Assembly (NCBI GenBank): GCA_964447275.1
Contig: CAYURI010000002.1
Location: 17,197-81,196 of the forward strand
Direction of reading: 5' to 3'
Source: an uncultured Muribaculaceae bacterium
Lineage (GTDB): Bacteria > Bacillota_I > Bacilli_A > RF39 > UBA660
DNA: 64,000 bases
In this document: positions 1 through 64,000 of the stretch, piece by piece
Layout of the letters: every line of letters begins with the position of its first letter
Position numbering within the stretch: the stretch's first letter is position 1
Position numbers and translations under genes: made by a program
The notes under the pieces: model-generated
What the model saw: only the letters and a program-made list of their open reading frames with translations
Database searches by the model: none
What the model was told of the DNA's origin: nothing

Positions 1-87
1 TGCATATGACTATTATAATACATAATTAATCATTGTCAACCCTTTTTAAATGTTGATAGATATAATTTTTATGCTATAATTAAGTAG

Positions 88-1026
88 GTGATTAAAGTGC
101 AAAACGAAGAAGTAAGTTTATTAACAAAATATGGTGAAGATTATACTAAAAAAGAATATATAACTGATCCAGCAATTGCTAGAGATGAAGAAATAAAACA
201 AGCCATTATTATTTTGTTAACTCCAGATAAGAGTGCTATTTTAGTTGGTAAACCTGGTATAGGTAAAACAGCTATAGTTGAAGGAATTGCTTATCGAATT
301 CAAAAAGGCATGGTACCAGATGTTTTAAAAGGTATGCGCCTTGTTAAAGTAAATGTTAGTAGTATTATGGGAACAGCTGTAAGTGGTGGAGCTTTAGAGC
401 AAAGATTAGAAATACTAGTTAGAGAAATCAAAGAAGCTGGCAAAGGGAACTTAATCTTATTTATTGATGAAGTCCACTTATTAATTAATAAAAGTGCTGA
501 AAATAGCATGGACTTTGCTAACATGTTAAAACCTTCACTAGATCGTGGTGACATTAAAATGATTGGTGCTACTACTACGGAAGAATATGAACAATATATT
601 TTAAGAGATCGAGCATTTAATCGTCGTTTTCAAAAAATTGATATAGAGGAAACTAATGTTGAAGATACTGTTAAAATTATGATGGGATCTTATCCTAGGT
701 ATGAAAAACAAACTGGGGTAAAATTTGATTATACAGATTTTGTTAAACAAAGAATTATGAAATTTTTAGTTGAAATGACAACAGAATATAATCGAATTTA
801 TGAAGTTGCTGCTAGATACCCAGACGTTTGTTTAACAGTATTAGCTAATGCTTTCTCATACGCGTTATTTGATAATGAGAAAGTAGTAAAAATGAAACAT
901 ATTTATAAAGCAGTTGTCAATTCTCGTAATATTTATGAAGATGCGAAGAAAAAAGAAATTGAAAAATTTAAAATTGCTTTTAAAGACTTACTTGATGAAG
1001 AAAAAGTTGATTTAACTGAAATTTAA
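88..1026 (+). CDS. Single-domain AAA+ ATPase related to the D1 (NBD1) module of ClpA/ClpB/ClpC (Hsp100). The N domain, middle domain and D2 are absent. The true start is probably GTG at 97, after an AGGTGA RBS.
   Basis: Translation carries the Clp D1 signatures RDEEIKQAI, Walker [41 protein letters not shown] and the sensor [10 protein letters not shown]. It ends right after the D1 small subdomain. It has its own TGCTATAAT promoter and a downstream terminator. Confidence 0.6.
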
Positions 1027-1049
1027 AACCAATGCAAATTGGTTTTTTT
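1026..1049 (+). terminator. Rho-independent terminator
   Basis: AAACCAAT-gcaa-ATTGGTTT stem-loop followed by a T-run. Confidence 0.6.
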
Positions 1050-1067
1050 GTATATCTAAGTAAATAT

Positions 1068-1095
1068 TGTCAGAAATTATTTTGTTTGATATAAT
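1068..1095 (+). promoter_or_regulatory. Near-consensus sigma-A promoter: TTGTCA, 16-nt spacer, TATAAT
   Basis: TTGTCA at 1068-1073 and TATAAT at 1090-1095 sit upstream of an RBS (GAAAGAAGGG) and the ATG at 1121. The track ORF starting at 1067 would overlap this promoter, so the shorter start is preferred. Confidence 0.5.
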
Positions 1096-1120
1096 TATTC
1101 ATGAAAGAAGGGTTTGTTTG

Positions 1121-2269
1121 ATGTTAGAAAAGATTAAAAGAACCATTAAATACTTAGATAAAAAAACTAAAATGATGTTATATGCCATGCTTGGTGTAAT
1201 TGCTTTAATAATAATAATTGCCATCATAGCTAATGTTGCAAAAGGAAGATTATTTTCTTATACTGAAGTAGAAGATAAAATGATTGTTGCTGCAAAAGCT
1301 TATTATGCTGAAGAAGAAAATACCAGCTTACTACCACAAGATGGTGGGGAAGCTATAATTACTGTTAATACTTTAGTAAATGGTGAATATATGAAATCTT
1401 TAACAGCTTTGTTAAAAGGTGGTAAAGATTGTACTGGTGAAGTAAAAGTGTTAAATAAAAGCGGTGTATATACATACTTACCATATTTAAATTGTGGAGA
1501 AGCTTATTATTCAAGTGAGTTATATAATAAAATTATTAATTCAGGTGTAGCTACCATGGGTGATGGGTTATACCAATTAAATAATGAATATGTTTATCGT
1601 GGTCAAAACGTTAATAACTATGTATCATTTGCTAATCGCTTGTGGCGTGTAGTTAAAATTGATGCTAACAATCAAATAATGTTAATTTTATCAGCTCCTG
1701 AAAAAATCACAACCTATGTTTATGATGATAGATATAATGCTGAAAAAGAAAACAACTTTGGTATTAATGATTTTAATGTAAGTCGTCTAAAAGATTCATT
1801 GCTTACTTATTTAGATGGGGTAGATCGAGAAGGTAAAGCTAATTTCTCGGCTGAAGATAAAGCTAAATTGGTTGCTACTTCATTATGCACTGGTAATAGA
1901 GGTGAACAAACAACCTTTGCTGGTGGTAAAGTAGAATGCAGTAAAACTTTAGATAATATGTATATTGGTTTATTGAATTTATATGAATACGCTTTAGCTA
2001 GTTTAGATACTACATGTACTAAGCCAAGTGATCCACAATGTCAAAATTATAATTATTTAGGTTCAATTGGGGTAACAGGTAGCTCTTGGTGGTTAATGAC
2101 TGGTAATGCTGATGTTACTTATGAAGCATACAGAGTAAGAAATACAGGTTTAATAGAAGCTACTAGTTGTAATACTAGATCATCATTAAGACCAACAATC
2201 TTTATTAATAATTTAACATTTTCAACAGGTGGAACGGGAACTGAAACAGATCCTTATACATTAAGATAA
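1121..2269 (+). CDS. Membrane-anchored extracytoplasmic protein of unknown function, with an N-terminal TM helix and Cys pairs in the ectodomain
   Basis: Clean ORF starting MLEKIKRT... with the hydrophobic segment MLYAMLGVIALIIIIAIIANVA. The rest is polar and Cys-containing. A terminator follows. Confidence 0.5.
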   Translation: MLEKIKRTIKYLDKKTKMMLYAMLGVIALIIIIAIIANVAKGRLFSYTEVEDKMIVAAKAYYAEEENTSLLPQDGGEAIITVNTLVNGEYMKSLTALLKGGKDCTGEVKVLNKSGVYTYLPYLNCGEAYYSSELYNKIINSGVATMGDGLYQLNNEYVYRGQNVNNYVSFANRLWRVVKIDANNQIMLILSAPEKITTYVYDDRYNAEKENNFGINDFNVSRLKDSLLTYLDGVDREGKANFSAEDKAKLVATSLCTGNRGEQTTFAGGKVECSKTLDNMYIGLLNLYEYALASLDTTCTKPSDPQCQNYNYLGSIGVTGSSWWLMTGNADVTYEAYRVRNTGLIEATSCNTRSSLRPTIFINNLTFSTGGTGTETDPYTLR

Positions 2270-2293
2270 AAGACTTAAATTAAGTCTTTTTTT
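2270..2293 (+). terminator. Rho-independent terminator
   Basis: AAGACTTA-aat-TAAGTCTT hairpin followed by T7. Confidence 0.6.
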
Positions 2294-2320
2294 ATTATAT
2301 AATATTATTAGGTGATAAAA

Positions 2321-3388
2321 ATGATTAAATCAAGAATGTTAAAAAAAGGCGATAAAGTAGCGATTGTTAGTTTATCAAGAGGGTTATTAGGTGAAAACTT
2401 TATTGAACATGAAACACCAATAGGAATCAAAAGACTGGAAGAATATAGCTTAGAAGTTGTTTTTATGCCTAATTCTTGTAAAGGAATGAAATACACAGAA
2501 GAACATCCAGAAGATAGAGCTAAAGACTTAAAAGATGCTTTTTTAGATAAATCAATCAAAATGATAATGTGTGCAATAGGTGGAGAAGATACTTACAAAA
2601 CATTACCTTATCTAATGGAAGATGATGAATTTAAAAAAATAGTTTTAGAAAATCCTAAAATATTTATCGGCTTTTCTGATTCGACAATAAATCATTTAAT
2701 GTTTAATAAACTGGGCTTAAATACTTTTTATGGTCCATGTTTTTTAATTGATTTATGCGAATTAGATAATGAAATGTTGCCATATACTAAATATTGGTTT
2801 GAAAAACTATTTAGTAATGAAGATAATTTAGAAATAGAATCAAGCCCTATTTGGTATAGTGATAGGGAAGACTATTCACCTAAACAATTAGGCGTAAAAA
2901 GAATTTCTCATGAAGAAAGCCGTGGATATGAAGTATTATATGGAAGCGGTAAAGTAGAGGGTAAACTAATTGGTGGTTGTATTCAAAGCATTTATAGAAC
3001 AATATGCTCTGATGACAAACAAGCAGCAATATATACTAAATATGATCTATTTTCTAAAGCAGATGTTAAAAATGAAATACTATTTTTAGAGACAGATGAA
3101 TCAAAAATTAAGCCCGAAGAATTAAATAAGATATTAGTTAGTATGAAAGCCAAAGGCTTATTTGATGAAGTAAAAGGAATAATAATTGGTAAACCAATTG
3201 ATGAAATATATTATGAAGAATATAAAACCGTTTACAAAGCATTTTTTAGTAAACTAAATATACCAACTTTGTATAATGTAAACTTCGGTCATGCAGTACC
3301 TAGATGCATAATTCCATATGGATTAAATGCTTCTTTAGACTTAGATAATAAGAAAATAATGATATTAGAAAGCTTTTTTGAAAAGTAA
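2321..3388 (+). CDS. LD-carboxypeptidase / peptidase S66 family (LdcA/MccF-like)
   Basis: Start ATG at 2321 after AGGTGA. The N-terminal KKGDKVAIVSLS motif resembles the G(D)xIxxxAPSS nucleophile region of S66 peptidases. Size is about 355 aa. Confidence 0.45.
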   Translation: MIKSRMLKKGDKVAIVSLSRGLLGENFIEHETPIGIKRLEEYSLEVVFMPNSCKGMKYTEEHPEDRAKDLKDAFLDKSIKMIMCAIGGEDTYKTLPYLMEDDEFKKIVLENPKIFIGFSDSTINHLMFNKLGLNTFYGPCFLIDLCELDNEMLPYTKYWFEKLFSNEDNLEIESSPIWYSDREDYSPKQLGVKRISHEESRGYEVLYGSGKVEGKLIGGCIQSIYRTICSDDKQAAIYTKYDLFSKADVKNEILFLETDESKIKPEELNKILVSMKAKGLFDEVKGIIIGKPIDEIYYEEYKTVYKAFFSKLNIPTLYNVNFGHAVPRCIIPYGLNASLDLDNKKIMILESFFEK

Positions 3389-3442
3389 TTAGTAATAATT
3401 GCTTTTTTTATGCCTAAAAACCTATGCTTTTCCTCTAAAGTG

Positions 3443-3451
3443 TGCTATAAT
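3443..3451 (+). promoter_or_regulatory. Extended -10 promoter element TGCTATAAT upstream of typA
   Basis: TGnTATAAT motif about 30 nt upstream of the typA start. Confidence 0.4.
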
Positions 3452-3483
3452 TCTCAGGTGCGAAAAGAAGTGGAAAAAAGAAT

Positions 3484-5295
3484 ATGAATATTAGAAATAT
3501 TGCAATTATTGCTCACGTTGACCACGGTAAAACAACTTTGGTTGATCAATTATTAAAAAAATCAGGAACTTTTAGAGATAATGAAGAAGTTCAGGAAAGA
3601 GCCATGGACTCTAATGATTTAGAAAGAGAACGTGGTATAACTATTTTAGCTAAAACTACAGCGATTAATTATAAAGGGTATCGTATTAATATTTTAGATA
3701 CTCCAGGACACGCTGATTTTGGTGGTGAAGTGGAAAGAATCATGAATATGGTGGAAGCCGTTATTTTAGTTGTGGATGCTTATGAAGGAGCTATGCCTCA
3801 AACTAGATTTGTTTTAAAAAAAGCTTTAGAAGCTGGTGTTAAACCAATAGTTTTTATTAATAAAGTTGATAAACCAACAGCACGAATTAGTGCAGTAGTT
3901 GATGAAATAATTGATTTATTTATTGAACTTGGTGCTAATGATGATCAATTAGACTTTAAAATTGCTTATGTATCAGCATTAAATGGTACAGCTAGTTTGG
4001 ACCCTGATATCAATGCTCAGAAAGAAGACTTTGATGAAATATTCAAACTTATTATTGATGAAACTCCAGCTCCAGATGTTGATGCTAGTAAACCATTACA
4101 ATTTCAACCAGCTTTACTTGATTATAATGATTATGTTGGTAAGATTGGTGTTGGAAGAATAAAATCTGGTAAGATGAAATTAAATGAGATGGTTTCTTGT
4201 GTAAGATTAGATGGATCAATAAAACAATTTAGAATTCAAAAATTATTTGGTTTTATTGGTTTAAAAAGAATTGAAATTGAAAGTGCTGAAGCCGGAGAAA
4301 TTGTTGCGATTGCTGGTCTTCCTGATTTACAAGTTGGTGAAACAGTATGTAATGTTGGTAAAGAAGAAGCTTTACCAATCCTTCGCATTGATGAACCAAC
4401 CCTACAAATGAATTTCATGACTAATAATAGTCCTTTTGTTGGTAAGAGTGGTAAATTATTAACAGCTAGTAAAATTAGTGAGAGACTATTTAAAGAAACT
4501 CAAAAGGATGTCTCTTTGAGAGTAAAAGAAGCTGGTAATGATGCTTTTACAGTATCAGGTAGAGGTGAACTTCATTTAGGCATTTTAATTGAAAATATGC
4601 GTCGTGAAGGCTTTGAGTTACAGGTTTCTAAACCAGAAGTAATTATTAAAGAAATAAATGGTATTAAATGCGAACCATATGAAGAAGTTCAAGTTGAAGT
4701 TGCGGAAGAATATGTAGGGAATGTTATTGAAGCTTTAGGAACACGTGGTGGCAAAATGGATTCCATGTCTAACTTTGAAAAACAAATTAGACTTATCTAT
4801 ACCATTCCATCTCGTGGTTTAATTGGATTTACGACTGATTTTATGACTATGACAAAAGGGTATGGCATAATTAATCATAGTTATAAAGAATATTTACCAA
4901 TGGAAACTATTAATGTTGGGGAAAGAAAACTAGGTGTTTTAATATCTACTGAAAATGGTAAAGCAACAGCTTATGCCATTGGAGCTTTAGAAGACAGAGG
5001 TATCATGTTTATTGAACCTGGTACTGATGTTTATGAAGGCATGATAGTTGGTGAATGCAATAGAGAAGATGATCTAGCAGTAAACGTTGTTAAAGGCAAA
5101 CAATTAACTAATACTAGAGCAGCTTTTAGTGATTCAACTGTTGTATTAAAAAGACCAAGAAAATTATCACTTGAATATTGTCTAGATTATATTAATCAAG
5201 ATGAGTTAGTTGAGGTTACTCCAGCAAGCATCAGAATGCGTAAAAGAATATTAGGTACTGAATTAAGGAAAAAATACGATAGCAAACAAAAATAG
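3484..5295 (+). CDS. typA: Translational GTPase TypA/BipA
   Basis: [25 protein letters not shown]1 motif, [12 protein letters not shown] and a 603-aa EF-G-like architecture. Confidence 0.9.
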
Positions 5296-5316
5296 ACGAA
5301 AAAGTCTATTTTTTAG

Positions 5317-5325
5317 TGGTATAAT
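5317..5325 (+). promoter_or_regulatory. Extended -10 promoter element TGGTATAAT
   Basis: TGnTATAAT lies after a weak hairpin/T-run at 5293-5316 and upstream of the 5418 gene. Confidence 0.35.
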
Positions 5326-5417
5326 ATAGAAAAGCAACCATAAGTTTACAAAAAACAACCAAAAGTTGGTAGTTGCTATTTAAAATAAATTATAAAATTG
5401 TGGCGAGGTGAAAGATT

Positions 5418-6938
5418 ATGGATTTTGGAAGTAAATTACAAAACTTAAGAAAAGAAAAGAAACTATCCCAAGAACAGCTTGCTGAGAAACTTAGTGTTTC
5501 AAGACAAGCAGTATCAAAGTGGGAATCAAACCAATCTTATCCAGAAATGGAAAAATTAATTGAAATGACAAAAATATTTGGTTGTACATTAGATGATTTA
5601 ACCAATAATGAAACAACATCAGAAAATATTAGTCAAGCTAAACAAAAAAATCCCGTAAACGATATTATTAATGATATTACAAGTATTATTAATAAATCTA
5701 TTAATATGTTTACTGATATGAAAGGAGATGACATATTTAAATTAATATTTGTCATGTTCTTAGTAGCAGTGGGTATAAGTATATTAAAATGGCCAATCGA
5801 TGAATTCTACGAGTTATGTGTTAATATCTTTGTTAACTTTGGCTCTGTAGCCGAAAGAATATTATCAAGTATAGTTTACTTAATATTAAATGTTACTTAT
5901 ATATGTGGAGGATTATTATTATTTTTCTATATATATAAAACCAAGTATTTAGATAAATATGATACTAATAAAAAAGAAGTAAAAGAAACTGTTGTAGAAG
6001 AAATTAAAAATGAAGAAATTAAAGTAGAAAAAAAAGCAGAAGTGGTAGAACCTAAGAAAGATACTACTAAGAGTTGGACAATATTTAAAGTATTAGGCAA
6101 AATAGTTATGTTTTTTGTAAAAATGATTGCTTTATTTATGTCTATCCCATTTATTTGTTCATTTATTATATTTACAACCATCTTAGTTGTCGCAGTATGG
6201 TTAATTATTAAAGGCGTTGTTATAATTGGTGTAATAGCTTTAATGTTATCATTCTTATTATTAATAGGTGTAGTATTAGAATTAATATTTGATTTAATAT
6301 TATCAAGAAAACCAGCAGCCAAAAGAATATTTATTAACTTCATTTTAGGTTTATTCTTATTTGGAGCAAGTATAGGTATATTATCAATTGAAGTAACTGA
6401 TTATAAATTTTATAATGAAATACCAGTAGGTTATAAAACCAAAATAATCACAGAAGAATTTGATTTTGATAAAGATTTATATATATCTGATTATAATATT
6501 GAATATGTTGAAGACAATACTTTAAAAGATACATTTAAAGTTGAAGTAGAATATTATGATGGCTTATCAAAACCTTATATTAGTTTAAATAATGATTATT
6601 TAAATATTTATAGTGCTGATGATGAATGGAACTTTGATGTTGTTGATAACTTTATAATTAATTTAAAACATCATAAAATATATAATTATGCGTTATTAAC
6701 AGATTATAAAATAAAAGTATATATATCAAAAACAAACTTAGATATAGTAAAAAACAATATTTATGAAGAAGAAGCTATAGAAGATAATTACGATTCAGAA
6801 ATTACTTTCTATGAAGAAAAGATTGCTGAGTTGGAAACTGAAATAGATAATTTAAATAGTAACCAAGATGACAGATTAAATGAGTGCCAAGATAAATTAG
6901 CAGAATATCAACAAACTCTAGAAGATTTACTTAACTAA
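5418..6938 (+). CDS. XRE-family (Cro/C1) HTH DNA-binding domain fused to a polytopic membrane region and a C-terminal coiled coil
   Basis: N-terminus LSQEQLAEKLSVSRQAVSKWESNQSYPEMEKLIEMTKIF is a typical HTH_3. Several long hydrophobic helices follow. The C-terminus is heptad-like (EEKIAELETEIDNLNSNQDDRL...). Confidence 0.6.
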   Translation: MDFGSKLQNLRKEKKLSQEQLAEKLSVSRQAVSKWESNQSYPEMEKLIEMTKIFGCTLDDLTNNETTSENISQAKQKNPVNDIINDITSIINKSINMFTDMKGDDIFKLIFVMFLVAVGISILKWPIDEFYELCVNIFVNFGSVAERILSSIVYLILNVTYICGGLLLFFYIYKTKYLDKYDTNKKEVKETVVEEIKNEEIKVEKKAEVVEPKKDTTKSWTIFKVLGKIVMFFVKMIALFMSIPFICSFIIFTTILVVAVWLIIKGVVIIGVIALMLSFLLLIGVVLELIFDLILSRKPAAKRIFINFILGLFLFGASIGILSIEVTDYKFYNEIPVGYKTKIITEEFDFDKDLYISDYNIEYVEDNTLKDTFKVEVEYYDGLSKPYISLNNDYLNIYSADDEWNFDVVDNFIINLKHHKIYNYALLTDYKIKVYISKTNLDIVKNNIYEEEAIEDNYDSEITFYEEKIAELETEIDNLNSNQDDRLNECQDKLAEYQQTLEDLLN

Positions 6939-6984
6939 AACACTTGAAACATAGTGTTTTTTTTGATATAATCTCCTTACTTAT

Positions 6985-7061
6985 GGCGGCCATGGTGAAG
7001 TGGTTAACACGCCAGGTTGTGGTCCTGGTATGCGTGGGTTCGATCCCCACTGGTCGCCCCA
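6985..7061 (+). tRNA. tRNA-His (anticodon GTG) with genomically encoded G-1 and CCA
   Basis: Hand-folded cloverleaf. Acceptor GCGGCCA/TGGTCGC with G-1:C73. Anticodon stem CCAGG/CCTGG with loop TTGTGGT. T-arm GTGGG-TTCGATC-CCCAC. 3' CCA encoded. The track ORF 6944..7126 across it is spurious. Confidence 0.88.
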
Positions 7062-7070
7062 TTAAGAGAG

Positions 7071-7108
7071 TAAACGAACCATCCTATTGGAAGGTTCGTT
7101 TTCTTTTT
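7071..7108 (+). terminator. Rho-independent terminator after tRNA-His
   Basis: AACGAACC...GGTTCGTT stem followed by TTTTCTTTTT. Confidence 0.55.
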
Positions 7109-7143
7109 ATAAAAAATGATATATAATTTAAGTGGGTGATAAT

Positions 7144-7530
7144 ATGAAATTGGCTTCCATTGTTATTGATTCTAATAATGCTGAAGACTTATCAGAATTT
7201 TATAGAAAATTATTAGATTGGAACAAAAAAATTTATAGTCATGGCGAAGACGGTGAGTGGATTGCTTTGTCAAAAAGTGATGAAAGCACAACGCGCTTAG
7301 TTTTTCAACAAATAGAAGGTTATGAAAAACCATCTTGGCCTGAAGAATCTGGCAAGCAGCAACAGATGTTACATTTAGATTTTTATTCTGATGATGTCGC
7401 TGATAGTGTTAAGCATGCAATTGCTTGTGGCGCAAAACTGGCTGAATATCAATCTGGAGACTGGCAAGTCTTAATAGATCCAGCAGGGCATCCTTTTTGT
7501 ATAATTCCCACAAGAATAAGAAAAGATTAA
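7144..7530 (+). CDS. VOC/glyoxalase-bleomycin resistance family protein
   Basis: About 128 aa with a beta-alpha-beta(3) VOC-like pattern (SIVIDSNNAEDLSEFYRKLLDW ... HLDFYSDDVADSVKHAIACGAKL). ATG at 7144 after an RBS. Confidence 0.5.
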   Translation: MKLASIVIDSNNAEDLSEFYRKLLDWNKKIYSHGEDGEWIALSKSDESTTRLVFQQIEGYEKPSWPEESGKQQQMLHLDFYSDDVADSVKHAIACGAKLAEYQSGDWQVLIDPAGHPFCIIPTRIRKD

Positions 7531-7623
7531 ACACCAAACATTTGCCTTTATCGCTAAAATATAATATATTATTCTTATGAATCAAATGTTAATTTTTAAT
7601 TAGATGTATTTGAAGGGATCTTT

Positions 7624-8439
7624 ATGATAGATAGAAGTAAAATATGGAAACAAAAAATTATAACACCGACTGAAGAGCAAGCCACAATGGAAGAAGTATT
7701 TATTACTCGAGCTGTCGAAGAAACTGAAGCCTGTTTAGAAAGCTATTTAAGCTTACCTTCATCTATGGGTGGGCATTATATAAACTCGGATTTATTTAAA
7801 GAAGTGTTTCCTGAATATCGAGAAAATGTGGAAACAAGAAGAAAATATGCTGAGGTTGTACATAATTCAGCAGCAGTCTTAGCAAATGAAATGTTTATTA
7901 GAAATGCTAGAGATGAAAAAGTTAAAGAATGTATTTTTTTAACAGGAGTCCCAGGAGCGGGGAAAACATTTTTTATTCAATCATTATATCTTTCTGGGCA
8001 AGTACCTGAAGATGTAATGATTTATGAAGGCGATATAACAAACGAAACTATTAAAGAAAAAATAAGACTTGTTATCGAGAATAACAAAAGGGTGCATATT
8101 ATAGTAATTAATCCGACATTGGAATTAGCTATGAGTAATGCTATAAATAGAGCTCTAGAAATAGGTCGAGGAGCAAGTTGCGCTACAATTGCAAGAATAA
8201 TGAGCTCTTTACCAATGGCACTTGATGATATTATAAGAATGTGTAATGGTAATTTAAGCTTAGGCATATATAATAAGACGGCAAATGATGTTATTGAGTT
8301 TTTTGTTGGTTTTGATAATTTGTACTTATTAGAGTGTGGCACTTATGACGAAATAAAAGAAAGACTAGAGGCTATAAGATTAGAAATACTTAAAAAAAAA
8401 AGGAGAGTGATGGCTTATCAAACCGAATGTGTTAGTTGA
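7624..8439 (+). CDS. P-loop NTPase/kinase-like protein (Walker A GVPGAGKT), possibly zeta-toxin/AAA_33-like
   Basis: Walker A at residues 108-115 after a roughly 100-aa N-terminal region. No other recognisable domain. Confidence 0.3.
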   Translation: MIDRSKIWKQKIITPTEEQATMEEVFITRAVEETEACLESYLSLPSSMGGHYINSDLFKEVFPEYRENVETRRKYAEVVHNSAAVLANEMFIRNARDEKVKECIFLTGVPGAGKTFFIQSLYLSGQVPEDVMIYEGDITNETIKEKIRLVIENNKRVHIIVINPTLELAMSNAINRALEIGRGASCATIARIMSSLPMALDDIIRMCNGNLSLGIYNKTANDVIEFFVGFDNLYLLECGTYDEIKERLEAIRLEILKKKRRVMAYQTECVS

Positions 8440-8553
8440 AAATTTAATGAAATCAGGAGCAAAAATAGCAAAAATCGCCGCCATAAATAAAAAAATATTA
8501 GCGAGTATAAAGACTTTAGCAAATTTTTAAAAAAGGGAGGGCACAAAGAAATA

Positions 8554-8970
8554 ATGACAAATATAAACAAAATTATCAATGAAAAAAAAGAATATAAAAT
8601 TAGAATAAGTGATTACGAGGAATATATAAAAATAAATGGTATAAAACGAGCCAAATGTCCCCAAGCATTGGAAGTTAGAGATAAAACAGCAATTTATTAT
8701 ATCATTGAACAAAATGGAGATTTTGTTGATGACTTTTGTATATTTATTGCTGAAAATTGGATAACGTTAGATGAAAGATTATATTTAGATGATCAAATTA
8801 CAAAAAGTGTCATTGATTTTATTAAAAATGATTTTAAATATATTATATTTTATATCCCAGAAAGAGATGAAGACCTTTTAGAGGCAATAAAAAATAAATA
8901 TTCGAATTTAGAGGTAACTGAAACTAAACAAGGTGAATATAAATTTTATAAAGTAAAAATGTTATTATAG
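8554..8970 (+). CDS. Hypothetical protein
   Basis: ORF with a good RBS (AAAGGGAGGG). No motif recognised. Confidence 0.35.
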   Translation: MTNINKIINEKKEYKIRISDYEEYIKINGIKRAKCPQALEVRDKTAIYYIIEQNGDFVDDFCIFIAENWITLDERLYLDDQITKSVIDFIKNDFKYIIFYIPERDEDLLEAIKNKYSNLEVTETKQGEYKFYKVKMLL

Positions 8971-9033
8971 TGATAAAAAGGATTAATATTTTAATTCTTT
9001 TTTTATTATGTTAAAATAAAAATAGAGGTATTT

Positions 9034-9510
9034 ATGAATAATATTAGAGTTAGGGCAATTATATTTATAGAAAATGGAATCATATTAATACATAGAAAAA
9101 GAGAGGTTAATGGAGAAATAAAGGAATATTATCCATTACCAGGTGGCGGTATAGAAGATGGGGAACCCTTAGAAGAAGCTTTATACTGAGAAATAAAGGA
9201 AGAATTAGGAATTGTTGTTAAAATCAACAAACAAATATATAAGATAATTGACGATACCTCAGTTCAACATATTTTCCTTTGTGATTATATAAGTGGTGAA
9301 ATTGGTACTGGAATAGGACCAGAGTTTAATAGTTCAGAATATCAAAAAAGAGGAAAATACATGCCAGAAATTATAAATACAAAAGATTTAAAAAATACAA
9401 ATATGGTTCCTACAGAATTAAAAGAACAATTCTTAAAAGATCTTGATAATAATTTAATCAAAAACACTAATTATCAAGAAATAAAGATTATAAATACAAT
9501 TGCAATGTAA
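9034..9510 (+). pseudogene. NUDIX hydrolase gene interrupted by an in-frame TGA that replaces the conserved Nudix-box Arg
   Basis: The frame reads MNNIRVRAIIFIENGIILIHRK...YPLPGGGIEDGEPLEEALY*EIKEELG. That is a Nudix box GX5EX7[R]EUXEEXGU with TGA (9187-9189) where the invariant Arg (CGA) belongs. The ORF continues in frame to TAA at 9508. This is why it is missing from the ORF track. Confidence 0.6.
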
Positions 9511-9524
9511 TAAAAGGAGTACAC

Positions 9525-9863
9525 ATGAATATAAATATTAGTAAAGTAAAAATAATAACAACATCACCAGTAGAAAATGTTGATGAAATATTAAAAGTAT
9601 TAGGAGATGCTGGCGCTGGTATAATAGGGAATTATAATTACTGTAGTATGCAAACCAACTCTATTGGAACATTTATGGGTAATGATAATTTTAATCCTTA
9701 TATTGGTGAAAAAAATAAACTAGAAAAAGTAAAAGAAATAAAGATTGAGATGCAATGCGATATAGATAAAGTAAAAGCAGTATTAAAAAAATTAAGAGAA
9801 ATACATCCATATGAAGAACCGGCTATTGATATTATTCCTTTAATTGATGAAAAAGAATTATAA
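9525..9863 (+). CDS. Small PII/CutA-like fold protein (CutA1-like?)
   Basis: 112 aa. The C-terminal motif IHPYEEPAIDIIPL resembles the HPYEVPE of CutA1. Assignment is tentative. Confidence 0.3.
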   Translation: MNINISKVKIITTSPVENVDEILKVLGDAGAGIIGNYNYCSMQTNSIGTFMGNDNFNPYIGEKNKLEKVKEIKIEMQCDIDKVKAVLKKLREIHPYEEPAIDIIPLIDEKEL

Positions 9864-9907
9864 TAAGGGTCTTATAGAAATATAAATCCCTGTAAACCCT
9901 TAAAAAG

Positions 9908-9916
9908 TGCTATAAT
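9908..9916 (+). promoter_or_regulatory. Extended -10 promoter element TGCTATAAT
   Basis: TGnTATAAT about 120 nt upstream of the 10035 gene. A CTGTTTT-tat-AAAACAG hairpin (10003-10019) lies between it and the RBS. Confidence 0.35.
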
Positions 9917-10034
9917 ATAAGAATAATTAATAGTTATTTAATATCATGATATTAAAAATGAAGTTTATTTTATTTAATTTATAAATAATAATCCTTCAAA
10001 TAGCTGTTTTTATAAAACAGAAGGGGATTATAAA

Positions 10035-10511
10035 ATGTATAAAGAAAGTAATATAATTGTTTATAAAAGAGATATATGTAAAATTGTTGAAATAAAGAAA
10101 AAATTTATTAATGAAACGGATTATTATATTTTAGAGCCGGTTTTTGATCCGTCACTATGTATTTCTATACCTACTAACAATAAAGATTTAAGGGATTTAG
10201 CTAATCTTGGCGAAATAAACAAGTTTATTAAAATGATTCCTAATCTTAATGTTATTGAAGCTGATAGTTATTCAATTGAAAAAGAATACAAGAAATTAAT
10301 TAATTCAAATAAAATAGAAGACTTGATGACCATAATTAAAACAGTATATTCTCGAAATCAAGTTCATTTAGATAATAAAAAGAAAATCAGTGATAAAGAT
10401 AGTCAATATTATGAAAAAGCTGAAAAATATTTGTGCCAAGAATTTTCTATAGCACTAAATAAAACATATAAAGATACAATTAAATATATCGAAGATTTAT
10501 TTATAAAATAA
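10035..10511 (+). CDS. CarD/CdnL family RNA-polymerase-binding transcription factor
   Basis: N-terminal IVYKRDICKIVEIKKKFINETDYYILEPVFD...ISIPTNN matches the CarD_CdnL_TRCF domain pattern (gdxVvhpxhGvgxixxi...yyvL.p....vPv). About 158 aa. Confidence 0.5.
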   Translation: MYKESNIIVYKRDICKIVEIKKKFINETDYYILEPVFDPSLCISIPTNNKDLRDLANLGEINKFIKMIPNLNVIEADSYSIEKEYKKLINSNKIEDLMTIIKTVYSRNQVHLDNKKKISDKDSQYYEKAEKYLCQEFSIALNKTYKDTIKYIEDLFIK

Positions 10512-10568
10512 ATGATTATTAATAGTAATCATTTTTTTATTATAGTATAATTATTTTAGGAGATAGTT

Positions 10569-11168
10569 ATGATAAAAACTTTAGAAAAATTAAAAGATGA
10601 CGCTAAAATTATAAATGATGATGATTTTAATAAAATATTTGATGATACTTGGAATGGTACTAAAAAAGATTTTTATAAGTTAGAAACATCACAAGTTTAC
10701 GCTTGTGATATGGACTCTAATTATCAAGATTATCTAAATGGGAATTATAATAATTTAACCAATATATTTAAAAACTTTTATCAGGATTGGGGTTTAATGT
10801 TAAAAAAGAGTAATATTAAAATGAAAAGATTACATTTAATAGATGTTCCTTTGTCAGATTACCTTAATTATGAGATGTATTTTTATTTAATAAATGAAAA
10901 TGCTGGTGAAAAAATAAGATGTTTAAGTTTTGATAAAATAAAAGAAAGAAAAATGGATGATTTTATTATTTTTGATAAAGATAAAATAATTATTAATGAA
11001 CATAATATAAATGGTGAACTAGTAAAAAGCTATTATAGTGAAAATAAATATTTAATTAATATTTTATTATGTGAATTTAAGATATTGTATAAAAAGGGCA
11101 AAGATTATAAAACATATGCTAATTTTAATAGCGATGTATTAAAATTAATGGAGGGTATTTATGAATAA
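10569..11168 (+). CDS. Hypothetical protein
   Basis: ORF with RBS GGAGATAG. No motif recognised. Overlaps the next gene by 8 nt. Confidence 0.35.
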   Translation: MIKTLEKLKDDAKIINDDDFNKIFDDTWNGTKKDFYKLETSQVYACDMDSNYQDYLNGNYNNLTNIFKNFYQDWGLMLKKSNIKMKRLHLIDVPLSDYLNYEMYFYLINENAGEKIRCLSFDKIKERKMDDFIIFDKDKIIINEHNINGELVKSYYSENKYLINILLCEFKILYKKGKDYKTYANFNSDVLKLMEGIYE

Positions 11169-12063
11169 ATTAATTGTTATAGAAGTAGGATCTACAGTTA
11201 CTAAAGCTTTCTTATTTGAAGAAGACAATACTACAGAATTGCTTAAAGAACTTGTTGAGTTTAAAAAACATTATGTTGATTATCATAAAATATTAGAAGA
11301 AGATGAAACCAAGTTATTTAATTATATAAATAAGTTGAAAGAAATAACTGAAAATATCTATGTTTATGGAACAAGTATATTTAGAAATATATCTAATGAA
11401 GAACTAGAAGAATTTTTGAAACATTTAAAAGCAAGTACGGAATTAACATTAACAGTAGCTAGTGCAGATGATGAAGAAAGATATACAATAAATGGGGTAA
11501 TAGCTAATATTGATACAACTAAACCAATTGTTATTTTAATTGGTGGTGGTGGTTCTAATGAAATAGCAGTCGTAAAAGATAAAGAAGTTATAGAACGCTT
11601 ACATATTAATATGGGAGCAGTAGATATAACAGCTTCTTATCCAGATTTAGCAAGTGATAGAACAACGATTGATGTTGGTAAAGTGATTAAAGAATTAGAA
11701 ACTAAATTAGCAGATTTAAAAACTGAAGTTGATGTTTTAGTTTTAGCAGGGAGCTCTAATAAATTTTTTAGAGAAACAGTTGGTTATCATTTTACTGAAG
11801 ATGTTCCATTTAATTATGATAAAAAAGAAATGGTTATTATGACTAAAGAAGGCTTTGACAAAGATGATAATGATTACCATTATAATAAATCGTTAGAAGA
11901 AATGAAAAAATATACTCCTGATATGCCTAATTGGTGGGTACCATCAAGAGCTTTAATAGCATTTGCTAATGCTGTATCTAATAGATGTAAAGCTAAATAT
12001 ATAGCAGCGTCTAATATTGGCATGACTTATGGCATTGCTGAAGAAAAAAGAAGCAACAATTAA
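11161..12063 (+). CDS. Ppx/GppA-family (ASKHA fold) phosphatase-like protein, paralog 1
   Basis: VIEVGSTVTKAFLF (phosphate-1 motif), GTSIFRN (ATSAxR-like) and ILIGGGGSNEIAV (phosphate-2 DIGGGST-like). Paralogous to the 16925 gene. Confidence 0.5.
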   Translation: MNKLIVIEVGSTVTKAFLFEEDNTTELLKELVEFKKHYVDYHKILEEDETKLFNYINKLKEITENIYVYGTSIFRNISNEELEEFLKHLKASTELTLTVASADDEERYTINGVIANIDTTKPIVILIGGGGSNEIAVVKDKEVIERLHINMGAVDITASYPDLASDRTTIDVGKVIKELETKLADLKTEVDVLVLAGSSNKFFRETVGYHFTEDVPFNYDKKEMVIMTKEGFDKDDNDYHYNKSLEEMKKYTPDMPNWWVPSRALIAFANAVSNRCKAKYIAASNIGMTYGIAEEKRSNN

Positions 12064-12098
12064 AATATATAGTATAATATTTTTGTTGGGAGACATTT

Positions 12099-12641
12099 AT
12101 GAAAAGAATGTTTATATGTGGTAGTAATAGAGAAAAGAATTGTTATAAAATATTAAATGATTTAAAAGAAGATCAAGATGATATTATATCTTTAGCTAGA
12201 AAAGATATAAGATTTTGTTTGGGATGTAATGCTTGCCAAAAAAGGCTTGAAAAACTTTGTGTGTTAAATGATTATATGCAGGAAGTATATCCTAAAATAT
12301 TGTCGTCAGAAGAAATAATAATTGCAAGCCCAATATATATGAATCAAATTACAGGTATATTAAAAAATTTTATTGATAGGCTTAACCCCTTTTTAGGTAA
12401 TAATGCTTTAGAAGGCAAGAATATTTATTTAATTTTAATAGGCCAAATGAGCGAAAAAGACAATGAAGCAGAAGTAGAAAAAATAGCCAACTATTTTTTG
12501 GGATTAAGCGAATTTATGGGATTCAAATTTAAATTTTTAAAATATTTATCTAGTGGTGATGTTTTAGAAATTGATGACATAATCAAGGTGAATGGTGATT
12601 ACAAAAACATTATAAAAAGCATAAAGCAAGAGATTAAGTAA
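12099..12641 (+). CDS. Flavodoxin-like fold NAD(P)H-dependent FMN reductase / iron-sulfur flavoprotein family
   Basis: RMFICGSNREKNCY...CLGCNACQ...IIIASPIYMNQITGILKNFIDR, typical of the FMN_red family. Confidence 0.5.
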   Translation: MKRMFICGSNREKNCYKILNDLKEDQDDIISLARKDIRFCLGCNACQKRLEKLCVLNDYMQEVYPKILSSEEIIIASPIYMNQITGILKNFIDRLNPFLGNNALEGKNIYLILIGQMSEKDNEAEVEKIANYFLGLSEFMGFKFKFLKYLSSGDVLEIDDIIKVNGDYKNIIKSIKQEIK

Positions 12642-12736
12642 ATATTTAATCTTTTTTACACTTTTACCAATAAAATAGATGTATTATTACATCTAAATAT
12701 TAGAAGTTAGAAAACTTTTTAGATGAGAGGAATTTT

Positions 12737-14182
12737 ATGAATTTTTTTGAAAGAAGTATAATAAGTATTAAAAGGCGTAAAGGTAAATCTTTGATACTCT
12801 TTTTGGCAATCTTACTTATATGTAATTTAATTGCTGGATCAATATCAGTAAAAAAAGCTTTAGTAAAAACTGAAAATAATATTTCTGGTGGCATGCCAAT
12901 TGAATTAAAAGCCGAGATTGACTATGATAAGGTAATAAATAAAGAACCAGAAAAGATTACTGAAGCAATGGTTAAAAAAATTGGTAATTCTTCATATTTA
13001 AAAGCTTATTATTATTCATATAGCTACTATTTAACCAGTAAAACAACTATGTCTGATAATGGAGGAATATTATATGAAGCTCGTGAATATTCGTCTGAGA
13101 AGATTGCTATAGATGATCCTTTTTATCCAAGTGAACAAGGCTATTTCTCAATTTTAGGAACTAATAATAATCAATTAAAAGATATTATAAATGGTAAAAT
13201 AAAAATTATGTCGGGAGCTATATATACTGAAGATGATGTAAAAAGTGGTAATAATGTTATTTTAATATCAAAAGAAGTGGCTAAGAAGAATAACTTAGAG
13301 GTTGGTTCAGAAATAACTTTACAAAAAGAATTAGATGATTATAGTACTGGAGAGTATAGAATATTAAAAACTATTTCCGAAAAATATAAAGTTGTTGGTA
13401 TTTTTGAAGCTAAAGTTAATAAAACATTAGATGATAAGGGCAATGTTATTTATGAAAATAATCCTTTAGCAAACTATATTTATATGCCTAATAATACTGT
13501 TAAAGTAATCCATGATAAAGTAGCAAGTAGTGCTTCTGCTTTAAATATTGAATGGTATGATGACTTGTATATTAATTCAGCATTTTATTTAAAAAACATT
13601 AATGATATAGAAGACTTTAAAAATGAGAATTTAAAATTACTTCCTGATAGCTACAAATTTACTGATAATTCTGAATTATATAAAACAACCATTGGACCAA
13701 TGAAGAGTGTTGAAACAATTTCTAATTATGTTATGTATGCTTCACTAGGGGCATCAGTTCTAATAATTGGTTTAATATCATTACTATTTCTTCGTGAAAG
13801 AAAACATGAAATGGGTATTTATTTGGCTCTAGGTGAGCGTAAAATGAACATTGCTTTACAAATTTTAATTGAAACTATTGCTATTTCTTTACTAGCAGTT
13901 TGTATATCAATATTTACAGGTAATTTAGTGGCGAAAAATATATCAAATAAAATGTTAGAAAATCAAATATCAGAGTCATATAATAAGAATGATCAATATT
14001 ATGATGAATATGGATATTTATTGAATGTTGATAAAAGCGATATCATGGCTAATTATAATGTCAAATTAGATGCTGTAACAATAGCTTTAATATTTGCCAT
14101 CAGTATTGGTAGTATCACGGTTTCTACTTTAATACCAATATATTATACTTTAAAAATAAATCCAAAAAAGATATTGATGTAA
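12737..14182 (+). CDS. ABC transporter permease, FtsX/MacB family
   Basis: N-terminal TM helix, large extracytoplasmic domain and a C-terminal FtsX-like four-helix bundle. Immediately upstream of an ABC ATPase. Confidence 0.6.
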   Translation: MNFFERSIISIKRRKGKSLILFLAILLICNLIAGSISVKKALVKTENNISGGMPIELKAEIDYDKVINKEPEKITEAMVKKIGNSSYLKAYYYSYSYYLTSKTTMSDNGGILYEAREYSSEKIAIDDPFYPSEQGYFSILGTNNNQLKDIINGKIKIMSGAIYTEDDVKSGNNVILISKEVAKKNNLEVGSEITLQKELDDYSTGEYRILKTISEKYKVVGIFEAKVNKTLDDKGNVIYENNPLANYIYMPNNTVKVIHDKVASSASALNIEWYDDLYINSAFYLKNINDIEDFKNENLKLLPDSYKFTDNSELYKTTIGPMKSVETISNYVMYASLGASVLIIGLISLLFLRERKHEMGIYLALGERKMNIALQILIETIAISLLAVCISIFTGNLVAKNISNKMLENQISESYNKNDQYYDEYGYLLNVDKSDIMANYNVKLDAVTIALIFAISIGSITVSTLIPIYYTLKINPKKILM

Positions 14183-14191
14183 GGAGAAGTT

Positions 14192-14869
14192 ATGGAGAAT
14201 ATTTTAAGCGTTTCAAATTTAAGTTATTTTTACCAAGATGGAGACACAATTAGATATATTTTAAAAGATGTTTCTTTTGATTTTGAAAAAGGTAAATTTT
14301 ATACAATACTAGGCGAAAGCGGTAGTGGTAAAACAACCTTGCTTTCTTTAATAGCGGCTTTAGAAGAACAAAAACAGGGTAAGATAAAATATGAAAATAT
14401 AGATGTTAGACAAATAGGGTTAGATAAATATCGCCGTAATAATATGGGAATAGTATTCCAAAGTTATAATCTAATTCCATATATGACAGCTTTAGAGAAT
14501 ATTTTAGTGGCAATGAATATAACTGATAATGAGATACCTCAAAATAAAGAACTGGTTGCTAAAAATCTACTAAAATATGTTGGTTTAGATAACGTTAAAA
14601 TAAGTCGTACTATAAATAAATTGTCAGGTGGAGAACAGCAAAGAGTAGCAATAGCTAGAGCGTTATCTACTGATGTTGATTTAATTTTAGCAGATGAACC
14701 AACTGGGAATTTGGATGCAGAAATGACTGAGGAAATAATTAAATTATTTGCCATGTTAGCTCATGAACATAATAAATGTGTAATTGTGGTTACTCATTCT
14801 AAAGATGTTGCAGCAAAATCTGATATAATATTAAGATTAGAAAAAGGAGTGCTAAAAAAAGATGAGTAG
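14192..14869 (+). CDS. ABC transporter ATP-binding protein (MacB/LolD-type NBD)
   Basis: Walker A GESGSGKTT, ABC signature [15 protein letters not shown], Walker B ILADEPTGNLD, H-loop VTHS. Confidence 0.85.
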   Translation: MENILSVSNLSYFYQDGDTIRYILKDVSFDFEKGKFYTILGESGSGKTTLLSLIAALEEQKQGKIKYENIDVRQIGLDKYRRNNMGIVFQSYNLIPYMTALENILVAMNITDNEIPQNKELVAKNLLKYVGLDNVKISRTINKLSGGEQQRVAIARALSTDVDLILADEPTGNLDAEMTEEIIKLFAMLAHEHNKCVIVVTHSKDVAAKSDIILRLEKGVLKKDE

Positions 14870-16103
14870 TTTTTTAAGTAATTTTACGGAAGAAGAACCA
14901 AAAGAAATTAAAAAAGAACCAAAAGGGATTAAAATAGTGGAAAATGAATTAGAAAATGATACTAATTATGCCAAGAAAAAGCAAAAACGTTTAATTATTG
15001 AAATAGCTGTAGCAACGGCTGTTATAATAACAATAACATTACTAATTATTTATTTTTCGAAAATTGAAGTCCCTAATTTTAATAATCAACTGGTTTCCAT
15101 TGCTGACAAATGGTCAAGTGAAAACAAAATTCAAATTATTAAAAAAGAAGCTTATAATAATGAATATGATGAAGATTATGTAGTAAGCCAATCAATCAAA
15201 AGTGGAACCAAAATAAGTAAAAAAACCATTTTAGAAATAACAGTTAGTAAAGGCTCTGATCCAGATGAAAAAATCTCTGTACCAGATTTAAATAAGATGA
15301 CAGGATCTGAAATACAATCTTGGATTGATGATAACAATTTATTTAATACAATTATTACTGAAAAAAATTCCAAGAAGATAGCTAAAGGTAATTTAATAAG
15401 TTATGCTTTTGATAGTGCTACTGTTGATAAAAATAATTTTAAGAGATCAGATGGATTAGAAATAGTAATTTCTAAAGGTGATACCGAAGAAAATAATATC
15501 GAAGTAATAAATTTAGTTAGTAAATCTAAAGAAGAAGTAACAAAATGGTGTTCAGATAATGGTTTAGTATGTAAATTTAGTGATGCTATTTCAGATGATT
15601 ATGAAGTAGGGAAAGTTACTTCTCAATCGGTAAAGGTTGGCCAAACAATTTCCGTAGATACTAAAATGACTTTTAAAGTATCAGTCGGTAAAGGAATAAC
15701 AATACCAAACTACAGTAACATTACTTCTGAAAATGCTGCAGCAATAAACGCTAAAGTAGATGTTAAAATAAAATATGTTTATAGTATGGATATTACTTAT
15801 GGTAATCTAATTTCTCAATCAGTAAAAGCTGGTAGTAGAAAAATGGAAACTGATAATAAAGTTGAATTAGTATACTCATTAGGGAAACCTTATTTTGATA
15901 CTTTAGAAGGTAAAAAAGAAAGCGAATTAGCCAAAATATTTTACGATTATAATCAAAAAGGAGTAGAGTTTACATATACAATAAAATATATTAATTCTGA
16001 CGAAGAAAAAGGCACGATTGTTAGCAGTTCTAAATCAAATGAATTTGTCACAATGACAGAAAATATTGAGGTAAGGGTAAGTAACGGCATAATCGGTGGA
16101 TAA
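14862..16103 (+). CDS. Membrane-anchored protein with four PASTA-like extracellular repeats and no kinase or PBP domain
   Basis: Cytoplasmic N-tail, then TM helix IAVATAVIITITLLIIYF, then four repeats of the PASTA pattern (for example EITVSKGSDPDEKISVPDLNKMTGSEIQSWIDDNNL). The start overlaps the ABC ATPase stop by 8 nt. Confidence 0.5.
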   Translation: MSSFLSNFTEEEPKEIKKEPKGIKIVENELENDTNYAKKKQKRLIIEIAVATAVIITITLLIIYFSKIEVPNFNNQLVSIADKWSSENKIQIIKKEAYNNEYDEDYVVSQSIKSGTKISKKTILEITVSKGSDPDEKISVPDLNKMTGSEIQSWIDDNNLFNTIITEKNSKKIAKGNLISYAFDSATVDKNNFKRSDGLEIVISKGDTEENNIEVINLVSKSKEEVTKWCSDNGLVCKFSDAISDDYEVGKVTSQSVKVGQTISVDTKMTFKVSVGKGITIPNYSNITSENAAAINAKVDVKIKYVYSMDITYGNLISQSVKAGSRKMETDNKVELVYSLGKPYFDTLEGKKESELAKIFYDYNQKGVEFTYTIKYINSDEEKGTIVSSSKSNEFVTMTENIEVRVSNGIIGG

Positions 16104-16107
16104 ATAA

Positions 16108-16875
16108 ATGGGAATAAAATTAGATACAATTTTTGAATTATTAAAAAACTATGATAAATATGGTTTTGAATTACTATATGAGCATTATTTCAGGTTAATG
16201 TATGGTATAGCTTTTTCAGTATGTAAAGATGATGAAATAAGTAAAGATGCTATTCAAAATACCATGATAATTTTATATAAATTGGATCCAAAAAAATTCC
16301 CAAATAACAATGAATTAAGCTGGCTTTATAAAGTAGTTAAAAATGAAACTTTACAATTATTAAGAAAGCAAAAAAACAAATTGTCAATAGATGAAATAGC
16401 TGATTTACCAACAATTGATAAGTCAATTGAAAATATTGTTGATATGGATTCATATAATTATTTAATAAAAGACTTAAACGAAGAACAAAGAAGAATTATT
16501 ACTTTAAAAGTCATTTGCGGTTTAACCCATAAAGAGATAGCTAAATTATTAAGTATGCCATCAGGAACAGTTATGTGGGTTTATAATACTTCAATAAAAA
16601 AACTAAAAATTATATTAGGAAGCCTAATGTCAATAATCATAATAATTGGCATTTCATTTATTAGCAAACTAAATGCTGTAACAAATTTCCGATATGTAAC
16701 TGAAGAATCGTATTATATGGATAATCTAATGACTGCAAAAGCTATGCCACTAGAAGTAGTTGACTGGCGAATTAAATATTATGTTATAGGTGCTTTATTA
16801 GTAATATCTTTAATAATCCTATTTATAAATGGAGATAAAATACCAATTAAGATACTAATCAAAAAAGCTAAATAA
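16108..16875 (+). CDS. ECF-type sigma-70 family factor with a C-terminal extension containing two predicted TM helices
   Basis: Region 2-like LLYEHYFRLMYGIAFSV...DAIQNTMIILYK and region 4 HTH EQRRIITLKVICGLTHKEIAKLLSMPSGTVMWVYNTSIKKLK. An extension of about 90 aa follows with hydrophobic MSIIIIIGISFI and YYVIGALLVISLIILFI. Confidence 0.55.
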   Translation: MGIKLDTIFELLKNYDKYGFELLYEHYFRLMYGIAFSVCKDDEISKDAIQNTMIILYKLDPKKFPNNNELSWLYKVVKNETLQLLRKQKNKLSIDEIADLPTIDKSIENIVDMDSYNYLIKDLNEEQRRIITLKVICGLTHKEIAKLLSMPSGTVMWVYNTSIKKLKIILGSLMSIIIIIGISFISKLNAVTNFRYVTEESYYMDNLMTAKAMPLEVVDWRIKYYVIGALLVISLIILFINGDKIPIKILIKKAK

Positions 16876-16892
16876 TATTTAGCTTTTTTATT
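16865..16892 (+). terminator. Rho-independent terminator
   Basis: AGCTAAATA...TATTTAGCT inverted repeat plus T-run. It overlaps the stop codon of the sigma-factor gene. Confidence 0.6.
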
Positions 16893-16924
16893 TTATATAG
16901 TATAATTTAATTAAGGTGATTAAA

Positions 16925-17824
16925 ATGAAAGAATATTATATTGATCAAGGTTCATCAACAATTAAAGTATATGAATATGAAAGTCGATTAGTTTTATTAG
17001 AAGAACATTCTATATATTTAAAGAATGGCTTTACAGAAGAAACTGGCATAAGCGAAGAAAACAAAAAAGCTTTATATGATTATTATCAAGCATTAAAAAC
17101 TAAATATAAATTAAATTATGAAAACACTTATATATTTGCAACTGGTATATTTAGAAACTTAAATCAAGAACAAAAAAGATCAATATTAAAAGACTTTAAT
17201 GATAAATTTGATTTACATTTTAATATTATTAGTCATGGTATAGAGAATTATTATTTGGGCAAAGCAATGGATAATGATTATCAAAACAAAAAAGTCATGA
17301 TTATCAATATGGGTGGAAAAACAACTGAGTTAGTAACTTTTAAAGATAATGTTATTATTGACAGGAAGAATTTAAAGATTGGTGTAGCTGATTTATTAAA
17401 TGAGTTTCCTAATTCTAATGATAAATATTCAACTGCCAAAATAGAAGATATGGTAAACTTTGTTAAAGCTAGAATAACTGATGAAAAGTTTGATAACGAT
17501 TATGATTGTGCTATATTTACTGGTGGCGAAGAATGTTTTGAAAAGTTAACCGGATATAATTTAGTAGAAAATAATATTTTTAGTGATGGTATTCATAAAT
17601 ATATGGTTAGTTTTAAAGACTTTGTAAAAGGTAATAATAAAATATTTTTTGAAATAGCCATGGATGAATTATATGCTTTACTTCCACAAAATCCTAAATG
17701 GATGGATGGAGCCAGGGCAGGAGCTCTACTTCCGCAAGCAATATTTGAAAGAGCTAATATAAAATATATAATACCATCGGACTTAAATTTAATTAATGGT
17801 GTTATAAACGATATGAAATTATAA
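16925..17824 (+). CDS. Ppx/GppA-family phosphatase-like protein, paralog 2
   Basis: YIDQGSSTIKVYEYE, ATGIFRN, IINMGGKTTELV. Collinear with the 11161 gene product. Confidence 0.5.
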   Translation: MKEYYIDQGSSTIKVYEYESRLVLLEEHSIYLKNGFTEETGISEENKKALYDYYQALKTKYKLNYENTYIFATGIFRNLNQEQKRSILKDFNDKFDLHFNIISHGIENYYLGKAMDNDYQNKKVMIINMGGKTTELVTFKDNVIIDRKNLKIGVADLLNEFPNSNDKYSTAKIEDMVNFVKARITDEKFDNDYDCAIFTGGEECFEKLTGYNLVENNIFSDGIHKYMVSFKDFVKGNNKIFFEIAMDELYALLPQNPKWMDGARAGALLPQAIFERANIKYIIPSDLNLINGVINDMKL

Positions 17825-17833
17825 TACAAAAAT

Positions 17834-17863
17834 AAAAAACACATATTTTCTTATGTGTTTTTA
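17834..17863. terminator. Bidirectional rho-independent terminator between convergent genes
   Basis: AAACACATA-ttttct-TATGTGTTT with A/T runs on both sides. Confidence 0.55.
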
Positions 17864-18901
17864 AATACTTAATACTTTTTTTAATACCTCTCGCCTTTCT
17901 TTTAAAACGGTTTCAAAGTATTCTTGAGTTGACGGTAATAAATGTATTTGACTATTGTCTCTAGAAAAATTTTCTAGAATTTTTCTATACTCATCATCAT
18001 AGGCTAGCCTTTCAATTAATGGTTTGACATCATCAGGGAAAGCCATATACAATTCAGTTAAGTTGGGATCCAAGCCATCATATTGAGATTGACTGACTTC
18101 TTCCGCTTGGGCTTGAGTTGCAAAAAGCAGGTCATTTTTACAAGGGAAAAGTGGGGCCCAAACCATTCCATGTTTATGAGTAAAAACATTTTTATGATCG
18201 ACTCCCAATATTTTCTCACTATCGTAAACCTTAGAAGGAGCAAATCCTTTTAACTTTTTAATGCCACCTTCAATTGATATGTGACTTGAAAATCTAGGAT
18301 CAAGGGCTAGTAGTTCTGGCCTTAGTCTGTAGGAGTAAGATACGCCTTCAATTTTAGGAATTTCAAATCCTATGTTGTGATAGTTTCTATCTGCTTGTAA
18401 CATGAAGCCATCACTAACAAAGAGGGTTAATAAAAAAGTTTTACATTTATCGTAATCTTCCGCCGAAACTGTTTGCTTTAAATAGTCAAGGACATTTACT
18501 AATGAATATCCGGAATAACAAACTAGATCTGATATTTCGGAATTTAACAGCTCACTTATTAAATAATAATTATGAGTTGAGTCTTGAAAACAAGTTGATA
18601 AAAGTCCGGTTTTCGCCTTAGCCTCTTTTTGATTTACACTAGTAACTCGAACGCAAGAAACTCTATAATCAAGAGTGTCTAAACCCATTATTTGTCTCCC
18701 AAATTCGCTAAAAAACTGTTCTGTAAATAAACGATAGTCGTTTCTTATCTTAAAATATTGTAAAGCGTTTTCAATTATATACCAAGTTGACTTTTCTCTC
18801 AAATAAGCTTCATTTATACTTACTATTTGTTTTAACTTGCTAATTGGAATTTCTGAACACTGAAAATGTGGAATTACGGCCTCATTTAAAACCATTACCA
18901 A
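17861..18901 (-). CDS. Hypothetical protein, possibly a HipA/CtkA-like kinase fold. Visibly higher GC than its neighbours.
   Basis: 346-aa ORF. The DRNYHNIGFE segment is weakly reminiscent of the HipA catalytic D-x-H-x-x-N motif. A counted 60-nt stretch inside the gene is about 47% GC, against roughly 28% nearby. Confidence 0.3.
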   Translation of the reverse strand: MVMVLNEAVIPHFQCSEIPISKLKQIVSINEAYLREKSTWYIIENALQYFKIRNDYRLFTEQFFSEFGRQIMGLDTLDYRVSCVRVTSVNQKEAKAKTGLLSTCFQDSTHNYYLISELLNSEISDLVCYSGYSLVNVLDYLKQTVSAEDYDKCKTFLLTLFVSDGFMLQADRNYHNIGFEIPKIEGVSYSYRLRPELLALDPRFSSHISIEGGIKKLKGFAPSKVYDSEKILGVDHKNVFTHKHGMVWAPLFPCKNDLLFATQAQAEEVSQSQYDGLDPNLTELYMAFPDDVKPLIERLAYDDEYRKILENFSRDNSQIHLLPSTQEYFETVLKERREVLKKVLSI

Positions 18902-18988
18902 ACACCCCTTTTTTGTAGGGTTTATTTTAGCATATTAGTCGCATAAAGTCAAATTATATGGGCTTTTATGACACGGTAAATTTTTTTG

Positions 18989-18997
18989 TGTTATAAT
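18989..18997 (+). promoter_or_regulatory. Extended -10 promoter element TGTTATAAT upstream of folD
   Basis: TGnTATAAT about 20 nt upstream of the RBS GGTGAT and the ATG. Confidence 0.4.
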
Positions 18998-19014
18998 TTC
19001 AATTGGTGATATAA

Positions 19015-19830
19015 ATGATTTTGAATGGTAAAGAAGTGGCTTTAAAAATTGAAAACAATCTTAAAGAAAGATTACGTAAATATAATAATAAACCTGTTTT
19101 AGCAACTATTATAGTAGGTAATAGAATAGAGTCTATTACTTATGTCAATATGAAGTTAAAAGCTTGTGAAAGAGTAGGAATAATAGGTAAAAAGATTGAA
19201 TTAGATGAAACTATTAGTGAATTAGAGTTAATTAATGAAATAAAAAAATTAAATGAAGATGCTAGTGTATCAGGGATTCTTGTTCAGCATCCACTTCCTA
19301 GTCATCTAAATGAACAAAAAATATTTAATTATATTGATCCTAAAAAAGATGTTGATGGCTTAAGTGCAATTAGTTTTGGCAATATGGCAATGGGAATACC
19401 GGGTCATATATCAGCAACTCCGGGAGCCATAATGGCCATATTAAGTTATTATAATATTAACATTGAAGGTAAAAAAGCCGTGGTTGTTGGTAGGAGTAAT
19501 ATTCTTGGTAAACCAATTGCGATGCTTTTATTAAATGCTAATGCGACAGTTACTATATGTCATTCTAAAACTAAAGATTTAGATAATATCTTAAAAGAAA
19601 CTGACATTATAGTAGCGGCTTTAGGCAAACCAAAATATATCAAAGCCAGTTTACTAAAAAAAGGAGCAATAATAATTGATGCTGGTTATAACGAAGGAAA
19701 TATTGGTGATGTTGATTTAGATAATATTGATCCTTCTATTTCTTATACACCAGTTCCTGGTGGAGTAGGACCAGTTACAATAGCTAAACTTCTAGAACAA
19801 ACAGTGACTTCTTTTGAAAAAGTTATTTAG
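19015..19830 (+). CDS. folD: Bifunctional methylenetetrahydrofolate dehydrogenase/cyclohydrolase
   Basis: ILNGKEVALKI..., PVLATIIVGN, SxxYVxMK, VQHPLP, VVVGRSNILGKP, PVPGGVGPVT. About 271 aa. Confidence 0.85.
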   Translation: MILNGKEVALKIENNLKERLRKYNNKPVLATIIVGNRIESITYVNMKLKACERVGIIGKKIELDETISELELINEIKKLNEDASVSGILVQHPLPSHLNEQKIFNYIDPKKDVDGLSAISFGNMAMGIPGHISATPGAIMAILSYYNINIEGKKAVVVGRSNILGKPIAMLLLNANATVTICHSKTKDLDNILKETDIIVAALGKPKYIKASLLKKGAIIIDAGYNEGNIGDVDLDNIDPSISYTPVPGGVGPVTIAKLLEQTVTSFEKVI

Positions 19831-19833
19831 AAA

Positions 19834-20526
19834 GTGAAAAATATAATGACAAATAAAGAATTAAGAACTAAGTTAATTTCTTTAAGTGATAAAACTTATT
19901 CTGATTTTCAAAATAAGTTAGGTATTAATACTATGCCAGATTTTGGTATAAAAATCCCTATACTTAGAAGTATTGCCAAAGAGATATCTAAGAGTGACTA
20001 TAAAACTTATTTAAAAAATCCTAATAATAAATATTTAGAAGAAGTCTCTATTGAAGGAATGGTTATTGGTGAAATAAAAGACTTAGAAGAAGCTTTACCA
20101 TATATTGATAGTTTTATTCCGAAAATAACTAATTGGGGAATTTGTGATAACTTTTGTGGGTCTTTAAAGATAGCTAATAAGTATCCAGAAGTGATGTGGA
20201 ATTATTTAAACAAGTATTTGTCAAGTAACAAAGAATTTACGTTAAGATTTTGTTTAGTGATGTTTTTATGGCACTATATAAAAGATGATTATATAAATAA
20301 GGTGTTAGAAATTAATGAAAGCATTCATAGTGACGATTATTATGTAAAGATGGCTCAAGCTTGGTTAATATCAGAGGCTTATGTAAAGTATCCAGATACT
20401 ACTTTAGAGTATTTAAAAAAGTCTCATTTAGATAAATGGACTTTTAATAAAGGAATCCAAAAAATTAGAGAATCTTTAAGAGTTTCAAAAGAAACTAAAG
20501 AGATGTTAAATAAATTAAAAAGATAG
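19834..20526 (+). CDS. DNA alkylation repair protein (AlkD/AlkC-like HEAT-repeat glycosylase family)
   Basis: LRTKLISLSDKTYSDFQNKLGINTMPDFGIKIPILRSIAKE matches the DNA_alkylation family N-terminal pattern. About 230 aa. ATG 19846 is an alternative start. Confidence 0.5.
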   Translation: MKNIMTNKELRTKLISLSDKTYSDFQNKLGINTMPDFGIKIPILRSIAKEISKSDYKTYLKNPNNKYLEEVSIEGMVIGEIKDLEEALPYIDSFIPKITNWGICDNFCGSLKIANKYPEVMWNYLNKYLSSNKEFTLRFCLVMFLWHYIKDDYINKVLEINESIHSDDYYVKMAQAWLISEAYVKYPDTTLEYLKKSHLDKWTFNKGIQKIRESLRVSKETKEMLNKLKR

Positions 20527-20548
20527 AAGTTACTTTTCTATCTTTTCT
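20521..20548. terminator. Bidirectional terminator between convergent genes
   Basis: AGATAGAA-gttactt-TTCTATCT hairpin flanked by T/A runs. Confidence 0.5.
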
Positions 20549-20853
20549 TTACTAAATTTTAATCCGGCTTCTGCTAATTCATCAATTGTTACTACTTTTT
20601 TATCTAAAGCATCACTAACTTCGTATTCATCACCATCTATTTTAATCCAGATGTTTTTTAAGCAACTAAAGTAGTAATTATATTCACTATCTTTATAAAA
20701 ATAAAGAATAGCCTCGCCACAAACCTCACCAGTTCTATCAACGATGGTTAATTCATTATCATTTTTTCTGTCTATAAAGAATAATACGATAGAGGCAATT
20801 AGTAAAGCGAAAATTCCTACTAAAATGAGAATGGTTTTAGTTGTATCTTTCAT
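20530..20853 (-). CDS. Small membrane-anchored protein of unknown function
   Basis: N-terminal TM helix ILILVGIFALLIASIVLFFI. Good RBS (AGGAGGAAT) upstream on the minus strand. Confidence 0.45.
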   Translation of the reverse strand: MKDTTKTILILVGIFALLIASIVLFFIDRKNDNELTIVDRTGEVCGEAILYFYKDSEYNYYFSCLKNIWIKIDGDEYEVSDALDKKVVTIDELAEAGLKFSKEKIEK

Positions 20854-20936
20854 TTTATTCCTCCTTATTATAGTTTTATTATATCATAAATTTTTAATTA
20901 TGATATAATTTAAATATAAATAGTAGGAGAGATATT

Positions 20937-21455
20937 ATGGAAACAAGAAAAACAAAAAAAGAAATTGTAAAAATGTTATTAAAACAAGATTTAGAGGAAA
21001 GAGATGAAGCCGAATTAATTGATTTATTAATTGATAATCCAATTGCTGTTGATGTTGATAAGCAAGCAGATGAAAAAATGTCTTTTGGTGATAGATGTGC
21101 TGATATTGTCGCTGAGAAAGCTGGTAGTTGGAGATTTATTATTATATTTTTATCCTTCTTGATAGTTTGGATTATTATTAATGGTATATTTCTAATTAAT
21201 GCAATTGATCCATTTCCATTTATTTTATTAAACTTAGTATTATCTTGTATAGCTGCTTTGCAAGCACCAATTATTATGATGAGCCAAAATCGTCAAGCTA
21301 AAAAAGATCGTGATCGTAGTCATAACGACTATATGACTGATTTGAAAAGTGAGCTTATCTTAGAAGAACTTCATATTCAAATTAATACAGTTTTAAAGAA
21401 TCAAGCCCGTATCCTTCATTATATTGATGATCAAGAACAACAAAAAGTAGAATAA
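20937..21455 (+). CDS. DUF1003-family membrane protein
   Basis: Motif SFGDRCADIVAEKAGSWRFIIIF...NLVLSCIAALQAPIIMMSQNRQAKKDRDRSHNDY is characteristic of DUF1003. Confidence 0.5.
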   Translation: METRKTKKEIVKMLLKQDLEERDEAELIDLLIDNPIAVDVDKQADEKMSFGDRCADIVAEKAGSWRFIIIFLSFLIVWIIINGIFLINAIDPFPFILLNLVLSCIAALQAPIIMMSQNRQAKKDRDRSHNDYMTDLKSELILEELHIQINTVLKNQARILHYIDDQEQQKVE

Positions 21456-21482
21456 AAAATAACCCGTAAGGGTTATTTTTGT
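21456..21482. terminator. Bidirectional rho-independent terminator
   Basis: AATAACCC-gtaa-GGGTTATT hairpin with flanking A/T runs, between convergent genes. Confidence 0.6.
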
Positions 21483-21853
21483 GGGCCAACGTATTTGGCG
21501 TCGCTGAAAGCAAGCATTGGATAAAAAATGAAAGATAAGAATAGTAGCCCGGCACCAAAGCCAGAACTTTTTCCAAATGCTTTGGCAAGTTTAAATGGTA
21601 ACATAATAGCAAATACAACGTTTACAATTGGTATTAATAAAAGTAAGAATTTCCAGCCATTACCAAAAGCAATCTTAAACATTACATACATATTGTAAAA
21701 TGGTACCAAACATGCCCATCCTGGTTCGCTGGCTTTTTCAAATAGTTTCCAATAGCAGATAATTAATAAAACACTGATACCGAAACTTAAAAACCAGTAG
21801 CCAGTAGGCATACTTGTCATATCATAGTTGTAAGAATACTCATAACTATACAC
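21473..21853 (-). CDS. Small polytopic membrane protein of unknown function
   Basis: Three hydrophobic helices and a conserved-looking GWACLVPFYN motif. Confidence 0.4.
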   Translation of the reverse strand: MYSYEYSYNYDMTSMPTGYWFLSFGISVLLIICYWKLFEKASEPGWACLVPFYNMYVMFKIAFGNGWKFLLLLIPIVNVVFAIMLPFKLAKAFGKSSGFGAGLLFLSFIFYPMLAFSDAKYVGPQK

Positions 21854-21950
21854 GCTTTACTCCTCCTATAATTTAATTATATAAGAGTAAAGACTAATTT
21901 ACAATTATAACTTAATCATCTATAATGAAATTAGAAAGAAATGGTAAAAA

Positions 21951-22817
21951 ATGATAAAAGTTAGTGATAAATGGGAAGATTATAAATTATTAGATTCTGG
22001 TAATGGGGAAAAATTAGAAAATTGGCAAGGGATTCTTGTTAGAAGACCTGATCCTCAAGCAATGTGGAGTGTTATGGATTATTCTAAATGGGATAATGTT
22101 AACGCTTTGTATGAAAGAAGTGATACAGGTGGAGGAAGCTGGCAATATTTAAAAAATATTCCAAGTTCCTGGACAGTTAGTTATAAGCATTTAACTTTCA
22201 AGATTGCTTTAACTAATTTTAAACATACTGGTTTATTTCCAGAACAAGCCGTAAATTGGGATTTTATGATAGATAAAATAAAAAATAGTCATCGCCCAAT
22301 TAAAGTATTAAATTTATTTGCTTATACCGGTGGAGCAACGATGGCTTGCTCTAGTGCTGGAGCCGAGGTTACTCAAGTTGATGCATCAAAAGGAATGACA
22401 GAGTGGGCTAAAGAAAATATGGCTCTAAGTCATTTAGAAAATAATAAAATCAGATTTATTGTTGATGATTGTTTAAAATTTGTCGAAAGAGAAGCTCGTC
22501 GTGGTAATAAGTATGATGCGATTGTTATGGATCCACCTAGTTTTGGGAGAGGACCAAAAAAAGAAGTTTGGAAATTTGAAGATAGCCTTTATCTACTTAT
22601 TAATGCTTGCTTAGAGATTCTTAGTGATAAACCATTGTTTTTCTTAATTAATGCTTATACAACGGGAATATCTAGTATTGTTTTAAACAATGTTTTAAAA
22701 ACCACTATTTTAAAAAAATACCCAGAAGGAAAAGTAGATAGTGGTGAAATAGCTTTACCAATAGAAAGAGACAACATGTTACTTCCTTGTGGAATATATG
22801 GTGTTTGGGAAGAATAA
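21951..22817 (+). CDS. Class I SAM-dependent RNA methyltransferase (RlmI/RlmK C-terminal-like)
   Basis: VLNLFAYTGGATMAC (motif I), VDASKG, AIVMDPPSFGRG (motif IV DPPxF). Confidence 0.6.
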   Translation: MIKVSDKWEDYKLLDSGNGEKLENWQGILVRRPDPQAMWSVMDYSKWDNVNALYERSDTGGGSWQYLKNIPSSWTVSYKHLTFKIALTNFKHTGLFPEQAVNWDFMIDKIKNSHRPIKVLNLFAYTGGATMACSSAGAEVTQVDASKGMTEWAKENMALSHLENNKIRFIVDDCLKFVEREARRGNKYDAIVMDPPSFGRGPKKEVWKFEDSLYLLINACLEILSDKPLFFLINAYTTGISSIVLNNVLKTTILKKYPEGKVDSGEIALPIERDNMLLPCGIYGVWEE

Positions 22818-24965
22818 GTGAAAGAAAATATTTTAGAAAGTGTCAGCAAAAGTTTAAATATTAGCAAAGAAAGAATTAAAGTAGTTATTAATTTACTGAG
22901 TGAGGGATCAACAATCCCTTTTATTGCTAGATATCGTAAGGAAATGACTGGATCCTTAAACGAAGAAGAATTAAGAACAATTGAAACAGTTTATAATTAT
23001 GAGGTCAACTTAACAAAAAGAAAAGATGATGTCAGAAGACTAATAGATGAAAAAGGCATGCTAACTGAAGATTTAAGTAAAGAAATAGATATGTGTAGTA
23101 AATTGAGTGAAATAGAAAACATCTATTTACCATTTAAAGAAAAAAGAAAAACTAAGGGTACAGAAGCTATTCAAATGGGGCTTGAGCCTTTAGCTAAGTT
23201 AATTATGAACTTTTCTAATAAAACCAGAGAAGAATTAGCTACGCCTTATTTAAATGATCAAATAAAAACCATTGATGAGGCGATTATTAATGCTGGGTAT
23301 ATTATTGCTGATAATATTAGTAACAATATAACTTATCATAAATGGATTAGAGAGTATTTTATTGATAATGGCATAGTAAAATCTACTAAGAAGAAAAATG
23401 CTAAAGACGAGAATCTTTTATATGAAATATATTATAATTTTAGTGAAACAGTTGATAGAATAAAAAGCTATCGCATTTTTGCTATATGTCGAGCTCTAAG
23501 TGAAGGAATAGTAAACTATGTAATAGAAGTTTCTGACGAAGAAATAATTAAGTATTTAAATAAACAAATTATTGGTAATAAAATTTCCCCTTTAAATAAA
23601 GATATTGAGCTATTTATTAATGATGCTTATAAACGATTAATAAAGCCCAGTATGGAAAGAGAACTAAAAACTGATTTATTTGATATGGCAAGTGAGGAAG
23701 GTATAAAAGAATTTGGCAATAATCTAGAACAGCTTTTATTAACTCCGCCTATTAAATCAAGCGTGGTAATGGGATTTGATCCAGCCTTTAGAACAGGCTG
23801 TAAATTAGCGATTGTTAATGATAATGGTGATGTTTTAGCAATTAGTGTCATTTATCCTCATGAACCTAAAAATCTAGTTTCAGAAGCTAAAAAAATCATG
23901 CTAGATTTAATAAACAAGTATGATGTTAAAATAATTTCCATCGGTAATGGTACTGCTTCAAGAGAAAGTGAATTATTTGTTTCAGATTTAATAAAAGAAT
24001 ATAATTTAGATGTTAAATTTATCATTGTTAGTGAATCTGGGGCTTCAGTTTATTCTGCTAGTCCACTTGCCAAAAAAGAGTTTCCAGATTTTTCAGTAGA
24101 ACAAAGAAGTGCTGTAAGCATTGCAAGAAGGCTACAAGATGCTTTGAGTGAATTAGTAAAAATTGATCCTAAAAGCATTGGCGTTGGTCTTTATCAACAT
24201 GATTTAAAAGAAAAAGAATTAGATGAAGAACTAACTTTTACAATTAGTAAAGTAGTAAATAAAGTTGGTGTAAATATCAATAATGCTTCAGAAAGTATTC
24301 TTAATTATATATCTGGTTTAAATAAAAAAAGTATCAAAGCCATATTAGAGTATAAAAAGAAAAAGGGTAGAATAAAATCAAGAAAAGAATTACAAACTAT
24401 TAAGGCAATAGACGCTAAAACATTTGAGCAATCAGCTGGGTTTTTAAGAGTTATAGATGGCGATAATCCTTTAGATAAAACCAATATTCATCCAGAAGAC
24501 TATGATCTAGTAAATAGCATTTTAAATCAATATCATATTGACATAAATACAATTGGTACTAAAGAGATAAAACTAGAACTAGAACAGATTAGTAACCAAG
24601 AACTATTTAAAGACTTTAATATTAGTAATGAAAAAGCCGATACGATAAAAACTAATTTAATAAGTGGGATAATCGATCCTCGTGAAGAATTAAACAAAGT
24701 TAATTTGCGTAGTGATATTTTAACGATTGATGATTTAAAAATTGGCGATAGTTTAGAAGGAATAGTTCGTAATGTTGCACCTTTTGGAGCATTTGTGGAT
24801 ATCGGTCTTCATAATGATGCTTTAATTCATATATCTAAAATGAGTGAATCATTTATCAATCACCCTAATGAAATATTAAAAGTTGGGGATATAGTAAAAG
24901 TATATATATCAGCGATTAAAAAAGAAAAGAACCGTGTTAGTTTATCTTTAATATCAGGCAGATAG
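22818..24965 (+). CDS. tex: Transcription accessory protein Tex (YqgF/RNase H-like, HhH and S1 domains)
   Basis: TIPFIARYRKEMTGSLNEEELR signature, 715 aa, C-terminal S1 domain (GDSLEGIVRNVAPFGAFVDIGLHNDALIHISKMS). GTG start abutting the upstream stop. Confidence 0.85.
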   Translation: MKENILESVSKSLNISKERIKVVINLLSEGSTIPFIARYRKEMTGSLNEEELRTIETVYNYEVNLTKRKDDVRRLIDEKGMLTEDLSKEIDMCSKLSEIENIYLPFKEKRKTKGTEAIQMGLEPLAKLIMNFSNKTREELATPYLNDQIKTIDEAIINAGYIIADNISNNITYHKWIREYFIDNGIVKSTKKKNAKDENLLYEIYYNFSETVDRIKSYRIFAICRALSEGIVNYVIEVSDEEIIKYLNKQIIGNKISPLNKDIELFINDAYKRLIKPSMERELKTDLFDMASEEGIKEFGNNLEQLLLTPPIKSSVVMGFDPAFRTGCKLAIVNDNGDVLAISVIYPHEPKNLVSEAKKIMLDLINKYDVKIISIGNGTASRESELFVSDLIKEYNLDVKFIIVSESGASVYSASPLAKKEFPDFSVEQRSAVSIARRLQDALSELVKIDPKSIGVGLYQHDLKEKELDEELTFTISKVVNKVGVNINNASESILNYISGLNKKSIKAILEYKKKKGRIKSRKELQTIKAIDAKTFEQSAGFLRVIDGDNPLDKTNIHPEDYDLVNSILNQYHIDINTIGTKEIKLELEQISNQELFKDFNISNEKADTIKTNLISGIIDPREELNKVNLRSDILTIDDLKIGDSLEGIVRNVAPFGAFVDIGLHNDALIHISKMSESFINHPNEILKVGDIVKVYISAIKKEKNRVSLSLISGR

Positions 24966-25028
24966 TTAAAAGCTTGAAAAAAGTTATCTTTTGTGCTAAT
25001 ATATGCCACTAACAAAGGGGTTATCATT

Positions 25029-25841
25029 GTGGAGTCAATTATTTTAAGCCGTGAATATATATTTAGAACATATAAATTTAAAAGCTCCGGAACAGAATCT
25101 GACTTTTTTCAACTGGACGAAAAAACAGGACTGAAGGTTTTTAAAGAGCTTGATAGAGTGAAAAGGACTTTGCCAAACAAATTAAAAAAGATTGAAAGAA
25201 CAATGGGAATGGAACGACCGGGCATTAAATATCCTAAAAAGCCTGTTTTTGATGAAGAAGGCAATTTATTAGCTTATACAGTTGACATATTCGAAACGTC
25301 GACCCCAGAAAATTTTGTGGATTTAAAAGGACCATCTTTTTCACTTTTTCAAAAAGTACGTTTTTATCAACAACTTGAAGCCTTAGCTGAATCAGTTCAT
25401 AGCGATTCAATGAGGCTTGTGGATACCAATCCTGAAAACTTTTTAATTGGTGTTTGCAAGAATGTTGCGCTAATTGATACTGATAGTTACATGCATACTG
25501 ATTGCCCATGTGATAATATACCTTCATATTTAGCTAAATATTACGTGGATAAAACTGGTGATGAATCATTTGCTTTTGTAGATGAATTTTCGCTTGCTAT
25601 TAGGTTTTTGGAAATAGTTATAAATGGATTTTATAAAAGTGCTCTAATTTCTGTATTGTCTGGAGAGCTATTTTATATTGATATGGTAGTTGAAAGTCTT
25701 GAAATTCCAAATGAACTAAAAAATGTATTATTAAGTATAATATCTGCTGGTGGCAAAAAAGAATTTATTGGGCCTTATTTAGATTGCATTGCTAATCCAA
25801 ATGAAAGATATTTGAGAAGGAAGAATAGTTCTTTCCATTAA
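25029..25841 (+). CDS. Hypothetical protein with a possible protein-kinase-like (APH/PKL) catalytic motif
   Basis: VDTNPENFLIGVCKNVALIDTDS resembles the HxDxxxxNxx...IDxx catalytic/Mg loops of kinase-like folds. GTG start at 25029 after an AAAGGGG RBS. The longer track ORF would overlap a TGCTAATAT -10-like element. Confidence 0.3.
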   Translation: MESIILSREYIFRTYKFKSSGTESDFFQLDEKTGLKVFKELDRVKRTLPNKLKKIERTMGMERPGIKYPKKPVFDEEGNLLAYTVDIFETSTPENFVDLKGPSFSLFQKVRFYQQLEALAESVHSDSMRLVDTNPENFLIGVCKNVALIDTDSYMHTDCPCDNIPSYLAKYYVDKTGDESFAFVDEFSLAIRFLEIVINGFYKSALISVLSGELFYIDMVVESLEIPNELKNVLLSIISAGGKKEFIGPYLDCIANPNERYLRRKNSSFH

Positions 25842-25845
25842 AAAA

Positions 25846-25854
25846 TGCTATAAT
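25846..25854 (+). promoter_or_regulatory. Extended -10 promoter element TGCTATAAT
   Basis: TGnTATAAT 28 nt upstream of the ATG of the ABC ATPase gene. Confidence 0.4.
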
Positions 25855-25881
25855 ATTCTTGAGAATATAATGGAGGGTACT

Positions 25882-26583
25882 ATGGCCTTTATTGAATTAA
25901 AAAAAGTTGATAAAAAATATATAATGGGCGAATTAGAAATAAAAGCCTTAGACGATGTTTCTTTTGCGATTGAAAAGGGTGAACTAGCGGTTGTTTTAGG
26001 CCCATCTGGAGCTGGCAAAACCACCGTATTAAATATTTTAGGTGGTATGGATAAAGCGGATAGTGGAAGAATTTATGTCGATGATGAAGACATTGCTTTA
26101 TATAATAAACTAGATTTAATGAAATATCGTCGCCATGATATTGGTTTTGTTTTTCAATTTTATAATTTAATTCAAAATTTAACAGCTTTAGAAAATGTTG
26201 AACTAGCTAGTCAAATATGTCAAAACACTTTAGATCCTAAAGAAGTTTTAAATAGTGTTGATTTAAAAAATCGCATGAATAATTTTCCAGCACAATTATC
26301 TGGTGGTGAACAACAGCGAGTAGCAATTGCTAGAGCACTTGCTAAAAACCCTAAATTACTTTTGTGTGATGAACCAACTGGAGCACTAGATTCTAAAACT
26401 GGTAAAAAGGTTTTAAAAGTTTTGCAAGATACTTGTTTGAATTATGGTATGACGGTGGTTATTATTACTCATAATGCCGTTATAGCTAATATTGCTAATC
26501 GCGTTATAAAAATGAAAAATGGGATGATTGAAGAAGTTATTATTAATAAAAATCCTCTTAAAGTTGAGGCGATAAACTGGTGA
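25882..26583 (+). CDS. ABC transporter ATP-binding protein (MacB-type NBD)
   Basis: [42 protein letters not shown] 25882 after a GGAGGG RBS. Confidence 0.85.
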
Positions 26584-29537
26584 TGCTTTTATTAAAAAAC
26601 ACTTTTCTAAAAATCAAGAAGTCATTGGGTAGATTTTTATCTATTCTTTTCATTATAACTTTAGGAGTAAGCGTTTTTATTGGTCTTAGAGAATCTACGC
26701 CAGGAATGCTTTATACAGCAGATAATTATTATGATACTAATAAATTAATGGATTTTAAAATTACTAGTACTTATGGCTTAACCAGTGATGATATTTTATC
26801 TTTAAAGAATTTAAGTAACGCTTATTTAGTTGTGCCAACTTATTCAATTGATGCTTTAGATAATGGCGAAGCTATCCGTCTTCATGCTTTAAATGATAAC
26901 ATTAACAAAGTAATTTTAAAAGATGGTAGACTTCCTAAAAATAATAATGAGTGTTTAGCAGATGATCATAAATACAAAGTTAATGATGTTATAAAGTTTG
27001 CTAAAAACGAGTATTTAAGAATTACCAAATGTAATGTAGTAGGAACAATTAACTCGCCTTTATATATTAGAGATGAAAAAGGTATATCTAGTGTTGGTAA
27101 TGGTAAACTAACTTCTTTTGTTTATGTAAAAGAGGCAGTGTTTGATATGAAATATTATACTGAAGCTTATATAATAGCTAAAAACACTACTGATAAGAAT
27201 GCTTATTATAATGACTACCTTAAAGAGTTAAATAAATTAAAAACGGAATTAGAAACTTTAAAACCAATTAGAGAAACAATTCGTTATGAAGAAATATTAA
27301 AAGAAGCGAGTGAAAAGATTAGTACTAATGAAGTAAAACTATATGGTGAACTTACTAAAGCAGAAAATAATTTAAAAGTAACTAAAGCTGAACTTGATAA
27401 TAATTATCAAGAACTATTAGCAAGTAAAGAAGTTTTGTTAACCTCATTGAAAGCCTTAAATGAAGAAGAAGCCAATAATGAAAAAGTTTTTGCTAGTGAG
27501 TTTAAAGCTTTGGATTTAACGCCAGAAACAATCACTAACAAAATTAATCAAACTAATAATGAAATAGGTGTTTTACAAACTGAATTAAGTAAATATACTG
27601 AAGGTAGTACCGAGTACAATGAAATATTAGCTAATATAAATAATCTAACTAGCTATCTAACTAATATTAATAAATTAAATACGGAGTATACTAATTTTAA
27701 AAACGAAATAGCCAGTAAAAAGTTATTAATAAATGAAAACTTAGATAAAGTAAATGATTCTTTAGATAAAATAAATGCTGGATATGACTTTTACTATGAT
27801 GGCTTAAATAGTTATGAAGAAGAGAAATCTACTGCTTTAAGAGAAATTAGTAAAGCTAAAGAAGAGTTAAAAAATATTACTAAACCGGTTTGGTACTTAT
27901 TAGATCGTAATGACAATAGTGGTTATAATAGTTATAAAGAAGATGTTATTAAAGTTGAAGCAATTGCTAAAGCTTTACCAATCTTTTTTATTGCTGTGGC
28001 AATGTTAGTTTGTTTAAACTCTTTATCAAGATTAATTGAAGAAGAGAGAATGGAAATGGGTATTTTAGAAGCGACAGGTTATAGTAAAACCAGTATTATT
28101 ATGGGCTACATGATATATGTTTTCTTGGCTTCTTTACTAGGGTTAGGAATAGGTTTAACAATTGGTTATAGTATTATTCCTAAAATAGTGTATGGGGTTT
28201 TCTTGTCTAGATATTTTGTACCAAAATTAATTACAGTTATTAGTCCCTTACCATTTTCTTTAGTTATAATTGTGACTTTATTTTTAATGGCTATAGTAGT
28301 AATAATAGCTTGCTACAAAGAGCTAAGAGTTGTTCCGGCAGTGTTGTTAAGACCAAAAGTCCCTAAAGCTGGTAAAAAAGTTTTCTTGGAAAAGATTCCT
28401 TTAGTTTGGCAGAAACTAAACTTTACTTGGAAAGTAACAATTAGAAATTTGTTCTTGTATAAAAAAAGGATTATTATGACTATTCTAGGTGTAGCAGGGT
28501 GTACTGCTTTATTACTTACAGGATTAGGGCTAAATGATAGTATTAATAATATTTCTAAATTACAGTATGGGAAAATAATTCACTATGATGCGATGTTTAT
28601 TTTAAATGATAGTCAAACTGAAATAGGAGAAGACTTAACCAAATTATTTAAAGCTAATAATATTTATAAACCAAGTCTAATATATAATCAAGCTTATAAA
28701 TTTAATTTTGATAATAAAACGGAAGATGTTTATTTAGTTGTGCCAAGTGATAATAAAAGATTAGAAGAATATGTATCTTTTTATAACATTAAAGATAATA
28801 AAAAAGTTGCTATTCCTACTTTTGGGGCTTTAATTACTGAGCAAATGGCTGGTGAATTAAATGCTAAAAAAGGTGATACGATTGAAATAAGAAGTAGTGA
28901 TAATGAATTATTTATTATTTATGTTAGTGATATAGTGGAAAATTATACGGCTCATTATATTTATATGAGCAAAGCATATTATGAACAAGTATTTAATGAA
29001 AATATCGCCTATAATATGATAATTGCTTCATTAGACAAAAAGCCATCTAGCAAAGTATCATTAACAGAGCATAATATTTTATCGGTTAATTATACTGAAG
29101 ATATTTTGAGCTCTTTTGATAGTTTTATCGAAGGCTTAAATAAAATCATTTATTTAATCTTAATATGTGCTGGGTTGCTAGCTTTAATTGTTTTATATAA
29201 TCTAACTATTATTAATATTAGTGAGCGTAAAAGAGAAGTGGCCACTTTAAAGGTATTAGGTTTTAATGACAAAGAAATATCTAATTATATCTACAGAGAA
29301 ACCATTATCTTAACCATATTAGGAATCGGAATTGGTTTAGTATTAGGGATATTTCTACATAGATTTATTATCTATACTTCGCAAACGGATAATATCTTAT
29401 TTATCAAAACTATTAAATGGTATAGCTATTTGATATCAGCGTTTATAACCATTATATTTTCGTTTATAGTTCAACTAATTATTTCTAAGACCCTGAAGAA
29501 TATTGATATGATTGAATCTTTAAAATCAGTAGAATAA
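26580..29537 (+). CDS. Large FtsX/MacB-family ABC permease (985 aa) with a long coiled-coil extracellular domain
   Basis: Overlaps the ATPase stop (GTGATG). N-terminal TM, long extracytoplasmic region rich in heptad repeats, and two FtsX-like helix bundles. Confidence 0.65.
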   Translation: MMLLLKNTFLKIKKSLGRFLSILFIITLGVSVFIGLRESTPGMLYTADNYYDTNKLMDFKITSTYGLTSDDILSLKNLSNAYLVVPTYSIDALDNGEAIRLHALNDNINKVILKDGRLPKNNNECLADDHKYKVNDVIKFAKNEYLRITKCNVVGTINSPLYIRDEKGISSVGNGKLTSFVYVKEAVFDMKYYTEAYIIAKNTTDKNAYYNDYLKELNKLKTELETLKPIRETIRYEEILKEASEKISTNEVKLYGELTKAENNLKVTKAELDNNYQELLASKEVLLTSLKALNEEEANNEKVFASEFKALDLTPETITNKINQTNNEIGVLQTELSKYTEGSTEYNEILANINNLTSYLTNINKLNTEYTNFKNEIASKKLLINENLDKVNDSLDKINAGYDFYYDGLNSYEEEKSTALREISKAKEELKNITKPVWYLLDRNDNSGYNSYKEDVIKVEAIAKALPIFFIAVAMLVCLNSLSRLIEEERMEMGILEATGYSKTSIIMGYMIYVFLASLLGLGIGLTIGYSIIPKIVYGVFLSRYFVPKLITVISPLPFSLVIIVTLFLMAIVVIIACYKELRVVPAVLLRPKVPKAGKKVFLEKIPLVWQKLNFTWKVTIRNLFLYKKRIIMTILGVAGCTALLLTGLGLNDSINNISKLQYGKIIHYDAMFILNDSQTEIGEDLTKLFKANNIYKPSLIYNQAYKFNFDNKTEDVYLVVPSDNKRLEEYVSFYNIKDNKKVAIPTFGALITEQMAGELNAKKGDTIEIRSSDNELFIIYVSDIVENYTAHYIYMSKAYYEQVFNENIAYNMIIASLDKKPSSKVSLTEHNILSVNYTEDILSSFDSFIEGLNKIIYLILICAGLLALIVLYNLTIINISERKREVATLKVLGFNDKEISNYIYRETIILTILGIGIGLVLGIFLHRFIIYTSQTDNILFIKTIKWYSYLISAFITIIFSFIVQLIISKTLKNIDMIESLKSVE

Positions 29538-29568
29538 AAAAATAGTTAACATTTGTTAACTATTTTCT
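29538..29568. terminator. Bidirectional terminator
   Basis: AATAGTTAAC-attt-GTTAACTATT inverted repeat with flanking A/T runs. Confidence 0.6.
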
Positions 29569-30600
29569 ATATAAAGCATTAATATTTGATCCATCAATAT
29601 TCATACGATAAGTGACAGCAATAAATTTATTTATCGTTAAATCCTCTGCGTAATCTAGAACATATATCTTGTTGTTAACAACATTTACATAATAACCCCA
29701 TGATACACCTTCATAGACTTTTTTATCATTAGTACCATCCATATTAACGCTATATAAATAATATTGGTAAGCCATTCGATCTTCTAAATAAGTTTCGTTA
29801 TACTTAACATAAAAGACTTGATTTTTATATGAATTTATTTTAATAATTTCTTCGCCATCATAAGCCCTAACAATTTTTATGTTAGTGCCATCAACATTAG
29901 CGGTTTTAATATTATAATAAGCATCTAAATAAATGATTTTACCTTGGCCAATAATAAACTGCGTAACTGAATCACCTAATATCATTTGGGGATTGGTACC
30001 ATCTGGATTAGCTACATAGACATAGTTATTGCTTTGATAATATAGTTTATTTTCATAAATAATACTATTATAACTATCAGGAACTACCTTAGTTTCATTA
30101 GAACCATCTAAATTAGATCTAAATATTGAATAATTATCCTCAGTTTCTTCTTTACCATAATATAACCATTCATCGTAAAAATACATATTAAAGCAATAAC
30201 CAGTATTTATTCTTTCATAACTACTACCATCTTTTTTCATTCTAAATAAATTATAAGTACCATCAATTACTTTACCTTCATTTCCAGAAAAATATAAGTA
30301 ATCATCTTTAACTGCAAAAGACCAACCAAAGCCATCGAAGATTGTTTTTGTGGTACCATTTTTTGTCATATAAATATGTGAACTACCTGTTTCATCAAAT
30401 GTTGAATAATATTCTTCTTCACCACTATCAAAGTAATATTGTCCATTCATAACATTTCCTAAGTCATCGACATTAACACCCAGTGATACTTGAGATGATG
30501 TTGAAGTAGTATTTAAGCCAGGGATCTTAATTTTATTTGATCCACACCCTGCTAATAATAAGACAAGTAAAAATAACAAAAAAACTTTAAAATTTTTCAT
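29560..30600 (-). CDS. Lipoprotein with Tyr-rich beta-propeller-like repeats (DUF5050-like)
   Basis: Signal peptide with lipobox LLAGCGS. Repeated Y/N-rich approximately 40-aa units. ATG at 30600 after an AGAGGAG RBS. Confidence 0.5.
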   Translation of the reverse strand: MKNFKVFLLFLLVLLLAGCGSNKIKIPGLNTTSTSSQVSLGVNVDDLGNVMNGQYYFDSGEEEYYSTFDETGSSHIYMTKNGTTKTIFDGFGWSFAVKDDYLYFSGNEGKVIDGTYNLFRMKKDGSSYERINTGYCFNMYFYDEWLYYGKEETEDNYSIFRSNLDGSNETKVVPDSYNSIIYENKLYYQSNNYVYVANPDGTNPQMILGDSVTQFIIGQGKIIYLDAYYNIKTANVDGTNIKIVRAYDGEEIIKINSYKNQVFYVKYNETYLEDRMAYQYYLYSVNMDGTNDKKVYEGVSWGYYVNVVNNKIYVLDYAEDLTINKFIAVTYRMNIDGSNINALYRK

Positions 30601-30657
30601 AATCAAACTCCTCTATAAAAATCATATCATAAAAATCAATATTTATAAATATAATAA

Positions 30658-31470
30658 CTACTTAAGCGTTTTTTGTTTATTTAGTTCTTTAATACTTTTC
30701 TTGGGTGTTGGAAGCTTTTCAGGCATTGTCCCGCCCATATCCTTGATAGCTTTTCTTACTTTCTTTCCAGTTTCATAATGGATTTTATTTGCGGCTTTTT
30801 CTACTTTAATATTTTCTCTTTTTAATTTGGCATCAGTTTGGGTAATTCTAAATAGATTGGCAGCAAGTTCCTCACTTCCCATATTATCTAAAATGTCTTC
30901 GCGATATCTTAACCCTTTTCTTTTGGCGATATCATTAGCAGTTTCACCATTATATAAACCTTTGTGACCATAATTGTGAAACTTATCAAAGTTTCTAACA
31001 CCGGAGTTCTTTGCAGTTTTATTTAAAGAGTTATTTTCTCTTTTTGTTAAACCTCGATTGTAAATTCTCTTTTCATCTTCATTTAATTCATTATAATCTT
31101 TCTCGTTTAACTCTTGCTTTCTGGTTTGAATAGCAAAGTAAGTTTGGCCTAAAGCGATATTTTTAATTTTGGGATTACCGTTTTGAACGATTAAGTAACA
31201 TGCATAACGTGATAATTTAAACTCTGTTATTTTTCTTATAGAATCGCCAGTTTTAACCATTTTGGTGATTACACCGAAATGGTCGTTTATCTCTTTATTA
31301 CTTTTAAAACAAGAAACCTCTGCCTTGCTAATAACTTTTTCAAAGTATCGCCATTCTTTATATCCTAGGACTTTTTGTAGCTCTCTTGCTTCCCAATATT
31401 CATTTCCATCCTGATCAACTTTTCTAATACTATCAAAAGTCTTATTTTCATATTTTTCAATTTTATTCAT
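30658..31470 (-). CDS. dinD: DNA-damage-inducible protein D (DinD, Bro-N domain)
   Basis: FDSIRKVDQDGNEYWEARELQKVLGYKEWRYFEKVI parallels E. coli DinD (FExIRxVxxDGxEWFxAxDVxxALGY). 270 aa. Confidence 0.55.
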   Translation of the reverse strand: MNKIEKYENKTFDSIRKVDQDGNEYWEARELQKVLGYKEWRYFEKVISKAEVSCFKSNKEINDHFGVITKMVKTGDSIRKITEFKLSRYACYLIVQNGNPKIKNIALGQTYFAIQTRKQELNEKDYNELNEDEKRIYNRGLTKRENNSLNKTAKNSGVRNFDKFHNYGHKGLYNGETANDIAKRKGLRYREDILDNMGSEELAANLFRITQTDAKLKRENIKVEKAANKIHYETGKKVRKAIKDMGGTMPEKLPTPKKSIKELNKQKTLK

Positions 31471-31664
31471 AATAAATTCCTTTCTATTTGCATAATATAT
31501 AAACGATCAAATAAAAAGTAAAATCACAAAAAATGAACTTTTACTTGCTATAAAATGTTAAATAATTAATTTAGTTTAATCTATATTTAAATCTTTGCTT
31601 ATACTTTTTATTTAAAGTATAAAAATCGTTATAATTATGATAAAATCTAATTAAGAGGTATATT

Positions 31665-32087
31665 ATGAAAAAAATCAGTTTATATTTATTACTTTTATTA
31701 TCATCTTTATTATTATTTGGGTGTACCAAAGATAAAAGTGAGATAAAAGCCAATAATAATGAAGAAGAAAAAGAAGTTGATATTATCGCTACTAAGGATA
31801 CGATTGTTTTTAAATCAAGTGATAATATTTATACCACATTTTATTATGATGGGGAAACTTTAAATAAAATAACGACGACATCAATTTTTACTACTGAAGA
31901 AGAAGCTCTTTCAGCAGAAGAACTATTCAAAGGTGATGATTTTAAAGAAATGTATGGCAATATTGTAAGAGATGGTACAAAAGTAACCATGGATTATATT
32001 GCTGATTACTTTGACTTTTATACTAATTTAAATAAAACTGATATGGTTTATTTTATGCAAGAATCAGGTTATAACGTAGTAGAGTAA
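31665..32087 (+). CDS. Small lipoprotein of unknown function
   Basis: Signal peptide with lipobox LLLFGCTKD. Confidence 0.5.
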   Translation: MKKISLYLLLLLSSLLLFGCTKDKSEIKANNNEEEKEVDIIATKDTIVFKSSDNIYTTFYYDGETLNKITTTSIFTTEEEALSAEELFKGDDFKEMYGNIVRDGTKVTMDYIADYFDFYTNLNKTDMVYFMQESGYNVVE

Positions 32088-32099
32088 GGGGGTGAAAAA

Positions 32100-32519
32100 A
32101 TGTTAAGAATTGAAGAAAATAATTATAATGTTGATGAATTTAATTATTTGTATGATGCTGTGGGTTGGGGTGCATATAGCAAAGAAATCTCTGAGCAAGC
32201 TCTAAGTAATAATATTTACTCAGTAAGTGTTTATGATGATAATAAAATTATTGGTTATGGAAGAATCATTGGTGATGGTGTTGTATTCCTTTACATTCAT
32301 GATGTTATGGTAATACCAGAATATCAATCAAAAAAGATTGGTACCCAAATAATGAATAAATTATTAGAAAAAATAAATGAGATAAAAAAAATTAACCCTA
32401 GCTTAAGAGTTTACTTAGGAGCATCTCTAAATAGAGAAGGGTTTTATGAAAAATTTGGGTTTGTTACTAGGGAACAATATGGTTTAGGAAGTGGCATGAT
32501 ATTAAATAACAAAAAATAA
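32100..32519 (+). CDS. GNAT family N-acetyltransferase
   Basis: IHDVMVIPEYQSKKIGTQIMNKLLEKI is the acetyl-CoA-binding motif A region. Confidence 0.6.
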   Translation: MLRIEENNYNVDEFNYLYDAVGWGAYSKEISEQALSNNIYSVSVYDDNKIIGYGRIIGDGVVFLYIHDVMVIPEYQSKKIGTQIMNKLLEKINEIKKINPSLRVYLGASLNREGFYEKFGFVTREQYGLGSGMILNNKK

Positions 32520-32531
32520 CGAAGAGTGATT

Positions 32532-33080
32532 ATGGAAAAGAACAAATTAATTATTTTAGGTGGCAATGCCAGTAATAATATTACTTGGCTAAAGAAGATG
32601 AAAAAAATTTATGAAAAGGATTATGATGTAATTACTATCTATTATGACCATTGGAATAGCGACAAGAAAATAGACTTTGATTTAGAACTTAAAAAAATCA
32701 GAAAAATAGTCATGGATCTTAATGATTATTATGTGCTAGCAAAATCAGTTGGATCAGTGATATCCTTAATTGGAATTGAAAGACAAATAATTAAGCCAAA
32801 AGGAATTATAATTTTAGGATTCCCATTAAGATATTTAGAAAACAACAATATAAATATAGATGCTACAATTAAAATGGCTTCTGCCAAAACTAAAGTGTTG
32901 GTAATTCAACAAAAGAATGATCCGGTGGGTAGTTATCGTGAAGTTGTTGAAAAATTACCTAATAATATAAAAACGGTTGAAATACCAGGCGTTTATCATG
33001 TTTATAGTAATATAAATTGTATAAAAAATCTAGTTGATGACTTTATAAAGCATTTAAAACAATGTTTTTTTATGCTATAA
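32532..33080 (+). CDS. Small alpha/beta serine hydrolase (YdeN/RBBP9-like Ser_hydrolase family)
   Basis: About 183 aa, a nucleophile-elbow-like AKSVGS, and a C-terminal His (YHVY). Confidence 0.4.
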   Translation: MEKNKLIILGGNASNNITWLKKMKKIYEKDYDVITIYYDHWNSDKKIDFDLELKKIRKIVMDLNDYYVLAKSVGSVISLIGIERQIIKPKGIIILGFPLRYLENNNINIDATIKMASAKTKVLVIQQKNDPVGSYREVVEKLPNNIKTVEIPGVYHVYSNINCIKNLVDDFIKHLKQCFFML

Positions 33081-33081
33081 T
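33073..33081 (+). promoter_or_regulatory. Extended -10 element TGCTATAAT overlapping the stop codon of the upstream gene
   Basis: TGnTATAAT sits upstream of an AGGAGA RBS and the first copy of the tandem gene pair. Confidence 0.4.
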
Positions 33082-33099
33082 ATCTTTAGGAGAATGTTT

Positions 33100-33396
33100 A
33101 TGGAAAAATTTAGAAAGAATATGGTAGACATTTTAGAAATAAATTTAGTTTTAGAATCCTATCATGATGATACGGCCACAGAATATGGTGATGAAGAAGT
33201 AAGAACAGAAGATGATCTGCAATTATTAAGAGAACAAAAAGACAATTTATCTGAAGCAGAAAAGATTAAAAGATCAGAAGACATTTTAGCCAGACTAAAT
33301 AAAGTGTTAGATGAAATAGGCAGAGAAAAGTTTATTTTTTATGATAATGGAAATATAGACTATACATATGTTAATCTACCTAATAAAGGAGAATAA
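33100..33396 (+). CDS. Small acidic protein, copy 1 of a tandem duplicate pair
   Basis: MEKFRKNMVDILEINLVLESYHDDTATEY.... High identity to the next ORF. Confidence 0.5.
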   Translation: MEKFRKNMVDILEINLVLESYHDDTATEYGDEEVRTEDDLQLLREQKDNLSEAEKIKRSEDILARLNKVLDEIGREKFIFYDNGNIDYTYVNLPNKGE

Positions 33397-33398
33397 TT

Positions 33399-33707
33399 AT
33401 GGAAAAGTTTAGAAAGAATATGGGGTATATACTAGAAATAAATTTAGCATTAGAATCTTATCATGATGACACAGCCACAGAATATAGAAGAGAAGAAATT
33501 GGGGTATATGATGACTTACAATTCCTGGAAGAGCAAAACAACAATTTATCTGAAGCAGAAAAGATTAAAAGATCAGAAGACATTTTAACTAGGCTAAATA
33601 CATTGCTAGATGAAATAGGTAGAGAAAAGTTTATTTTTTATAATGATGGTGGCATGGAATATACATATATTAATTTACATAATAAAGGAGATGGAAACAA
33701 TGGGTAA
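33399..33707 (+). CDS. Small acidic protein, copy 2 of a tandem duplicate pair
   Basis: MEKFRKNMGYILEINLALESYHDDTATEY..., collinear with copy 1. Confidence 0.5.
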   Translation: MEKFRKNMGYILEINLALESYHDDTATEYRREEIGVYDDLQFLEEQNNNLSEAEKIKRSEDILTRLNTLLDEIGREKFIFYNDGGMEYTYINLHNKGDGNNG

Positions 33708-34335
33708 AGATGATAAATCTTGGGGATATGCATCATACGATGTTGACCATCCTGATGATGAAAGATTAACCTATACCAGATATCAAGATAATGGTAGTGT
33801 TAATAAATATACTGACAATGGTAATGGCGGGCATAGTCATGATTATTGGAAAAGCGCGAACGACTATAATTCGGGCAAAGATCCAAATCAATCTAGGCGA
33901 GAAAGTAACGATAAGAAGAATCCATCTACAGGAGAGGTTCAGAGTGGATCAGGCTGTTATTTAACAACTGCATGTATGAAACATCATCCTGGCAGTTTCG
34001 ATGATAACTGTTATGAGCTTAGAGTATTGCGATGGTTTAGAGATAACTTTGTATCAGAAGAAGATAAAAAGCATTATTATGCAACTTCACCATTAATAGT
34101 TGCTGCTATTTCTTCAGGAGAAAATAGTGACTTAATATATGATTATATATATGATAATGTTATAGACTATTGTGTGACAGCTATCGAAAATGGTGAGTAT
34201 GAAAAGGCATATAATAGGTATAGAGATAGTATATTAAGTTTTGAAGAAACATTTATTAAAAAAAGCCTTCAAGAAGGACTAATTAGAGTGTTAAAAAACA
34301 GAGCGAGCCAAGCCGAAGATGATGAAAGGATATAA
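33691..34335 (+). CDS. Hypothetical protein with a Cys motif GCYLTTAC...DNCYELRVLRWFRDNF
   Basis: ATG at 33691 follows an AAAGGAG RBS and overlaps the stop of copy 2. The N-terminal third is polar and low-complexity (N/D/G/K-rich). Confidence 0.4.
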   Translation: METMGKDDKSWGYASYDVDHPDDERLTYTRYQDNGSVNKYTDNGNGGHSHDYWKSANDYNSGKDPNQSRRESNDKKNPSTGEVQSGSGCYLTTACMKHHPGSFDDNCYELRVLRWFRDNFVSEEDKKHYYATSPLIVAAISSGENSDLIYDYIYDNVIDYCVTAIENGEYEKAYNRYRDSILSFEETFIKKSLQEGLIRVLKNRASQAEDDERI

Positions 34336-34353
34336 GTCATATATCTTTTTTTA

Positions 34354-34362
34354 TGATATAAT
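34354..34362 (+). promoter_or_regulatory. Extended -10 element TGATATAAT
   Basis: Upstream of the frameshifted Nudix ORF. Confidence 0.3.
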
Positions 34363-34380
34363 GCTTATAAGATGATGTTT

Positions 34381-34859
34381 ATGTTAAACAAAATTATTTC
34401 TTTTATTTTAATGATGATAATAAAATATTATTACTTCATAATAATCCTTTAGATCCAACTCATGGTGGGGATTTTTGGTATACAGTAACTGGTGGCTTTG
34501 AAGACTATGATAAAACAGCTGAAGATGTAGTAAAAAGAGAGATAAAAGAAGAAACGAATCTAGATGTCAAAGAGGTTATATATTTAAATTGGATTCTTAA
34601 ATATAAAGATAAAGGGTTAAACTGTGTTGAATATGTATATATATCATTTGTTGAAGGTGGTAATATAAATTTAGATGAGTCTGAAAATATCGAGTATGAA
34701 TGGTGTAACATTGATGACTTTATTAAGAAAATTAGATGGTTCGGCGATTTAGAATTATTAAAAAAAGTATTAATTGATGGGATTAACAGAAAAGTGTATT
34801 TTTATGAAGAAAAGATTGAAAATTATTGCTTTAATTTTCAAACAATTAATAGGAATTAG
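34381..34859 (+). pseudogene. NUDIX hydrolase gene with a frameshift inside a T4-A-T4 tract near codon 10
   Basis: Frame A reads MLNKIISFIL then runs into a stop. From about 34410 the -1/+2 frame reads NDDNKILLLHNNPLDPTHGGDFWYTVTGGFEDYDKTAEDVVKREIKEETNLDV (complete Nudix box) through to TAG at 34857-34859. The shift falls in ttttatttta (34401-34410). Confidence 0.55.
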
Positions 34860-34871
34860 GAGATGAAAGAA

Positions 34872-35279
34872 ATGAAAGATAAAAAAATATGGGATGAACT
34901 TTATAATAAAGCAAAATCAGTAATTAATCCAAGAACAGTATCGCCATTTATTGAAGCTGGTGGTGTAGGGGCTGCAATTTTAACTGATAAAGGTAATATT
35001 TATGTTGGGGTTTGTATTGATACAGCTTGTACTTTAGGAATGTGTGCCGAAAGAAATGCTATAGCTAACATGATAACAAATGGCGAAAACAAAATAATTA
35101 AACTAGTTTGCGTATGCCAAGATGGATCAGTTGGTTCTCCGTGTGGAGCTTGCAGAGAATACTTAATGCAGTTAGATAAAGATAGCAAGAATATGGAAAT
35201 ATTAATTGATTGTGAAACCTATAAAATATTAAGACTAGAAGAACTAACTCCAGATTGGTGGGGTTATGATAGATTCTAA
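34872..35279 (+). CDS. Cytidine/deoxycytidine deaminase family zinc enzyme (Cdd-like; blasticidin-S-deaminase-like is an alternative)
   Basis: CAERNAI (H/C-A-E zinc/catalytic motif) and PCGACREYL (PCGxCRQ-like). Confidence 0.6.
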   Translation: MKDKKIWDELYNKAKSVINPRTVSPFIEAGGVGAAILTDKGNIYVGVCIDTACTLGMCAERNAIANMITNGENKIIKLVCVCQDGSVGSPCGACREYLMQLDKDSKNMEILIDCETYKILRLEELTPDWWGYDRF

Positions 35280-35357
35280 TACTTATGATTTAAAAATTCA
35301 TAATAGAGCATTTAAAATAATGCTTTTTTTATGATATACTTTAAATAGGTGATAAAA

Positions 35358-35831
35358 ATGATAATTGATTATGAAGATAAATATCAAGAAGAAATTAAAT
35401 GCTTATTAGTAGAATTGCAGGAATATATTGTTGCTATTGATAAAGAAAAATATAATATTATAACTCCAGGTTATAAAGAGTTATATTTTGCCAAAACGAT
35501 AAAGGAAGTAGAAGAAAATCACGGCAAGATTTTATTAGCTAAAGATGATGATAAGATTGTTGGATTAATTATCGGTTTAATTGAGGAACCACATAATGAA
35601 TATAATTTCAAGGCACCCAGAAGAGGCAGAATAACCGAGTTAATAGTTTCCAAAACTTGTCGTTCTAAAGGCCTTGGCAACAAGTTGTTAACTGCTATGG
35701 AAAGTCATTTAAAAAGTAGTGGTTGTAAAGCCATTTTAATTGAAGTATTTGGTTATAACGACTTGGCTTTTAATTTTTATAGCAAGTATGGTTATAATAC
35801 AAGAATGTATGATGTTATAAAAATTATATAA
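35358..35831 (+). CDS. GNAT family N-acetyltransferase
   Basis: ITELIVSKTCRSKGLGNKLLTAMESHL is the Q/RxxGxG/A motif A. Confidence 0.6.
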   Translation: MIIDYEDKYQEEIKCLLVELQEYIVAIDKEKYNIITPGYKELYFAKTIKEVEENHGKILLAKDDDKIVGLIIGLIEEPHNEYNFKAPRRGRITELIVSKTCRSKGLGNKLLTAMESHLKSSGCKAILIEVFGYNDLAFNFYSKYGYNTRMYDVIKII

Positions 35832-35842
35832 AGGAGAGTATT

Positions 35843-36460
35843 ATGGAAATAAAAACAATAGAATCAGAAGCTAAATTAAAAGAAGTATTTAACTTTATGT
35901 CAAAGCTATTTTATGATGAAGCCAAAGAGTATAATGAACATTATTTTACAATGTCAGAAAGATTTTCAGAAATGTCAGAACAATTTAAGAAAGATAATGC
36001 TTTATTACTTTATATGGAAGAGAATGGTGAAGTCATTGCGGCTTTAACTTCTAAAAACATGAATTTAGAAAAGCAAAAGATCACATTAGGAGTTATGGCT
36101 GTTTCTAAAGATCATCGAAGAAAAGGCTATGGCAAAGCACTTGTTTTAGAGCTTGAAAAAAGATGCCTTGAAAAAGGTATTAAACATATTGATTTAGGAG
36201 CTAGATATAGAGCCTGCCCTTTATATATCTCATTAGGTTATAAGCCACTATTAATGGTTCAAATATTTGATTTTGCAACTATTTATGATGTTAAGAATGC
36301 TAACACCTTAAATTTAAAGCCTGGTTTTGAATGGCAGGGGGATGCTTATGGTTTTGTTTTCTTTGAAGTTGACGAAGTAAAAGAAGAATACATCAAGCAT
36401 TTTGAGAACAATGTTAATAATTCTCAAGTACAATATATTTTTGAAAAAGATTTAATATAA
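35843..36460 (+). CDS. GNAT family N-acetyltransferase
   Basis: VMAVSKDHRRKGYGKALVLELEKRCLEKG. Confidence 0.6.
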   Translation: MEIKTIESEAKLKEVFNFMSKLFYDEAKEYNEHYFTMSERFSEMSEQFKKDNALLLYMEENGEVIAALTSKNMNLEKQKITLGVMAVSKDHRRKGYGKALVLELEKRCLEKGIKHIDLGARYRACPLYISLGYKPLLMVQIFDFATIYDVKNANTLNLKPGFEWQGDAYGFVFFEVDEVKEEYIKHFENNVNNSQVQYIFEKDLI

Positions 36461-36498
36461 TTAAAAGATGATATCATAGTTGTTATGAGGTGAATAAG

Positions 36499-36978
36499 AT
36501 GGCAGTAAAACTAAAAAAAGTTAATTTAAGAGATAAAACAATACTATGCAATTTATTGCAATTATATTTGCATGATATTAGCTATTATTTCCCAATTGAA
36601 TTTGATGACAACAAAGGTTCTTATTTATATGATGATATAGAAAAATATTTTAATAATCTAAATAATCATGCTTATTTTGTCAATAATTGTAATAGAATAT
36701 CGGGATTTATGCTTATTGATAAAATCGAAGAAACAATGATTATTCAAGAAATGTTTGTTTTAAATAATTATAAAAATAAAGGAATCGGAAAAAATGCTGT
36801 TTTTACAGCTTTAGACAAGTACAAGGGGAATTGGGTAATAAAGTCATTGCCAGGATCAATTCCGGCTGAGCAATTCTGGTTAAGGACTATAAAAGAATAT
36901 ACCAATGGCAATTTTAATGTTGAACATGTTGGTAAATATAATAGAGCTGTATTTACATTTAATTCAAGGAACTTTTAA
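36499..36978 (+). CDS. GNAT-like acetyltransferase
   Basis: MFVLNNYKNKGIGKNAVFTALDKY. ATG 36499 after GAGGTGA. Confidence 0.5.
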   Translation: MAVKLKKVNLRDKTILCNLLQLYLHDISYYFPIEFDDNKGSYLYDDIEKYFNNLNNHAYFVNNCNRISGFMLIDKIEETMIIQEMFVLNNYKNKGIGKNAVFTALDKYKGNWVIKSLPGSIPAEQFWLRTIKEYTNGNFNVEHVGKYNRAVFTFNSRNF

Positions 36979-37026
36979 AAAAACGTTAAACCGCTTAGTC
37001 GTTAATAAAAGAGGTAGGTGATTATT

Positions 37027-38592
37027 ATGATTACTCTTGGAAATCTAAATGTAGTATTACAAAAAGATTCTAGGATCCTATTAAAAGATTTTAATTTCAC
37101 TTTAAATAAAGGCGATAAAGTTGCTATTATAGGCGAAGAAGGTAATGGTAAAAGTACCTTATTAAAATTAATTTATGATGTTAAACTAATTGAATATTAT
37201 TGTGAATTTAGTGGCAATATAATAAAAAAAGGAATAAAAATTGGCTATCTAGAACAATCATTAAACTTAGATTGGTATAATTTTACAATAAATGAATATT
37301 TTTTAAAAGATTCAATCCTTGAAGATATAAATTTAGATAAATATAATAATTTAAATGATATTTCTACAATTTTAGCTAAAATGCATATGGATCCAGCAAT
37401 AGTTTATAGTTGCCAATTAATGGGCACCTTATCGGGCGGAGAAAAAATTAAGATTCAATTAGCAAAAATTTTGGCTATGAATGTAGATGTCCTTTTATTA
37501 GATGAACCAACAAACGACCTTGATATTAAGACTCTAGTTTGGTTAGAATATTTTATAAATAGTAGTTTGATTCCTATTATATTCATTTCTCATGATGAAA
37601 CTTTACTTGAAAATACTGCTAATGTTATTATTCATATTGAACAATTAAAAAGAAAGCAGTCGCCCAAGCATACCATAGAAAGAATCTCGTATCGTGACTA
37701 TATTCAAAAAAGGTTGGGTATGATTGAAAAACAAGGCCAAATCGCTAAAAAGCAAAGAGCTGAGCATCAAGAGCAAATGGAAAAATTTAGGCAAACGTAT
37801 CAAAAAGTAGAGTTTCAACAAAATACAATAAGTCGTTCCGATCCTCATGGAGCTGCTCTTTTAAAGAAAAAAATGAAAAGTTTAAAATCTCAAGAAAGAA
37901 GATACGAAAGAGAAAAAGAAAACTTTTTTGATATTCCAGAAATGGAAGAAGCAATTGGTGTTAATTTTGATGAAGTTTTTATCCCTAACAGAAAGAAGAT
38001 TTTAGATTTAGAAATTGATAATTTAAGTAGCCCAGAAAAAGTATTGGTCAAAAACATAAAATTAAATGTTAGCGGACCTGAACATATTGCTATTATAGGA
38101 GCAAATGGGGTTGGTAAAACCACTTTATTGAAAATAATATACCAAGAGCTCAAAGAAAGAAAAGATATAACGGTTGGATACATGCTACAAAATTATGATG
38201 ATTTATTAGATATTGATAAAACAGCAATTGATTTTATCAAAAATGATTCGTCAAAAGAAGAGATAACAAAAATTATGACATTCCTTGGATCTTTGAAGTT
38301 TACTCCTGAAGAAATGCAAGAAAAAGTTAAAGATTTATCTGGTGGTCAAAAAGCCAAAATATTAATTTTAAAATTAATATTAAATAAATGTGATGTTTTA
38401 ATTTTAGATGAGCCAACTCGAAATTTAAGCCCATTATCTAATCCAATAATAAGAAATATATTAAGCTTTTATAAAGGGGCAATAATAAGTGTATCTCATG
38501 ATCGTAAATATATAGAAGATGTTTGTGATACAATATACCAATTGACAAGCCAAGGATTAGCAAAATGTTATGAAATAAAATTAAAAAAATAA
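37027..38592 (+). CDS. ABC-F family ATPase (two fused NBDs with an inter-domain linker and no TMD). Its size and architecture resemble the antibiotic-resistance (ARE) ABC-F subgroup.
   Basis: NBD1: GEEGNGKSTL, LSGGEKIKIQLAKIL, LLLDEPTNDLD. Linker of about 100 aa, rich in K/E/Q/R. NBD2: GANGVGKTTL, LSGGQKAKILILKL, LILDEPTRNL. 521 aa. Confidence 0.75.
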   Translation: MITLGNLNVVLQKDSRILLKDFNFTLNKGDKVAIIGEEGNGKSTLLKLIYDVKLIEYYCEFSGNIIKKGIKIGYLEQSLNLDWYNFTINEYFLKDSILEDINLDKYNNLNDISTILAKMHMDPAIVYSCQLMGTLSGGEKIKIQLAKILAMNVDVLLLDEPTNDLDIKTLVWLEYFINSSLIPIIFISHDETLLENTANVIIHIEQLKRKQSPKHTIERISYRDYIQKRLGMIEKQGQIAKKQRAEHQEQMEKFRQTYQKVEFQQNTISRSDPHGAALLKKKMKSLKSQERRYEREKENFFDIPEMEEAIGVNFDEVFIPNRKKILDLEIDNLSSPEKVLVKNIKLNVSGPEHIAIIGANGVGKTTLLKIIYQELKERKDITVGYMLQNYDDLLDIDKTAIDFIKNDSSKEEITKIMTFLGSLKFTPEEMQEKVKDLSGGQKAKILILKLILNKCDVLILDEPTRNLSPLSNPIIRNILSFYKGAIISVSHDRKYIEDVCDTIYQLTSQGLAKCYEIKLKK

Positions 38593-38687
38593 CATCTTTT
38601 TTAGGGTGCTATTTTTTTAAATTTACTCATATATATTTTTAAATGATTAAAAGTACAATTTAGAAAAAGCTTCCCCATAAACCTTTT

Positions 38688-38716
38688 TTGACAAATAAAC
38701 CTAAATATGATAATAT
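38688..38716 (+). promoter_or_regulatory. Consensus sigma-A promoter (TTGACA, 17 nt, TAATAT) at the head of an approximately 170-nt leader upstream of the Erm-like gene
   Basis: TTGACA at 38688-38693 and TAATAT at 38711-38716. The leader contains short ORFs (for example MKDVENLLHEWQK, 38791-38832) and the inverted repeat ATGAAG...CTTCAT. Confidence 0.45.
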
Positions 38717-38891
38717 TTAACCGCAGTGATTCAATTCGCCCATTCGCGTGTTGCTGTCTTAGAAATTAATGATTCTTTTGGATCATAATAATGAAGGATG
38801 TTGAGAATCTTCTTCATGAATGGCAAAAATAAACCATAGTCAAAGAAACTTTTGGTTATTTTTTGCTATTTAGAGGAAGAAGGATATTATT

Positions 38892-39692
38892 ATGAATTTT
38901 AATAATAAAACAAATTATTTAGATCAGATTTTTTTGGTGGATGATTGTGTTGTTAAAACCTTTATTGAGGAGTCTAATTTAAATAAAACTGATATAGTTG
39001 TTGAGATAGGACCTGGTAAAGGTAATTTAACAAACTTAATTGCTCCGAAAGTAGAAAAACTATATTGCATAGAACTTGATGAAAGATTAAAACCAGACTT
39101 ATTAAAAACAAAAGAAAATAATCCAAATACAGAAATTATTTTTGGTAGTGCTTTAGATATTTTTATTCCAATATGCACAAAAATAATTACATCATTACCA
39201 TATAGCATCACAGAGCCTTTTATTGAAAAACTAATTAAGTGTGATTTTAATGAAGCAATTATGATCGTTGGTAATAAATATGCTAAAGGTGTAATGGAAT
39301 CACAACTTAATCGATTGAGTTTACTAACTAATTGTTTTTTTAAAACTGAAAAAATAATGGAAATAATTCCAGATGCTTTCTTTCCTAAGCCTAGAGTAAT
39401 GTCAGCCATGGTAAAAATGATTCCTTTAGAAGCAAACGAAATAGAAGATTTAAAACTATTAATATTTAGATTTATGTTTATTTATCGCTCACAAAAAGTA
39501 AAAAATGCTTTAATGGAATCTTTAATAAGAGCTAAATCTTTTAAAGAAGAAACACTTACTAAAAAAATGAGTAAAGAAATTATAAAAAATCTCGATATAT
39601 CAAATGATTTGTTAGCAAAAAAGTTTGAGGTTTGTACAAATGAAGACTTAGAAGTTTTATATCGTCAGATTGAAAAAATAAATATTTTTTGA
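38892..39692 (+). CDS. rRNA adenine N6-methyltransferase, KsgA/Erm superfamily. The motifs lean Erm-like (23S rRNA MLS-resistance type).
   Basis: QIFLVDD (QNFL-like), EIGPGKGNLT (GKG as in Erm, versus GLGALT in KsgA), ITSLPY (S/N-I/L-P-Y catalytic motif), FFPKPRVMSAMV. 266 aa. Confidence 0.5.
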   Translation: MNFNNKTNYLDQIFLVDDCVVKTFIEESNLNKTDIVVEIGPGKGNLTNLIAPKVEKLYCIELDERLKPDLLKTKENNPNTEIIFGSALDIFIPICTKIITSLPYSITEPFIEKLIKCDFNEAIMIVGNKYAKGVMESQLNRLSLLTNCFFKTEKIMEIIPDAFFPKPRVMSAMVKMIPLEANEIEDLKLLIFRFMFIYRSQKVKNALMESLIRAKSFKEETLTKKMSKEIIKNLDISNDLLAKKFEVCTNEDLEVLYRQIEKINIF

Positions 39693-39708
39693 TAGTGAGG
39701 TGATTATT

Positions 39709-40266
39709 TTGTTATATAAAGATATAAAAACTCCTGAAGAGTTATTAAAATTTATGGAAGAGAATATTACTTATGGTTTTATTACTAAAAATGGTAAAAA
39801 GTATACTGATCCATCTTCAAAAGTGTGGCAAAAAGATTGGTATAGTAAATGTATTGTTCAAACTGGTAAAGAAGTATTAAAAACTAAAATTGGTACTTGT
39901 TGGGACCAAGTTGAATTAGAAAGATTATGGTTTAAAGAACATAATTATTCATTTAAAACTATTTTTATGATATTTAGTTCTAATAAAATAAATAACCTTC
40001 CTACTCATACATTCTTAATATATAAAAAAGCTAATAAATATTATTGGTTTGAGCATGCTTTTTATATTAATAAAGGTATCCATCAATTTAATAGTTATAA
40101 AGAAGCTATTACATATGTTAAACATCAACAACTAGATTATGCTATTAATAATAACAAAATAGATAAATCTTATTATAGATTATTAAAAACTAATGAGTAT
40201 AATGAAATACCTAATAGTTTAACAGTAGGTGAATATTTAGATTGGGTAACTAAAAACAACCATTAA
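39709..40266 (+). CDS. Hypothetical protein (start uncertain; GTG 39700 or TTG 39709)
   Basis: ORF directly after the Erm-like gene. Contains a Cys (GTCWDQ) and a His (LPTHTF) that could form a catalytic dyad. No firm family. Confidence 0.35.
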   Translation: MLYKDIKTPEELLKFMEENITYGFITKNGKKYTDPSSKVWQKDWYSKCIVQTGKEVLKTKIGTCWDQVELERLWFKEHNYSFKTIFMIFSSNKINNLPTHTFLIYKKANKYYWFEHAFYINKGIHQFNSYKEAITYVKHQQLDYAINNNKIDKSYYRLLKTNEYNEIPNSLTVGEYLDWVTKNNH

Positions 40267-40267
40267 A

Positions 40268-40300
40268 AAAAGCAAGATTTTTATATTTCTTGCTTTTGTT
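40268..40300. terminator. Bidirectional terminator
   Basis: AAGCAAGA-tttttatatt-TCTTGCTT hairpin followed by a T-run, between convergent genes. Confidence 0.5.
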
Positions 40301-40311
40301 TGTTATATAGT

Positions 40312-41439
40312 TTAGTTATTAGGTGTAGGAGAAGGTGAATATGTTAATGTGGCTTCGTCATTATTATCTTCAGTTATAACAATTTTACCACTTTTTACAG
40401 CTTCTATATATGCATCCATAAGAGCAAGTATTTCATTATCAATTAAAGTTGCCATTTCATCTTTACTAATTATTTCTGCCAATTCATATAAATTATATTT
40501 TGAAGAGTTGTTGGCTTTGATGGTTACATCCTGCAAAAGAGTGGCTGCAGACCATAATGCATTAACTATTTCCTCTTTTATAAATAGTTTTATTATTGGG
40601 TACATATCTTTGAATGCTGTTATTTCTAATTTGTTATAATTTCCACCATTATTTATAAAAATCATTTCAGTGATAGTTAAAAGAATCGTGCTGTTTTTTC
40701 TTACTAAATCATTATCCTTTTTTTTAATTGAATTATTTATATCGTTAACTATGCTTTCAACCAAATTTAGGGTATCAATCCCCGGATAGTTTTCAAATCC
40801 ACCTGTTTCAAAAATTTTGTATGATTCTGGATTATTAAAATAAACATTATCCGGGGTGCTATTAAATATTTCATTTATTCCAAACCCTACGGTAACTGTA
40901 TACGAATTTATAAAGTTATGTATACAGAAAAGGCCTTCCTCCTTTGATACCACTTGATTTGATTCCCCAATATTATCAAAACAACCACACAAGTTTTTGA
41001 CAATATTTAGTGGTGGAAGACTGCTATACCTAAATGAGAGTTCGCTACTTTTATTGCCTTCCAATCTCTTGAAGTATTCTTGAGCTACAATTTCTAACCT
41101 TTTTTCTTCTTCTTCTGTTGGCAAAAATAAAAAATAATTATTTATAATAGGAGTTGCACTTACTTCTGGTGTTATTAAACTTGCGTCAACAGGTGTTACA
41201 TCTGCGGTAGGAGTAGGACTTGTTTCAACAGGATTGGCAATTGTTCCAGTTTCATTACTTACCACTTGAGTAACCTTTTTAGCATCAGCAGCTGGCGCTG
41301 AAGAAGCATCAACTTTTTTTGGAGTACAACCATAAGTTGTTAAAAACAAACTTGCGCTAAGGAAACAAAGGATTTTTTTAATAAGTAGTTTAAAACTTAT
41401 CTTTGAATCAAAAGGTTTTATACTTTCTACTTTTTTCAT
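40312..41439 (-). CDS. Lipoprotein with a Thr/Pro/Ala-rich linker and a C-terminal globular domain
   Basis: MKKVESIK... start after an AAGGGGGAA RBS. Lipobox LTTYGCTPK. Linker SAPAADAKK...TSPTPTADVTPVDAS. Confidence 0.5.
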   Translation of the reverse strand: MKKVESIKPFDSKISFKLLIKKILCFLSASLFLTTYGCTPKKVDASSAPAADAKKVTQVVSNETGTIANPVETSPTPTADVTPVDASLITPEVSATPIINNYFLFLPTEEEEKRLEIVAQEYFKRLEGNKSSELSFRYSSLPPLNIVKNLCGCFDNIGESNQVVSKEEGLFCIHNFINSYTVTVGFGINEIFNSTPDNVYFNNPESYKIFETGGFENYPGIDTLNLVESIVNDINNSIKKKDNDLVRKNSTILLTITEMIFINNGGNYNKLEITAFKDMYPIIKLFIKEEIVNALWSAATLLQDVTIKANNSSKYNLYELAEIISKDEMATLIDNEILALMDAYIEAVKSGKIVITEDNNDEATLTYSPSPTPNN

Positions 41440-41544
41440 TTCATAATTCCCCCTTAGAATTAACTGCGTAAATATTAACACGAAAATAGTAAAATGTCAA
41501 CATTTGACACTCTAAATACGATTTTTTGTCAAAGCAATTTTTGT

Positions 41545-41572
41545 TTGAAAAATCATATTATCGTGATATACT
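41545..41572 (+). promoter_or_regulatory. Promoter with TTGAAA -35 and extended -10 TGATATACT, at the head of the long co-directional cluster
   Basis: TTGAAA at 41545-41550, 16-nt spacer, TG at 41564-65, TATACT at 41567-72. An AAAGGTTGG RBS and the ATG at 41598 follow. Confidence 0.4.
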
Positions 41573-41597
41573 TTTTATAGTAAAGGTTGGTAGTTAT

Positions 41598-42281
41598 ATG
41601 AAATACAGATTTTTTATTATACCGATTTTAGTTTTTGTGTTACTTTTTGCTTGCCCAAAAGTATATGCTACTGATGATTGCAACTATGCTGAGCAGAATA
41701 GACTTAATGCTTTAGCAAGCAATGTTAAAGCAAGTTATAGCGTTTCTGAAGAACCAGAAGTCTATTTTACAATTAATATTAATAATTTAACTGGTGAAAT
41801 CTATGCTATGGTAAAAAGCAGTGAACAATCAGAATATACCGAGTATAAATATAGTGAAGAAAATGCTGGAAGTATATCTTTCACTTCTAGTGAGATATAT
41901 AAAAAGGTTGATTTTTCCATATTAATATATGCTTATAATCCTTATTGTGATCGTAATGAATTAAGAACCATAACAGTTACGACACCAAGATATAATCCGT
42001 ATTATAATTATAGTATTTGCTCTGATGTAAGAGATTTTTATTTATGCCAAAAATGGAACGATTTTGAATTATCTTATGATGAATTAGTGAATCGTGTTAA
42101 TGATTATAAAGAATCTTTAAAAGATGATGATGTTAAAGAAGAAGAAACAAAAGATTCACTTGTTAAACAAGTGATCGATTTTGTTTCCAAACATTATATT
42201 TATTTTGTTAGTGGGGCTGGAGTTATTGTAGTAACTTTAAGTGTAGTATTAATAATTAAAAGAAAAAGGAGAGTCTTGTAG
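41598..42281 (+). CDS. Secreted protein with a C-terminal TM anchor; first gene of the pilus/T4SS-like cluster
   Basis: Signal peptide MKYRFFIIPILVFVLLFACPKVYA. C-terminal hydrophobic anchor VSGAGVIVVTLSVVLII followed by KRKRRVL. Confidence 0.5.
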   Translation: MKYRFFIIPILVFVLLFACPKVYATDDCNYAEQNRLNALASNVKASYSVSEEPEVYFTININNLTGEIYAMVKSSEQSEYTEYKYSEENAGSISFTSSEIYKKVDFSILIYAYNPYCDRNELRTITVTTPRYNPYYNYSICSDVRDFYLCQKWNDFELSYDELVNRVNDYKESLKDDDVKEEETKDSLVKQVIDFVSKHYIYFVSGAGVIVVTLSVVLIIKRKRRVL

Positions 42282-45200
42282 TGAAAAATAAAATTCCAAA
42301 ATTATTAATCTTTGGGTTTTTATCATTTATTGCTTTTGCAATAAATGCTTTTGCTGCTATAACAATATCGCCAACTGGTCAAAGTTATACTGTTAGCAGT
42401 GATTTTGGTGATAAAACTTTAACAAGAACAATTAAAACTTTTAAAACAATTGACAATGACTCGGCTTTCCATGTTTTACCAGATAAATTAATGCCAGGTG
42501 ATGCTGGAGCAGCTAGTTTATATGATTGCGAAAATGGTGGCTATGCTTCATCATCAGAAATTGCGATTATTCAAAGTGGTAAGAAAAATGGCTATAATGA
42601 TATGGAAATTCAAATCGCTTTATATTGCCAAGCGACAACTGGTACATCAGCTAAATCAGATGATGAGTTTTATCAAACGATTTGTTCAAGATATGTAGCT
42701 GGTGAAGATGTTATAGGCAATGGCTTAATGCAAATAAATGATCCTTCAGGATATTTTTTAAGAGGATTACAATTATATAAAAGTGGGGCTTCTACTACGT
42801 ATTATGAAGCAACGACTGGATTTACTGGAATAACTCTTGAATTTGATTGCTCTTCAGGCAAATGTTATTATCCAAATCAAACTGACAAAGTATTGTTAAG
42901 TAGTATTGAGGGATTGAATATTCCTAGTAATGCCAAAATATTATCTGTTACTGAAGAAGGAGCGGATAGTATTGATGTTAGTTATGGTTCAAGAACTGTT
43001 GGCACAGTTTCTTTTAGTGTTGTCGCAACACCAAATAAAAGTATTTGCCCAACTTGTGCTTATGTACAAATAATTGTTGAATATGAATCATCTGATGTTT
43101 TATCTCAACCAGCTTTATGCGCTCCAACGGCAGCAGCTGGTTCTGGAGTTAACATAACTAATAGTAGTAATATGCTCGTTTATAAAACCACGGGTAGTAT
43201 TAAAAAAATATTTACAATTTATTCTGGTAGTGGAAATACGGAAAACAACACAGATACATACAATTCTGTTTTTTATCCACATAGTGTTATTGTTGACTAT
43301 GAAAATAATGATGTTGTTTTAGCAAACTCTATAACAACTATTCCTAATGCTAAAACAACCTGTGGTATTAACACTATTGCTCCAGGAGGATCATTAAAAG
43401 CAACTAGTAATAATGCCATATCTGATGATGAAGAAGATCCATTTAAAGATATATCAACTGATTATTCTAAAATAACAACTGGAACTGCTTGTGATGGCTC
43501 ATCATACAAAGTTTCATCTGATGAAGTAAGTGGTAATGTTGATACCATAATAAATAATCAATATTGTAATATATATTGTAAAGAAGATATAAAAATTGTT
43601 GTGCCTTCTAAAGCAAGAGCAGCTAGTAATGATACTGAAAAAATATTTTCAGGCAGATATTTTACCTTACCAGACCTAAAAGTAGAAGGCAGAAAAACTT
43701 GCGTAGCTGATATTGATATTGAACAATTTTTCTATGATGTTTATGGCAATAAAATAAATATTGGTGATGTATTGTCAGGAAAAACAAGTACAAGAGATCT
43801 ATTAAATAGTGGCGGTGGCAGCAATTATAAGTATATGAATGCTACAAATTGGGGAACCGCCCTAGAGACTGCATATATCGGAATGATAAATAAAACCTAC
43901 ATTGACGAAATTCCATGCAGAAGATATTTTGGGTTTTCTTGTTCTGGTTATGGCGTACCTCTTTGTCCGGGCAAAAAAGTTGATGTTGGCGGTGGCAAAT
44001 GCTGTGATGTTAAAGTTATATTTAACGAAAAAATTTATTCTAATTGTACTTCGAAAATACCCAAATCATATGCCGACTCTATTACAGCTTTATATAGCGT
44101 GTTAATGTTTAAACATTATGAAATTGTGGTACCGACGGCTAAATACGATCCTGGGACTGGTGTAACAATTGAGGAGCAAGATGATAACGGAAACATTTCG
44201 TATACGGATATATATAATTCATTTAATGCAACAAATGCACAATTTGTAAGATATGGAATCCCAAAAACTGTAAACTCAACTAATACAAAAGTTGAATTTG
44301 TTGAGTTGCCTCCAACGGAATATAAAACTAATTCTGATAATAATGAAAAGACTTGTTACCCATTGGATGAGCCTTCACAACCAGATGGCGCAGTATCATG
44401 GGAATGTCTATGCCATACTCAATCGTTAGAAGAAGCAATGCTTGCTTGCGGTCTAAAAGCTACTGGTGATCAAGTTGGCTCGGCAGCAGCAGCGGTAAAG
44501 CATCATATAGCAGTTTACGATGCTATGCGTGATGCTAACTATGCGGCAACCAAGAAGTCTATCGAAGATATATTAGCTTGCTCAGAAGCTTATAAATATG
44601 TTGTATATAATATTAAAACACCAGAAGTAACATTTAATTATTGTGATGATTATAAAATTGATTATAAGTTTACTGGTGGATTAAATGAGAATGTTAAAGT
44701 AGAGTATTGTAAGAATGGTGCTACTTCAATTGATTTTGCTTGTATAGGTGAAGGCCAAACTCAAGAAGCGCCAATTGATGAAATTGATTTTTCGAAATTT
44801 AATCGTCAAATTAGTTATTATGATTGTGGTGATAGCTATTGTAATAGTACAACTATTAAAACTATAACAATACCAATTAATAAATCAGTTAAATTTGAAT
44901 ATACCGCTTCATATCGTGCTAATACAGATACTACGTATTATTCAATTGTACCAAGCGGAGTAGTGAGAACTAAACCAACAAATACTAATTCAATTTTACT
45001 TGGTGAAGATGGTAAGGTATATCCATTATCAATTGGTCAAGTAGGTAATAAAGCTTGTAATTATTCATTTACCTTTAATACAATTGGTGAAACACATTAT
45101 GAAAATTGTTTTCCAGAATTAGAAAAACCAATGGTTTGTAGTTTTGTTTTATATAACGAAATAGTTAATCCAGGAAGTGATGATACAAGTAAAGGTTTAA

Positions 45201-45637
45201 TGTATTTTTATCGTACAATTGATTTGGATGATATTTTCCCAAATAGTAATAATGATTATAGTGGTAAGAACTTAGCGATATTTAGAGAAGTTGGTTCTAA
45301 TTGGAGTAGTGAAAAAGGGGTAGATACGCAAAAAGAAGTTGAAAAAACTGGCGAAGATGTTTATTTAGAAGAGAATTTAGAATATTCATATACTTTAACA
45401 CCAAGACAAATGGCGCGTATTAGAGCATATAATAACGCTCAAGAAAAACGTGGAGTAGGATATGCTGACTTTAATCTTACTTGTGACTCTAAAGGCCAAG
45501 GATGCCGTAGTAGTTTCTTAGATGGTGCTTTAATAGGCTGCGAGAATAAAAGATGTTTTACAGATAATTTAAATAGCAGTCCAGCAGGAAGAGATGCTAG
45601 CTTTAAAAATTATGCTAATAGCACATCTTGGAAGTAA
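42281..45637 (+). CDS. Giant (1118 aa) secreted Cys-rich protein; candidate pilus-associated adhesin or surface protein
   Basis: GTG start overlapping the upstream stop. Signal peptide KIPKLLIFGFLSFIAFAINAFA. Many Cys throughout and no TM anchor. Confidence 0.5.
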   Translation: MKNKIPKLLIFGFLSFIAFAINAFAAITISPTGQSYTVSSDFGDKTLTRTIKTFKTIDNDSAFHVLPDKLMPGDAGAASLYDCENGGYASSSEIAIIQSGKKNGYNDMEIQIALYCQATTGTSAKSDDEFYQTICSRYVAGEDVIGNGLMQINDPSGYFLRGLQLYKSGASTTYYEATTGFTGITLEFDCSSGKCYYPNQTDKVLLSSIEGLNIPSNAKILSVTEEGADSIDVSYGSRTVGTVSFSVVATPNKSICPTCAYVQIIVEYESSDVLSQPALCAPTAAAGSGVNITNSSNMLVYKTTGSIKKIFTIYSGSGNTENNTDTYNSVFYPHSVIVDYENNDVVLANSITTIPNAKTTCGINTIAPGGSLKATSNNAISDDEEDPFKDISTDYSKITTGTACDGSSYKVSSDEVSGNVDTIINNQYCNIYCKEDIKIVVPSKARAASNDTEKIFSGRYFTLPDLKVEGRKTCVADIDIEQFFYDVYGNKINIGDVLSGKTSTRDLLNSGGGSNYKYMNATNWGTALETAYIGMINKTYIDEIPCRRYFGFSCSGYGVPLCPGKKVDVGGGKCCDVKVIFNEKIYSNCTSKIPKSYADSITALYSVLMFKHYEIVVPTAKYDPGTGVTIEEQDDNGNISYTDIYNSFNATNAQFVRYGIPKTVNSTNTKVEFVELPPTEYKTNSDNNEKTCYPLDEPSQPDGAVSWECLCHTQSLEEAMLACGLKATGDQVGSAAAAVKHHIAVYDAMRDANYAATKKSIEDILACSEAYKYVVYNIKTPEVTFNYCDDYKIDYKFTGGLNENVKVEYCKNGATSIDFACIGEGQTQEAPIDEIDFSKFNRQISYYDCGDSYCNSTTIKTITIPINKSVKFEYTASYRANTDTTYYSIVPSGVVRTKPTNTNSILLGEDGKVYPLSIGQVGNKACNYSFTFNTIGETHYENCFPELEKPMVCSFVLYNEIVNPGSDDTSKGLMYFYRTIDLDDIFPNSNNDYSGKNLAIFREVGSNWSSEKGVDTQKEVEKTGEDVYLEENLEYSYTLTPRQMARIRAYNNAQEKRGVGYADFNLTCDSKGQGCRSSFLDGALIGCENKRCFTDNLNSSPAGRDASFKNYANSTSWK

Positions 45638-45653
45638 GGGGGGAAGATAAAAA

Positions 45654-46109
45654 ATGAAAGAAAGTTTATGGGGTTATTGGTTGATTGTTCTAGGAATATT
45701 TGTTATAATCATCATGATGCTAGTACAAGATTTTACAACCACGAATACTCAAGATTACTATCTTTTAAAAGAAGTAACAGAAGCATCAATGATTGATGCC
45801 GTAGATTATGCTTATTATAGACAACATGGTGAAGTGAAAATTAACAAAGAAAAGTTTGTTGAAAATTTCTTAAGAAGGTTTTCGGAAACAATGAATCTTA
45901 ATAAAACTTATCGAGTTGATTTTTACGGAATATATGAGTCACCACCTAAAGTAAGTGTGAAAATTACGACGACGAGTAATACCTTTACAATAGCTGGAGA
46001 TCAAACATCATTTGATATTGTAAATAAATTAGATGCGATATTAGAACTGAAAATTGGCACATCTAGTTATGAAGATAACTATAATATAAATAGTTATGTA
46101 GGAAGTTAA
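45654..46109 (+). CDS. Small N-terminally anchored membrane protein, possibly a pilin-like or minor subunit
   Basis: WGYWLIVLGIFVIIIMMLV hydrophobic N-terminus followed by a polar domain of about 120 aa. Sits between the giant protein and the CpaB-like gene. Confidence 0.35.
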   Translation: MKESLWGYWLIVLGIFVIIIMMLVQDFTTTNTQDYYLLKEVTEASMIDAVDYAYYRQHGEVKINKEKFVENFLRRFSETMNLNKTYRVDFYGIYESPPKVSVKITTTSNTFTIAGDQTSFDIVNKLDAILELKIGTSSYEDNYNINSYVGS

Positions 46110-46125
46110 AAAGGAGGAATAGAAA

Positions 46126-46989
46126 GTGAAATTAGAAAATATTTTAATGTCTTTTAAGAAGTTCTTTTCGAACAAAAACACTGTAACAATAATAGGAGTA
46201 TTGGTAGGTATATTAATATTATACCTAGGCTATAACTGGCGTGTTAAACAAGCGATAACACCGATCTCAGTACCTTATGCTAAGGTCGAAATATCATCTA
46301 GGACTTTAATTACTAGTGATATGATTGGTTATACGCAAGTACCAAAAAGCATGGCTAATGCTAGTAAGAATTTAGTTACTAATTCAGGACTTGTGGTAGG
46401 TAAATATGTTAGTTATGGATCAACAATTCCAGCTAATAGTTTGTTTTATAGCGAGGCTTTAATGTCTGCTGAAGAACAACCAGATTCAGCATTTGCTGAT
46501 ATACCTGATGGGTATACAATATATTCACTTGGCGTAAACACTCATACTACTTATGGTAATTCTATTTATCCAGGAAATTATATTGATTTATATTTAAAAG
46601 CAATTGATGATACAGGGAAAATTATTTATGCGAAATTAATTGAATCAATTGAAGTATTAGCTGTTAAAGATAGTAATGGTGAACATGTTTTCGAATCAAC
46701 TGTCGAAACACGTAGTCCAGCTGAACTTCTATTCGCGGTTCCTGATGATATGTATTTATTATTAATGAAAGCTGAGTATATAACTACTAATCAAGTAGAA
46801 GTTGTTCCAGTACCTAGAAATGCTGCTTATTCAGCTAATCCTGGTGAAACATTAGTTAAAAGCTCATATTTAAAAGAATTTATTTTAGCGAAAACAACTT
46901 ATGTACCAGAAGATGTTACAACTAATCCAACAACTGAAACTACTGATACAACAAATACACCAACTACGGAGACAACAACCACAAATTAA
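46126..46989 (+). CDS. Flp pilus assembly protein CpaB/RcpC-like (SAF domain)
   Basis: N-terminal TM TVTIIGVLVGILILYLGY. SAF-like VPYAKVEISSRTLITSDMIGYTQVPKSM...LVTNSGLVVGKYVSYGSTIPANSLF. Thr/Glu-rich C-terminal tail. Confidence 0.55.
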   Translation: MKLENILMSFKKFFSNKNTVTIIGVLVGILILYLGYNWRVKQAITPISVPYAKVEISSRTLITSDMIGYTQVPKSMANASKNLVTNSGLVVGKYVSYGSTIPANSLFYSEALMSAEEQPDSAFADIPDGYTIYSLGVNTHTTYGNSIYPGNYIDLYLKAIDDTGKIIYAKLIESIEVLAVKDSNGEHVFESTVETRSPAELLFAVPDDMYLLLMKAEYITTNQVEVVPVPRNAAYSANPGETLVKSSYLKEFILAKTTYVPEDVTTNPTTETTDTTNTPTTETTTTN

Positions 46990-47015
46990 TAAATAAAGAA
47001 TAAAGAGGTGTCAAA

Positions 47016-48134
47016 ATGAATGATGCAATTTTCTCGCAAATTGATTTTGGACCGGTTAAAGAGTTTTTAGATAATGATGATATAACTGATATTAGTTATA
47101 CTAATAATGGTCAAGTATGGTTAAAAACATTATCTAAAGGCGTATATAGTATTGATCGTCCAGAAATTAATAATGCTTTCATCGAAAAACTAGCCTTTCA
47201 ATGTTCTAATGTTATGGGTAAGACCTTTAATATGGCTCATCCAGTCTTAGATGCTGAAAGTGCTGAGCTTCGTATGAATTTCATCCATGAATCAATTTCT
47301 TCTAACGGGATTGCTTGTGTTATTCGTAAAACACCTGCTAAAATTAGATTAAACAAGGAGAAATTACTTGATGAAAAATATATTACTTTAGAATTACATG
47401 ATTTTTTAATTAAATGTGTAGAAGGTCATTGTAATATAATCGTCTCTGGTGAAACAGGTAGTGGTAAAACTGAGTTAGTTAAATACTTAGCTAGTTTTAC
47501 GAAAGAAAATGAAAAAGTTATCACCATTGAAGATACCCTAGAACTTCATTTAGATAGAATATTTCCCCATCGTGATATTGTTGCCATGAAAATTAATAAT
47601 ATTATGTCTTATAGTGATATTTTAGTGGCTTGTATGAGACAAAACCCAAGATGGATACTTTTATCCGAAGTTCGTAGTGCTGAAGCAGTAATGGCCGTAA
47701 GAAACTCTATTTCATCAGGTCATAATATCTTATCAACTATTCACTCTGATAAAGCCGAAAACATTCCAATGAGAATGTATTCTTTACTAGAAACCAACTT
47801 AGACATTGATCAATTCTTAAAGTCTATTCATCGTTATGTTCAACTTGGTGTTCATGTTAGAGGTTATATGAGTAAAGAACTTGGTAGATTTCAAAGAGAA
47901 ATTGTTGAAGTAGTTGAGTTTTATGTTGATGATGATAACAATGCTAAAAGCAATATGATATTTAGAAAGAGTCCTGATGGTAAAGTGGCTATTCAAAATC
48001 CAACTAAATATTTAATTGGCTATATGGAAGCCCAGGGAGTATCAATACCGGAAAACATCTTTTCTTCAGTAACTAAAACTGAAGAAGTAAAACCAAGTTT
48101 TATAATAAATAAAGAAGAAGTCGAAGTTTTATAA
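47016..48134 (+). CDS. Tad/Flp pilus secretion ATPase CpaF/TadA (VirB11/GspE superfamily)
   Basis: Walker A IIVSGETGSGKTELVKYL, Asp box ITIEDTLELHL, Walker B WILLSEVR, His box HNILSTIHS. 372 aa. Confidence 0.75.
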   Translation: MNDAIFSQIDFGPVKEFLDNDDITDISYTNNGQVWLKTLSKGVYSIDRPEINNAFIEKLAFQCSNVMGKTFNMAHPVLDAESAELRMNFIHESISSNGIACVIRKTPAKIRLNKEKLLDEKYITLELHDFLIKCVEGHCNIIVSGETGSGKTELVKYLASFTKENEKVITIEDTLELHLDRIFPHRDIVAMKINNIMSYSDILVACMRQNPRWILLSEVRSAEAVMAVRNSISSGHNILSTIHSDKAENIPMRMYSLLETNLDIDQFLKSIHRYVQLGVHVRGYMSKELGRFQREIVEVVEFYVDDDNNAKSNMIFRKSPDGKVAIQNPTKYLIGYMEAQGVSIPENIFSSVTKTEEVKPSFIINKEEVEVL

Positions 48135-48153
48135 AAAAGAAAGAGGTGCAGCT

Positions 48154-49047
48154 GTGGAACTAATATTATTAATGGTCATCGCGATATTTGTTATGTCTTA
48201 TCGTAAGAATAATGGCGAAAATGTTTACAAGTTTATTGTTAATCAAGTAAATACTGCTTATAACAAATATGCACCATATAGTTTTAAAGAAGTAAGAGAA
48301 AAAGTAAAAGCTTTAGGTCAAGAATACACAACTAAACAATATACGACTCAAGTAATATTATTTGGTGTTGTAGCTGGTGGTATTGCTTACTTATACTTCT
48401 TTAGTTTAATTTGGGCAATTATATATGCTATTATAGCTATTATGTTTATTCCTTATTTAGCTTATTTAAGATGCAAAAGAATCTATAGTGAGTTTATTTT
48501 TGAACAAATTCAAGTATATACAACAAACGTTATTATGGAATTTAATACGACGCAAAGTTTTGTAAAATCCTTAGAAGGTGTTAGAGATTCTGGAATATTA
48601 GAAAACCCAGTCTTAGAAGACTTAAAAATGATGATTGATCTATCTTACCAAAATGGTACAATTGATGAATCAATTGAATATATGAATAATAAATATCCAT
48701 TCTTTATGGTTAAAAATATGCATCAATTATTCTTACAAATTACGAAAGAAGGTTCTAAAGATTCAGGTGAATCTTTAGAAAATATGGCATTAGATATCGA
48801 TATGCTGGTTGAAGGGGTATATCGTGACAGAATGGATCGTCAAACCTTCCATAAAACTTTTGTTACTTATGGACTAGCTTTATATATGTTAGTTATGTTT
48901 ATGCAATTTTTATTAGGTAATGACAATTATTTGGAATTACTAGATTTATGGTATGTCCAAATTCTTCTTCATGCCATTATTATTTTAAATAGCTATTTCT
49001 TAATCGGTGGAGAGAAATACTATAATGAAGATGTGGGGGTAGAATAA
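48154..49047 (+). CDS. TadB-like inner-membrane platform protein (T2SS-F/GspF domain)
   Basis: GTG start after an AGAGGTG RBS. N-terminal TM, paired TMs, a cytoplasmic helical domain and C-terminal TMs. Position is right after the CpaF-like gene. Confidence 0.5.
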   Translation: MELILLMVIAIFVMSYRKNNGENVYKFIVNQVNTAYNKYAPYSFKEVREKVKALGQEYTTKQYTTQVILFGVVAGGIAYLYFFSLIWAIIYAIIAIMFIPYLAYLRCKRIYSEFIFEQIQVYTTNVIMEFNTTQSFVKSLEGVRDSGILENPVLEDLKMMIDLSYQNGTIDESIEYMNNKYPFFMVKNMHQLFLQITKEGSKDSGESLENMALDIDMLVEGVYRDRMDRQTFHKTFVTYGLALYMLVMFMQFLLGNDNYLELLDLWYVQILLHAIIILNSYFLIGGEKYYNEDVGVE

Positions 49048-49048
49048 T

Positions 49049-49837
49049 ATGTACTTTGAAATTTTATTAATTGGTGTCATTATTTATTTCTTACTAGATT
49101 TTAGTGGTCGATTAAGTACTAATCGTTTTATTGAAGATAATGAAACTTATTTTCGTAAATTAAAAGAAAATGATTATGATTTTTATTGCTATGCTAAATA
49201 TGGTAATGGGATTGATGTTGACAAATTGTTTTCAATTCGTTTAAGAAATGGCTTATTATCAATTATTGTTTTATTATTCTTATTCTTAACTAAGTTAAGC
49301 TATGTAAATGTCATATTTTCCCTATTAGTTGGGTTTGGAATCTTTAAATTAGATTATGTAAGCAAGCGTAATTATTATAAAAAGCATTTACATGATATTG
49401 ACCTTTTATTACCATATTATTTAAAAAGCTTAGAAATCTTAATTCAACATTATACTGTGCCAGTTGCGATGGGTAAATCAGTTGAAGATGCCCCAGCGAT
49501 ATTCAAAGATGGTTTAGTAAAGTTGGTTGAAAAGATTGATGCCGGAGATGCTTCGATTGAGCCATATATGGAATTTGCAAGAGAATACCCAGTAAGAGAC
49601 TCAATGCGTATGATGCGACTTTTATATCGTTTAAGCTTAGGTAGACAAGACAGAAAACAAGAACAATTATTAACATTTTCCAAAACAATATCTAACTTAC
49701 AACAAAAATCTCGCGAAACTAAATATAAAGAACGTTTAGAAAAAATGGAAAGCAAAACGATGTATATGTTAGTATCAACTGGAGCTGGCGTTATGTTATT
49801 ATTAGTTTTATCAATATTAATGATGTTTAATATGTAA
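49049..49837 (+). CDS. TadC-like inner-membrane platform protein
   Basis: Same architecture as the preceding gene, with 1-nt spacing. Confidence 0.5.
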   Translation: MYFEILLIGVIIYFLLDFSGRLSTNRFIEDNETYFRKLKENDYDFYCYAKYGNGIDVDKLFSIRLRNGLLSIIVLLFLFLTKLSYVNVIFSLLVGFGIFKLDYVSKRNYYKKHLHDIDLLLPYYLKSLEILIQHYTVPVAMGKSVEDAPAIFKDGLVKLVEKIDAGDASIEPYMEFAREYPVRDSMRMMRLLYRLSLGRQDRKQEQLLTFSKTISNLQQKSRETKYKERLEKMESKTMYMLVSTGAGVMLLLVLSILMMFNM

Positions 49838-49884
49838 AAAAGATGAATTATATATTATAATTATACTAAGGAGGAGTTTTATAA

Positions 49885-50133
49885 ATGAAAGAAGCGACAG
49901 GAGAATTAAACATGACAGTTATAACCGTAATAGCTATAGCTGCAATTGGCGTAATATTTTATACATTGGTATGGCCACTTATTAAGAACAACATTAGTCA
50001 AAGTACAAAGTGTGCTAATGCAATTTGTGATGAATGTGCTAGTGGAGCTAAAACAACTAGTTGTATTTATTATGAATATGATGATGAAGGAACCCAAACT
50101 GGAACAAATCAAATAAGTTGTCCTTGTAAATAA
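49885..50133 (+). CDS. Small pilin-like protein: short charged leader, Gly, long hydrophobic helix, Cys-rich C-terminus
   Basis: MKEATG|ELNMTVITVIAIAAIGVIFYTLVW..., then a C-terminal domain with seven Cys (CANAICDECASGAKTTSCIYYEY...SCPCK). Strong RBS AAGGAGGAG. Confidence 0.45.
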   Translation: MKEATGELNMTVITVIAIAAIGVIFYTLVWPLIKNNISQSTKCANAICDECASGAKTTSCIYYEYDDEGTQTGTNQISCPCK

Positions 50134-50150
50134 GCTGGTAGGTGATTTAA

Positions 50151-50591
50151 ATGAGAGAGGCAATAGGTGGAACATGGCTATTTAATATAGTCGTTCTATT
50201 TGTAATGTTGTTTACTGGCTACCTATGTCTAGCCATTAATTATTCGCGAGCTTATAATGTAAAAAATGAAATAGTTGATATCATTGAAAGAGAAAATGGT
50301 TATAATGATAAAGCAGTCAAAGATATTGCTTCATATTTAACTGAAATAGGCTATCGAACAACTGGTAAATGTGAAGAAGATATGATAGGAAACAACAGCG
50401 ATAAAGACTTTGGTGTTGGTGAAAATATATATTGTTACAAAGCAATAAAAGTTGGTGGCGAAGAAGACTATGCGGAAAGTGTTTATTATCAAGTAGAAGT
50501 TTTCTTTCAAATTGATTTACCAATATTTAGAGATTGGTTTACTTTTTCCATAAAAGGCGATTCTAATCAATTATTTTATAGTGAAAGTTAA
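50151..50591 (+). CDS. TadE-like pseudopilin, paralog 1
   Basis: MREAIGGTWLFNIVVLFVMLFTGYLCLAINYSRAYNVKNEIVDIIERENG follows the TadE N-terminal pattern (hydrophobic helix, then aIeFgRa...l.na.REGaR-like). Confidence 0.5.
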   Translation: MREAIGGTWLFNIVVLFVMLFTGYLCLAINYSRAYNVKNEIVDIIERENGYNDKAVKDIASYLTEIGYRTTGKCEEDMIGNNSDKDFGVGENIYCYKAIKVGGEEDYAESVYYQVEVFFQIDLPIFRDWFTFSIKGDSNQLFYSES

Positions 50592-50611
50592 TAAAAGTAA
50601 GGTGATGTAAA

Positions 50612-51091
50612 ATGCGACAATCAATTGGTAGTACATGGTTATTTTCATTAATGATTATTTTCATCTTACTTTTTACTGCTTATTTAGCAGTAGCTATTAA
50701 TTACTCAAAAGCTTTTAAAGTCAAAAATGAGTTAATTAATATTATTGAAAGAGAAGAGGGCCTTACTAGTAATATAGACGAAGAAGACCCAGGAGCAGTA
50801 GAGCAAATTGATAAATATTTAGAGAGCGTTGGTTATGTGAATCGTGGTAACTGTCCAAGTGGTTATCAAGGTTATAACAAATATAAAGATGGTAATAAAA
50901 CCAAGTATGGTTATTGCGTTAAAAAATATAATAGCTATAATGAAAAAGAACGTCAAAGATCATATTATAGTGTTGTATTGTTTTTTAATATGGATTTACC
51001 AATCTTCGGTGATTTCTTTACTTTCAGAGTAAAAGGAGAAACTACCGAAATAGTATATCCAGCTGATTGTATAACTTGGCTAGAATGTTAG
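50612..51091 (+). CDS. TadE-like pseudopilin, paralog 2
   Basis: MRQSIGSTWLFSLMIIFILLFTAYLAVAINYSKAFKVKNELINIIEREEG. Also shares the C-terminal FFNMDLPIFGDFFTF motif with paralog 1 (FFQIDLPIFRDWFTF). Confidence 0.5.
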   Translation: MRQSIGSTWLFSLMIIFILLFTAYLAVAINYSKAFKVKNELINIIEREEGLTSNIDEEDPGAVEQIDKYLESVGYVNRGNCPSGYQGYNKYKDGNKTKYGYCVKKYNSYNEKERQRSYYSVVLFFNMDLPIFGDFFTFRVKGETTEIVYPADCITWLEC

Positions 51092-51109
51092 AATAAAAGG
51101 GAGATTTTT

Positions 51110-52102
51110 ATGAATGTAATCGTAGCTAATAAGTATCAAGCGATGCTTGCTAATTTAGATATTGATATTATTAAGACCATGTATGGTGAATTTAGCGTTG
51201 ATGAAATAATTGAAACTTTCACTAATTTTTTCTATAATCGCATGATTTTAGATATAACAGCGATTAAAGGCTATAAAGATATTAATAATATTCAAAGGTT
51301 ATCAGCAGGTTTAGATATGAGCAAAATTATCTTAGTTTTAGATGATAGTGAAGAATCATCTAGTGCTAATTACTTATCTAAACTGATATCAATGGGTATA
51401 TATAACTTTAGTAGGAATGTTGATACCATTAAATATTTAATTCAAAATCCCAATAGTTATAAAGATGTAGCTCAAATTCATCAATTAAATGACTTAACAA
51501 CCACGATTGTAGAAAAAGTAGAAGGTGGACTTCCTGATACCAAAATTATTGGTGTTTCTAACATTACTGATCACGCTGGAGCTACTACTTTAATTTATAT
51601 GCTAAAAAAACAATTACAAGCTAATTACAAAGTTATAGGAATTGAAGTTGATCGTAAAGACTTCTCATTATTTAATGATCCTAATTTAGTTAGTACAACA
51701 TCTCAAGACTTTGCCAAAGAATTAATGAAAGCTAAAGATTTTGACATTATTTTAGTTGATTTAAATGGGACTGATAATGAAGATGCTTGCAGTGATATAT
51801 TATACTTAATTGAACCTAGTACCATCAAATTAAATAAAATGATTAGAAGGAATCGCAGCATCTTTGAGAAACTAAAAGGCAAAAAGATTGTTTTAAATAA
51901 AAGCTTATTAGATAGTAAAGATGTTTTAGATTTTGAATATGAAGCCAAAACTCAAGTATATTATAATATCCCACCATTAGATGATAAAAAAGATCGTCAT
52001 AATGTTTTGGATGTCTTCTTAACAAAACTAGGCTTTATTAAACAAAATAGTGAAGAAAACACAGAAAAGAGCAATAAAATATTGGGTTTATTTAAATTTT
52101 AG
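51110..52102 (+). CDS. TadZ/CpaE-like protein (REC-like N-domain plus ParA/MinD-like domain with a degenerate Walker A)
   Basis: KIIGVSNITDHAGATTLIYMLKKQL occupies the position of the CpaE deviant Walker A (xGxKGGVGxTT) but lacks the Lys. Confidence 0.35.
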   Translation: MNVIVANKYQAMLANLDIDIIKTMYGEFSVDEIIETFTNFFYNRMILDITAIKGYKDINNIQRLSAGLDMSKIILVLDDSEESSSANYLSKLISMGIYNFSRNVDTIKYLIQNPNSYKDVAQIHQLNDLTTTIVEKVEGGLPDTKIIGVSNITDHAGATTLIYMLKKQLQANYKVIGIEVDRKDFSLFNDPNLVSTTSQDFAKELMKAKDFDIILVDLNGTDNEDACSDILYLIEPSTIKLNKMIRRNRSIFEKLKGKKIVLNKSLLDSKDVLDFEYEAKTQVYYNIPPLDDKKDRHNVLDVFLTKLGFIKQNSEENTEKSNKILGLFKF

Positions 52103-52112
52103 TTAACTATGG

Positions 52113-52141
52113 TTGACAAAAGTTTTAATAAAGATTAAAAT
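52113..52141 (+). promoter_or_regulatory. Internal sigma-A-like promoter (TTGACA, 17 nt, TAAAAT) between the Tad module and the downstream module
   Basis: TTGACA at 52113-18 and TAAAAT at 52136-41 lie in the 63-nt gap before the 52166 gene. Confidence 0.4.
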
Positions 52142-52165
52142 TAACTTAGAGAGTGAGGAAAAAAT

Positions 52166-52489
52166 ATGACATTTTGTACAGATGCCGCTTCAATTTTAGG
52201 ATTTATAGGAACAGTATTCTTTGTATTTAAAATTGCTATTCCAGTATTATTAATTGTACTTGGATCAATCGATTTAGGAAAGGCTGTTGTTGCTCAAAGT
52301 GAAGATGAAATTAAGAAGGCAACACAAATATTAGTAAAAAGAGCCGTATTTGGAGTTATCATATTCTTTATACCTACAATAGTTGGTTTAGTATTTGGCT
52401 TAGTAGGATCATTTAAAGCTGAATATCAAGATCAATATAATGTTTGTCGAGAATGCATTGTTCATCCATTTTCTGGAAACTGCGAATAA
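52166..52489 (+). CDS. Small membrane protein: the minimal member of a three-paralog family sharing a helix / charged loop / helix module with a Cys tail
   Basis: ILGFIGTVFFVFKIAIPVLLIVLGSIDLGKAVVAQSEDEIKKATQILVKRAVFGVIIFFIPTIVGLVFGL then CRECIVHPFSGNCE. Confidence 0.5.
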   Translation: MTFCTDAASILGFIGTVFFVFKIAIPVLLIVLGSIDLGKAVVAQSEDEIKKATQILVKRAVFGVIIFFIPTIVGLVFGLVGSFKAEYQDQYNVCRECIVHPFSGNCE

Positions 52490-52567
52490 TAAAAAAAATA
52501 GTCAACATTTTCTTGGTGCTTGACTTTTTTTATGCTATAATTTCCTTAGATAGTGAGTGATTATTTA

Positions 52568-53686
52568 ATGAAAAAGATCATTTTAATAATATTGACAGCT
52601 TTAGTAAGTTTATTTATTTTTAATTATAATGTGGAGGCTTTGAATTCTGATGCTACAGCGACATGCGTGTATAAGATTCCAGGGAGTAATGTTTTTAATT
52701 CTTTTACCTATGAATATGCTAATGTTGACGGTTCTTATAATTGCTCTGTTCCTCCAACTACATCTTCGAATGTATATATATGTGAAGTAGATAGCGGACT
52801 TACAAAAGAAAAGTTTGTTAACAATAAAACTGATGAGCTTCTGTGCCCGATATTATACTATAGCTACGGAATTAAATCGTCTTTAGCTATAGAAGGATCC
52901 CCATCAATAACTACTCATTCATTCGCTATTTCTTTCAAAGATTATAATGAAAATTTGTCATGGTTTCAGAAAATATTTGATGGTAAAACTGTGTATGGAG
53001 CAATGAACTTATCGTTTTCAAGTATCAAACAAGGATCTCAAAAAATAGAAGAAGAAAATGAATCGAAATATCTACAATGTATATGTGGAGACATCTTGCT
53101 AAAGCAAGGATCTTTAACTTTTAACAATCAATACAGCCAATATTCTCAAGAAACTGATTTTACTAGTTTTAATTTAAACAATTTTACAAAATGCCCAGAA
53201 GCGATATATTATAAGTTTAATGATGCGTTTTTATCTGGGAATAGATACATGGATATAAGAGATACTAATTTTGACAAGGCTCAATCAGCGGCCTGTGCAA
53301 CTACTGAAGATGCTGATGCTTGGGATGGGTCATCAGGTAATGATACTGATTATAAACCTCAAGAAGATGTAATAAAATCTTTTTGCGAAGAAACGCACGG
53401 TGTTTGGAAGATGGCTGGCTATTTAATTAATGCCTTAAAAGTAATGATTCCCGTAATTATAATTGTTATGGGGTCAATTGATTTAGGTAAAGCTGTGGTT
53501 GCTAATAGCGAAGATGAAATGAAAAAGGCCACTCAAGTACTAATAAAAAGAGTTATAGCCGGAATAATAATTTTCTTTATCCCAACTATTATGAACTTAA
53601 TATTAAAAATGGCATCTAATTACGTGTCAACAATTAGTAGTAGTTCAAGTTGTGTTGAATGTGTTACAAAGCCTTGGGGATGTTAA
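52568..53686 (+). CDS. Secreted Cys-rich protein carrying the same C-terminal helix-loop-helix membrane module (paralog 2)
   Basis: Signal peptide MKKIILIILTALVSLFIFNYNVEA. Ectodomain of about 270 aa with many Cys. C-terminus MIPVIIIVMGSIDLGKAVVANSEDEMKKATQVLIKRVIAGIIIFFIPTI...CVECVTKPWGC. Confidence 0.5.
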   Translation: MKKIILIILTALVSLFIFNYNVEALNSDATATCVYKIPGSNVFNSFTYEYANVDGSYNCSVPPTTSSNVYICEVDSGLTKEKFVNNKTDELLCPILYYSYGIKSSLAIEGSPSITTHSFAISFKDYNENLSWFQKIFDGKTVYGAMNLSFSSIKQGSQKIEEENESKYLQCICGDILLKQGSLTFNNQYSQYSQETDFTSFNLNNFTKCPEAIYYKFNDAFLSGNRYMDIRDTNFDKAQSAACATTEDADAWDGSSGNDTDYKPQEDVIKSFCEETHGVWKMAGYLINALKVMIPVIIIVMGSIDLGKAVVANSEDEMKKATQVLIKRVIAGIIIFFIPTIMNLILKMASNYVSTISSSSSCVECVTKPWGC

Positions 53687-53746
53687 TAAACTTCTTGGCA
53701 TAAAAATGAATATATGTTAGAATAAAATATGATAGGGAGTGTAAAC

Positions 53747-54460
53747 ATGAAGTGCTTAAAAATTTTATTTATTTTTGCTTTTACTTTATTTACTAGTATT
53801 GTTTTTATAGATAAGGTTAATGCTGCTAGTTCTTGTTATTGCTGTGGAGGAGCTGGCGGTTGTACTTATGTGTGGAAAGAGGCTAGAGATGCTAACGGCA
53901 CAAATTGTGTTAAAGTTTCTAAAAGTAAAACTGCTTGTAATGGGACAAACACTACAAATGGCAGCGGTGCTTGCTGGTATTGTGAAACAGGTTCTACGAG
54001 TGGGTACAGATGGACTTCTGATGGTTCTAAACCAAATGCTAATTGTTATGTGGTAAACGGAAAAACTCAATCAAGTTGTAATGGATCATCAACTGGCGGC
54101 GGTTCGGGCTCAGGATCAACTTCGGATGATGAGACCTACGAAGATTATGAGGATTCTGATGGCCCTGATATTAGTGGTCCATCAACATCATCAGGTTGTT
54201 CAGGAATTATTGGTAATGGCCAATTTCGTATTTATTTAACTGATATTCTTAATGCAATGAGAATAGTTGGCGTTGCAATGGTTATTGTTTTTTCCACAAT
54301 TGATTTTGCACAAGCTTTAATTACTCAAGATAATGATGCAATGAAAAAGGCTTCTGAAAAGTCAATGAAGAGACTAATATTAGCAATGGTTATATTCTTT
54401 ACCCCAATTTTATTAAATATTTTATTATCATTAGTTGGTATAGACGCGAGTTGTATATAA
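53747..54460 (+). CDS. Secreted Cys-rich protein carrying the same C-terminal module (paralog 3)
   Basis: Signal peptide MKCLKILFIFAFTLFTSIVFIDKVNA. SSCYCCGGAGGC...CWYCETG Cys-rich domain, then a Gly/Ser/acidic linker. C-terminus RIVGVAMVIVFSTIDFAQALITQDNDAMKKASEKSMKRLILAMVIFFTPIL...DASCI. Confidence 0.5.
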   Translation: MKCLKILFIFAFTLFTSIVFIDKVNAASSCYCCGGAGGCTYVWKEARDANGTNCVKVSKSKTACNGTNTTNGSGACWYCETGSTSGYRWTSDGSKPNANCYVVNGKTQSSCNGSSTGGGSGSGSTSDDETYEDYEDSDGPDISGPSTSSGCSGIIGNGQFRIYLTDILNAMRIVGVAMVIVFSTIDFAQALITQDNDAMKKASEKSMKRLILAMVIFFTPILLNILLSLVGIDASCI

Positions 54461-54480
54461 AAAGATAAAAAGGAGAAAAT

Positions 54481-56385
54481 ATGGCAGATTTACTATTAAC
54501 ATGTGGAACTGGTATGAGGGTGTTTTATTCAATAATGCTCTCGCTAGATTCAGCTATTTATTGGTGTGTAGATGTTGTATATAGCGTTTTTATTGTTATA
54601 TGTAATACACAATTGTTTTCTGCCACCACTTTCGAAGCATTTTCGAGCAGAATCTATGCTATTTTTGGCGTAGTTATGCTATTTATTGTTACGAGCCAGT
54701 TACTTGTTAATATTGCTGACCCTGACAAAGCAGCGTCCGGAGAAGCGAGCACTGCTAAACTTGTTCAAAATATTATAATTGCTTTAATTTCGATAGTTTT
54801 GCTACCGACAGTTTTTAAATATTTATATGTTATCCAAAAGGCTGTTGTTACTGAAAATATTATTGGTAATATAATTGTTGGTGGATATGAGACATCAACG
54901 AGCAAAGATTTTAAAAGCATGGTAAAGCATAGTGGGAAAGATATGGCTTTTAGAACATTTACAGCTTTTATTAATCCTGCTGGGTATGCGGGTAATAATG
55001 ATAAGGGATGCGAAGCAATACCAGGTTTAACTTATTGTCTTATTTACGATAAAATAAATAATTATGGTTCAAGTGATTATGGTAAAGTGTCTTTGTTCGC
55101 TAGCCAAAACCAAGTTACTAATGAAATTTATAAAGGCAAAGTTGAATATCGATGGGGATTTTCTGCTTTGGCAGGTATTTTAGTTACTTATTTTCTATTG
55201 TCATATTCAATAGATATGGGAGTGCGTGTCGCTAAGCTTGCTTACTATCAATTAATTGCTCCTGTTCCTATAGTTTTAAGAATAATTCCTAAGCAACAAT
55301 CAGTGTTTGATAACTGGGTTAAAGGGTTAACAGGCACATATATTGGCGTCTTTATTAGATTAATGATTGTATATTTTTGTATATTTTTAATAAATGTTAT
55401 ACCGGCTGCTTGGGATGGAATAGTAAAAGCTGGTGGTGGCAGTGATAGAACTATTGTTAATGCGATGGTTGTAATATTACTGATTTTTGGTGTATTTATA
55501 TTTATGAAAGAAGCACCAAAATTAATTACACAAATGTTTGGTATCAGCGAAGGTGATATGTCAATGGGTATTGGCAAAAAACTTGCTGGTGCTGCTGTTA
55601 TTGGTGGCGCAGTTGCTGGCGCTCAAAAGCTTGGTAAAAAATATGCTGGTAAAGCATATGGTGGCCTAACTGGAGCTCTTGGTGGCGGTTGGGATTCAAT
55701 GATGAATGGCGAAGGATTTGGCGCCGGATTTAGAGCTGGTGGCCTTGGTGGTTGGGATGCTGGTGGTAGACAATTTGGCAAACAACGTTTAGAATCATAC
55801 AAATCAAGAACTGGAGATTATAAAGGCAAACCTGGTATATTTGGTGATAAATCATGGGGAACAAAATATAGAAATGCAACAGGAGACGCTAGAGATGATG
55901 CTTATAAAGCTGCTTCAACGGCTAGAATACAGGCAGCTCAAATGCTTGCTGGGGCAAGCTATTCAAGATTTGTAAGTGATTTAGAAACTGAAATTCGTTC
56001 TAATCCCGCATTTATGAATAGTATAGCTGGTTATGCTCCAGATGTTCAAGATGCTTATATTAATCGCGAAATATCAAGCAGATCCAATGCGACATTGCAA
56101 AATCTGGTTAGTGGTAATGATGTTGATAGAGCAACGGCTTTATCCTATGTTAGGGATAATCTTGGAATGTCTGCCGCAGATATTAATGCTTTATCGTCAG
56201 TTGGTAAGACAGTTGCTGCTGAAGCCAAACAACAAGCTAAAGTTCAAGAAGAAAAGGATAATAAAAAAGTTGGAAGAATCTTGCAAAATGTTTCTGGTGG
56301 AGGAACTCCTCCTGCTGCACCTCCCGCTGCGCCTCCTGCTGGTGGCGCTGGTGGTGGAGCAGCTGGCGGTGGGGGACATCCATAA
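54481..56385 (+). CDS. Polytopic membrane protein, VirB6/TrbL/TcpH-like, with a Gly/Ala/Pro-rich C-terminal tail
   Basis: At least six hydrophobic helices across 330 aa (for example YQLIAPVPIVLRIIPKQQSVFDNWVKGLTGTYIGVFIRLMIVYFCIFLINVIP). Hydrophilic Gly-rich C-terminal half ending PPAAPPAAPPAGGAGGGAAGGGGHP. Sits immediately upstream of the VirB3/VirB4-like genes. Confidence 0.45.
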   Translation: MADLLLTCGTGMRVFYSIMLSLDSAIYWCVDVVYSVFIVICNTQLFSATTFEAFSSRIYAIFGVVMLFIVTSQLLVNIADPDKAASGEASTAKLVQNIIIALISIVLLPTVFKYLYVIQKAVVTENIIGNIIVGGYETSTSKDFKSMVKHSGKDMAFRTFTAFINPAGYAGNNDKGCEAIPGLTYCLIYDKINNYGSSDYGKVSLFASQNQVTNEIYKGKVEYRWGFSALAGILVTYFLLSYSIDMGVRVAKLAYYQLIAPVPIVLRIIPKQQSVFDNWVKGLTGTYIGVFIRLMIVYFCIFLINVIPAAWDGIVKAGGGSDRTIVNAMVVILLIFGVFIFMKEAPKLITQMFGISEGDMSMGIGKKLAGAAVIGGAVAGAQKLGKKYAGKAYGGLTGALGGGWDSMMNGEGFGAGFRAGGLGGWDAGGRQFGKQRLESYKSRTGDYKGKPGIFGDKSWGTKYRNATGDARDDAYKAASTARIQAAQMLAGASYSRFVSDLETEIRSNPAFMNSIAGYAPDVQDAYINREISSRSNATLQNLVSGNDVDRATALSYVRDNLGMSAADINALSSVGKTVAAEAKQQAKVQEEKDNKKVGRILQNVSGGGTPPAAPPAAPPAGGAGGGAAGGGGHP

Positions 56386-56418
56386 AATATTTAATAGAAT
56401 AAAAAGGAGGAATAGATT

Positions 56419-56733
56419 GTGTATATAATACCAGCAAACACGAAGAAATCGATGTTGATATTAGGATTTTTTACAGTATTAGACTTGATAATATTTATTA
56501 CTGGTGTTGGGTTAACCTTGATATGCTTAATAGCATTAAAAACATCTGCACTGGGATTCATGATACTAGAGTTAATGCCAGCTTTAATAGCATTATTACT
56601 TGTAACTCCAGTACCTTATTATCATAATATGCTGCAATTGATGCGAAATTTCTTTAATTTCTTTGGTAAGAGAAGAAGATACATATGGAAAGGATGGTGT
56701 TGGCATGACGACGATACAGTCAAACCAATTTAA
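56419..56733 (+). CDS. VirB3/PrgI-like small membrane protein
   Basis: About 100 aa with two hydrophobic helices. GTG start after an AAAGGAGGAAT RBS. Directly precedes the VirB4-like gene. Confidence 0.4.
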   Translation: MYIIPANTKKSMLILGFFTVLDLIIFITGVGLTLICLIALKTSALGFMILELMPALIALLLVTPVPYYHNMLQLMRNFFNFFGKRRRYIWKGWCWHDDDTVKPI

Positions 56734-57316
56734 AGCAGTTCAAAATACAATAACTAATAGTTCTAGTTCAAATACTCAATCAAAGTATTCAGAAGACTGG
56801 GTGCCAGTTAAAAATATTTTGAATGGCATGATTCATTTAGAAAATGGCGAATTTGTAACGGGTGTAAAAGTAACGCCTAAGAATATATTCATTCTTGATC
56901 AAGATAGTCAGAATAACATTATCTTTAATCTAAGAACATTTTATAATGTTATTGATTATGAGTTTTGGCTTATTATAGCGGACAGACCAGTTGATATAAA
57001 TATTTTCTTATCACAGTTACAAGTTTTATATAACGATACACCAAATCCATTAGTAAGAAAATTAATTATGCAGGATATTAATAAAGCTAATTCATTTATG
57101 AGTACGCAATTAAATGTTGTTGATACTGAGTATTTCATTTTGTTTAAAGAAAAGAAAATGGAACTTATTCAAAAACGTATTCATAGTTTAATAAGCGGAC
57201 TAGCTAATTGTCAAATGAATTCAACTCAAGTAACAAATGAGGATTTAAGGATGCTAATTGATAACTTCTTTAATGGTGGTTTAAGAACCGAGTTTAGGAC
57301 GGTGACGACAGAATGA
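56705..57316 (+). CDS. VirB4/TraE-family N-terminal domain, encoded as a separate ORF (start uncertain)
   Basis: DWVPVKNILNGMIHLENGEFVTGVKVTPKNIFILDQDSQNNIIFNLRTFYNVIDYEFWLIIADRPVDINIFL matches the N-terminal domain pattern of Gram-positive VirB4 homologues (Tn916 Orf16/TcpF-type). Its stop overlaps the next ATG (ATGA). Confidence 0.5.
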   Translation: MTTIQSNQFKAVQNTITNSSSSNTQSKYSEDWVPVKNILNGMIHLENGEFVTGVKVTPKNIFILDQDSQNNIIFNLRTFYNVIDYEFWLIIADRPVDINIFLSQLQVLYNDTPNPLVRKLIMQDINKANSFMSTQLNVVDTEYFILFKEKKMELIQKRIHSLISGLANCQMNSTQVTNEDLRMLIDNFFNGGLRTEFRTVTTE

Positions 57317-59097
57317 ATTTAAAATCAGAATTAGCCCCAAAGGGGATTGAATTTAGAAGTCAAGAATTCACGATTAGTGGTAAATATGCTGTAATTCTTA
57401 CAGTAGTAGGCTTTCCTAAATCTATTTATCCAGGTTATTTGGCAGAAGTATCTAATTTATCGGGTGTTAAAATAGTAATTAAACATATTCCTATTGAATT
57501 TTCGACATTGTCAAAAATGTTAAATAAAGAGATAGCAGATTTAAAAGTTAGATATCAAAATGAAAATGATAAAACTATTCAAGAAAGAATTAGGCAAGAT
57601 TATGAATCATTAGAAGAATTTATTCAAATGCTTGCTGCTACTCAATCAAGAATATATGACTTCCAAATGCATATTATGATTACTTCTGATACAAAAGAAG
57701 AATTAGAAGTTAAGAAGATGCAATTACGTAACTACTTAGATGCTATGGGTATGAGAGCTATACCATTAATGTTTGAACAAGAAAAAGTACTTAAATCAAT
57801 GGTACCAATATTCCCTAAACAGGATATTGAAAACAGAGTGGGAACACCAATTCCTTCTGTTACAGTAGCAGCAATGTATCCATTTGTCTTTGATAGTATT
57901 AAAGATCCAGGATTGTCTACTTTATTAGGGTTTGACTTCTCTGGTGGTGTAATATTATTTAATCAATTCTTATATCAAATTAAAAAAGAATATAACCGTA
58001 ATAATGCTAATATGATTATTCTTGGTACTAGTGGTAGTGGTAAATCTACAGCTGCTAAATTACTTTTAAGGAACCATATTAGAAATGGTTATCAAATAGT
58101 TGTAATTGACCCTGAAGGCGAATTACAAGAAATGACTAAAACGATGGGTGGTAACTTTATTGATCTAGGTAAGGGTGGAGAATTTGGGATGGTAAACCCT
58201 CTAGAAGTAATAGTTGACGCTGATGAAGAAGAACTAGAACAAGGATTAGGTTACACTATCTTAACAAGGACTTTACAAAGCTTAAAAGCTTTTATGAAAT
58301 ATTACACTCCTTCAATTGAAGAAGATGTTTTAACAATGTTTAGTGAAGTAGTTCAAGATACTTATAAACGTTATAAAATTGATTTTGATACGAACTTCTC
58401 TAAATTTAAACCGGAAGATTTCCCAACATTCAGTGATGTTTATGCAACAATTAAAGGAAGACTTCTAAGTATGCCTGAACATAGTCATGAAAAAGATGTT
58501 ATGGAACGCTTAGAATTAAAGATTAGACCACTTGTTAAAGAATTAAAATATTACTTTGATGGTCATACAACAATTGAAAGTAATACTGAGTTTATCGTAT
58601 TTAATATTAAAGAGTTAATGAACTCTGATGAAAATATTCGTAACGCTTTATTCTTTAATATATTAAAATATGCTTGGGGTTTATGTTTAGATAAATCAAT
58701 TAATACTATTATGATGGTCGATGAAGCGCATGTCTTACTTTCTAGTCGTAATGAACTTGGTGCTGAATTCTTAGCCCAAATTCAAAGACGTAGTCGTAAA
58801 TATAATACGGGGACAATTATGATTACTCAACAACCAACTGATTTCGCAGCACCTAATATTATTGTTCATGGTAAAGCCATCTTTGATAACGCAGCTTATT
58901 ATCTAGTAATGGGACTAAAGAAACAAGCAGTTGAAGATTTATCAAAATTAATTGACTTAAACGACAACGAAAGAGAAAGCATTAAATATTACAGTCAAGG
59001 TCAAGCATTATTTGTTTGTGGTAGTAGAAGAATGAGAATAAATGTCGTATTAACTCAAGAAGAATTAGATTCATTTGGTACAGGTGGCGGATTATAA
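57313..59097 (+). CDS. VirB4/TraE/TcpF-family conjugation-type ATPase (middle and ATPase domains)
   Basis: LAPKGIEFRSQEFTISGKYAVILTVVGFPKSIYPGYL, Walker A NANMIILGTSGSGKSTAAKLL, VIDPEGE, Walker B MMVDEAHVLL, IMITQQPTDF. Confidence 0.8.
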   Translation: MNLKSELAPKGIEFRSQEFTISGKYAVILTVVGFPKSIYPGYLAEVSNLSGVKIVIKHIPIEFSTLSKMLNKEIADLKVRYQNENDKTIQERIRQDYESLEEFIQMLAATQSRIYDFQMHIMITSDTKEELEVKKMQLRNYLDAMGMRAIPLMFEQEKVLKSMVPIFPKQDIENRVGTPIPSVTVAAMYPFVFDSIKDPGLSTLLGFDFSGGVILFNQFLYQIKKEYNRNNANMIILGTSGSGKSTAAKLLLRNHIRNGYQIVVIDPEGELQEMTKTMGGNFIDLGKGGEFGMVNPLEVIVDADEEELEQGLGYTILTRTLQSLKAFMKYYTPSIEEDVLTMFSEVVQDTYKRYKIDFDTNFSKFKPEDFPTFSDVYATIKGRLLSMPEHSHEKDVMERLELKIRPLVKELKYYFDGHTTIESNTEFIVFNIKELMNSDENIRNALFFNILKYAWGLCLDKSINTIMMVDEAHVLLSSRNELGAEFLAQIQRRSRKYNTGTIMITQQPTDFAAPNIIVHGKAIFDNAAYYLVMGLKKQAVEDLSKLIDLNDNERESIKYYSQGQALFVCGSRRMRINVVLTQEELDSFGTGGGL

Positions 59098-59105
59098 AAT
59101 AAACG

Positions 59106-59744
59106 GTGGTGATAGTTTTGGCAGAAACAAATGCAAATAATTTAAATAACGAATCCTTCGATCAAAGTTATGGTCGAAGGGTTTTGCGTGGTGGCAAACA
59201 ATCACAGATAGTTAAATTACCAGGAGCAACAACCGGTAACAGGTTTAATTATTCTAATGCTTTAAGAAGTAATGAAAAAAGAAAAGAAAGCGAAGAATTA
59301 ACAAAAGGAAGCCAAGAGCAAGAGGATGATGGTGAAGGGAATAAGTCTAATTTAGGCTCAAAAGCTCAAGAAGCAGCAGTTGGTATTGCAGCAAAAACTT
59401 TTTTACCACCTGGATTACAAGGAATAGGTAAATCTATTGCTAATAATGTATTAAATAGTAGTGGTGGTGTATCTGAAGCTGCAGAAAAGCTTTTAAAAGC
59501 TAAAAAAATGAAAATCTACTTATATGCTGGAATTGCTTTCTTTTCTTTTATTTTAATAATAGCAATAATATTTGCAGTCTCTTCAACTGGTGGCACTGAA
59601 TCATCTGGAGCTGGATTTAATGAAGTCTCAGAATATGAATTGAACGAGAATTATGATGAGATGCCGGAAGAAGATAATGCAGAAGACTCTAATGTTGAAG
59701 TTGTAGAAAACAGTGAGGTAAATAATAATGAAACAGCACAGTAA
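59106..59744 (+). CDS. Bitopic membrane protein with a polar/acidic C-terminus; possible VirB8-position scaffold (tentative)
   Basis: ORF with GTG/TTG start choices. One TM helix (IYLYAGIAFFSFILIIAIIFAV) near the C-terminal third and an acidic tail. Confidence 0.35.
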   Translation: MVIVLAETNANNLNNESFDQSYGRRVLRGGKQSQIVKLPGATTGNRFNYSNALRSNEKRKESEELTKGSQEQEDDGEGNKSNLGSKAQEAAVGIAAKTFLPPGLQGIGKSIANNVLNSSGGVSEAAEKLLKAKKMKIYLYAGIAFFSFILIIAIIFAVSSTGGTESSGAGFNEVSEYELNENYDEMPEEDNAEDSNVEVVENSEVNNNETAQ

Positions 59745-62700
59745 TAATTTTAAAATTATTAATATAATAGTCATTATTATAGCTTTTATTTCTAGCTTTC
59801 TTTTTAGTGTTGAACAAAACAAAATAAATTATAGTTTTGAAACAGAAGTTAATGTTATTTATAAAAATGCTTCAAATGATATGACTGAAGAAGAAAAAGA
59901 AGAATACTATCAAGACTTTTGGGAAAAAATATTTTATGAAAAAAATATTAAACCAAGTAATAAAAAGTTTTATCGTCGTTTTAATCGAGCTTACTATTGG
60001 TGGCGTTTAAGAGCTGGAGATTCTGTGGATGACCTGGCAGTTTTAGAAGCATCTAAACCGCACTTATTAGCAGCTTTATTTTTAGATTATGCACCTGATA
60101 ACTTTAACAGTGATATTTCTGAGTGGGCAGTTAATGGAGATAAAGACAATATATATATAAATGATGAAGATTTTGCTTATCAAGTCTGTGATAATTATAT
60201 AGATGAAAATGGGGCTTCTGACAATGATAGTAATTGTAGTAGTGGTGGTTTAGAAGACAAAGAATATGCTCCAAAAACAATACTTGATGTTATAGCTCGA
60301 GCCATTTCTGAAGCAATTGCAAAAGCCCAAGAATATTTAGATGATAAAGACACAATAAGAGCACTAGGTAGGCACTTGTTTGTTTACCAGCCAGTTTGTT
60401 ATTTAACAAAAGAATTGGATGATGGTACTACTCAAAAAATACCTTATGAGTATGCTAAAAAATATTCTTTTGATGAGATTTTAGATTTAATTTCTCAAAT
60501 AAAATCTTTAAAAGATATTTTTAGCATTTTCCCTGAATATACTGATTGCGTGGGCCCTGATAGTAAATGGCTAGTAAAAAATGGTGGAGATGCGATTAAG
60601 ACCGAATTTGATTTAGATGATATTGTAGATTTATGTTATTTTTATAAACATTTAGTTGAAAGTGATTATTTTGAAAACCACGTTCATTTTAAAGCTGATT
60701 TTGATAATATAAAAAAATATACTAAAACTGACCAAGAATATTTAGTAGAATCAAGTAAATTAAAAGTTGGTTTGGCTAGGCAAATAATTGATATAGTTGA
60801 TTTAGCAAATGATGATGATCCGGTTTATGATTCAAGTGTTTCAGCAGCTAGTGGAGCTTCTGTTAGCTATAGTTTATCAAAAGATTTGTATATTACACTT
60901 AGTAATAGTAGAAAAGATGATAATGGTAATTTGATAAAAAATGGATCTTATCCAATAGATCAATATGTTGAAGGAGTACTAGATGCTGAAGTTCTTGGGG
61001 TTTTCTATAGTTCTGGAGAATCAGAAGCAACTATATACACAGCTCTTCAAGCTAATGCTATAGCCATAAGAACTTATGCTTTAAAGGTTACAAACGAAGG
61101 CGTAAAATCAATTTCTAATAGTACTGATAATCAAGTTTTTACTGATCAATATTTTAAAGAGACTGGTACAAAATATATGCTGGCTAGAAACGCAGCTTTA
61201 TCTACTACTGGTCAAGTATTGACAGAAAATGGCCAACTTATAAAGTCAGAATATAGCAGTTTTAGTGAATGGACTAATTATTATTGCGAAAATGGGTTAT
61301 GTTATACTTCATACCAAAAAATAGGCTCAAAAAATAGTGGTACTTTTCATACGGTAATTGCCAAAAGTAAATGGGGTTTATCTGGTGGTCACAATCGTGG
61401 AATGAGTCAGTGGGGCTCATTGTATTTAGCAAGTCAGGGGTATACTTATACAGGAATTTTAGAAAACTTTTATGCTGAAAATGTTACTCTTGCTAATTAT
61501 GATTACAGTTATAAATCGACTGATAATGTTACCTTAGGTGAATATGGTGTTAAAGAAGCAATGTTGGTATGTGATTTGTTTACTTCTAGTGAGTACTCTG
61601 ATATTAGAGATTTACTTGGTGATAACGTTACTTTAAAAATACCTCTAAGACTTACAAGTACAAAATATCAATCATCATCAGGTTATAAAGCTTCTAGCGG
61701 CGGAACAAATGGGATTAGTTATAATAGATTTAATGGCGTTCATGGTCAAGTATTTCAGTGTGAATGGAATCCAGAACATACAGCACTTTTATATGCTTGC
61801 AACGGAGATAAAGGGTATATAATTAACAATCAAGACTATAAAAGAAATCAAGAAACAAATCAATACCAAACATATAAAAGGAATTCAGATGGTACATTAG
61901 CCAAAGATAGTGAAGGTAACCAATTATATGTTGAAACAGACAATGCTAGCAAAAGGATTTTGCTTGATGTAAGTGAAGCAAGTCGAGCTGATGTTTATCT
62001 CCCTAGCGCGATAGTATGGCAATATGCACTAAACACGTCTACTATAAAAATACCTACTGAAGGTGGATGGGACGATCACGGATATATCGAGGCGGTTACT
62101 GGGTTTTATCCGCATTATGTAAGTGGTACATTGCCTTCTACCATCACTTATAGGCCAGTAATAAATTATGATGGAACAGCTAAAACCGAGACCATTTCAA
62201 CTGGGTTAACATGTCCTAGTAGTGATTATGAATTAGTTGCTGAAAACTGCTGTTTAGTTACTGATAAAACCCAATGTGAACCTGCTATTGAAGGAACTAC
62301 TGAAAGAGTTGTTTATGAGACAGACAATAAAAAGCCTTCAGCAGATGAGCTATTTGCTTCTAGATATGATACAATGCTAGTCGCTGGTGAAGCTGTAAAT
62401 TTAGAGACAGAATATAATACGATTTTATTTACTGGTGTTATTGATTCAGCTGCAGTTGCTATTACTAGTTCTGACCCATCAAGATTTTGGGATACTGATC
62501 ATGCTGATACAATTTTATATATGTATGTTCCTGATTATAATGATATAGATCCTGAACTTCAGCCATACTTTTCTAATGAGGTAACAAATATTTTGCAGCT
62601 AACCTCAGCTAGCAGGAGTGGCAATATTAGAGATGGAGTAGACTTAGTCGCAGCTAAAGGTGAAACTCCAACAGCTGGTTTTATTAATGTAACAGAGTTT

Positions 62701-63291
62701 TTAGAATCTTTAGGATTTACAAATATTGGTGGAATGGCTAATGGTGCTTGGGATGATCTTGAAGCTCATCACTGGCAACTAGCTTGTGATTATTCTAATT
62801 CTCTTACTTTGGCTGGTATGTCATTGTCTGATTTGGAAAGAGATTACTGTTGTAAAGGGCTATTTCATGAAAATCCTAGTTATGACTCATATGATGCAGG
62901 TACCGGAAGAAGTTATCGTGAAACTTCATCAGATTTAGGTGGATATTTCAGTGATGCTTGGAAAATAGAGTTTTGTAACGAGACTATTGAAGGTGCTAAA
63001 TTAGTTAAAGCAGCTTGTAAAGCAGCATTTGCTGAACAAAGTGCTTGTATATCTCAATGTTATGCAAGTCTTAAAGAAGAAGATGCTTCAGCTTTAGGCT
63101 ATAAATGGAATTCAAAAGGCTATTGGTATAATGCCAAAGGACCAATTTTTGATTCAAATAAAACAGCAGTAGGATGTACATATAATACTGGTGATTTTGG
63201 TGCTACCGTTTCAGAAACTAGAAAAATCGGCCCAGAAGGGGAATGCCCTTGTAGTATATTAGGAAATTCTGGAGGCAGTTCTAATGCTTAA
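59728..63291 (+). CDS. 1187-aa membrane-anchored protein with a SpoIID/LytB-type peptidoglycan-remodelling domain; candidate T4SS-associated cell-wall hydrolase (VirB1 functional analogue)
   Basis: N-terminal TM IINIIVIIIAFISSFLFSV. SpoIID/LytB signatures EVLGVFYSSGESEATIYTALQANAIAIRTYAL, NQVFTDQY, SGGHNRGMSQWGSLYLASQGYTYTGILENFY. Large additional Cys-containing extracellular regions. Confidence 0.6.
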   Translation: MKQHSNNFKIINIIVIIIAFISSFLFSVEQNKINYSFETEVNVIYKNASNDMTEEEKEEYYQDFWEKIFYEKNIKPSNKKFYRRFNRAYYWWRLRAGDSVDDLAVLEASKPHLLAALFLDYAPDNFNSDISEWAVNGDKDNIYINDEDFAYQVCDNYIDENGASDNDSNCSSGGLEDKEYAPKTILDVIARAISEAIAKAQEYLDDKDTIRALGRHLFVYQPVCYLTKELDDGTTQKIPYEYAKKYSFDEILDLISQIKSLKDIFSIFPEYTDCVGPDSKWLVKNGGDAIKTEFDLDDIVDLCYFYKHLVESDYFENHVHFKADFDNIKKYTKTDQEYLVESSKLKVGLARQIIDIVDLANDDDPVYDSSVSAASGASVSYSLSKDLYITLSNSRKDDNGNLIKNGSYPIDQYVEGVLDAEVLGVFYSSGESEATIYTALQANAIAIRTYALKVTNEGVKSISNSTDNQVFTDQYFKETGTKYMLARNAALSTTGQVLTENGQLIKSEYSSFSEWTNYYCENGLCYTSYQKIGSKNSGTFHTVIAKSKWGLSGGHNRGMSQWGSLYLASQGYTYTGILENFYAENVTLANYDYSYKSTDNVTLGEYGVKEAMLVCDLFTSSEYSDIRDLLGDNVTLKIPLRLTSTKYQSSSGYKASSGGTNGISYNRFNGVHGQVFQCEWNPEHTALLYACNGDKGYIINNQDYKRNQETNQYQTYKRNSDGTLAKDSEGNQLYVETDNASKRILLDVSEASRADVYLPSAIVWQYALNTSTIKIPTEGGWDDHGYIEAVTGFYPHYVSGTLPSTITYRPVINYDGTAKTETISTGLTCPSSDYELVAENCCLVTDKTQCEPAIEGTTERVVYETDNKKPSADELFASRYDTMLVAGEAVNLETEYNTILFTGVIDSAAVAITSSDPSRFWDTDHADTILYMYVPDYNDIDPELQPYFSNEVTNILQLTSASRSGNIRDGVDLVAAKGETPTAGFINVTEFLESLGFTNIGGMANGAWDDLEAHHWQLACDYSNSLTLAGMSLSDLERDYCCKGLFHENPSYDSYDAGTGRSYRETSSDLGGYFSDAWKIEFCNETIEGAKLVKAACKAAFAEQSACISQCYASLKEEDASALGYKWNSKGYWYNAKGPIFDSNKTAVGCTYNTGDFGATVSETRKIGPEGECPCSILGNSGGSSNA

Positions 63292-64000
63292 AGGTGAAAA
63301 TATAAAATTATGGTTGTTTATTTTAGTGATTTCAATTGTTGTAGTAGGAGTAACTATTTTCTTTACAAATAAGAAAATTGCTTATGAAAAAAGCAAAGTA
63401 GAGACTTATATAGTTTATAATTATGACTATGCATATTATTATGATAATAAAGTATGGAATAAAATAACTGACATGTCTTTTGTTAATCAAAAAGAATTTA
63501 ATGTTTATAGTAGTAATAGCTATTTTAAGACATTATCAGCAAGTATAAATAAATATACTAGAAAATTAATTTATAATGATGGAACATCTCAATATGCAAA
63601 CTTAATTGGCATAAATAGCAATAAAACAATTTTTATAAGTAAATATAATGTAGAAAATTTATCCAACGAAGATTTAAATTTTGTAAAAAGTTATTTAAGT
63701 AATAAGAAACAGACATATGTAGAAGGTCAAACAGAAGTAATAATGTATAAATTAGATATTGATGCTGATTTAATACTAGAAAAGATATTTCAAATTTATT
63801 ATAAAGTAAACTCTAATTGTTATAATTATATATTAATTAAAGATGGTGAAAATACAGAAGTGGTATTGTCATATTCAGCATTAGAATCAGAAATTAAATA
63901 TAAAAAAGCATCGATTAATTTAATAATTGATGCTGATTTAAATGAAAAGAAAGAGATTTTAATAGTTGAAAAAGGTTATGAATATTCAAAATTATTACTA
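63284..64000 (+). CDS. 5' part of a further membrane-anchored protein. The ORF is open to the window end and is absent from the track because no stop is reached.
   Basis: ATG at 63284 overlaps the previous stop (ATGCTTAA). LWLFILVISIVVVGVTIFF TM. 239 codons in frame to position 64000. Confidence 0.5.
   Translation, partial: MLKGENIKLWLFILVISIVVVGVTIFFTNKKIAYEKSKVETYIVYNYDYAYYYDNKVWNKITDMSFVNQKEFNVYSSNSYFKTLSASINKYTRKLIYNDGTSQYANLIGINSNKTIFISKYNVENLSNEDLNFVKSYLSNKKQTYVEGQTEVIMYKLDIDADLILEKIFQIYYKVNSNCYNYILIKDGENTEVVLSYSALESEIKYKKASINLIIDADLNEKKEILIVEKGYEYSKLLL

Follow-up and report, generated by a model that had tools for sequence, protein, structure and literature searches.

In the window, by which we mean the whole 64,000-nucleotide stretch of DNA analysed, two overlapping genes on the forward strand very probably give one VirB4-type conjugation ATPase in the form of two translationally coupled polypeptides. 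Classical VirB4 is a single chain of about 800 amino acids (aa); here a protein of 203 aa and one of 594 aa take its place. Given this departure from the single chain and the separation of the two counterparts in each of the 79 evaluable related loci, we regard the pair as a two-chain variant of VirB4, and as an ordinary member of a known, little-discussed kind.

Layout of the pair and its VirB4 identity

The upstream gene, ORF1 (56705..57316, +), ends with a TGA at 57314-57316, and the downstream gene, ORF2 (57313..59097, +), opens with an ATG, the stop and the start overlapping in an ATGA at 57313..57316. The preliminary description had read these overlapping frames as one VirB4 with an ATGA joint and ORF2 in the -1 frame relative to ORF1, which was borne out by the ORF list and by the sequence itself (...ACA GAA TGA, with the ATG at 57313-57315). 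The motifs it had singled out were all present in the translations, namely WVPVKNIL, GVKVTPKNIFILDQDS and FWLIIADRPVDI in ORF1 and LAPKGIEFRSQEF, ILGTSGSGKST and MMVDEAHVLL in ORF2. The longest reading of ORF1 in the ORF list (56663..57316, +; 217 aa) uses a TTG at 56663, the earliest possible start. However, the ATG at 56705 is the likelier start, because the resulting 203 aa equal the gene call of a 98%-identical protein (P0001); ORF1 homologues align only from around residues 16-26, with a AAAGGATGGTG stretch upstream. From this ATG the two products add up to 797 aa, so that the size of about 811 aa first proposed was right in that the two ORFs sum to the length of a VirB4 but was probably somewhat too large.

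Both proteins matched the NCBIfam profile NF045975 (VirB4_plasma) in the order of the profile, ORF1 at positions 94-276 (E 3e-13, 48.4 bits) and ORF2 at positions 294-891 (E 4.5e-105, 352.2 bits). This agreement is far above chance and, judged by sequence profiles, the pair is VirB4. The equivalog cut-off of this family (Mbov_0397) is a whole-protein score of 590 bits and was reached by neither ORF1 nor ORF2, which leaves the window proteins outside the equivalog with NF045975 as their closest curated relative. In addition, ORF2 matched AAA_10, P-loop_TraG and DUF87 in Pfam as well as other VirB4-type profiles (TIGR00929, E 7.5e-24; TraC-F-type, E 1.7e-32), and proteins like ORF2 alone carry the NCBI name 'VirB4 family type IV secretion system protein'.

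The features that define the VirB4/TraC/TrbE class were then located on the two chains. Residues 200-594 of ORF2 make up the RecA-like C-terminal ATPase domain, with a Walker A motif GTSGSGKST (58024..58050, +; residues 238-246) and a Walker B region MMVDEAH (58711..58731, +; residues 467-473) that aligned with the Walker A and the VVDEAW of PDB 4AG5. To our knowledge, 4AG5 is the sole crystal structure of a Gram-positive VirB4. Because this structure of the C-terminal ATPase domain covers only residues 200-593 of ORF2 (E 4.5e-56), residues 1-199 were assigned to the N-terminal domain, as its second half. A VirB4-type N-terminal domain thus precedes the ATPase but is divided between the chains: it runs through ORF1 and resumes, in residues 2-199 of ORF2, from NF045975 position 294. 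The original division into an N-domain ORF and an ATPase ORF therefore holds as far as two pieces of VirB4 are concerned, but the profile match and the 4AG5 alignment place the break inside the N-terminal domain and not at the ATPase boundary.

ORF1 is a free-standing VirB4 N-terminal subdomain, probably of the Pfam family PF26593 ('TraC-like'). A Pfam search with ORF1 gave no match even at E <= 10, and its membership is inferred by proxy: PF26593 is in the precomputed annotation of P0001 and of all 120 best ORF1 homologues. The predicted model of ORF1 found its best match in the N-terminal region of TrwK, on which it superposes. A PDB sequence search with ORF1 returned sporulation kinase D (E 0.008) and TFIIH p8; both matches were short, at chance level and without any relation to what the structure and the profiles showed, and were rejected.

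Conservation of the split among related elements

The preliminary description had left three options for the joint, a natural coupled split, a programmed -1 frameshift, and an inactivating frameshift or sequencing error, and had proposed a comparison of orthologues. Counterparts of ORF1 and ORF2 were separate in 79/79 evaluable loci, each from another species, down to 60% identity, and the same split position recurred in distant lineages at 23-32% identity. The best 120 homologues of ORF1 were all free-standing proteins of 162-214 aa. Fused VirB4 relatives exist and span 800-894 aa; in two of them (P0187, 800 aa; P0264, 839 aa) ORF1 matched inside the first ~200 residues. Among the 80 loci formed by the window and its relatives, no continuous ORF one indel away from the present locus was found. 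Both genes are under purifying selection, with a median dN/dS of 0.20 for ORF1 and 0.12 for ORF2 (0.06 and 0.03 against the closest relative, at a dS of ~0.8-0.9). This two-gene organisation, conserved across taxa, therefore decides for the first option, a natural, translationally coupled split. Judged from the loci compared, a large group of Gram-positive mobile elements normally carries VirB4 in this split form, which is conserved among them.

The order VirB3-like gene, TraC-like gene (~210 aa), VirB4 gene (~600 aa) was found in a MobL-type element, in pBMB67, in Thermoanaerobacter ethanolicus and in Syntrophomonas zehnderi. Thermoanaerobacter, whose T. pseudethanolicus protein provided the C-terminal domain in PDB 4AG5 and 4AG6, has the same architecture as the window, with a PrgI/VirB3-like protein of 99 aa, a PF26593 TraC-like protein of 208 aa, a VirB4 of 594 aa (the length of ORF2) and a hydrolase downstream. 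The identity to the window is ~29% in the ATPase half and ~23% in the N-terminal half, and the two Thermoanaerobacter genes lie 14 nt apart whereas those of the window overlap. The modules also differ in content: a MobL relaxase, TrbL_4 and a Peptidase_M23 hydrolase are present in Thermoanaerobacter, a VirB6-like protein of 634 aa and a hydrolase with a SpoIID domain in the window, where the analysis identified no relaxase. The same pair of a TraC-like protein (~200 aa) and a VirB4 (~594 aa), separated by 1 nt, occurs in Syntrophomonas. Bacillus thuringiensis plasmids of the pBMB67 type (NC_009841) combine a MobP3 relaxase, a VirD4-like protein, TrbL, a PrgI family protein, a 227-aa ORF1 homologue (32% identical to ORF1 over 122 aligned residues) and a 630-aa ATPase, in matching order. 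Here 3 nt separate the two genes, which RefSeq names 'hypothetical protein' (the N-terminal piece) and 'DUF87 domain-containing protein' (the ATPase). pBMB67 and pBMB68 are listed among plasmids without demonstrated conjugation (PMC9673590).

Single-chain systems provide the other side of the comparison. The VirB4 of Mycoplasma integrative elements (NF045975, Mbov_0397; CDS17/TraE-type) gave the highest scores of all curated families with both window halves, and the Mbov_0396 family of the same elements is matched by the neighbouring membrane protein of the window. However, the mycoplasma protein is one chain of ~894 aa, and the window halves score 48 and 352 bits against the cut-off given above. 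The ATPase family of ORF2 is also shared by TrwK/VirB4 of R388 (cryo-EM structures 7O42, 7O43 and 8RTB) and by other VirB4/TraC/TrbE proteins. In contrast to the window pair, TrwK-type proteins are single polypeptides of ~800-820 aa that work in a Gram-negative apparatus with an outer-membrane complex, and their identity to ORF1 is ~10%.

We considered the possibility that ORF1, although descended from a VirB4 N-terminus, is now an independent accessory factor (for instance a VirB3-bound assembly or regulatory protein) and not an obligatory stoichiometric subunit. Its faster evolution, seen in the dN/dS values above, and the short gap that replaces the overlap in three distant lineages (14, 3 and 1 nt) would agree with such a role. 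So would the fact that the 594-aa Thermoanaerobacter protein was purified and studied alone as 'full-length' VirB4 (PMC3969286), which suggests that the ATPase half can at least stay in solution on its own. On the other hand, in every locus examined ORF1 directly precedes ORF2 on the same strand, and the junction is coupled or nearly so. Fused and split forms were interleaved in rough neighbour-joining trees of both halves, which are weakly supported and from which we claim no polarity; the interleaving speaks for two arrangements that can replace each other in function. Moreover, the N-terminal domain of R388 VirB4 (residues 15-400) forms the dimer interface, is integral to the hexamer interfaces and binds VirB3 together with the VirB8 tails (PMC9259494). 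We thus consider an accessory role for ORF1 improbable.

The junction and its signals

The reading of two coupled genes was next set against the features of the junction, for which the sample comprised 80 junctions, those of the window and of the 79 evaluable related loci, one per species. The last codons of ORF1 include a Shine-Dalgarno-like GGTGA (57301..57305, +), separated from the downstream ATG at 57313 by 7 nt. The ATG was kept in 80/80 junctions and the GGTGA in 78/80, with a spacer of 7 nt in 71. In 63 of the 75 ORF1 tails the GGTGA was spelled by the Thr-Val codons ACG-GTG, against a background in the same genes of 14% ACG among Thr codons and 10% GTG among Val codons. Contact between stop and start, and a Shine-Dalgarno-like motif inside the upstream gene, are thus both present and both conserved, as in translationally coupled overlapping pairs.

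A programmed -1 frameshift near 57300-57316 would instead yield a single VirB4 of ~797 aa, with the separate products as by-products or regulatory forms. The -1 frame of ORF2 relative to ORF1, the summed length, which is that of a single-chain VirB4, and the fused relatives of 800-894 aa are all compatible with this reading. However, a TAG in the ORF2 frame (57295..57297, +), 15 nt upstream of the ORF2 ATG, confines any -1 frameshift to the 19 nt at 57298-57316, and this segment (GACGGTGACGACAGAATGA) contains neither an X XXY YYZ slippery heptamer nor a homopolymer run. A search for such a heptamer had been suggested in the preliminary description; none was found upstream of the overlap, and the hallmark of frameshifted genes of the dnaX or IS3-transposase type is therefore missing from it. 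The junctions of the relatives also disagree with frameshifting: 47 of the 80 have an ATGA, 27 a TAATG and 6 a stop followed by 1 nt and an ATG, the last form implying another frame relation, so that two different relations occur while the start codon and the Shine-Dalgarno-like motif persist across them. The spacers of 14 nt in Thermoanaerobacter and 3 nt in pBMB67 add to this. These comparative data largely refute a programmed frameshift, which we consider very unlikely.

That a continuous virB4 was broken by an inactivating frameshift and is now a pseudogene, or only looks broken through a one-base error of sequencing or assembly, can be set aside almost with certainty. Classical VirB4 is one chain, and a single indel could mimic a split in one sequence. 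However, the split position is common to all evaluable species loci and to the distant lineages, practically every relative has both genes unbroken, both halves are under strong purifying selection, and the start codon and the Shine-Dalgarno-like motif are kept right at the junction. The one ORF2 that looks truncated (L003) is an artefact of a run of N bases in that assembly.

The surrounding module and the proposed two-chain motor

The location of the pair in a conjugation cluster is consistent with its assignment to VirB4. At the upstream end of the cluster lies a VirB11/TadA-like secretion ATPase of 372 aa (47016..48134, +; Pfam T2SSE, E 1.7e-27), whose match to the VirB11 profile TIGR02788 (E 1.6e-33) stays under the cut-off. 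A polytopic membrane protein of 634 aa (54481..56385, +) takes a VirB6-like position, held by a TrbL_4 gene in relatives; its weak NCBIfam matches, ICE_Mbov_0396_TM (E 3.5e-8) and pLS20_p028 (E 4.9e-4), are both under the curated cut-offs. It is followed by a small membrane protein of 104 aa (56419..56733, +) in the VirB3/PrgI position, whose gene shares its last 29 nt with ORF1 when the latter is read from its likely start. This protein gave no profile match in Pfam or NCBIfam, and its putative role comes from synteny: in pBMB67 and in two other loci (L088 and L090), the TraC-like gene comes after a gene of 98-111 aa in this position, named PrgI in Pfam or RefSeq. Downstream of ORF2, a SpoIID/LytB-domain protein of 1187 aa (59728..63291, +; Pfam SpoIID, E 1.8e-7; TIGR02669, E 3.4e-16) probably serves the transfer apparatus as its cell-wall hydrolase, in the position of a Peptidase_M23 gene in Thermoanaerobacter and MobL-type modules. 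No record identical to the ORF2 protein was found. The closest relative, a 98%-identical locus on contig JASEYN010000215.1 of GCA_030154545.1, has the same gene order as the window and a complete module, in which a gene for a VirD4-type coupling protein follows downstream, at a place that corresponds to a point beyond the window end.

Taken together, these features suggest the following mechanism for the two coupled genes. ORF1 would supply the first ~200 residues of the VirB4 N-terminal domain, and ORF2 the remainder together with the Walker A/B ATPase domain. Both would be translated from one mRNA, on which a ribosome ending ORF1 at the TGA would already sit on the ATG of ORF2, with the GGTGA aiding initiation; such coupling would provide roughly matched amounts of the two subunits. 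We infer that both chains assemble non-covalently into the fold of a single-chain VirB4, which would dock on the VirB3/PrgI-like membrane protein encoded just upstream and drive the conjugation module, a type IV secretion system of Gram-positive type, in the 3' part of the window. Subunit association, coupling and machine activity are predictions from the sequence.

The motor of the window should thus be scored as intact, and the transfer module should not be called decayed on this ground. Thousands of such loci will be labelled wrongly by annotation pipelines, and by finders of integrative elements or type IV secretion systems, whose expected VirB4 is ~800 aa long; they may be called frameshifted, or the 200-aa partner may be left a 'hypothetical protein', as in RefSeq for pBMB67. 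No explicit description of a split VirB4 was found in the literature searched, a scope outside which most subscription-journal papers fall, and the terms 'split', 'fission', 'two polypeptides' and 'truncated' are absent from a 2025 review of type IV secretion nomenclature. These results leave the present picture of type IV secretion as it is. Within the N-terminal domain of VirB4, the natural break defines a domain boundary, which could help in the design of constructs.

A bolder and rather doubtful proposal is that the two-chain form is ancient and widespread in the type IV secretion systems of monoderms and that fused and split forms interconvert repeatedly. If so, the free N-terminal subunit would be a separable adaptor between the VirB3/PrgI membrane protein and the ATPase ring, and its stoichiometry or timing could regulate assembly. 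The 594-aa Thermoanaerobacter VirB4, reportedly in a monomer-dimer equilibrium, would then have been examined without its natural partner, which may explain the missing hexamers.

Finally, we considered whether TGA encodes Trp in the window (genetic code 4), as some hosts bear the label Mycoplasma or Tenericutes. We dismissed this reading: long open frames contain 79 TGG and 8 TGA codons, and the TGAs checked against the ORF list sit at ORF boundaries. In the window, TGG is Trp and TGA is a genuine but rare stop codon, in contrast to the mycoplasma VirB4 family. Read under code 4, ORF1 would gain two codons only (TGA ATT TAA).

Two consecutive reading frames of one VirB4

The preliminary description of two ORFs joined by an ATGA overlap, with ORF2 in the -1 frame relative to ORF1, was borne out by the ORF list and sequence of the window, and all the peptide motifs it quoted were found in the two ORFs. 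ORF1, the N-terminal piece, spans 56663-57316 (+) from its earliest start, a TTG (217 aa), and ORF2, the ATPase piece, runs from an ATG at 57313 to 59097 (+; 594 aa), the junction reading ACG GTG ACG ACA GAA TGA. Because the gene call of a 98%-identical protein (P0001) agrees and homologue alignments begin there, the ATG at 56705 (203 aa) is the likely start of ORF1. The window has a G+C content of 28.9%; Trp is encoded by TGG and TGA is rarely used as a stop (in 4 of 62 open frames with 100 codons or more), thus the bacterial genetic code holds.

Profile searches matched ORF2 to Pfam AAA_10, P-loop_TraG and DUF87. The crystallised VirB4 C-terminal domain (4AG5) aligned with ORF2 residues 200-593 (E 4.5e-56), and the Walker A (GTSGSGKST) and Walker B (MMVDEAH) motifs of ORF2 aligned with those of 4AG5. 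ORF1 had no match in the Pfam models searched. NCBIfam NF045975, a profile of 894 positions for the VirB4 that mycoplasma ICEs encode as a single chain, was covered in order by ORF1 (positions 94-276, E 3e-13) and then ORF2 (positions 294-891, E 4.5e-105), indicating that the ORFs are consecutive parts of one VirB4. The N-terminal domain of R388 TrwK comprises residues 15-400 (PMC9259494) and the ATPase domain starts only at ORF2 residue 200; therefore, the break lies inside the N-terminal domain. The earlier reading as "N-domain plus ATPase" thus stood in that the pieces form one VirB4, but not in placing the break at the ATPase boundary. Functionally and by descent the pair belongs to VirB4, although it is not the single polypeptide of classical VirB4 and falls short of the score threshold of NF045975, the nearest curated equivalog.

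Conservation of the split and nature of the junction

An ORF1 search returned 6865 homologues, the best 120 of which were all free-standing proteins of 162-214 aa with Pfam PF26593 ('TraC-like'). Related loci were then scanned with one genome per species, giving 80 loci, mainly from uncultured gut Bacilli and 'Tenericutes' MAGs and including Mycoplasma sp. CAG:956 and Coprobacillus sp. CAG:605. The comparison with orthologues proposed in the preliminary description had a clear outcome: ORF1 and ORF2 homologues were separate genes in all 79 evaluable loci. An apparent ORF2 truncation at one locus (L003) was rejected, as it comes from N bases in the assembly. Median dN/dS (pairwise Nei-Gojobori) was 0.20 for ORF1 and 0.12 for ORF2, and 0.06 and 0.03, respectively, against the closest species locus (dS ~0.8-0.9), so both are kept by selection as coding sequences.

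The junctions (n = 80, window included) were of the type ATGA (47), TAATG (27) or stop plus one base plus ATG (6); the ATG was kept in all 80, though the last type shifts ORF2 to another frame relative to ORF1. This variety bears on the frame-disruption readings raised earlier. In the window, a TAG at 57295-57297 (+), 15 nt 5' of the ORF2 ATG, closes the ORF2 frame, leaving only 19 nt for a -1 frameshift; neither an X XXY YYZ heptamer nor a homopolymer run occurs in these 19 nt, which extend through the ORF1 stop. With the varied junctions in relatives, these observations rule out a conserved programmed frameshift; a pseudogene (inactivating frameshift) and a sequencing error are excluded by the same evidence.

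A cluster-representative search with ORF1 gave 453 related clusters. Among the best 150, several free-standing proteins of 179-239 aa shared only 26-32% identity, and only P0187 (800 aa) and P0264 (839 aa) were clearly fused. Fused and split forms were interleaved in neighbour-joining trees, which are rough and too weak to order the two states. The order small VirB3/PrgI-like gene, TraC-like gene (~210 aa), ATPase gene (~600 aa) was shared in distant settings: an element with a MobL relaxase (L081), a short contig on which the overlap is likewise 4 nt (L086), the B. thuringiensis plasmid pBMB67 (NC_009841.1, 8926-11505), Thermoanaerobacter ethanolicus (L088/L089, 4360-6785) and Syntrophomonas zehnderi. 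In L081 and L088 the small gene and the TraC-like gene overlap by 4-8 nt. In the window, the upstream gene for a 104-aa membrane protein ends 29 nt into ORF1, counted from the likely ORF1 start (56705-56733); with the ATGA, the VirB3-position gene, ORF1 and ORF2 are thus three consecutive genes chained by overlaps.

Probable translational coupling and a probable two-subunit VirB4

GGTGA, which matches part of the extended Shine-Dalgarno consensus pairing with the 16S rRNA 3' end, preceded the ORF2 ATG in 78 of 80 junctions (57301-57305 (+) in the window), with a 7-nt spacer in 71. Thr-Val written as ACG-GTG supplies the motif in 63 of 75 ORF1 tails. Both codons are uncommon in these genes (ACG, 14% of Thr codons; GTG, 10% of Val codons), which points to selection on the nucleotides of GGTGA itself.

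The best-supported reading, and very probably the correct one, is that translational coupling of ORF1 and ORF2 produces a two-subunit VirB4. The analysis shows that the halves are homologous to VirB4 and lie in its order, that they are conserved and under selection, and that the junction carries translation signals; association of the two proteins, coupling and activity we infer. ORF1 translation would terminate at TGA 57314-57316 and ORF2 would initiate at ATG 57313, helped by the upstream GGTGA. Coupling would keep the output of the two chains matched, and together they would rebuild the VirB4 fold. The N-terminal domain of R388 TrwK forms the dimer interface and binds VirB3 and the VirB8 tails (PMC9259494); by analogy, ORF1 probably mediates oligomerisation and docking on the small membrane protein encoded upstream.

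A TAA lies two codons past the TGA in the ORF1 frame (TGA ATT TAA, 57314-57322), and by eye the same holds for most ATGA-type junctions. The conserved first residues of ORF2, Met-Asn-(Ile/Leu)-Lys, give rise to this TAA, which could serve as a back-up stop.

The crystallised Thermoanaerobacter pseudethanolicus fragment (392 aa) derives from a family of 593-597-aa proteins (P0271-P0292), so the well-known 4AG5 'VirB4' is the ATPase half of a TraC-like/ATPase pair. This is the only Gram-positive VirB4 crystal structure (source protein ~594 aa). In T. ethanolicus (L088/L089) a separate 208-aa PF26593 TraC-like gene precedes the ~594-aa VirB4 gene; thus, the 'full-length' Thermoanaerobacter VirB4 of the literature, reported in monomer-dimer equilibrium (PMC3969286), lacks the first ~200 residues of canonical VirB4 and was studied without its partner subunit.

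The split arrangement is already in databases, as Pfam PF26593 and the NCBI name 'VirB4 family' for ~594-aa proteins, and no explicit description of a split VirB4 was found in the literature searched, whose coverage was incomplete. A by-product is an annotation caveat for such loci. In RefSeq pBMB67, the ORF1 homologue is a 'hypothetical protein' and the ATPase half a 'DUF87 domain-containing protein'; VirB4 is not named in the record, though MOB-suite types the plasmid as conjugative.

The surrounding gene cluster

The pair sits within a conjugation-type cluster. From its upstream end this comprises an RcpC-like gene and a VirB11/TadA-like ATPase gene (46126-48134), several unassigned ORFs, a 634-aa membrane protein in the VirB6 position (54481-56385; weak Mbov_0396 and pLS20_p028 matches), the 104-aa protein directly before ORF1 and ORF2, a 212-aa ORF and a 1187-aa protein with a SpoIID domain, the probable hydrolase. 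Gene order is identical in the closest relative (L091), where a VirD4-type coupling protein lies ~5 kb past the hydrolase, a position equivalent to one beyond the window end. No relaxase was recognised within the 64-kb window. Neither a 1118-aa ORF at 42281-45637 (+) nor any of six ORFs (146-377 aa) within the transfer cluster at 50151-54460 (+) had a Pfam/NCBIfam match at E <= 0.001.

Directly upstream in the conjugation-type cluster, 45654-49837 (+) encodes DUF5411 (E 7e-61), the RcpC/CpaB-like protein, the VirB11/TadA-like T2SSE ATPase and two ORFs without assignment (297 and 262 aa), a group that looks like a Tad/Flp-pilus assembly set joined to a monoderm conjugation module. The fused P0187 (L084) likewise has a T2SSE ATPase a few genes 5', and one is present in L091. 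The 634-aa protein carries a low-complexity Gly/Ala/Pro C-terminal tail, GGGTPPAAPPAAPPAGGAGGGAAGGGGHP (~56290-56382), unusual for a 29% G+C genome. A gene at 37018-38592 (+), some 4 kb 5' of the 1118-aa ORF, encodes a 524-aa ABC-F protein. Its score with the NCBIfam 'ribosomal protection-like ABC-F family' model was 368.5 bits (E 5.8e-110), just below the model's 380-bit cut-off; judged by this match, it is possibly an antibiotic-resistance-type ABC-F.

Follow-up and report, generated by a model that had tools for sequence, protein, structure and literature searches.

The wall hydrolases of Gram-positive type IV secretion systems (T4SS), such as CwlT, PrgK, TraG of pIP501 and TcpG, are usually made up of a glycan cutter and a peptidase, and glycan cleavage in these proteins is carried out by SLT, lysozyme-like or glucosaminidase folds. 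In wall-less mycoplasmas, the T4SS has no need of such a hydrolase. SpoIID, which the first-pass annotation of the present locus introduced as an enzyme of sporulation, does act in engulfment, and its catalytic Glu residue is E88 in Bacillus subtilis and E101 in Clostridioides difficile (PMC6221140, PMC6635528). The catalytic role of E101 has been demonstrated, and the enzyme acts only on denuded glycan strands, after the action of an amidase (PMC6221140). The fold is nevertheless employed outside sporulation as well, as in the chlamydial SpoIID that cuts glycan at the division septum (PMC6635528). Furthermore, a SpoIID-like domain has been proposed to breach peptidoglycan in a few polyvalent proteins of phages and conjugative elements (Iyer et al. 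2017, PMC5512222), which were the only mention that we found. The literature searched yielded no SpoIID-domain hydrolase that is dedicated to a T4SS, and wall opening for secretion is a job for which this type of enzyme has not been described.

The DNA analyzed here, referred to as the window, is a 64-kb stretch from one of the Bacilli, an uncultured bacterium of low GC content (29%). It carries T4SS genes that, like the adjacent pilus genes, all lie on the plus strand. Two proteins of 377 and 243 aa (52553..54460), which both begin with a signal sequence and have a pair of TM helices near the C-terminus, are possible VirB2-like pilins; they match PF18895 (T4SS_pilin) weakly (E 0.0098) and are strongly diverged between species, with 40-55% identity against 93-98% for VirB4. 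Next comes a 634-aa polytopic membrane protein (54481..56385) that is VirB6/TrbL-like, given its matches to the Mbov_0396 TM family (NF045889, E 3.5e-8) and to pLS20_p028 (E 4.9e-4), both under their cut-offs, and the match of its L013 orthologue to PF19597 (TrbL_4). A 104-aa protein with two TM helices (56419..56733), conserved in all the loci compared, would by position and topology fill the VirB3-like slot just upstream of VirB4. VirB4 itself is split into two overlapping ORFs, an N-terminal one (56663..57316) that covers positions 94-276 of the NF045975 model and whose orthologues match PF26593 (TraC-like), and a C-terminal one (57313..59097) encoding a VirB4-type ATPase with Pfam AAA_10 and P-loop_TraG matches and covering positions 294-891 of NF045975 (E 4.5e-105). 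Upstream and co-oriented, a Tad/Flp-type pilus cluster (45654..51091) provides context with its DUF5411 protein, CpaB/RcpC, CpaF-type ATPase, two polytopic TadB/C-like proteins and three pilin-like proteins, and its adjacency to the T4SS is kept in three related loci (L008, L010 and L012).

Between VirB4 and the hydrolase candidate lies a gene for a 212-aa single-TM protein (59106..59744) that is present only in the clade of the window. Judging from topology alone, this protein may correspond to the cytoplasmic tail and TM helix that, in other lineages, are part of the hydrolase polypeptide itself; no significant sequence similarity to the tail and TM of these hydrolases was found. The hydrolase candidate is encoded by an intact ORF (59728..63291) with an ATG start, a GAGG Shine-Dalgarno sequence 8 nt 5' of the ATG, and overlaps of 17 nt with the preceding ORF and 8 nt with the next. 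The latter encodes a 251-aa protein with an N-terminal TM helix (63284..64000) and is cut short by the end of the window; its counterpart in related loci is followed by a 233-aa lipoprotein gene and then by VirD4. The hydrolase candidate is a membrane-anchored multidomain protein of 1187 aa, in which a hydropathy scan located one TM helix or signal anchor at aa 8-28 (59749..59811) and no second hydrophobic helix, the rest of the protein being predicted extracellular. It contains 24 Cys residues, nearly all of them invariant across the five full-length orthologues (55-60% identity, with identical gene order in all). The window also holds the wall genes for an LD-carboxypeptidase (2312-3388) and a PASTA protein (14862-16103), and related loci carry Peptidase_S11 and BacA genes. 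The picture drawn by the first-pass annotation is thus borne out with respect to protein length, N-terminal helix and Cys-containing regions, to the order VirB4, bitopic protein, hydrolase, and to the presence of upstream wall genes.

The catalytic candidate is a compact SpoIID/LytB-type lytic transglycosylase domain at aa 406-589 (60943..61494), delineated by Pfam, NCBIfam, profile comparison with PDB entries and a family alignment (A4). Pfam SpoIID (PF08486), the sole Pfam match in the whole protein, covers aa 406-499 with E 1.8e-7 and 32.1 bits against a curated cut-off of 23, and NCBIfam SpoIID_LytB (TIGR02669) matches with E 3.4e-16 and 60 bits, under its cut-off of 83.3. Furthermore, a 30-sequence profile of the domain retrieves the solved SpoIID structures 4RWR (E 2.3e-28), 5I1T and 5TXU (both ~1e-21). 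The predicted catalytic glutamate, E421 (GAA codon, 60988..60990), falls on E101 in the alignment with C. difficile SpoIID (5TXU) and is invariant in family alignments of 69 and 30 sequences (A3 and A4). Across 69-116 relatives, R448 and G558 are likewise invariant, and Y413, V417, Q469, H555, S560 and Q561 nearly so. The sequences ANAIAIRTYAL, DNQVFTDQY and SGGHNRGMSQWGSLYLASQGYTYTGILENFY occur in the translation, the AIRTY at aa 446-450 being the AxRTY motif of SpoIID/LytB; a second motif, GGHNRGMSQ at aa 553-561 (61384..61410), corresponds to GGHGRGMSQ in the family consensus and to GHGVGMSQ in canonical SpoIID. With its HMM match, catalytic Glu and both motifs, the domain is, on sequence grounds, a member of the SpoIID/LytB superfamily, so that the earlier assignment, the motifs quoted for it and the expected catalytic residue all hold. 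As a member, it would be expected to cut denuded glycan strands as a lytic transglycosylase. Assignment to SpoIID proper was rejected, as the score with the stage II sporulation protein D equivalog model (TIGR02870), 28.8 bits, is far under the cut-off of 234.75 and the gene has VirB4 and VirD4 on its two sides, with no sporulation context.

The earlier description as a SpoIID domain has however to be amended, for this is a compact variant from which the middle third of canonical SpoIID is missing. The domain measures ~185 aa, against ~270-300 aa for a canonical full-length SpoIID/LytB domain, and is thus short of the canonical length; in 4RWR, only residues 62-175 and 283-318 are covered by the alignment with its profile, which falls into two blocks. 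The ~107 central residues in between (4RWR 176-282) are swapped for a segment of ~39 residues containing Cys, located by this two-block alignment and alignment A4 at aa 514-552 (61267..61383; C520 and C525), and the 1187-aa protein shows no evident equivalents of the Cys and His residues that form the Zn site in C. difficile SpoIID. The activity and substrate preference of the compact domain may consequently differ from those of canonical SpoIID. One could go further and suppose that the domain no longer cuts glycan and serves as a peptidoglycan-binding or scaffold module positioning the T4SS in the wall, a reading consistent with the missing central third, with the lack of a detected partner peptidase in the protein and with the substitution, in the clade of the window, of N for the family G in GGHGRGMSQ (alignment A4). 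We hold this to be unlikely, as an invariant catalytic Glu and (nearly) invariant motif residues in highly diverged relatives are unexpected for a dead enzyme, and the SpoIID domain, at 79% mean pairwise identity against 48-60% for the C-terminal parts, is the most conserved portion of the hydrolase.

On either side of this domain, aa 60-395 and aa 590-1187 match no known family or fold. The former (59905..60912) is a conserved N-terminal domain common only to the T4SS hydrolases P0008-P0011, and the latter (61495..63288) is a Cys-rich C-terminal region of ~600 aa that evolves faster than any other part of the hydrolase and stands where sister lineages carry CHAP, NlpC/P60, M23 or VanY. No match to SLT, glucosaminidase or lysozyme families was obtained, either with the whole protein (E <=0.01) or with the N- and C-terminal regions taken separately (E <=10), and no peptidase or amidase module (CHAP, NlpC/P60, M23) was detected in the 1187-aa protein; no candidate catalyst for the peptide-stripping step emerged in this clade.

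Protein clusters with the compact SpoIID variant number at least 197. Of these, 69 relatives were scanned with Pfam, and SpoIID was recovered in all 69 (best E 1.4e-19), accompanied by CHAP in 28, M23 in 14, NlpC/P60 in 9 and VanY in 4. A single TM helix N-terminal to the SpoIID domain is present in nearly all relatives. A tblastn search of 72,556 plasmids and 50,697 phages returned no compact-domain relative. Gene context was sampled for nine lineages out of the clusters mentioned above (at least 197), and in eight of the nine the hydrolase follows the split VirB4, either directly, as in seven lineages (P0009, P0010, P0016, P0018, P0013, P0087 and P0023), or one small gene later, as in the window's own clade. 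It is co-oriented with VirB4, VirB6 and VirD4 inside the T4SS cluster, and VirD4 lies one to two small genes downstream wherever the contig reaches far enough. This slot between VirB4 and VirD4 is supported as that of the cell-wall hydrolases of Gram-positive T4SS, in line with the hydrolase position proposed by the first-pass annotation. The ninth context, that of P0012, a protein with the same compact domain and CHAP, is located after a ribosomal protein operon and beside a D-Ala-D-Ala carboxypeptidase gene, with no T4SS gene near, which shows that the compact-domain family also has members outside T4SS. As the putative glycan cutter, compact SpoIID is standard throughout a T4SS lineage, usually in fusion with a peptidase. 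The idea that SpoIID is an unusual choice stands insofar as we found no published T4SS case, but it is not a single recruitment, as it recurs across the lineage.

Taken together, these data indicate that the 1187-aa protein is probably the dedicated cell-wall-opening enzyme of a chromosomal T4SS in uncultured Bacilli, and because the arrangement recurs across this group, its T4SS very probably opens the wall with a SpoIID-type enzyme. The single N-terminal helix would anchor the hydrolase in the membrane with the remainder facing the wall, and the compact SpoIID core would cut the MurNAc-GlcNAc glycan backbone locally by means of E421, which could allow channel and pilus components to cross the peptidoglycan. 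In most sister lineages, the domain is fused to a CHAP, NlpC/P60, M23 or VanY peptidase or amidase, which would supply the prior removal of peptides within one polypeptide; in the window's clade, the ~600-aa Cys-rich region occupies the usual place of this partner. We infer that secretion requires the hydrolase, and the order of cleavage and the part played by the N- and C-terminal regions are put forward here in the same provisional manner.

The variability of the hydrolase could be interpreted otherwise. It diverges much faster than the T4SS core and the housekeeping flanks (53-60% identity, where VirB4 has 93-98% and RmuC 88%), its peptidase module changes from one lineage to another (CHAP, M23, NlpC/P60, VanY or a novel region), and a lipoprotein gene is found two genes downstream, as might be expected if the protein were a polymorphic antibacterial T4SS effector degrading target walls, with the lipoprotein as immunity protein, as in the bacteria-killing T4SS of Xanthomonas. 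We regard this as quite unlikely, given that the N-terminal anchor fits Sec insertion in the producer and not export through the T4SS channel, and that the slot beside VirB4 is fixed and is the one taken by hydrolases in Gram-positive conjugation systems. Moreover, the ~220-235-aa downstream gene is present whatever the peptidase module and is better conserved (70% identity) than the hydrolase, so that a structural component fits better than a matched immunity protein. Finally, a housekeeping autolysin or adhesin next to T4SS genes by chance, which the location of P0012 and the possible use of large Cys-rich extracellular regions in adhesion might suggest, is very improbable in view of the recurrent post-VirB4 position among lineages whose VirB4 proteins are only 74-98% identical, of the reading frames overlapping both neighbors and of an N-terminal domain confined to T4SS-linked members.

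Turning back to the system that this probable wall-opening enzyme would serve, the T4SS genes are as anticipated, but the conjugative framing given to them initially has to be loosened. The Pfam scan, which covered the majority of the window's ORFs of 100 aa or more, returned no relaxase, integrase or transposase family, and the called genes of the downstream flanks include no relaxase, integrase or transposase on record. The VTT-RmuC flank is identical in five related loci (L002, L003, L005, L008 and L010). The T4SS is chromosomal, with the same flanking genes across species, and is not evidently a conjugative element; with constant flanks and no relaxase or integrase among the scanned ORFs, classification as an integrative conjugative element (ICE) is not supported. 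VirB4 has NF045975 (VirB4_plasma) as its best-scoring family, with 352 bits, under the equivalog cut-off of 590, and as it is furthermore split into two ORFs, a T4SS of the Mycoplasma ICE type was rejected at the equivalog level.

Compared with this Mycoplasma ICE T4SS (Mbov_0397 VirB4, Mbov_0396), the window thus shares the best family of its VirB4 and a match of its VirB6-like protein to NF045889. It differs in that both scores are under the equivalog cut-offs and VirB4 is split, in that the locus is apparently fixed in the chromosome beside Tad pilus genes, and in that the host is apparently walled and the system endowed with a wall hydrolase. With SpoIID of Bacillus and Clostridioides (4RWR, 5I1T, 5TXU), which acts in forespore engulfment, the hydrolase has in common a homologous catalytic domain (profile E 2e-28) that keeps the catalytic Glu (E421 for E101) and the AxRTY and GHxxGMSQ motifs, as well as a membrane anchor and a predicted action outside the cytoplasm; its domain is however embedded in an 1187-aa multidomain protein and placed in a T4SS and not a sporulation context. 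SpoIID homologues of the chlamydial type, for their part, function in division as separate proteins whose domain is canonical, and polyvalent proteins are multi-enzyme proteins made in the cytoplasm and injected or transferred, unlike the T4SS hydrolase in either case. The nearest counterparts in organization, CwlT (ICEBs1), PrgK (pCF10), TraG (pIP501) and TcpG (pCW3), are likewise modular, membrane-anchored and encoded in T4SS clusters near VirB4, and relatives of the hydrolase likewise pair a glycan cutter with CHAP, NlpC/P60 or M23. In contrast to these four proteins, the hydrolase of the window has a SpoIID-type glycan domain where they have SLT, lysozyme-like or glucosaminidase folds, and combines it, in place of a detectable peptidase, with two large domains matching no known fold.

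The hydrolase gene proved to be, as the first-pass annotation had proposed, a single open reading frame of 1187 codons on the forward strand (59728-63291), opening with an ATG that is preceded 8 nt upstream by a ribosome-binding site (GAGG), and its translation contains every motif quoted in support of a SpoIID/LytB assignment. That assignment was borne out by the SpoIID model of Pfam (PF08486), which matches aa 406-499 with E 1.8e-7 and a score of 32.1 bits that exceeds the curated cut-off (23); the NCBIfam SpoIID_LytB domain model also matches the protein (E 3.4e-16), with 60 bits, below the model cut-off of 83.3. A hydropathy scan places a single transmembrane (TM) helix at aa 8-28 and none elsewhere, in keeping with the N-terminal anchor claimed for this protein, which contains 24 cysteines. 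The gene order was also correctly read: a VirB4-type ATPase (57313-59097) is followed by a 212-aa single-TM protein (59106-59744) and then by the hydrolase, the last two reading frames overlapping by 17 nt. Furthermore, the LD-carboxypeptidase (2312-3388) and PASTA protein (14862-16103) genes, invoked as signs of a peptidoglycan wall, are both real. In public data, these hydrolase genes are at present without a name.

Full-length orthologues are rare, only five being found among 5.8 billion clustered proteins (55-60% identity). When 1.84 billion representative proteins were searched exhaustively with HMMER (E <=1e-3), 197 matched; about ten of these, full-length or fragmentary, reach beyond the core, and all the others are confined to aa ~405-590, which defines a compact domain about 185 aa long. 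A profile built from a 30-sequence alignment of this domain was compared with solved structures and matched those of SpoIID proteins (4RWR, E 2.3e-28; 5I1T and 5TXU, about 1e-21). Since the match to 4RWR falls into two separate blocks, profile positions 3-105 with residues 62-175 and positions 141-177 with residues 283-318, the canonical domain has a central stretch of about 107 residues without counterpart, whose place in the window protein is taken by 39 residues (aa 514-552), including C520 and C525. With the same domain alignment, a word-indexed profile search retrieved canonical SpoIID proteins only, and a genome scan found no locus with the single window protein and two loci with the alignment of the five orthologues.

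The annotation had asked for a check of the catalytic Glu and was prepared to abandon the SpoIID assignment if either the model match or the catalytic residues were missing; the match is significant and the Glu is conserved. Indeed, E421, invariant in the family, aligns with E101 of Clostridioides difficile SpoIID (5TXU numbering), the catalytic residue, without which (E101A) neither peptidoglycan degradation nor sporulation takes place (PMC6221140) and whose equivalent in Bacillus subtilis, E88, is essential (PMC6635528). R448 and G558 are likewise invariant, and Y413, V417, Q469, H555, S560 and Q561 nearly so. This invariance of catalytic and motif residues argues against a SpoIID-like domain that would serve as a catalytically dead scaffold, which we consider unlikely. 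The compact domain would represent a minimal catalytic core of SpoIID, amenable to test.

Outside this core the protein is more variable: averaged over pairs of the five orthologues, identity is 79% in the SpoIID domain, 69% in the N-terminal domain and 60%, 48% and 53% in the successive thirds of the C-terminal region. Both structure models were of low to moderate confidence. A partial relative (P0006) carries the motifs DHHAGVALDID and EAHHY, reminiscent of VanY/LAS peptidases, and the window hydrolase (P0001) has them in degenerate form, retaining H784 and EAHHW (1012-1016) without the Asp. The assignment of the C-terminal region to VanY/LAS-type metallopeptidases was not retained, as neither Pfam at E <=10 nor a profile comparison with PDB sequences supported it; a reading as a divergent CHAP domain (C678...H1014) was likewise dismissed, the pairing having arisen from a forced MAFFT column and lacking HMM support. 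In the neighbouring 212-aa protein (59106-59744), found in this clade only, a cytoplasmic part of low complexity is joined by one TM helix to an acidic tail; in other lineages, a cytoplasmic tail of 100-240 aa precedes the TM helix on the hydrolase itself. The 212-aa protein may be the product of a gene fission from the hydrolase. Topology and composition fit its being the split-off N-terminal tail, but the phmmer similarity was not significant and this identification was not retained.

All five orthologues share one gene order: a VirB6-like protein, a 104-aa protein with two TM helices, the VirB4 N-part, the VirB4 ATPase, a ~190-aa TM protein, the hydrolase, a 251-aa protein, a 233-aa lipoprotein and the VirD4 coupling protein (PF02534, E 1e-51), followed by the housekeeping genes VTT and RmuC. 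Gene context was sampled for 9 of at least 197 clusters, eight of them being more distant members with the compact domain. Seven of these eight lie directly after VirB4, so that with the window clade the slot is conserved in 8 of 9 lineages. The seven differ in size and in what they carry beyond SpoIID: CHAP in P0009 (1011 aa), M23 in P0013 (611 aa), VanY in P0023 (637 aa), VanY-like motifs only in P0018 (805 aa), a rotamase and a CHAP domain in P0087 (1116 aa; positions 181-3531 of its locus, L014), no domain detected in P0010 (1029 aa) and none on record in P0016 (876 aa). The parvulin-type rotamase domain of P0087, which precedes SpoIID and CHAP, is an unusual fusion for a hydrolase of a type IV secretion system (T4SS). 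In a Pfam scan of 69 family members, SpoIID was present in all 69, with CHAP as partner in 28, M23 in 14, NlpC/P60 and Peptidase_C39_2 in nine each and VanY in four. These findings show that SpoIID, as the predicted glycan cutter, is the rule within one T4SS lineage. The eighth distant member, P0012 (429 aa; SpoIID with a faint CHAP match), is not T4SS-linked: its gene (10001-11290 of locus L011) follows a ribosomal protein operon and stands beside genes for a D-Ala-D-Ala carboxypeptidase (Peptidase_S11) and two 'Gate' proteins, a neighbourhood that recalls dacB-spmA-spmB of spore formers. The same three genes also occur near the T4SS in locus L008 (21318-23090).

A comparison of the window with its closest relatives (loci L002-L005) separates the components of the machine by their rate of change. 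Cytoplasmic and core components are highly conserved, with identities of 93-98% for VirB4, 82-91% for the VirB4 N-part, 82-95% for the pilin-like and 330-aa proteins and 81-83% for VirD4, the flanking RmuC and VTT reaching 88% and 77-80%. Predicted exposed components are only 29-66% identical: 59-66% for the VirB6-like 634-aa protein, 53-60% for the hydrolase, 52-56% for the 251-aa protein, about 40-55% for the 377-aa and 243-aa VirB2-like candidates (from 52553) and 29-34% for the 212-aa protein. This pattern of sequence identity suggests that the surface of the machine may be under relaxed or diversifying selection. The fast evolution of the hydrolase, together with peptidase modules swapped between lineages, would also be expected of a polymorphic antibacterial effector; however, the membrane anchor is of Sec type, and the downstream gene of ~220-235 aa is found regardless of the hydrolase's module and has diverged less than the hydrolase, which makes an effector improbable. 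A housekeeping autolysin unrelated to the T4SS is very improbable indeed, given a slot conserved in 8 of 9 lineages and reading frames that overlap those of the neighbours.

The hydrolase is best read as part of the T4SS, in which VirB4 and the polytopic membrane protein resemble those of mycoplasmas. VirB4 is encoded by two reading frames overlapping by 4 nt (56663-59097), a split kept in all related loci. Both align with adjoining stretches of a single NCBIfam model, VirB4_plasma (NF045975), which stands for the conjugal ATPases of integrative conjugative elements (ICEs) from Mycoplasma: the N-part with positions 94-276 (E 5.7e-13) and the ATPase with positions 294-891 (E 4.5e-105), the latter scoring 352 bits where the equivalog cut-off is 590. 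For the 634-aa polytopic protein, matches below cut-off were obtained with the ICE membrane family Mbov_0396 (E 3.5e-8) and with pLS20_p028, and its orthologue in locus L013 matches TrbL_4. Tad/Flp-type pilus genes (45654-51091) lie immediately upstream of the T4SS genes in the same orientation and encode DUF5411, CpaB/RcpC, a CpaF-type ATPase, two polytopic TadB/C-like proteins and three pilin-like proteins whose N-termini resemble one another; the two gene sets are also adjacent in L008, L010 and L012. Just upstream of the Tad genes, an open reading frame (42281-45637) encodes a protein of 1118 aa that has a signal sequence and no Pfam match, a possible surface or adhesin component of the machine.

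The open reading frames scanned across the 64 kb, and the genes recorded for the downstream flanks, include no relaxase, integrase or transposase. The locus is followed by VTT and RmuC in L002, L003, L005, L008 and L010 (in L010 after three inserted genes), and VirB4 of these species is 74-98% identical to that of the window. Taken together, these observations make the locus look vertically inherited and chromosomally fixed rather than a recently acquired element. A plasmid or phage origin was rejected: by tblastn, the window domain found nothing in PLSDB, and a typical family domain found canonical SpoIID/LytB genes only in PLSDB and nothing in a phage collection. The host is an uncultured member of the Bacilli, with a GC content of 29%. 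Isolated accessory-looking genes lie at 5418-8439 and 29560-31470, encoding a 506-aa HTH-domain protein, a protein with a zeta-toxin-like segment, a Bro-N domain protein and, on the minus strand, a DUF5050 protein. The contig of L002 and L006 (GCA_964493665.1, CAZBOZ010000008.1) is labelled 'uncultured Muribaculaceae bacterium', yet has the Bacilli-type gene order of this locus, and its label or binning is probably wrong; the syntenic relative L003 carries the Bacillota-typical YutD and DUF1292.

As a mechanism, we propose that the N-terminal helix would insert the hydrolase in the membrane and that the SpoIID-type domain would cleave glycan strands around the assembling channel via E421, an activity presumably needed for secretion. 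Canonical SpoIID requires strands whose peptides have been stripped by an amidase (PMC6221140). Fused CHAP, NlpC/P60, M23 or VanY modules would supply this preceding peptide-cleaving step within one polypeptide. In the window clade, the novel C-terminal region or a separate protein may provide the partner activity, unless the compact domain can act on strands that still bear peptides. A broader reading, possible but still doubtful as a whole, is that an entire uncultured lineage of walled Bacilli related to mycoplasmas keeps a chromosomally fixed composite surface machine, made of a Tad pilus and a Mycoplasma-ICE-like T4SS, whose wall-breaching enzyme joins a miniaturised SpoIID to interchangeable peptidases and reproduces the SpoIIP-then-SpoIID steps of engulfment. 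Its role would then lie in the routine exchange of chromosomal DNA or in interactions between cells, and not in spreading a mobile element, and its exposed parts, the hydrolase among them, would be under diversifying selection.

Full-text literature searches brought up no account of a T4SS with its own SpoIID-domain hydrolase, the nearest precedent being the SpoIID-like domain carried by a few polyvalent proteins that phages and conjugative elements encode (PMC5512222). The noteworthy parts are the miniaturised SpoIID core and the apparently fixed Tad/Mycoplasma-ICE-like T4SS in walled mycoplasma relatives, a system without recognisable relaxase that ties mycoplasma conjugation machinery to walled bacteria. 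Fusions of SpoIID with amidases or peptidases furthermore offer a natural experiment on the denuded-glycan rule of SpoIID. T4SSs of walled bacteria require a local wall-opening enzyme, and to our knowledge those described all combine peptidases with a lysozyme-like, SLT or glucosaminidase fold. SpoIID would be an additional glycan-cutting fold for this task, module exchange among T4SS wall hydrolases being expected. Compared with the SpoIIP-SpoIID pair, the hydrolase-peptidase fusion would be a one-protein version. Its architecture, a membrane-anchored glycan cutter joined to a peptidase, is that of the Gram-positive T4SS hydrolases CwlT, PrgK, TraG of pIP501 and TcpG, with SpoIID here replacing their SLT, lysozyme or glucosaminidase module.
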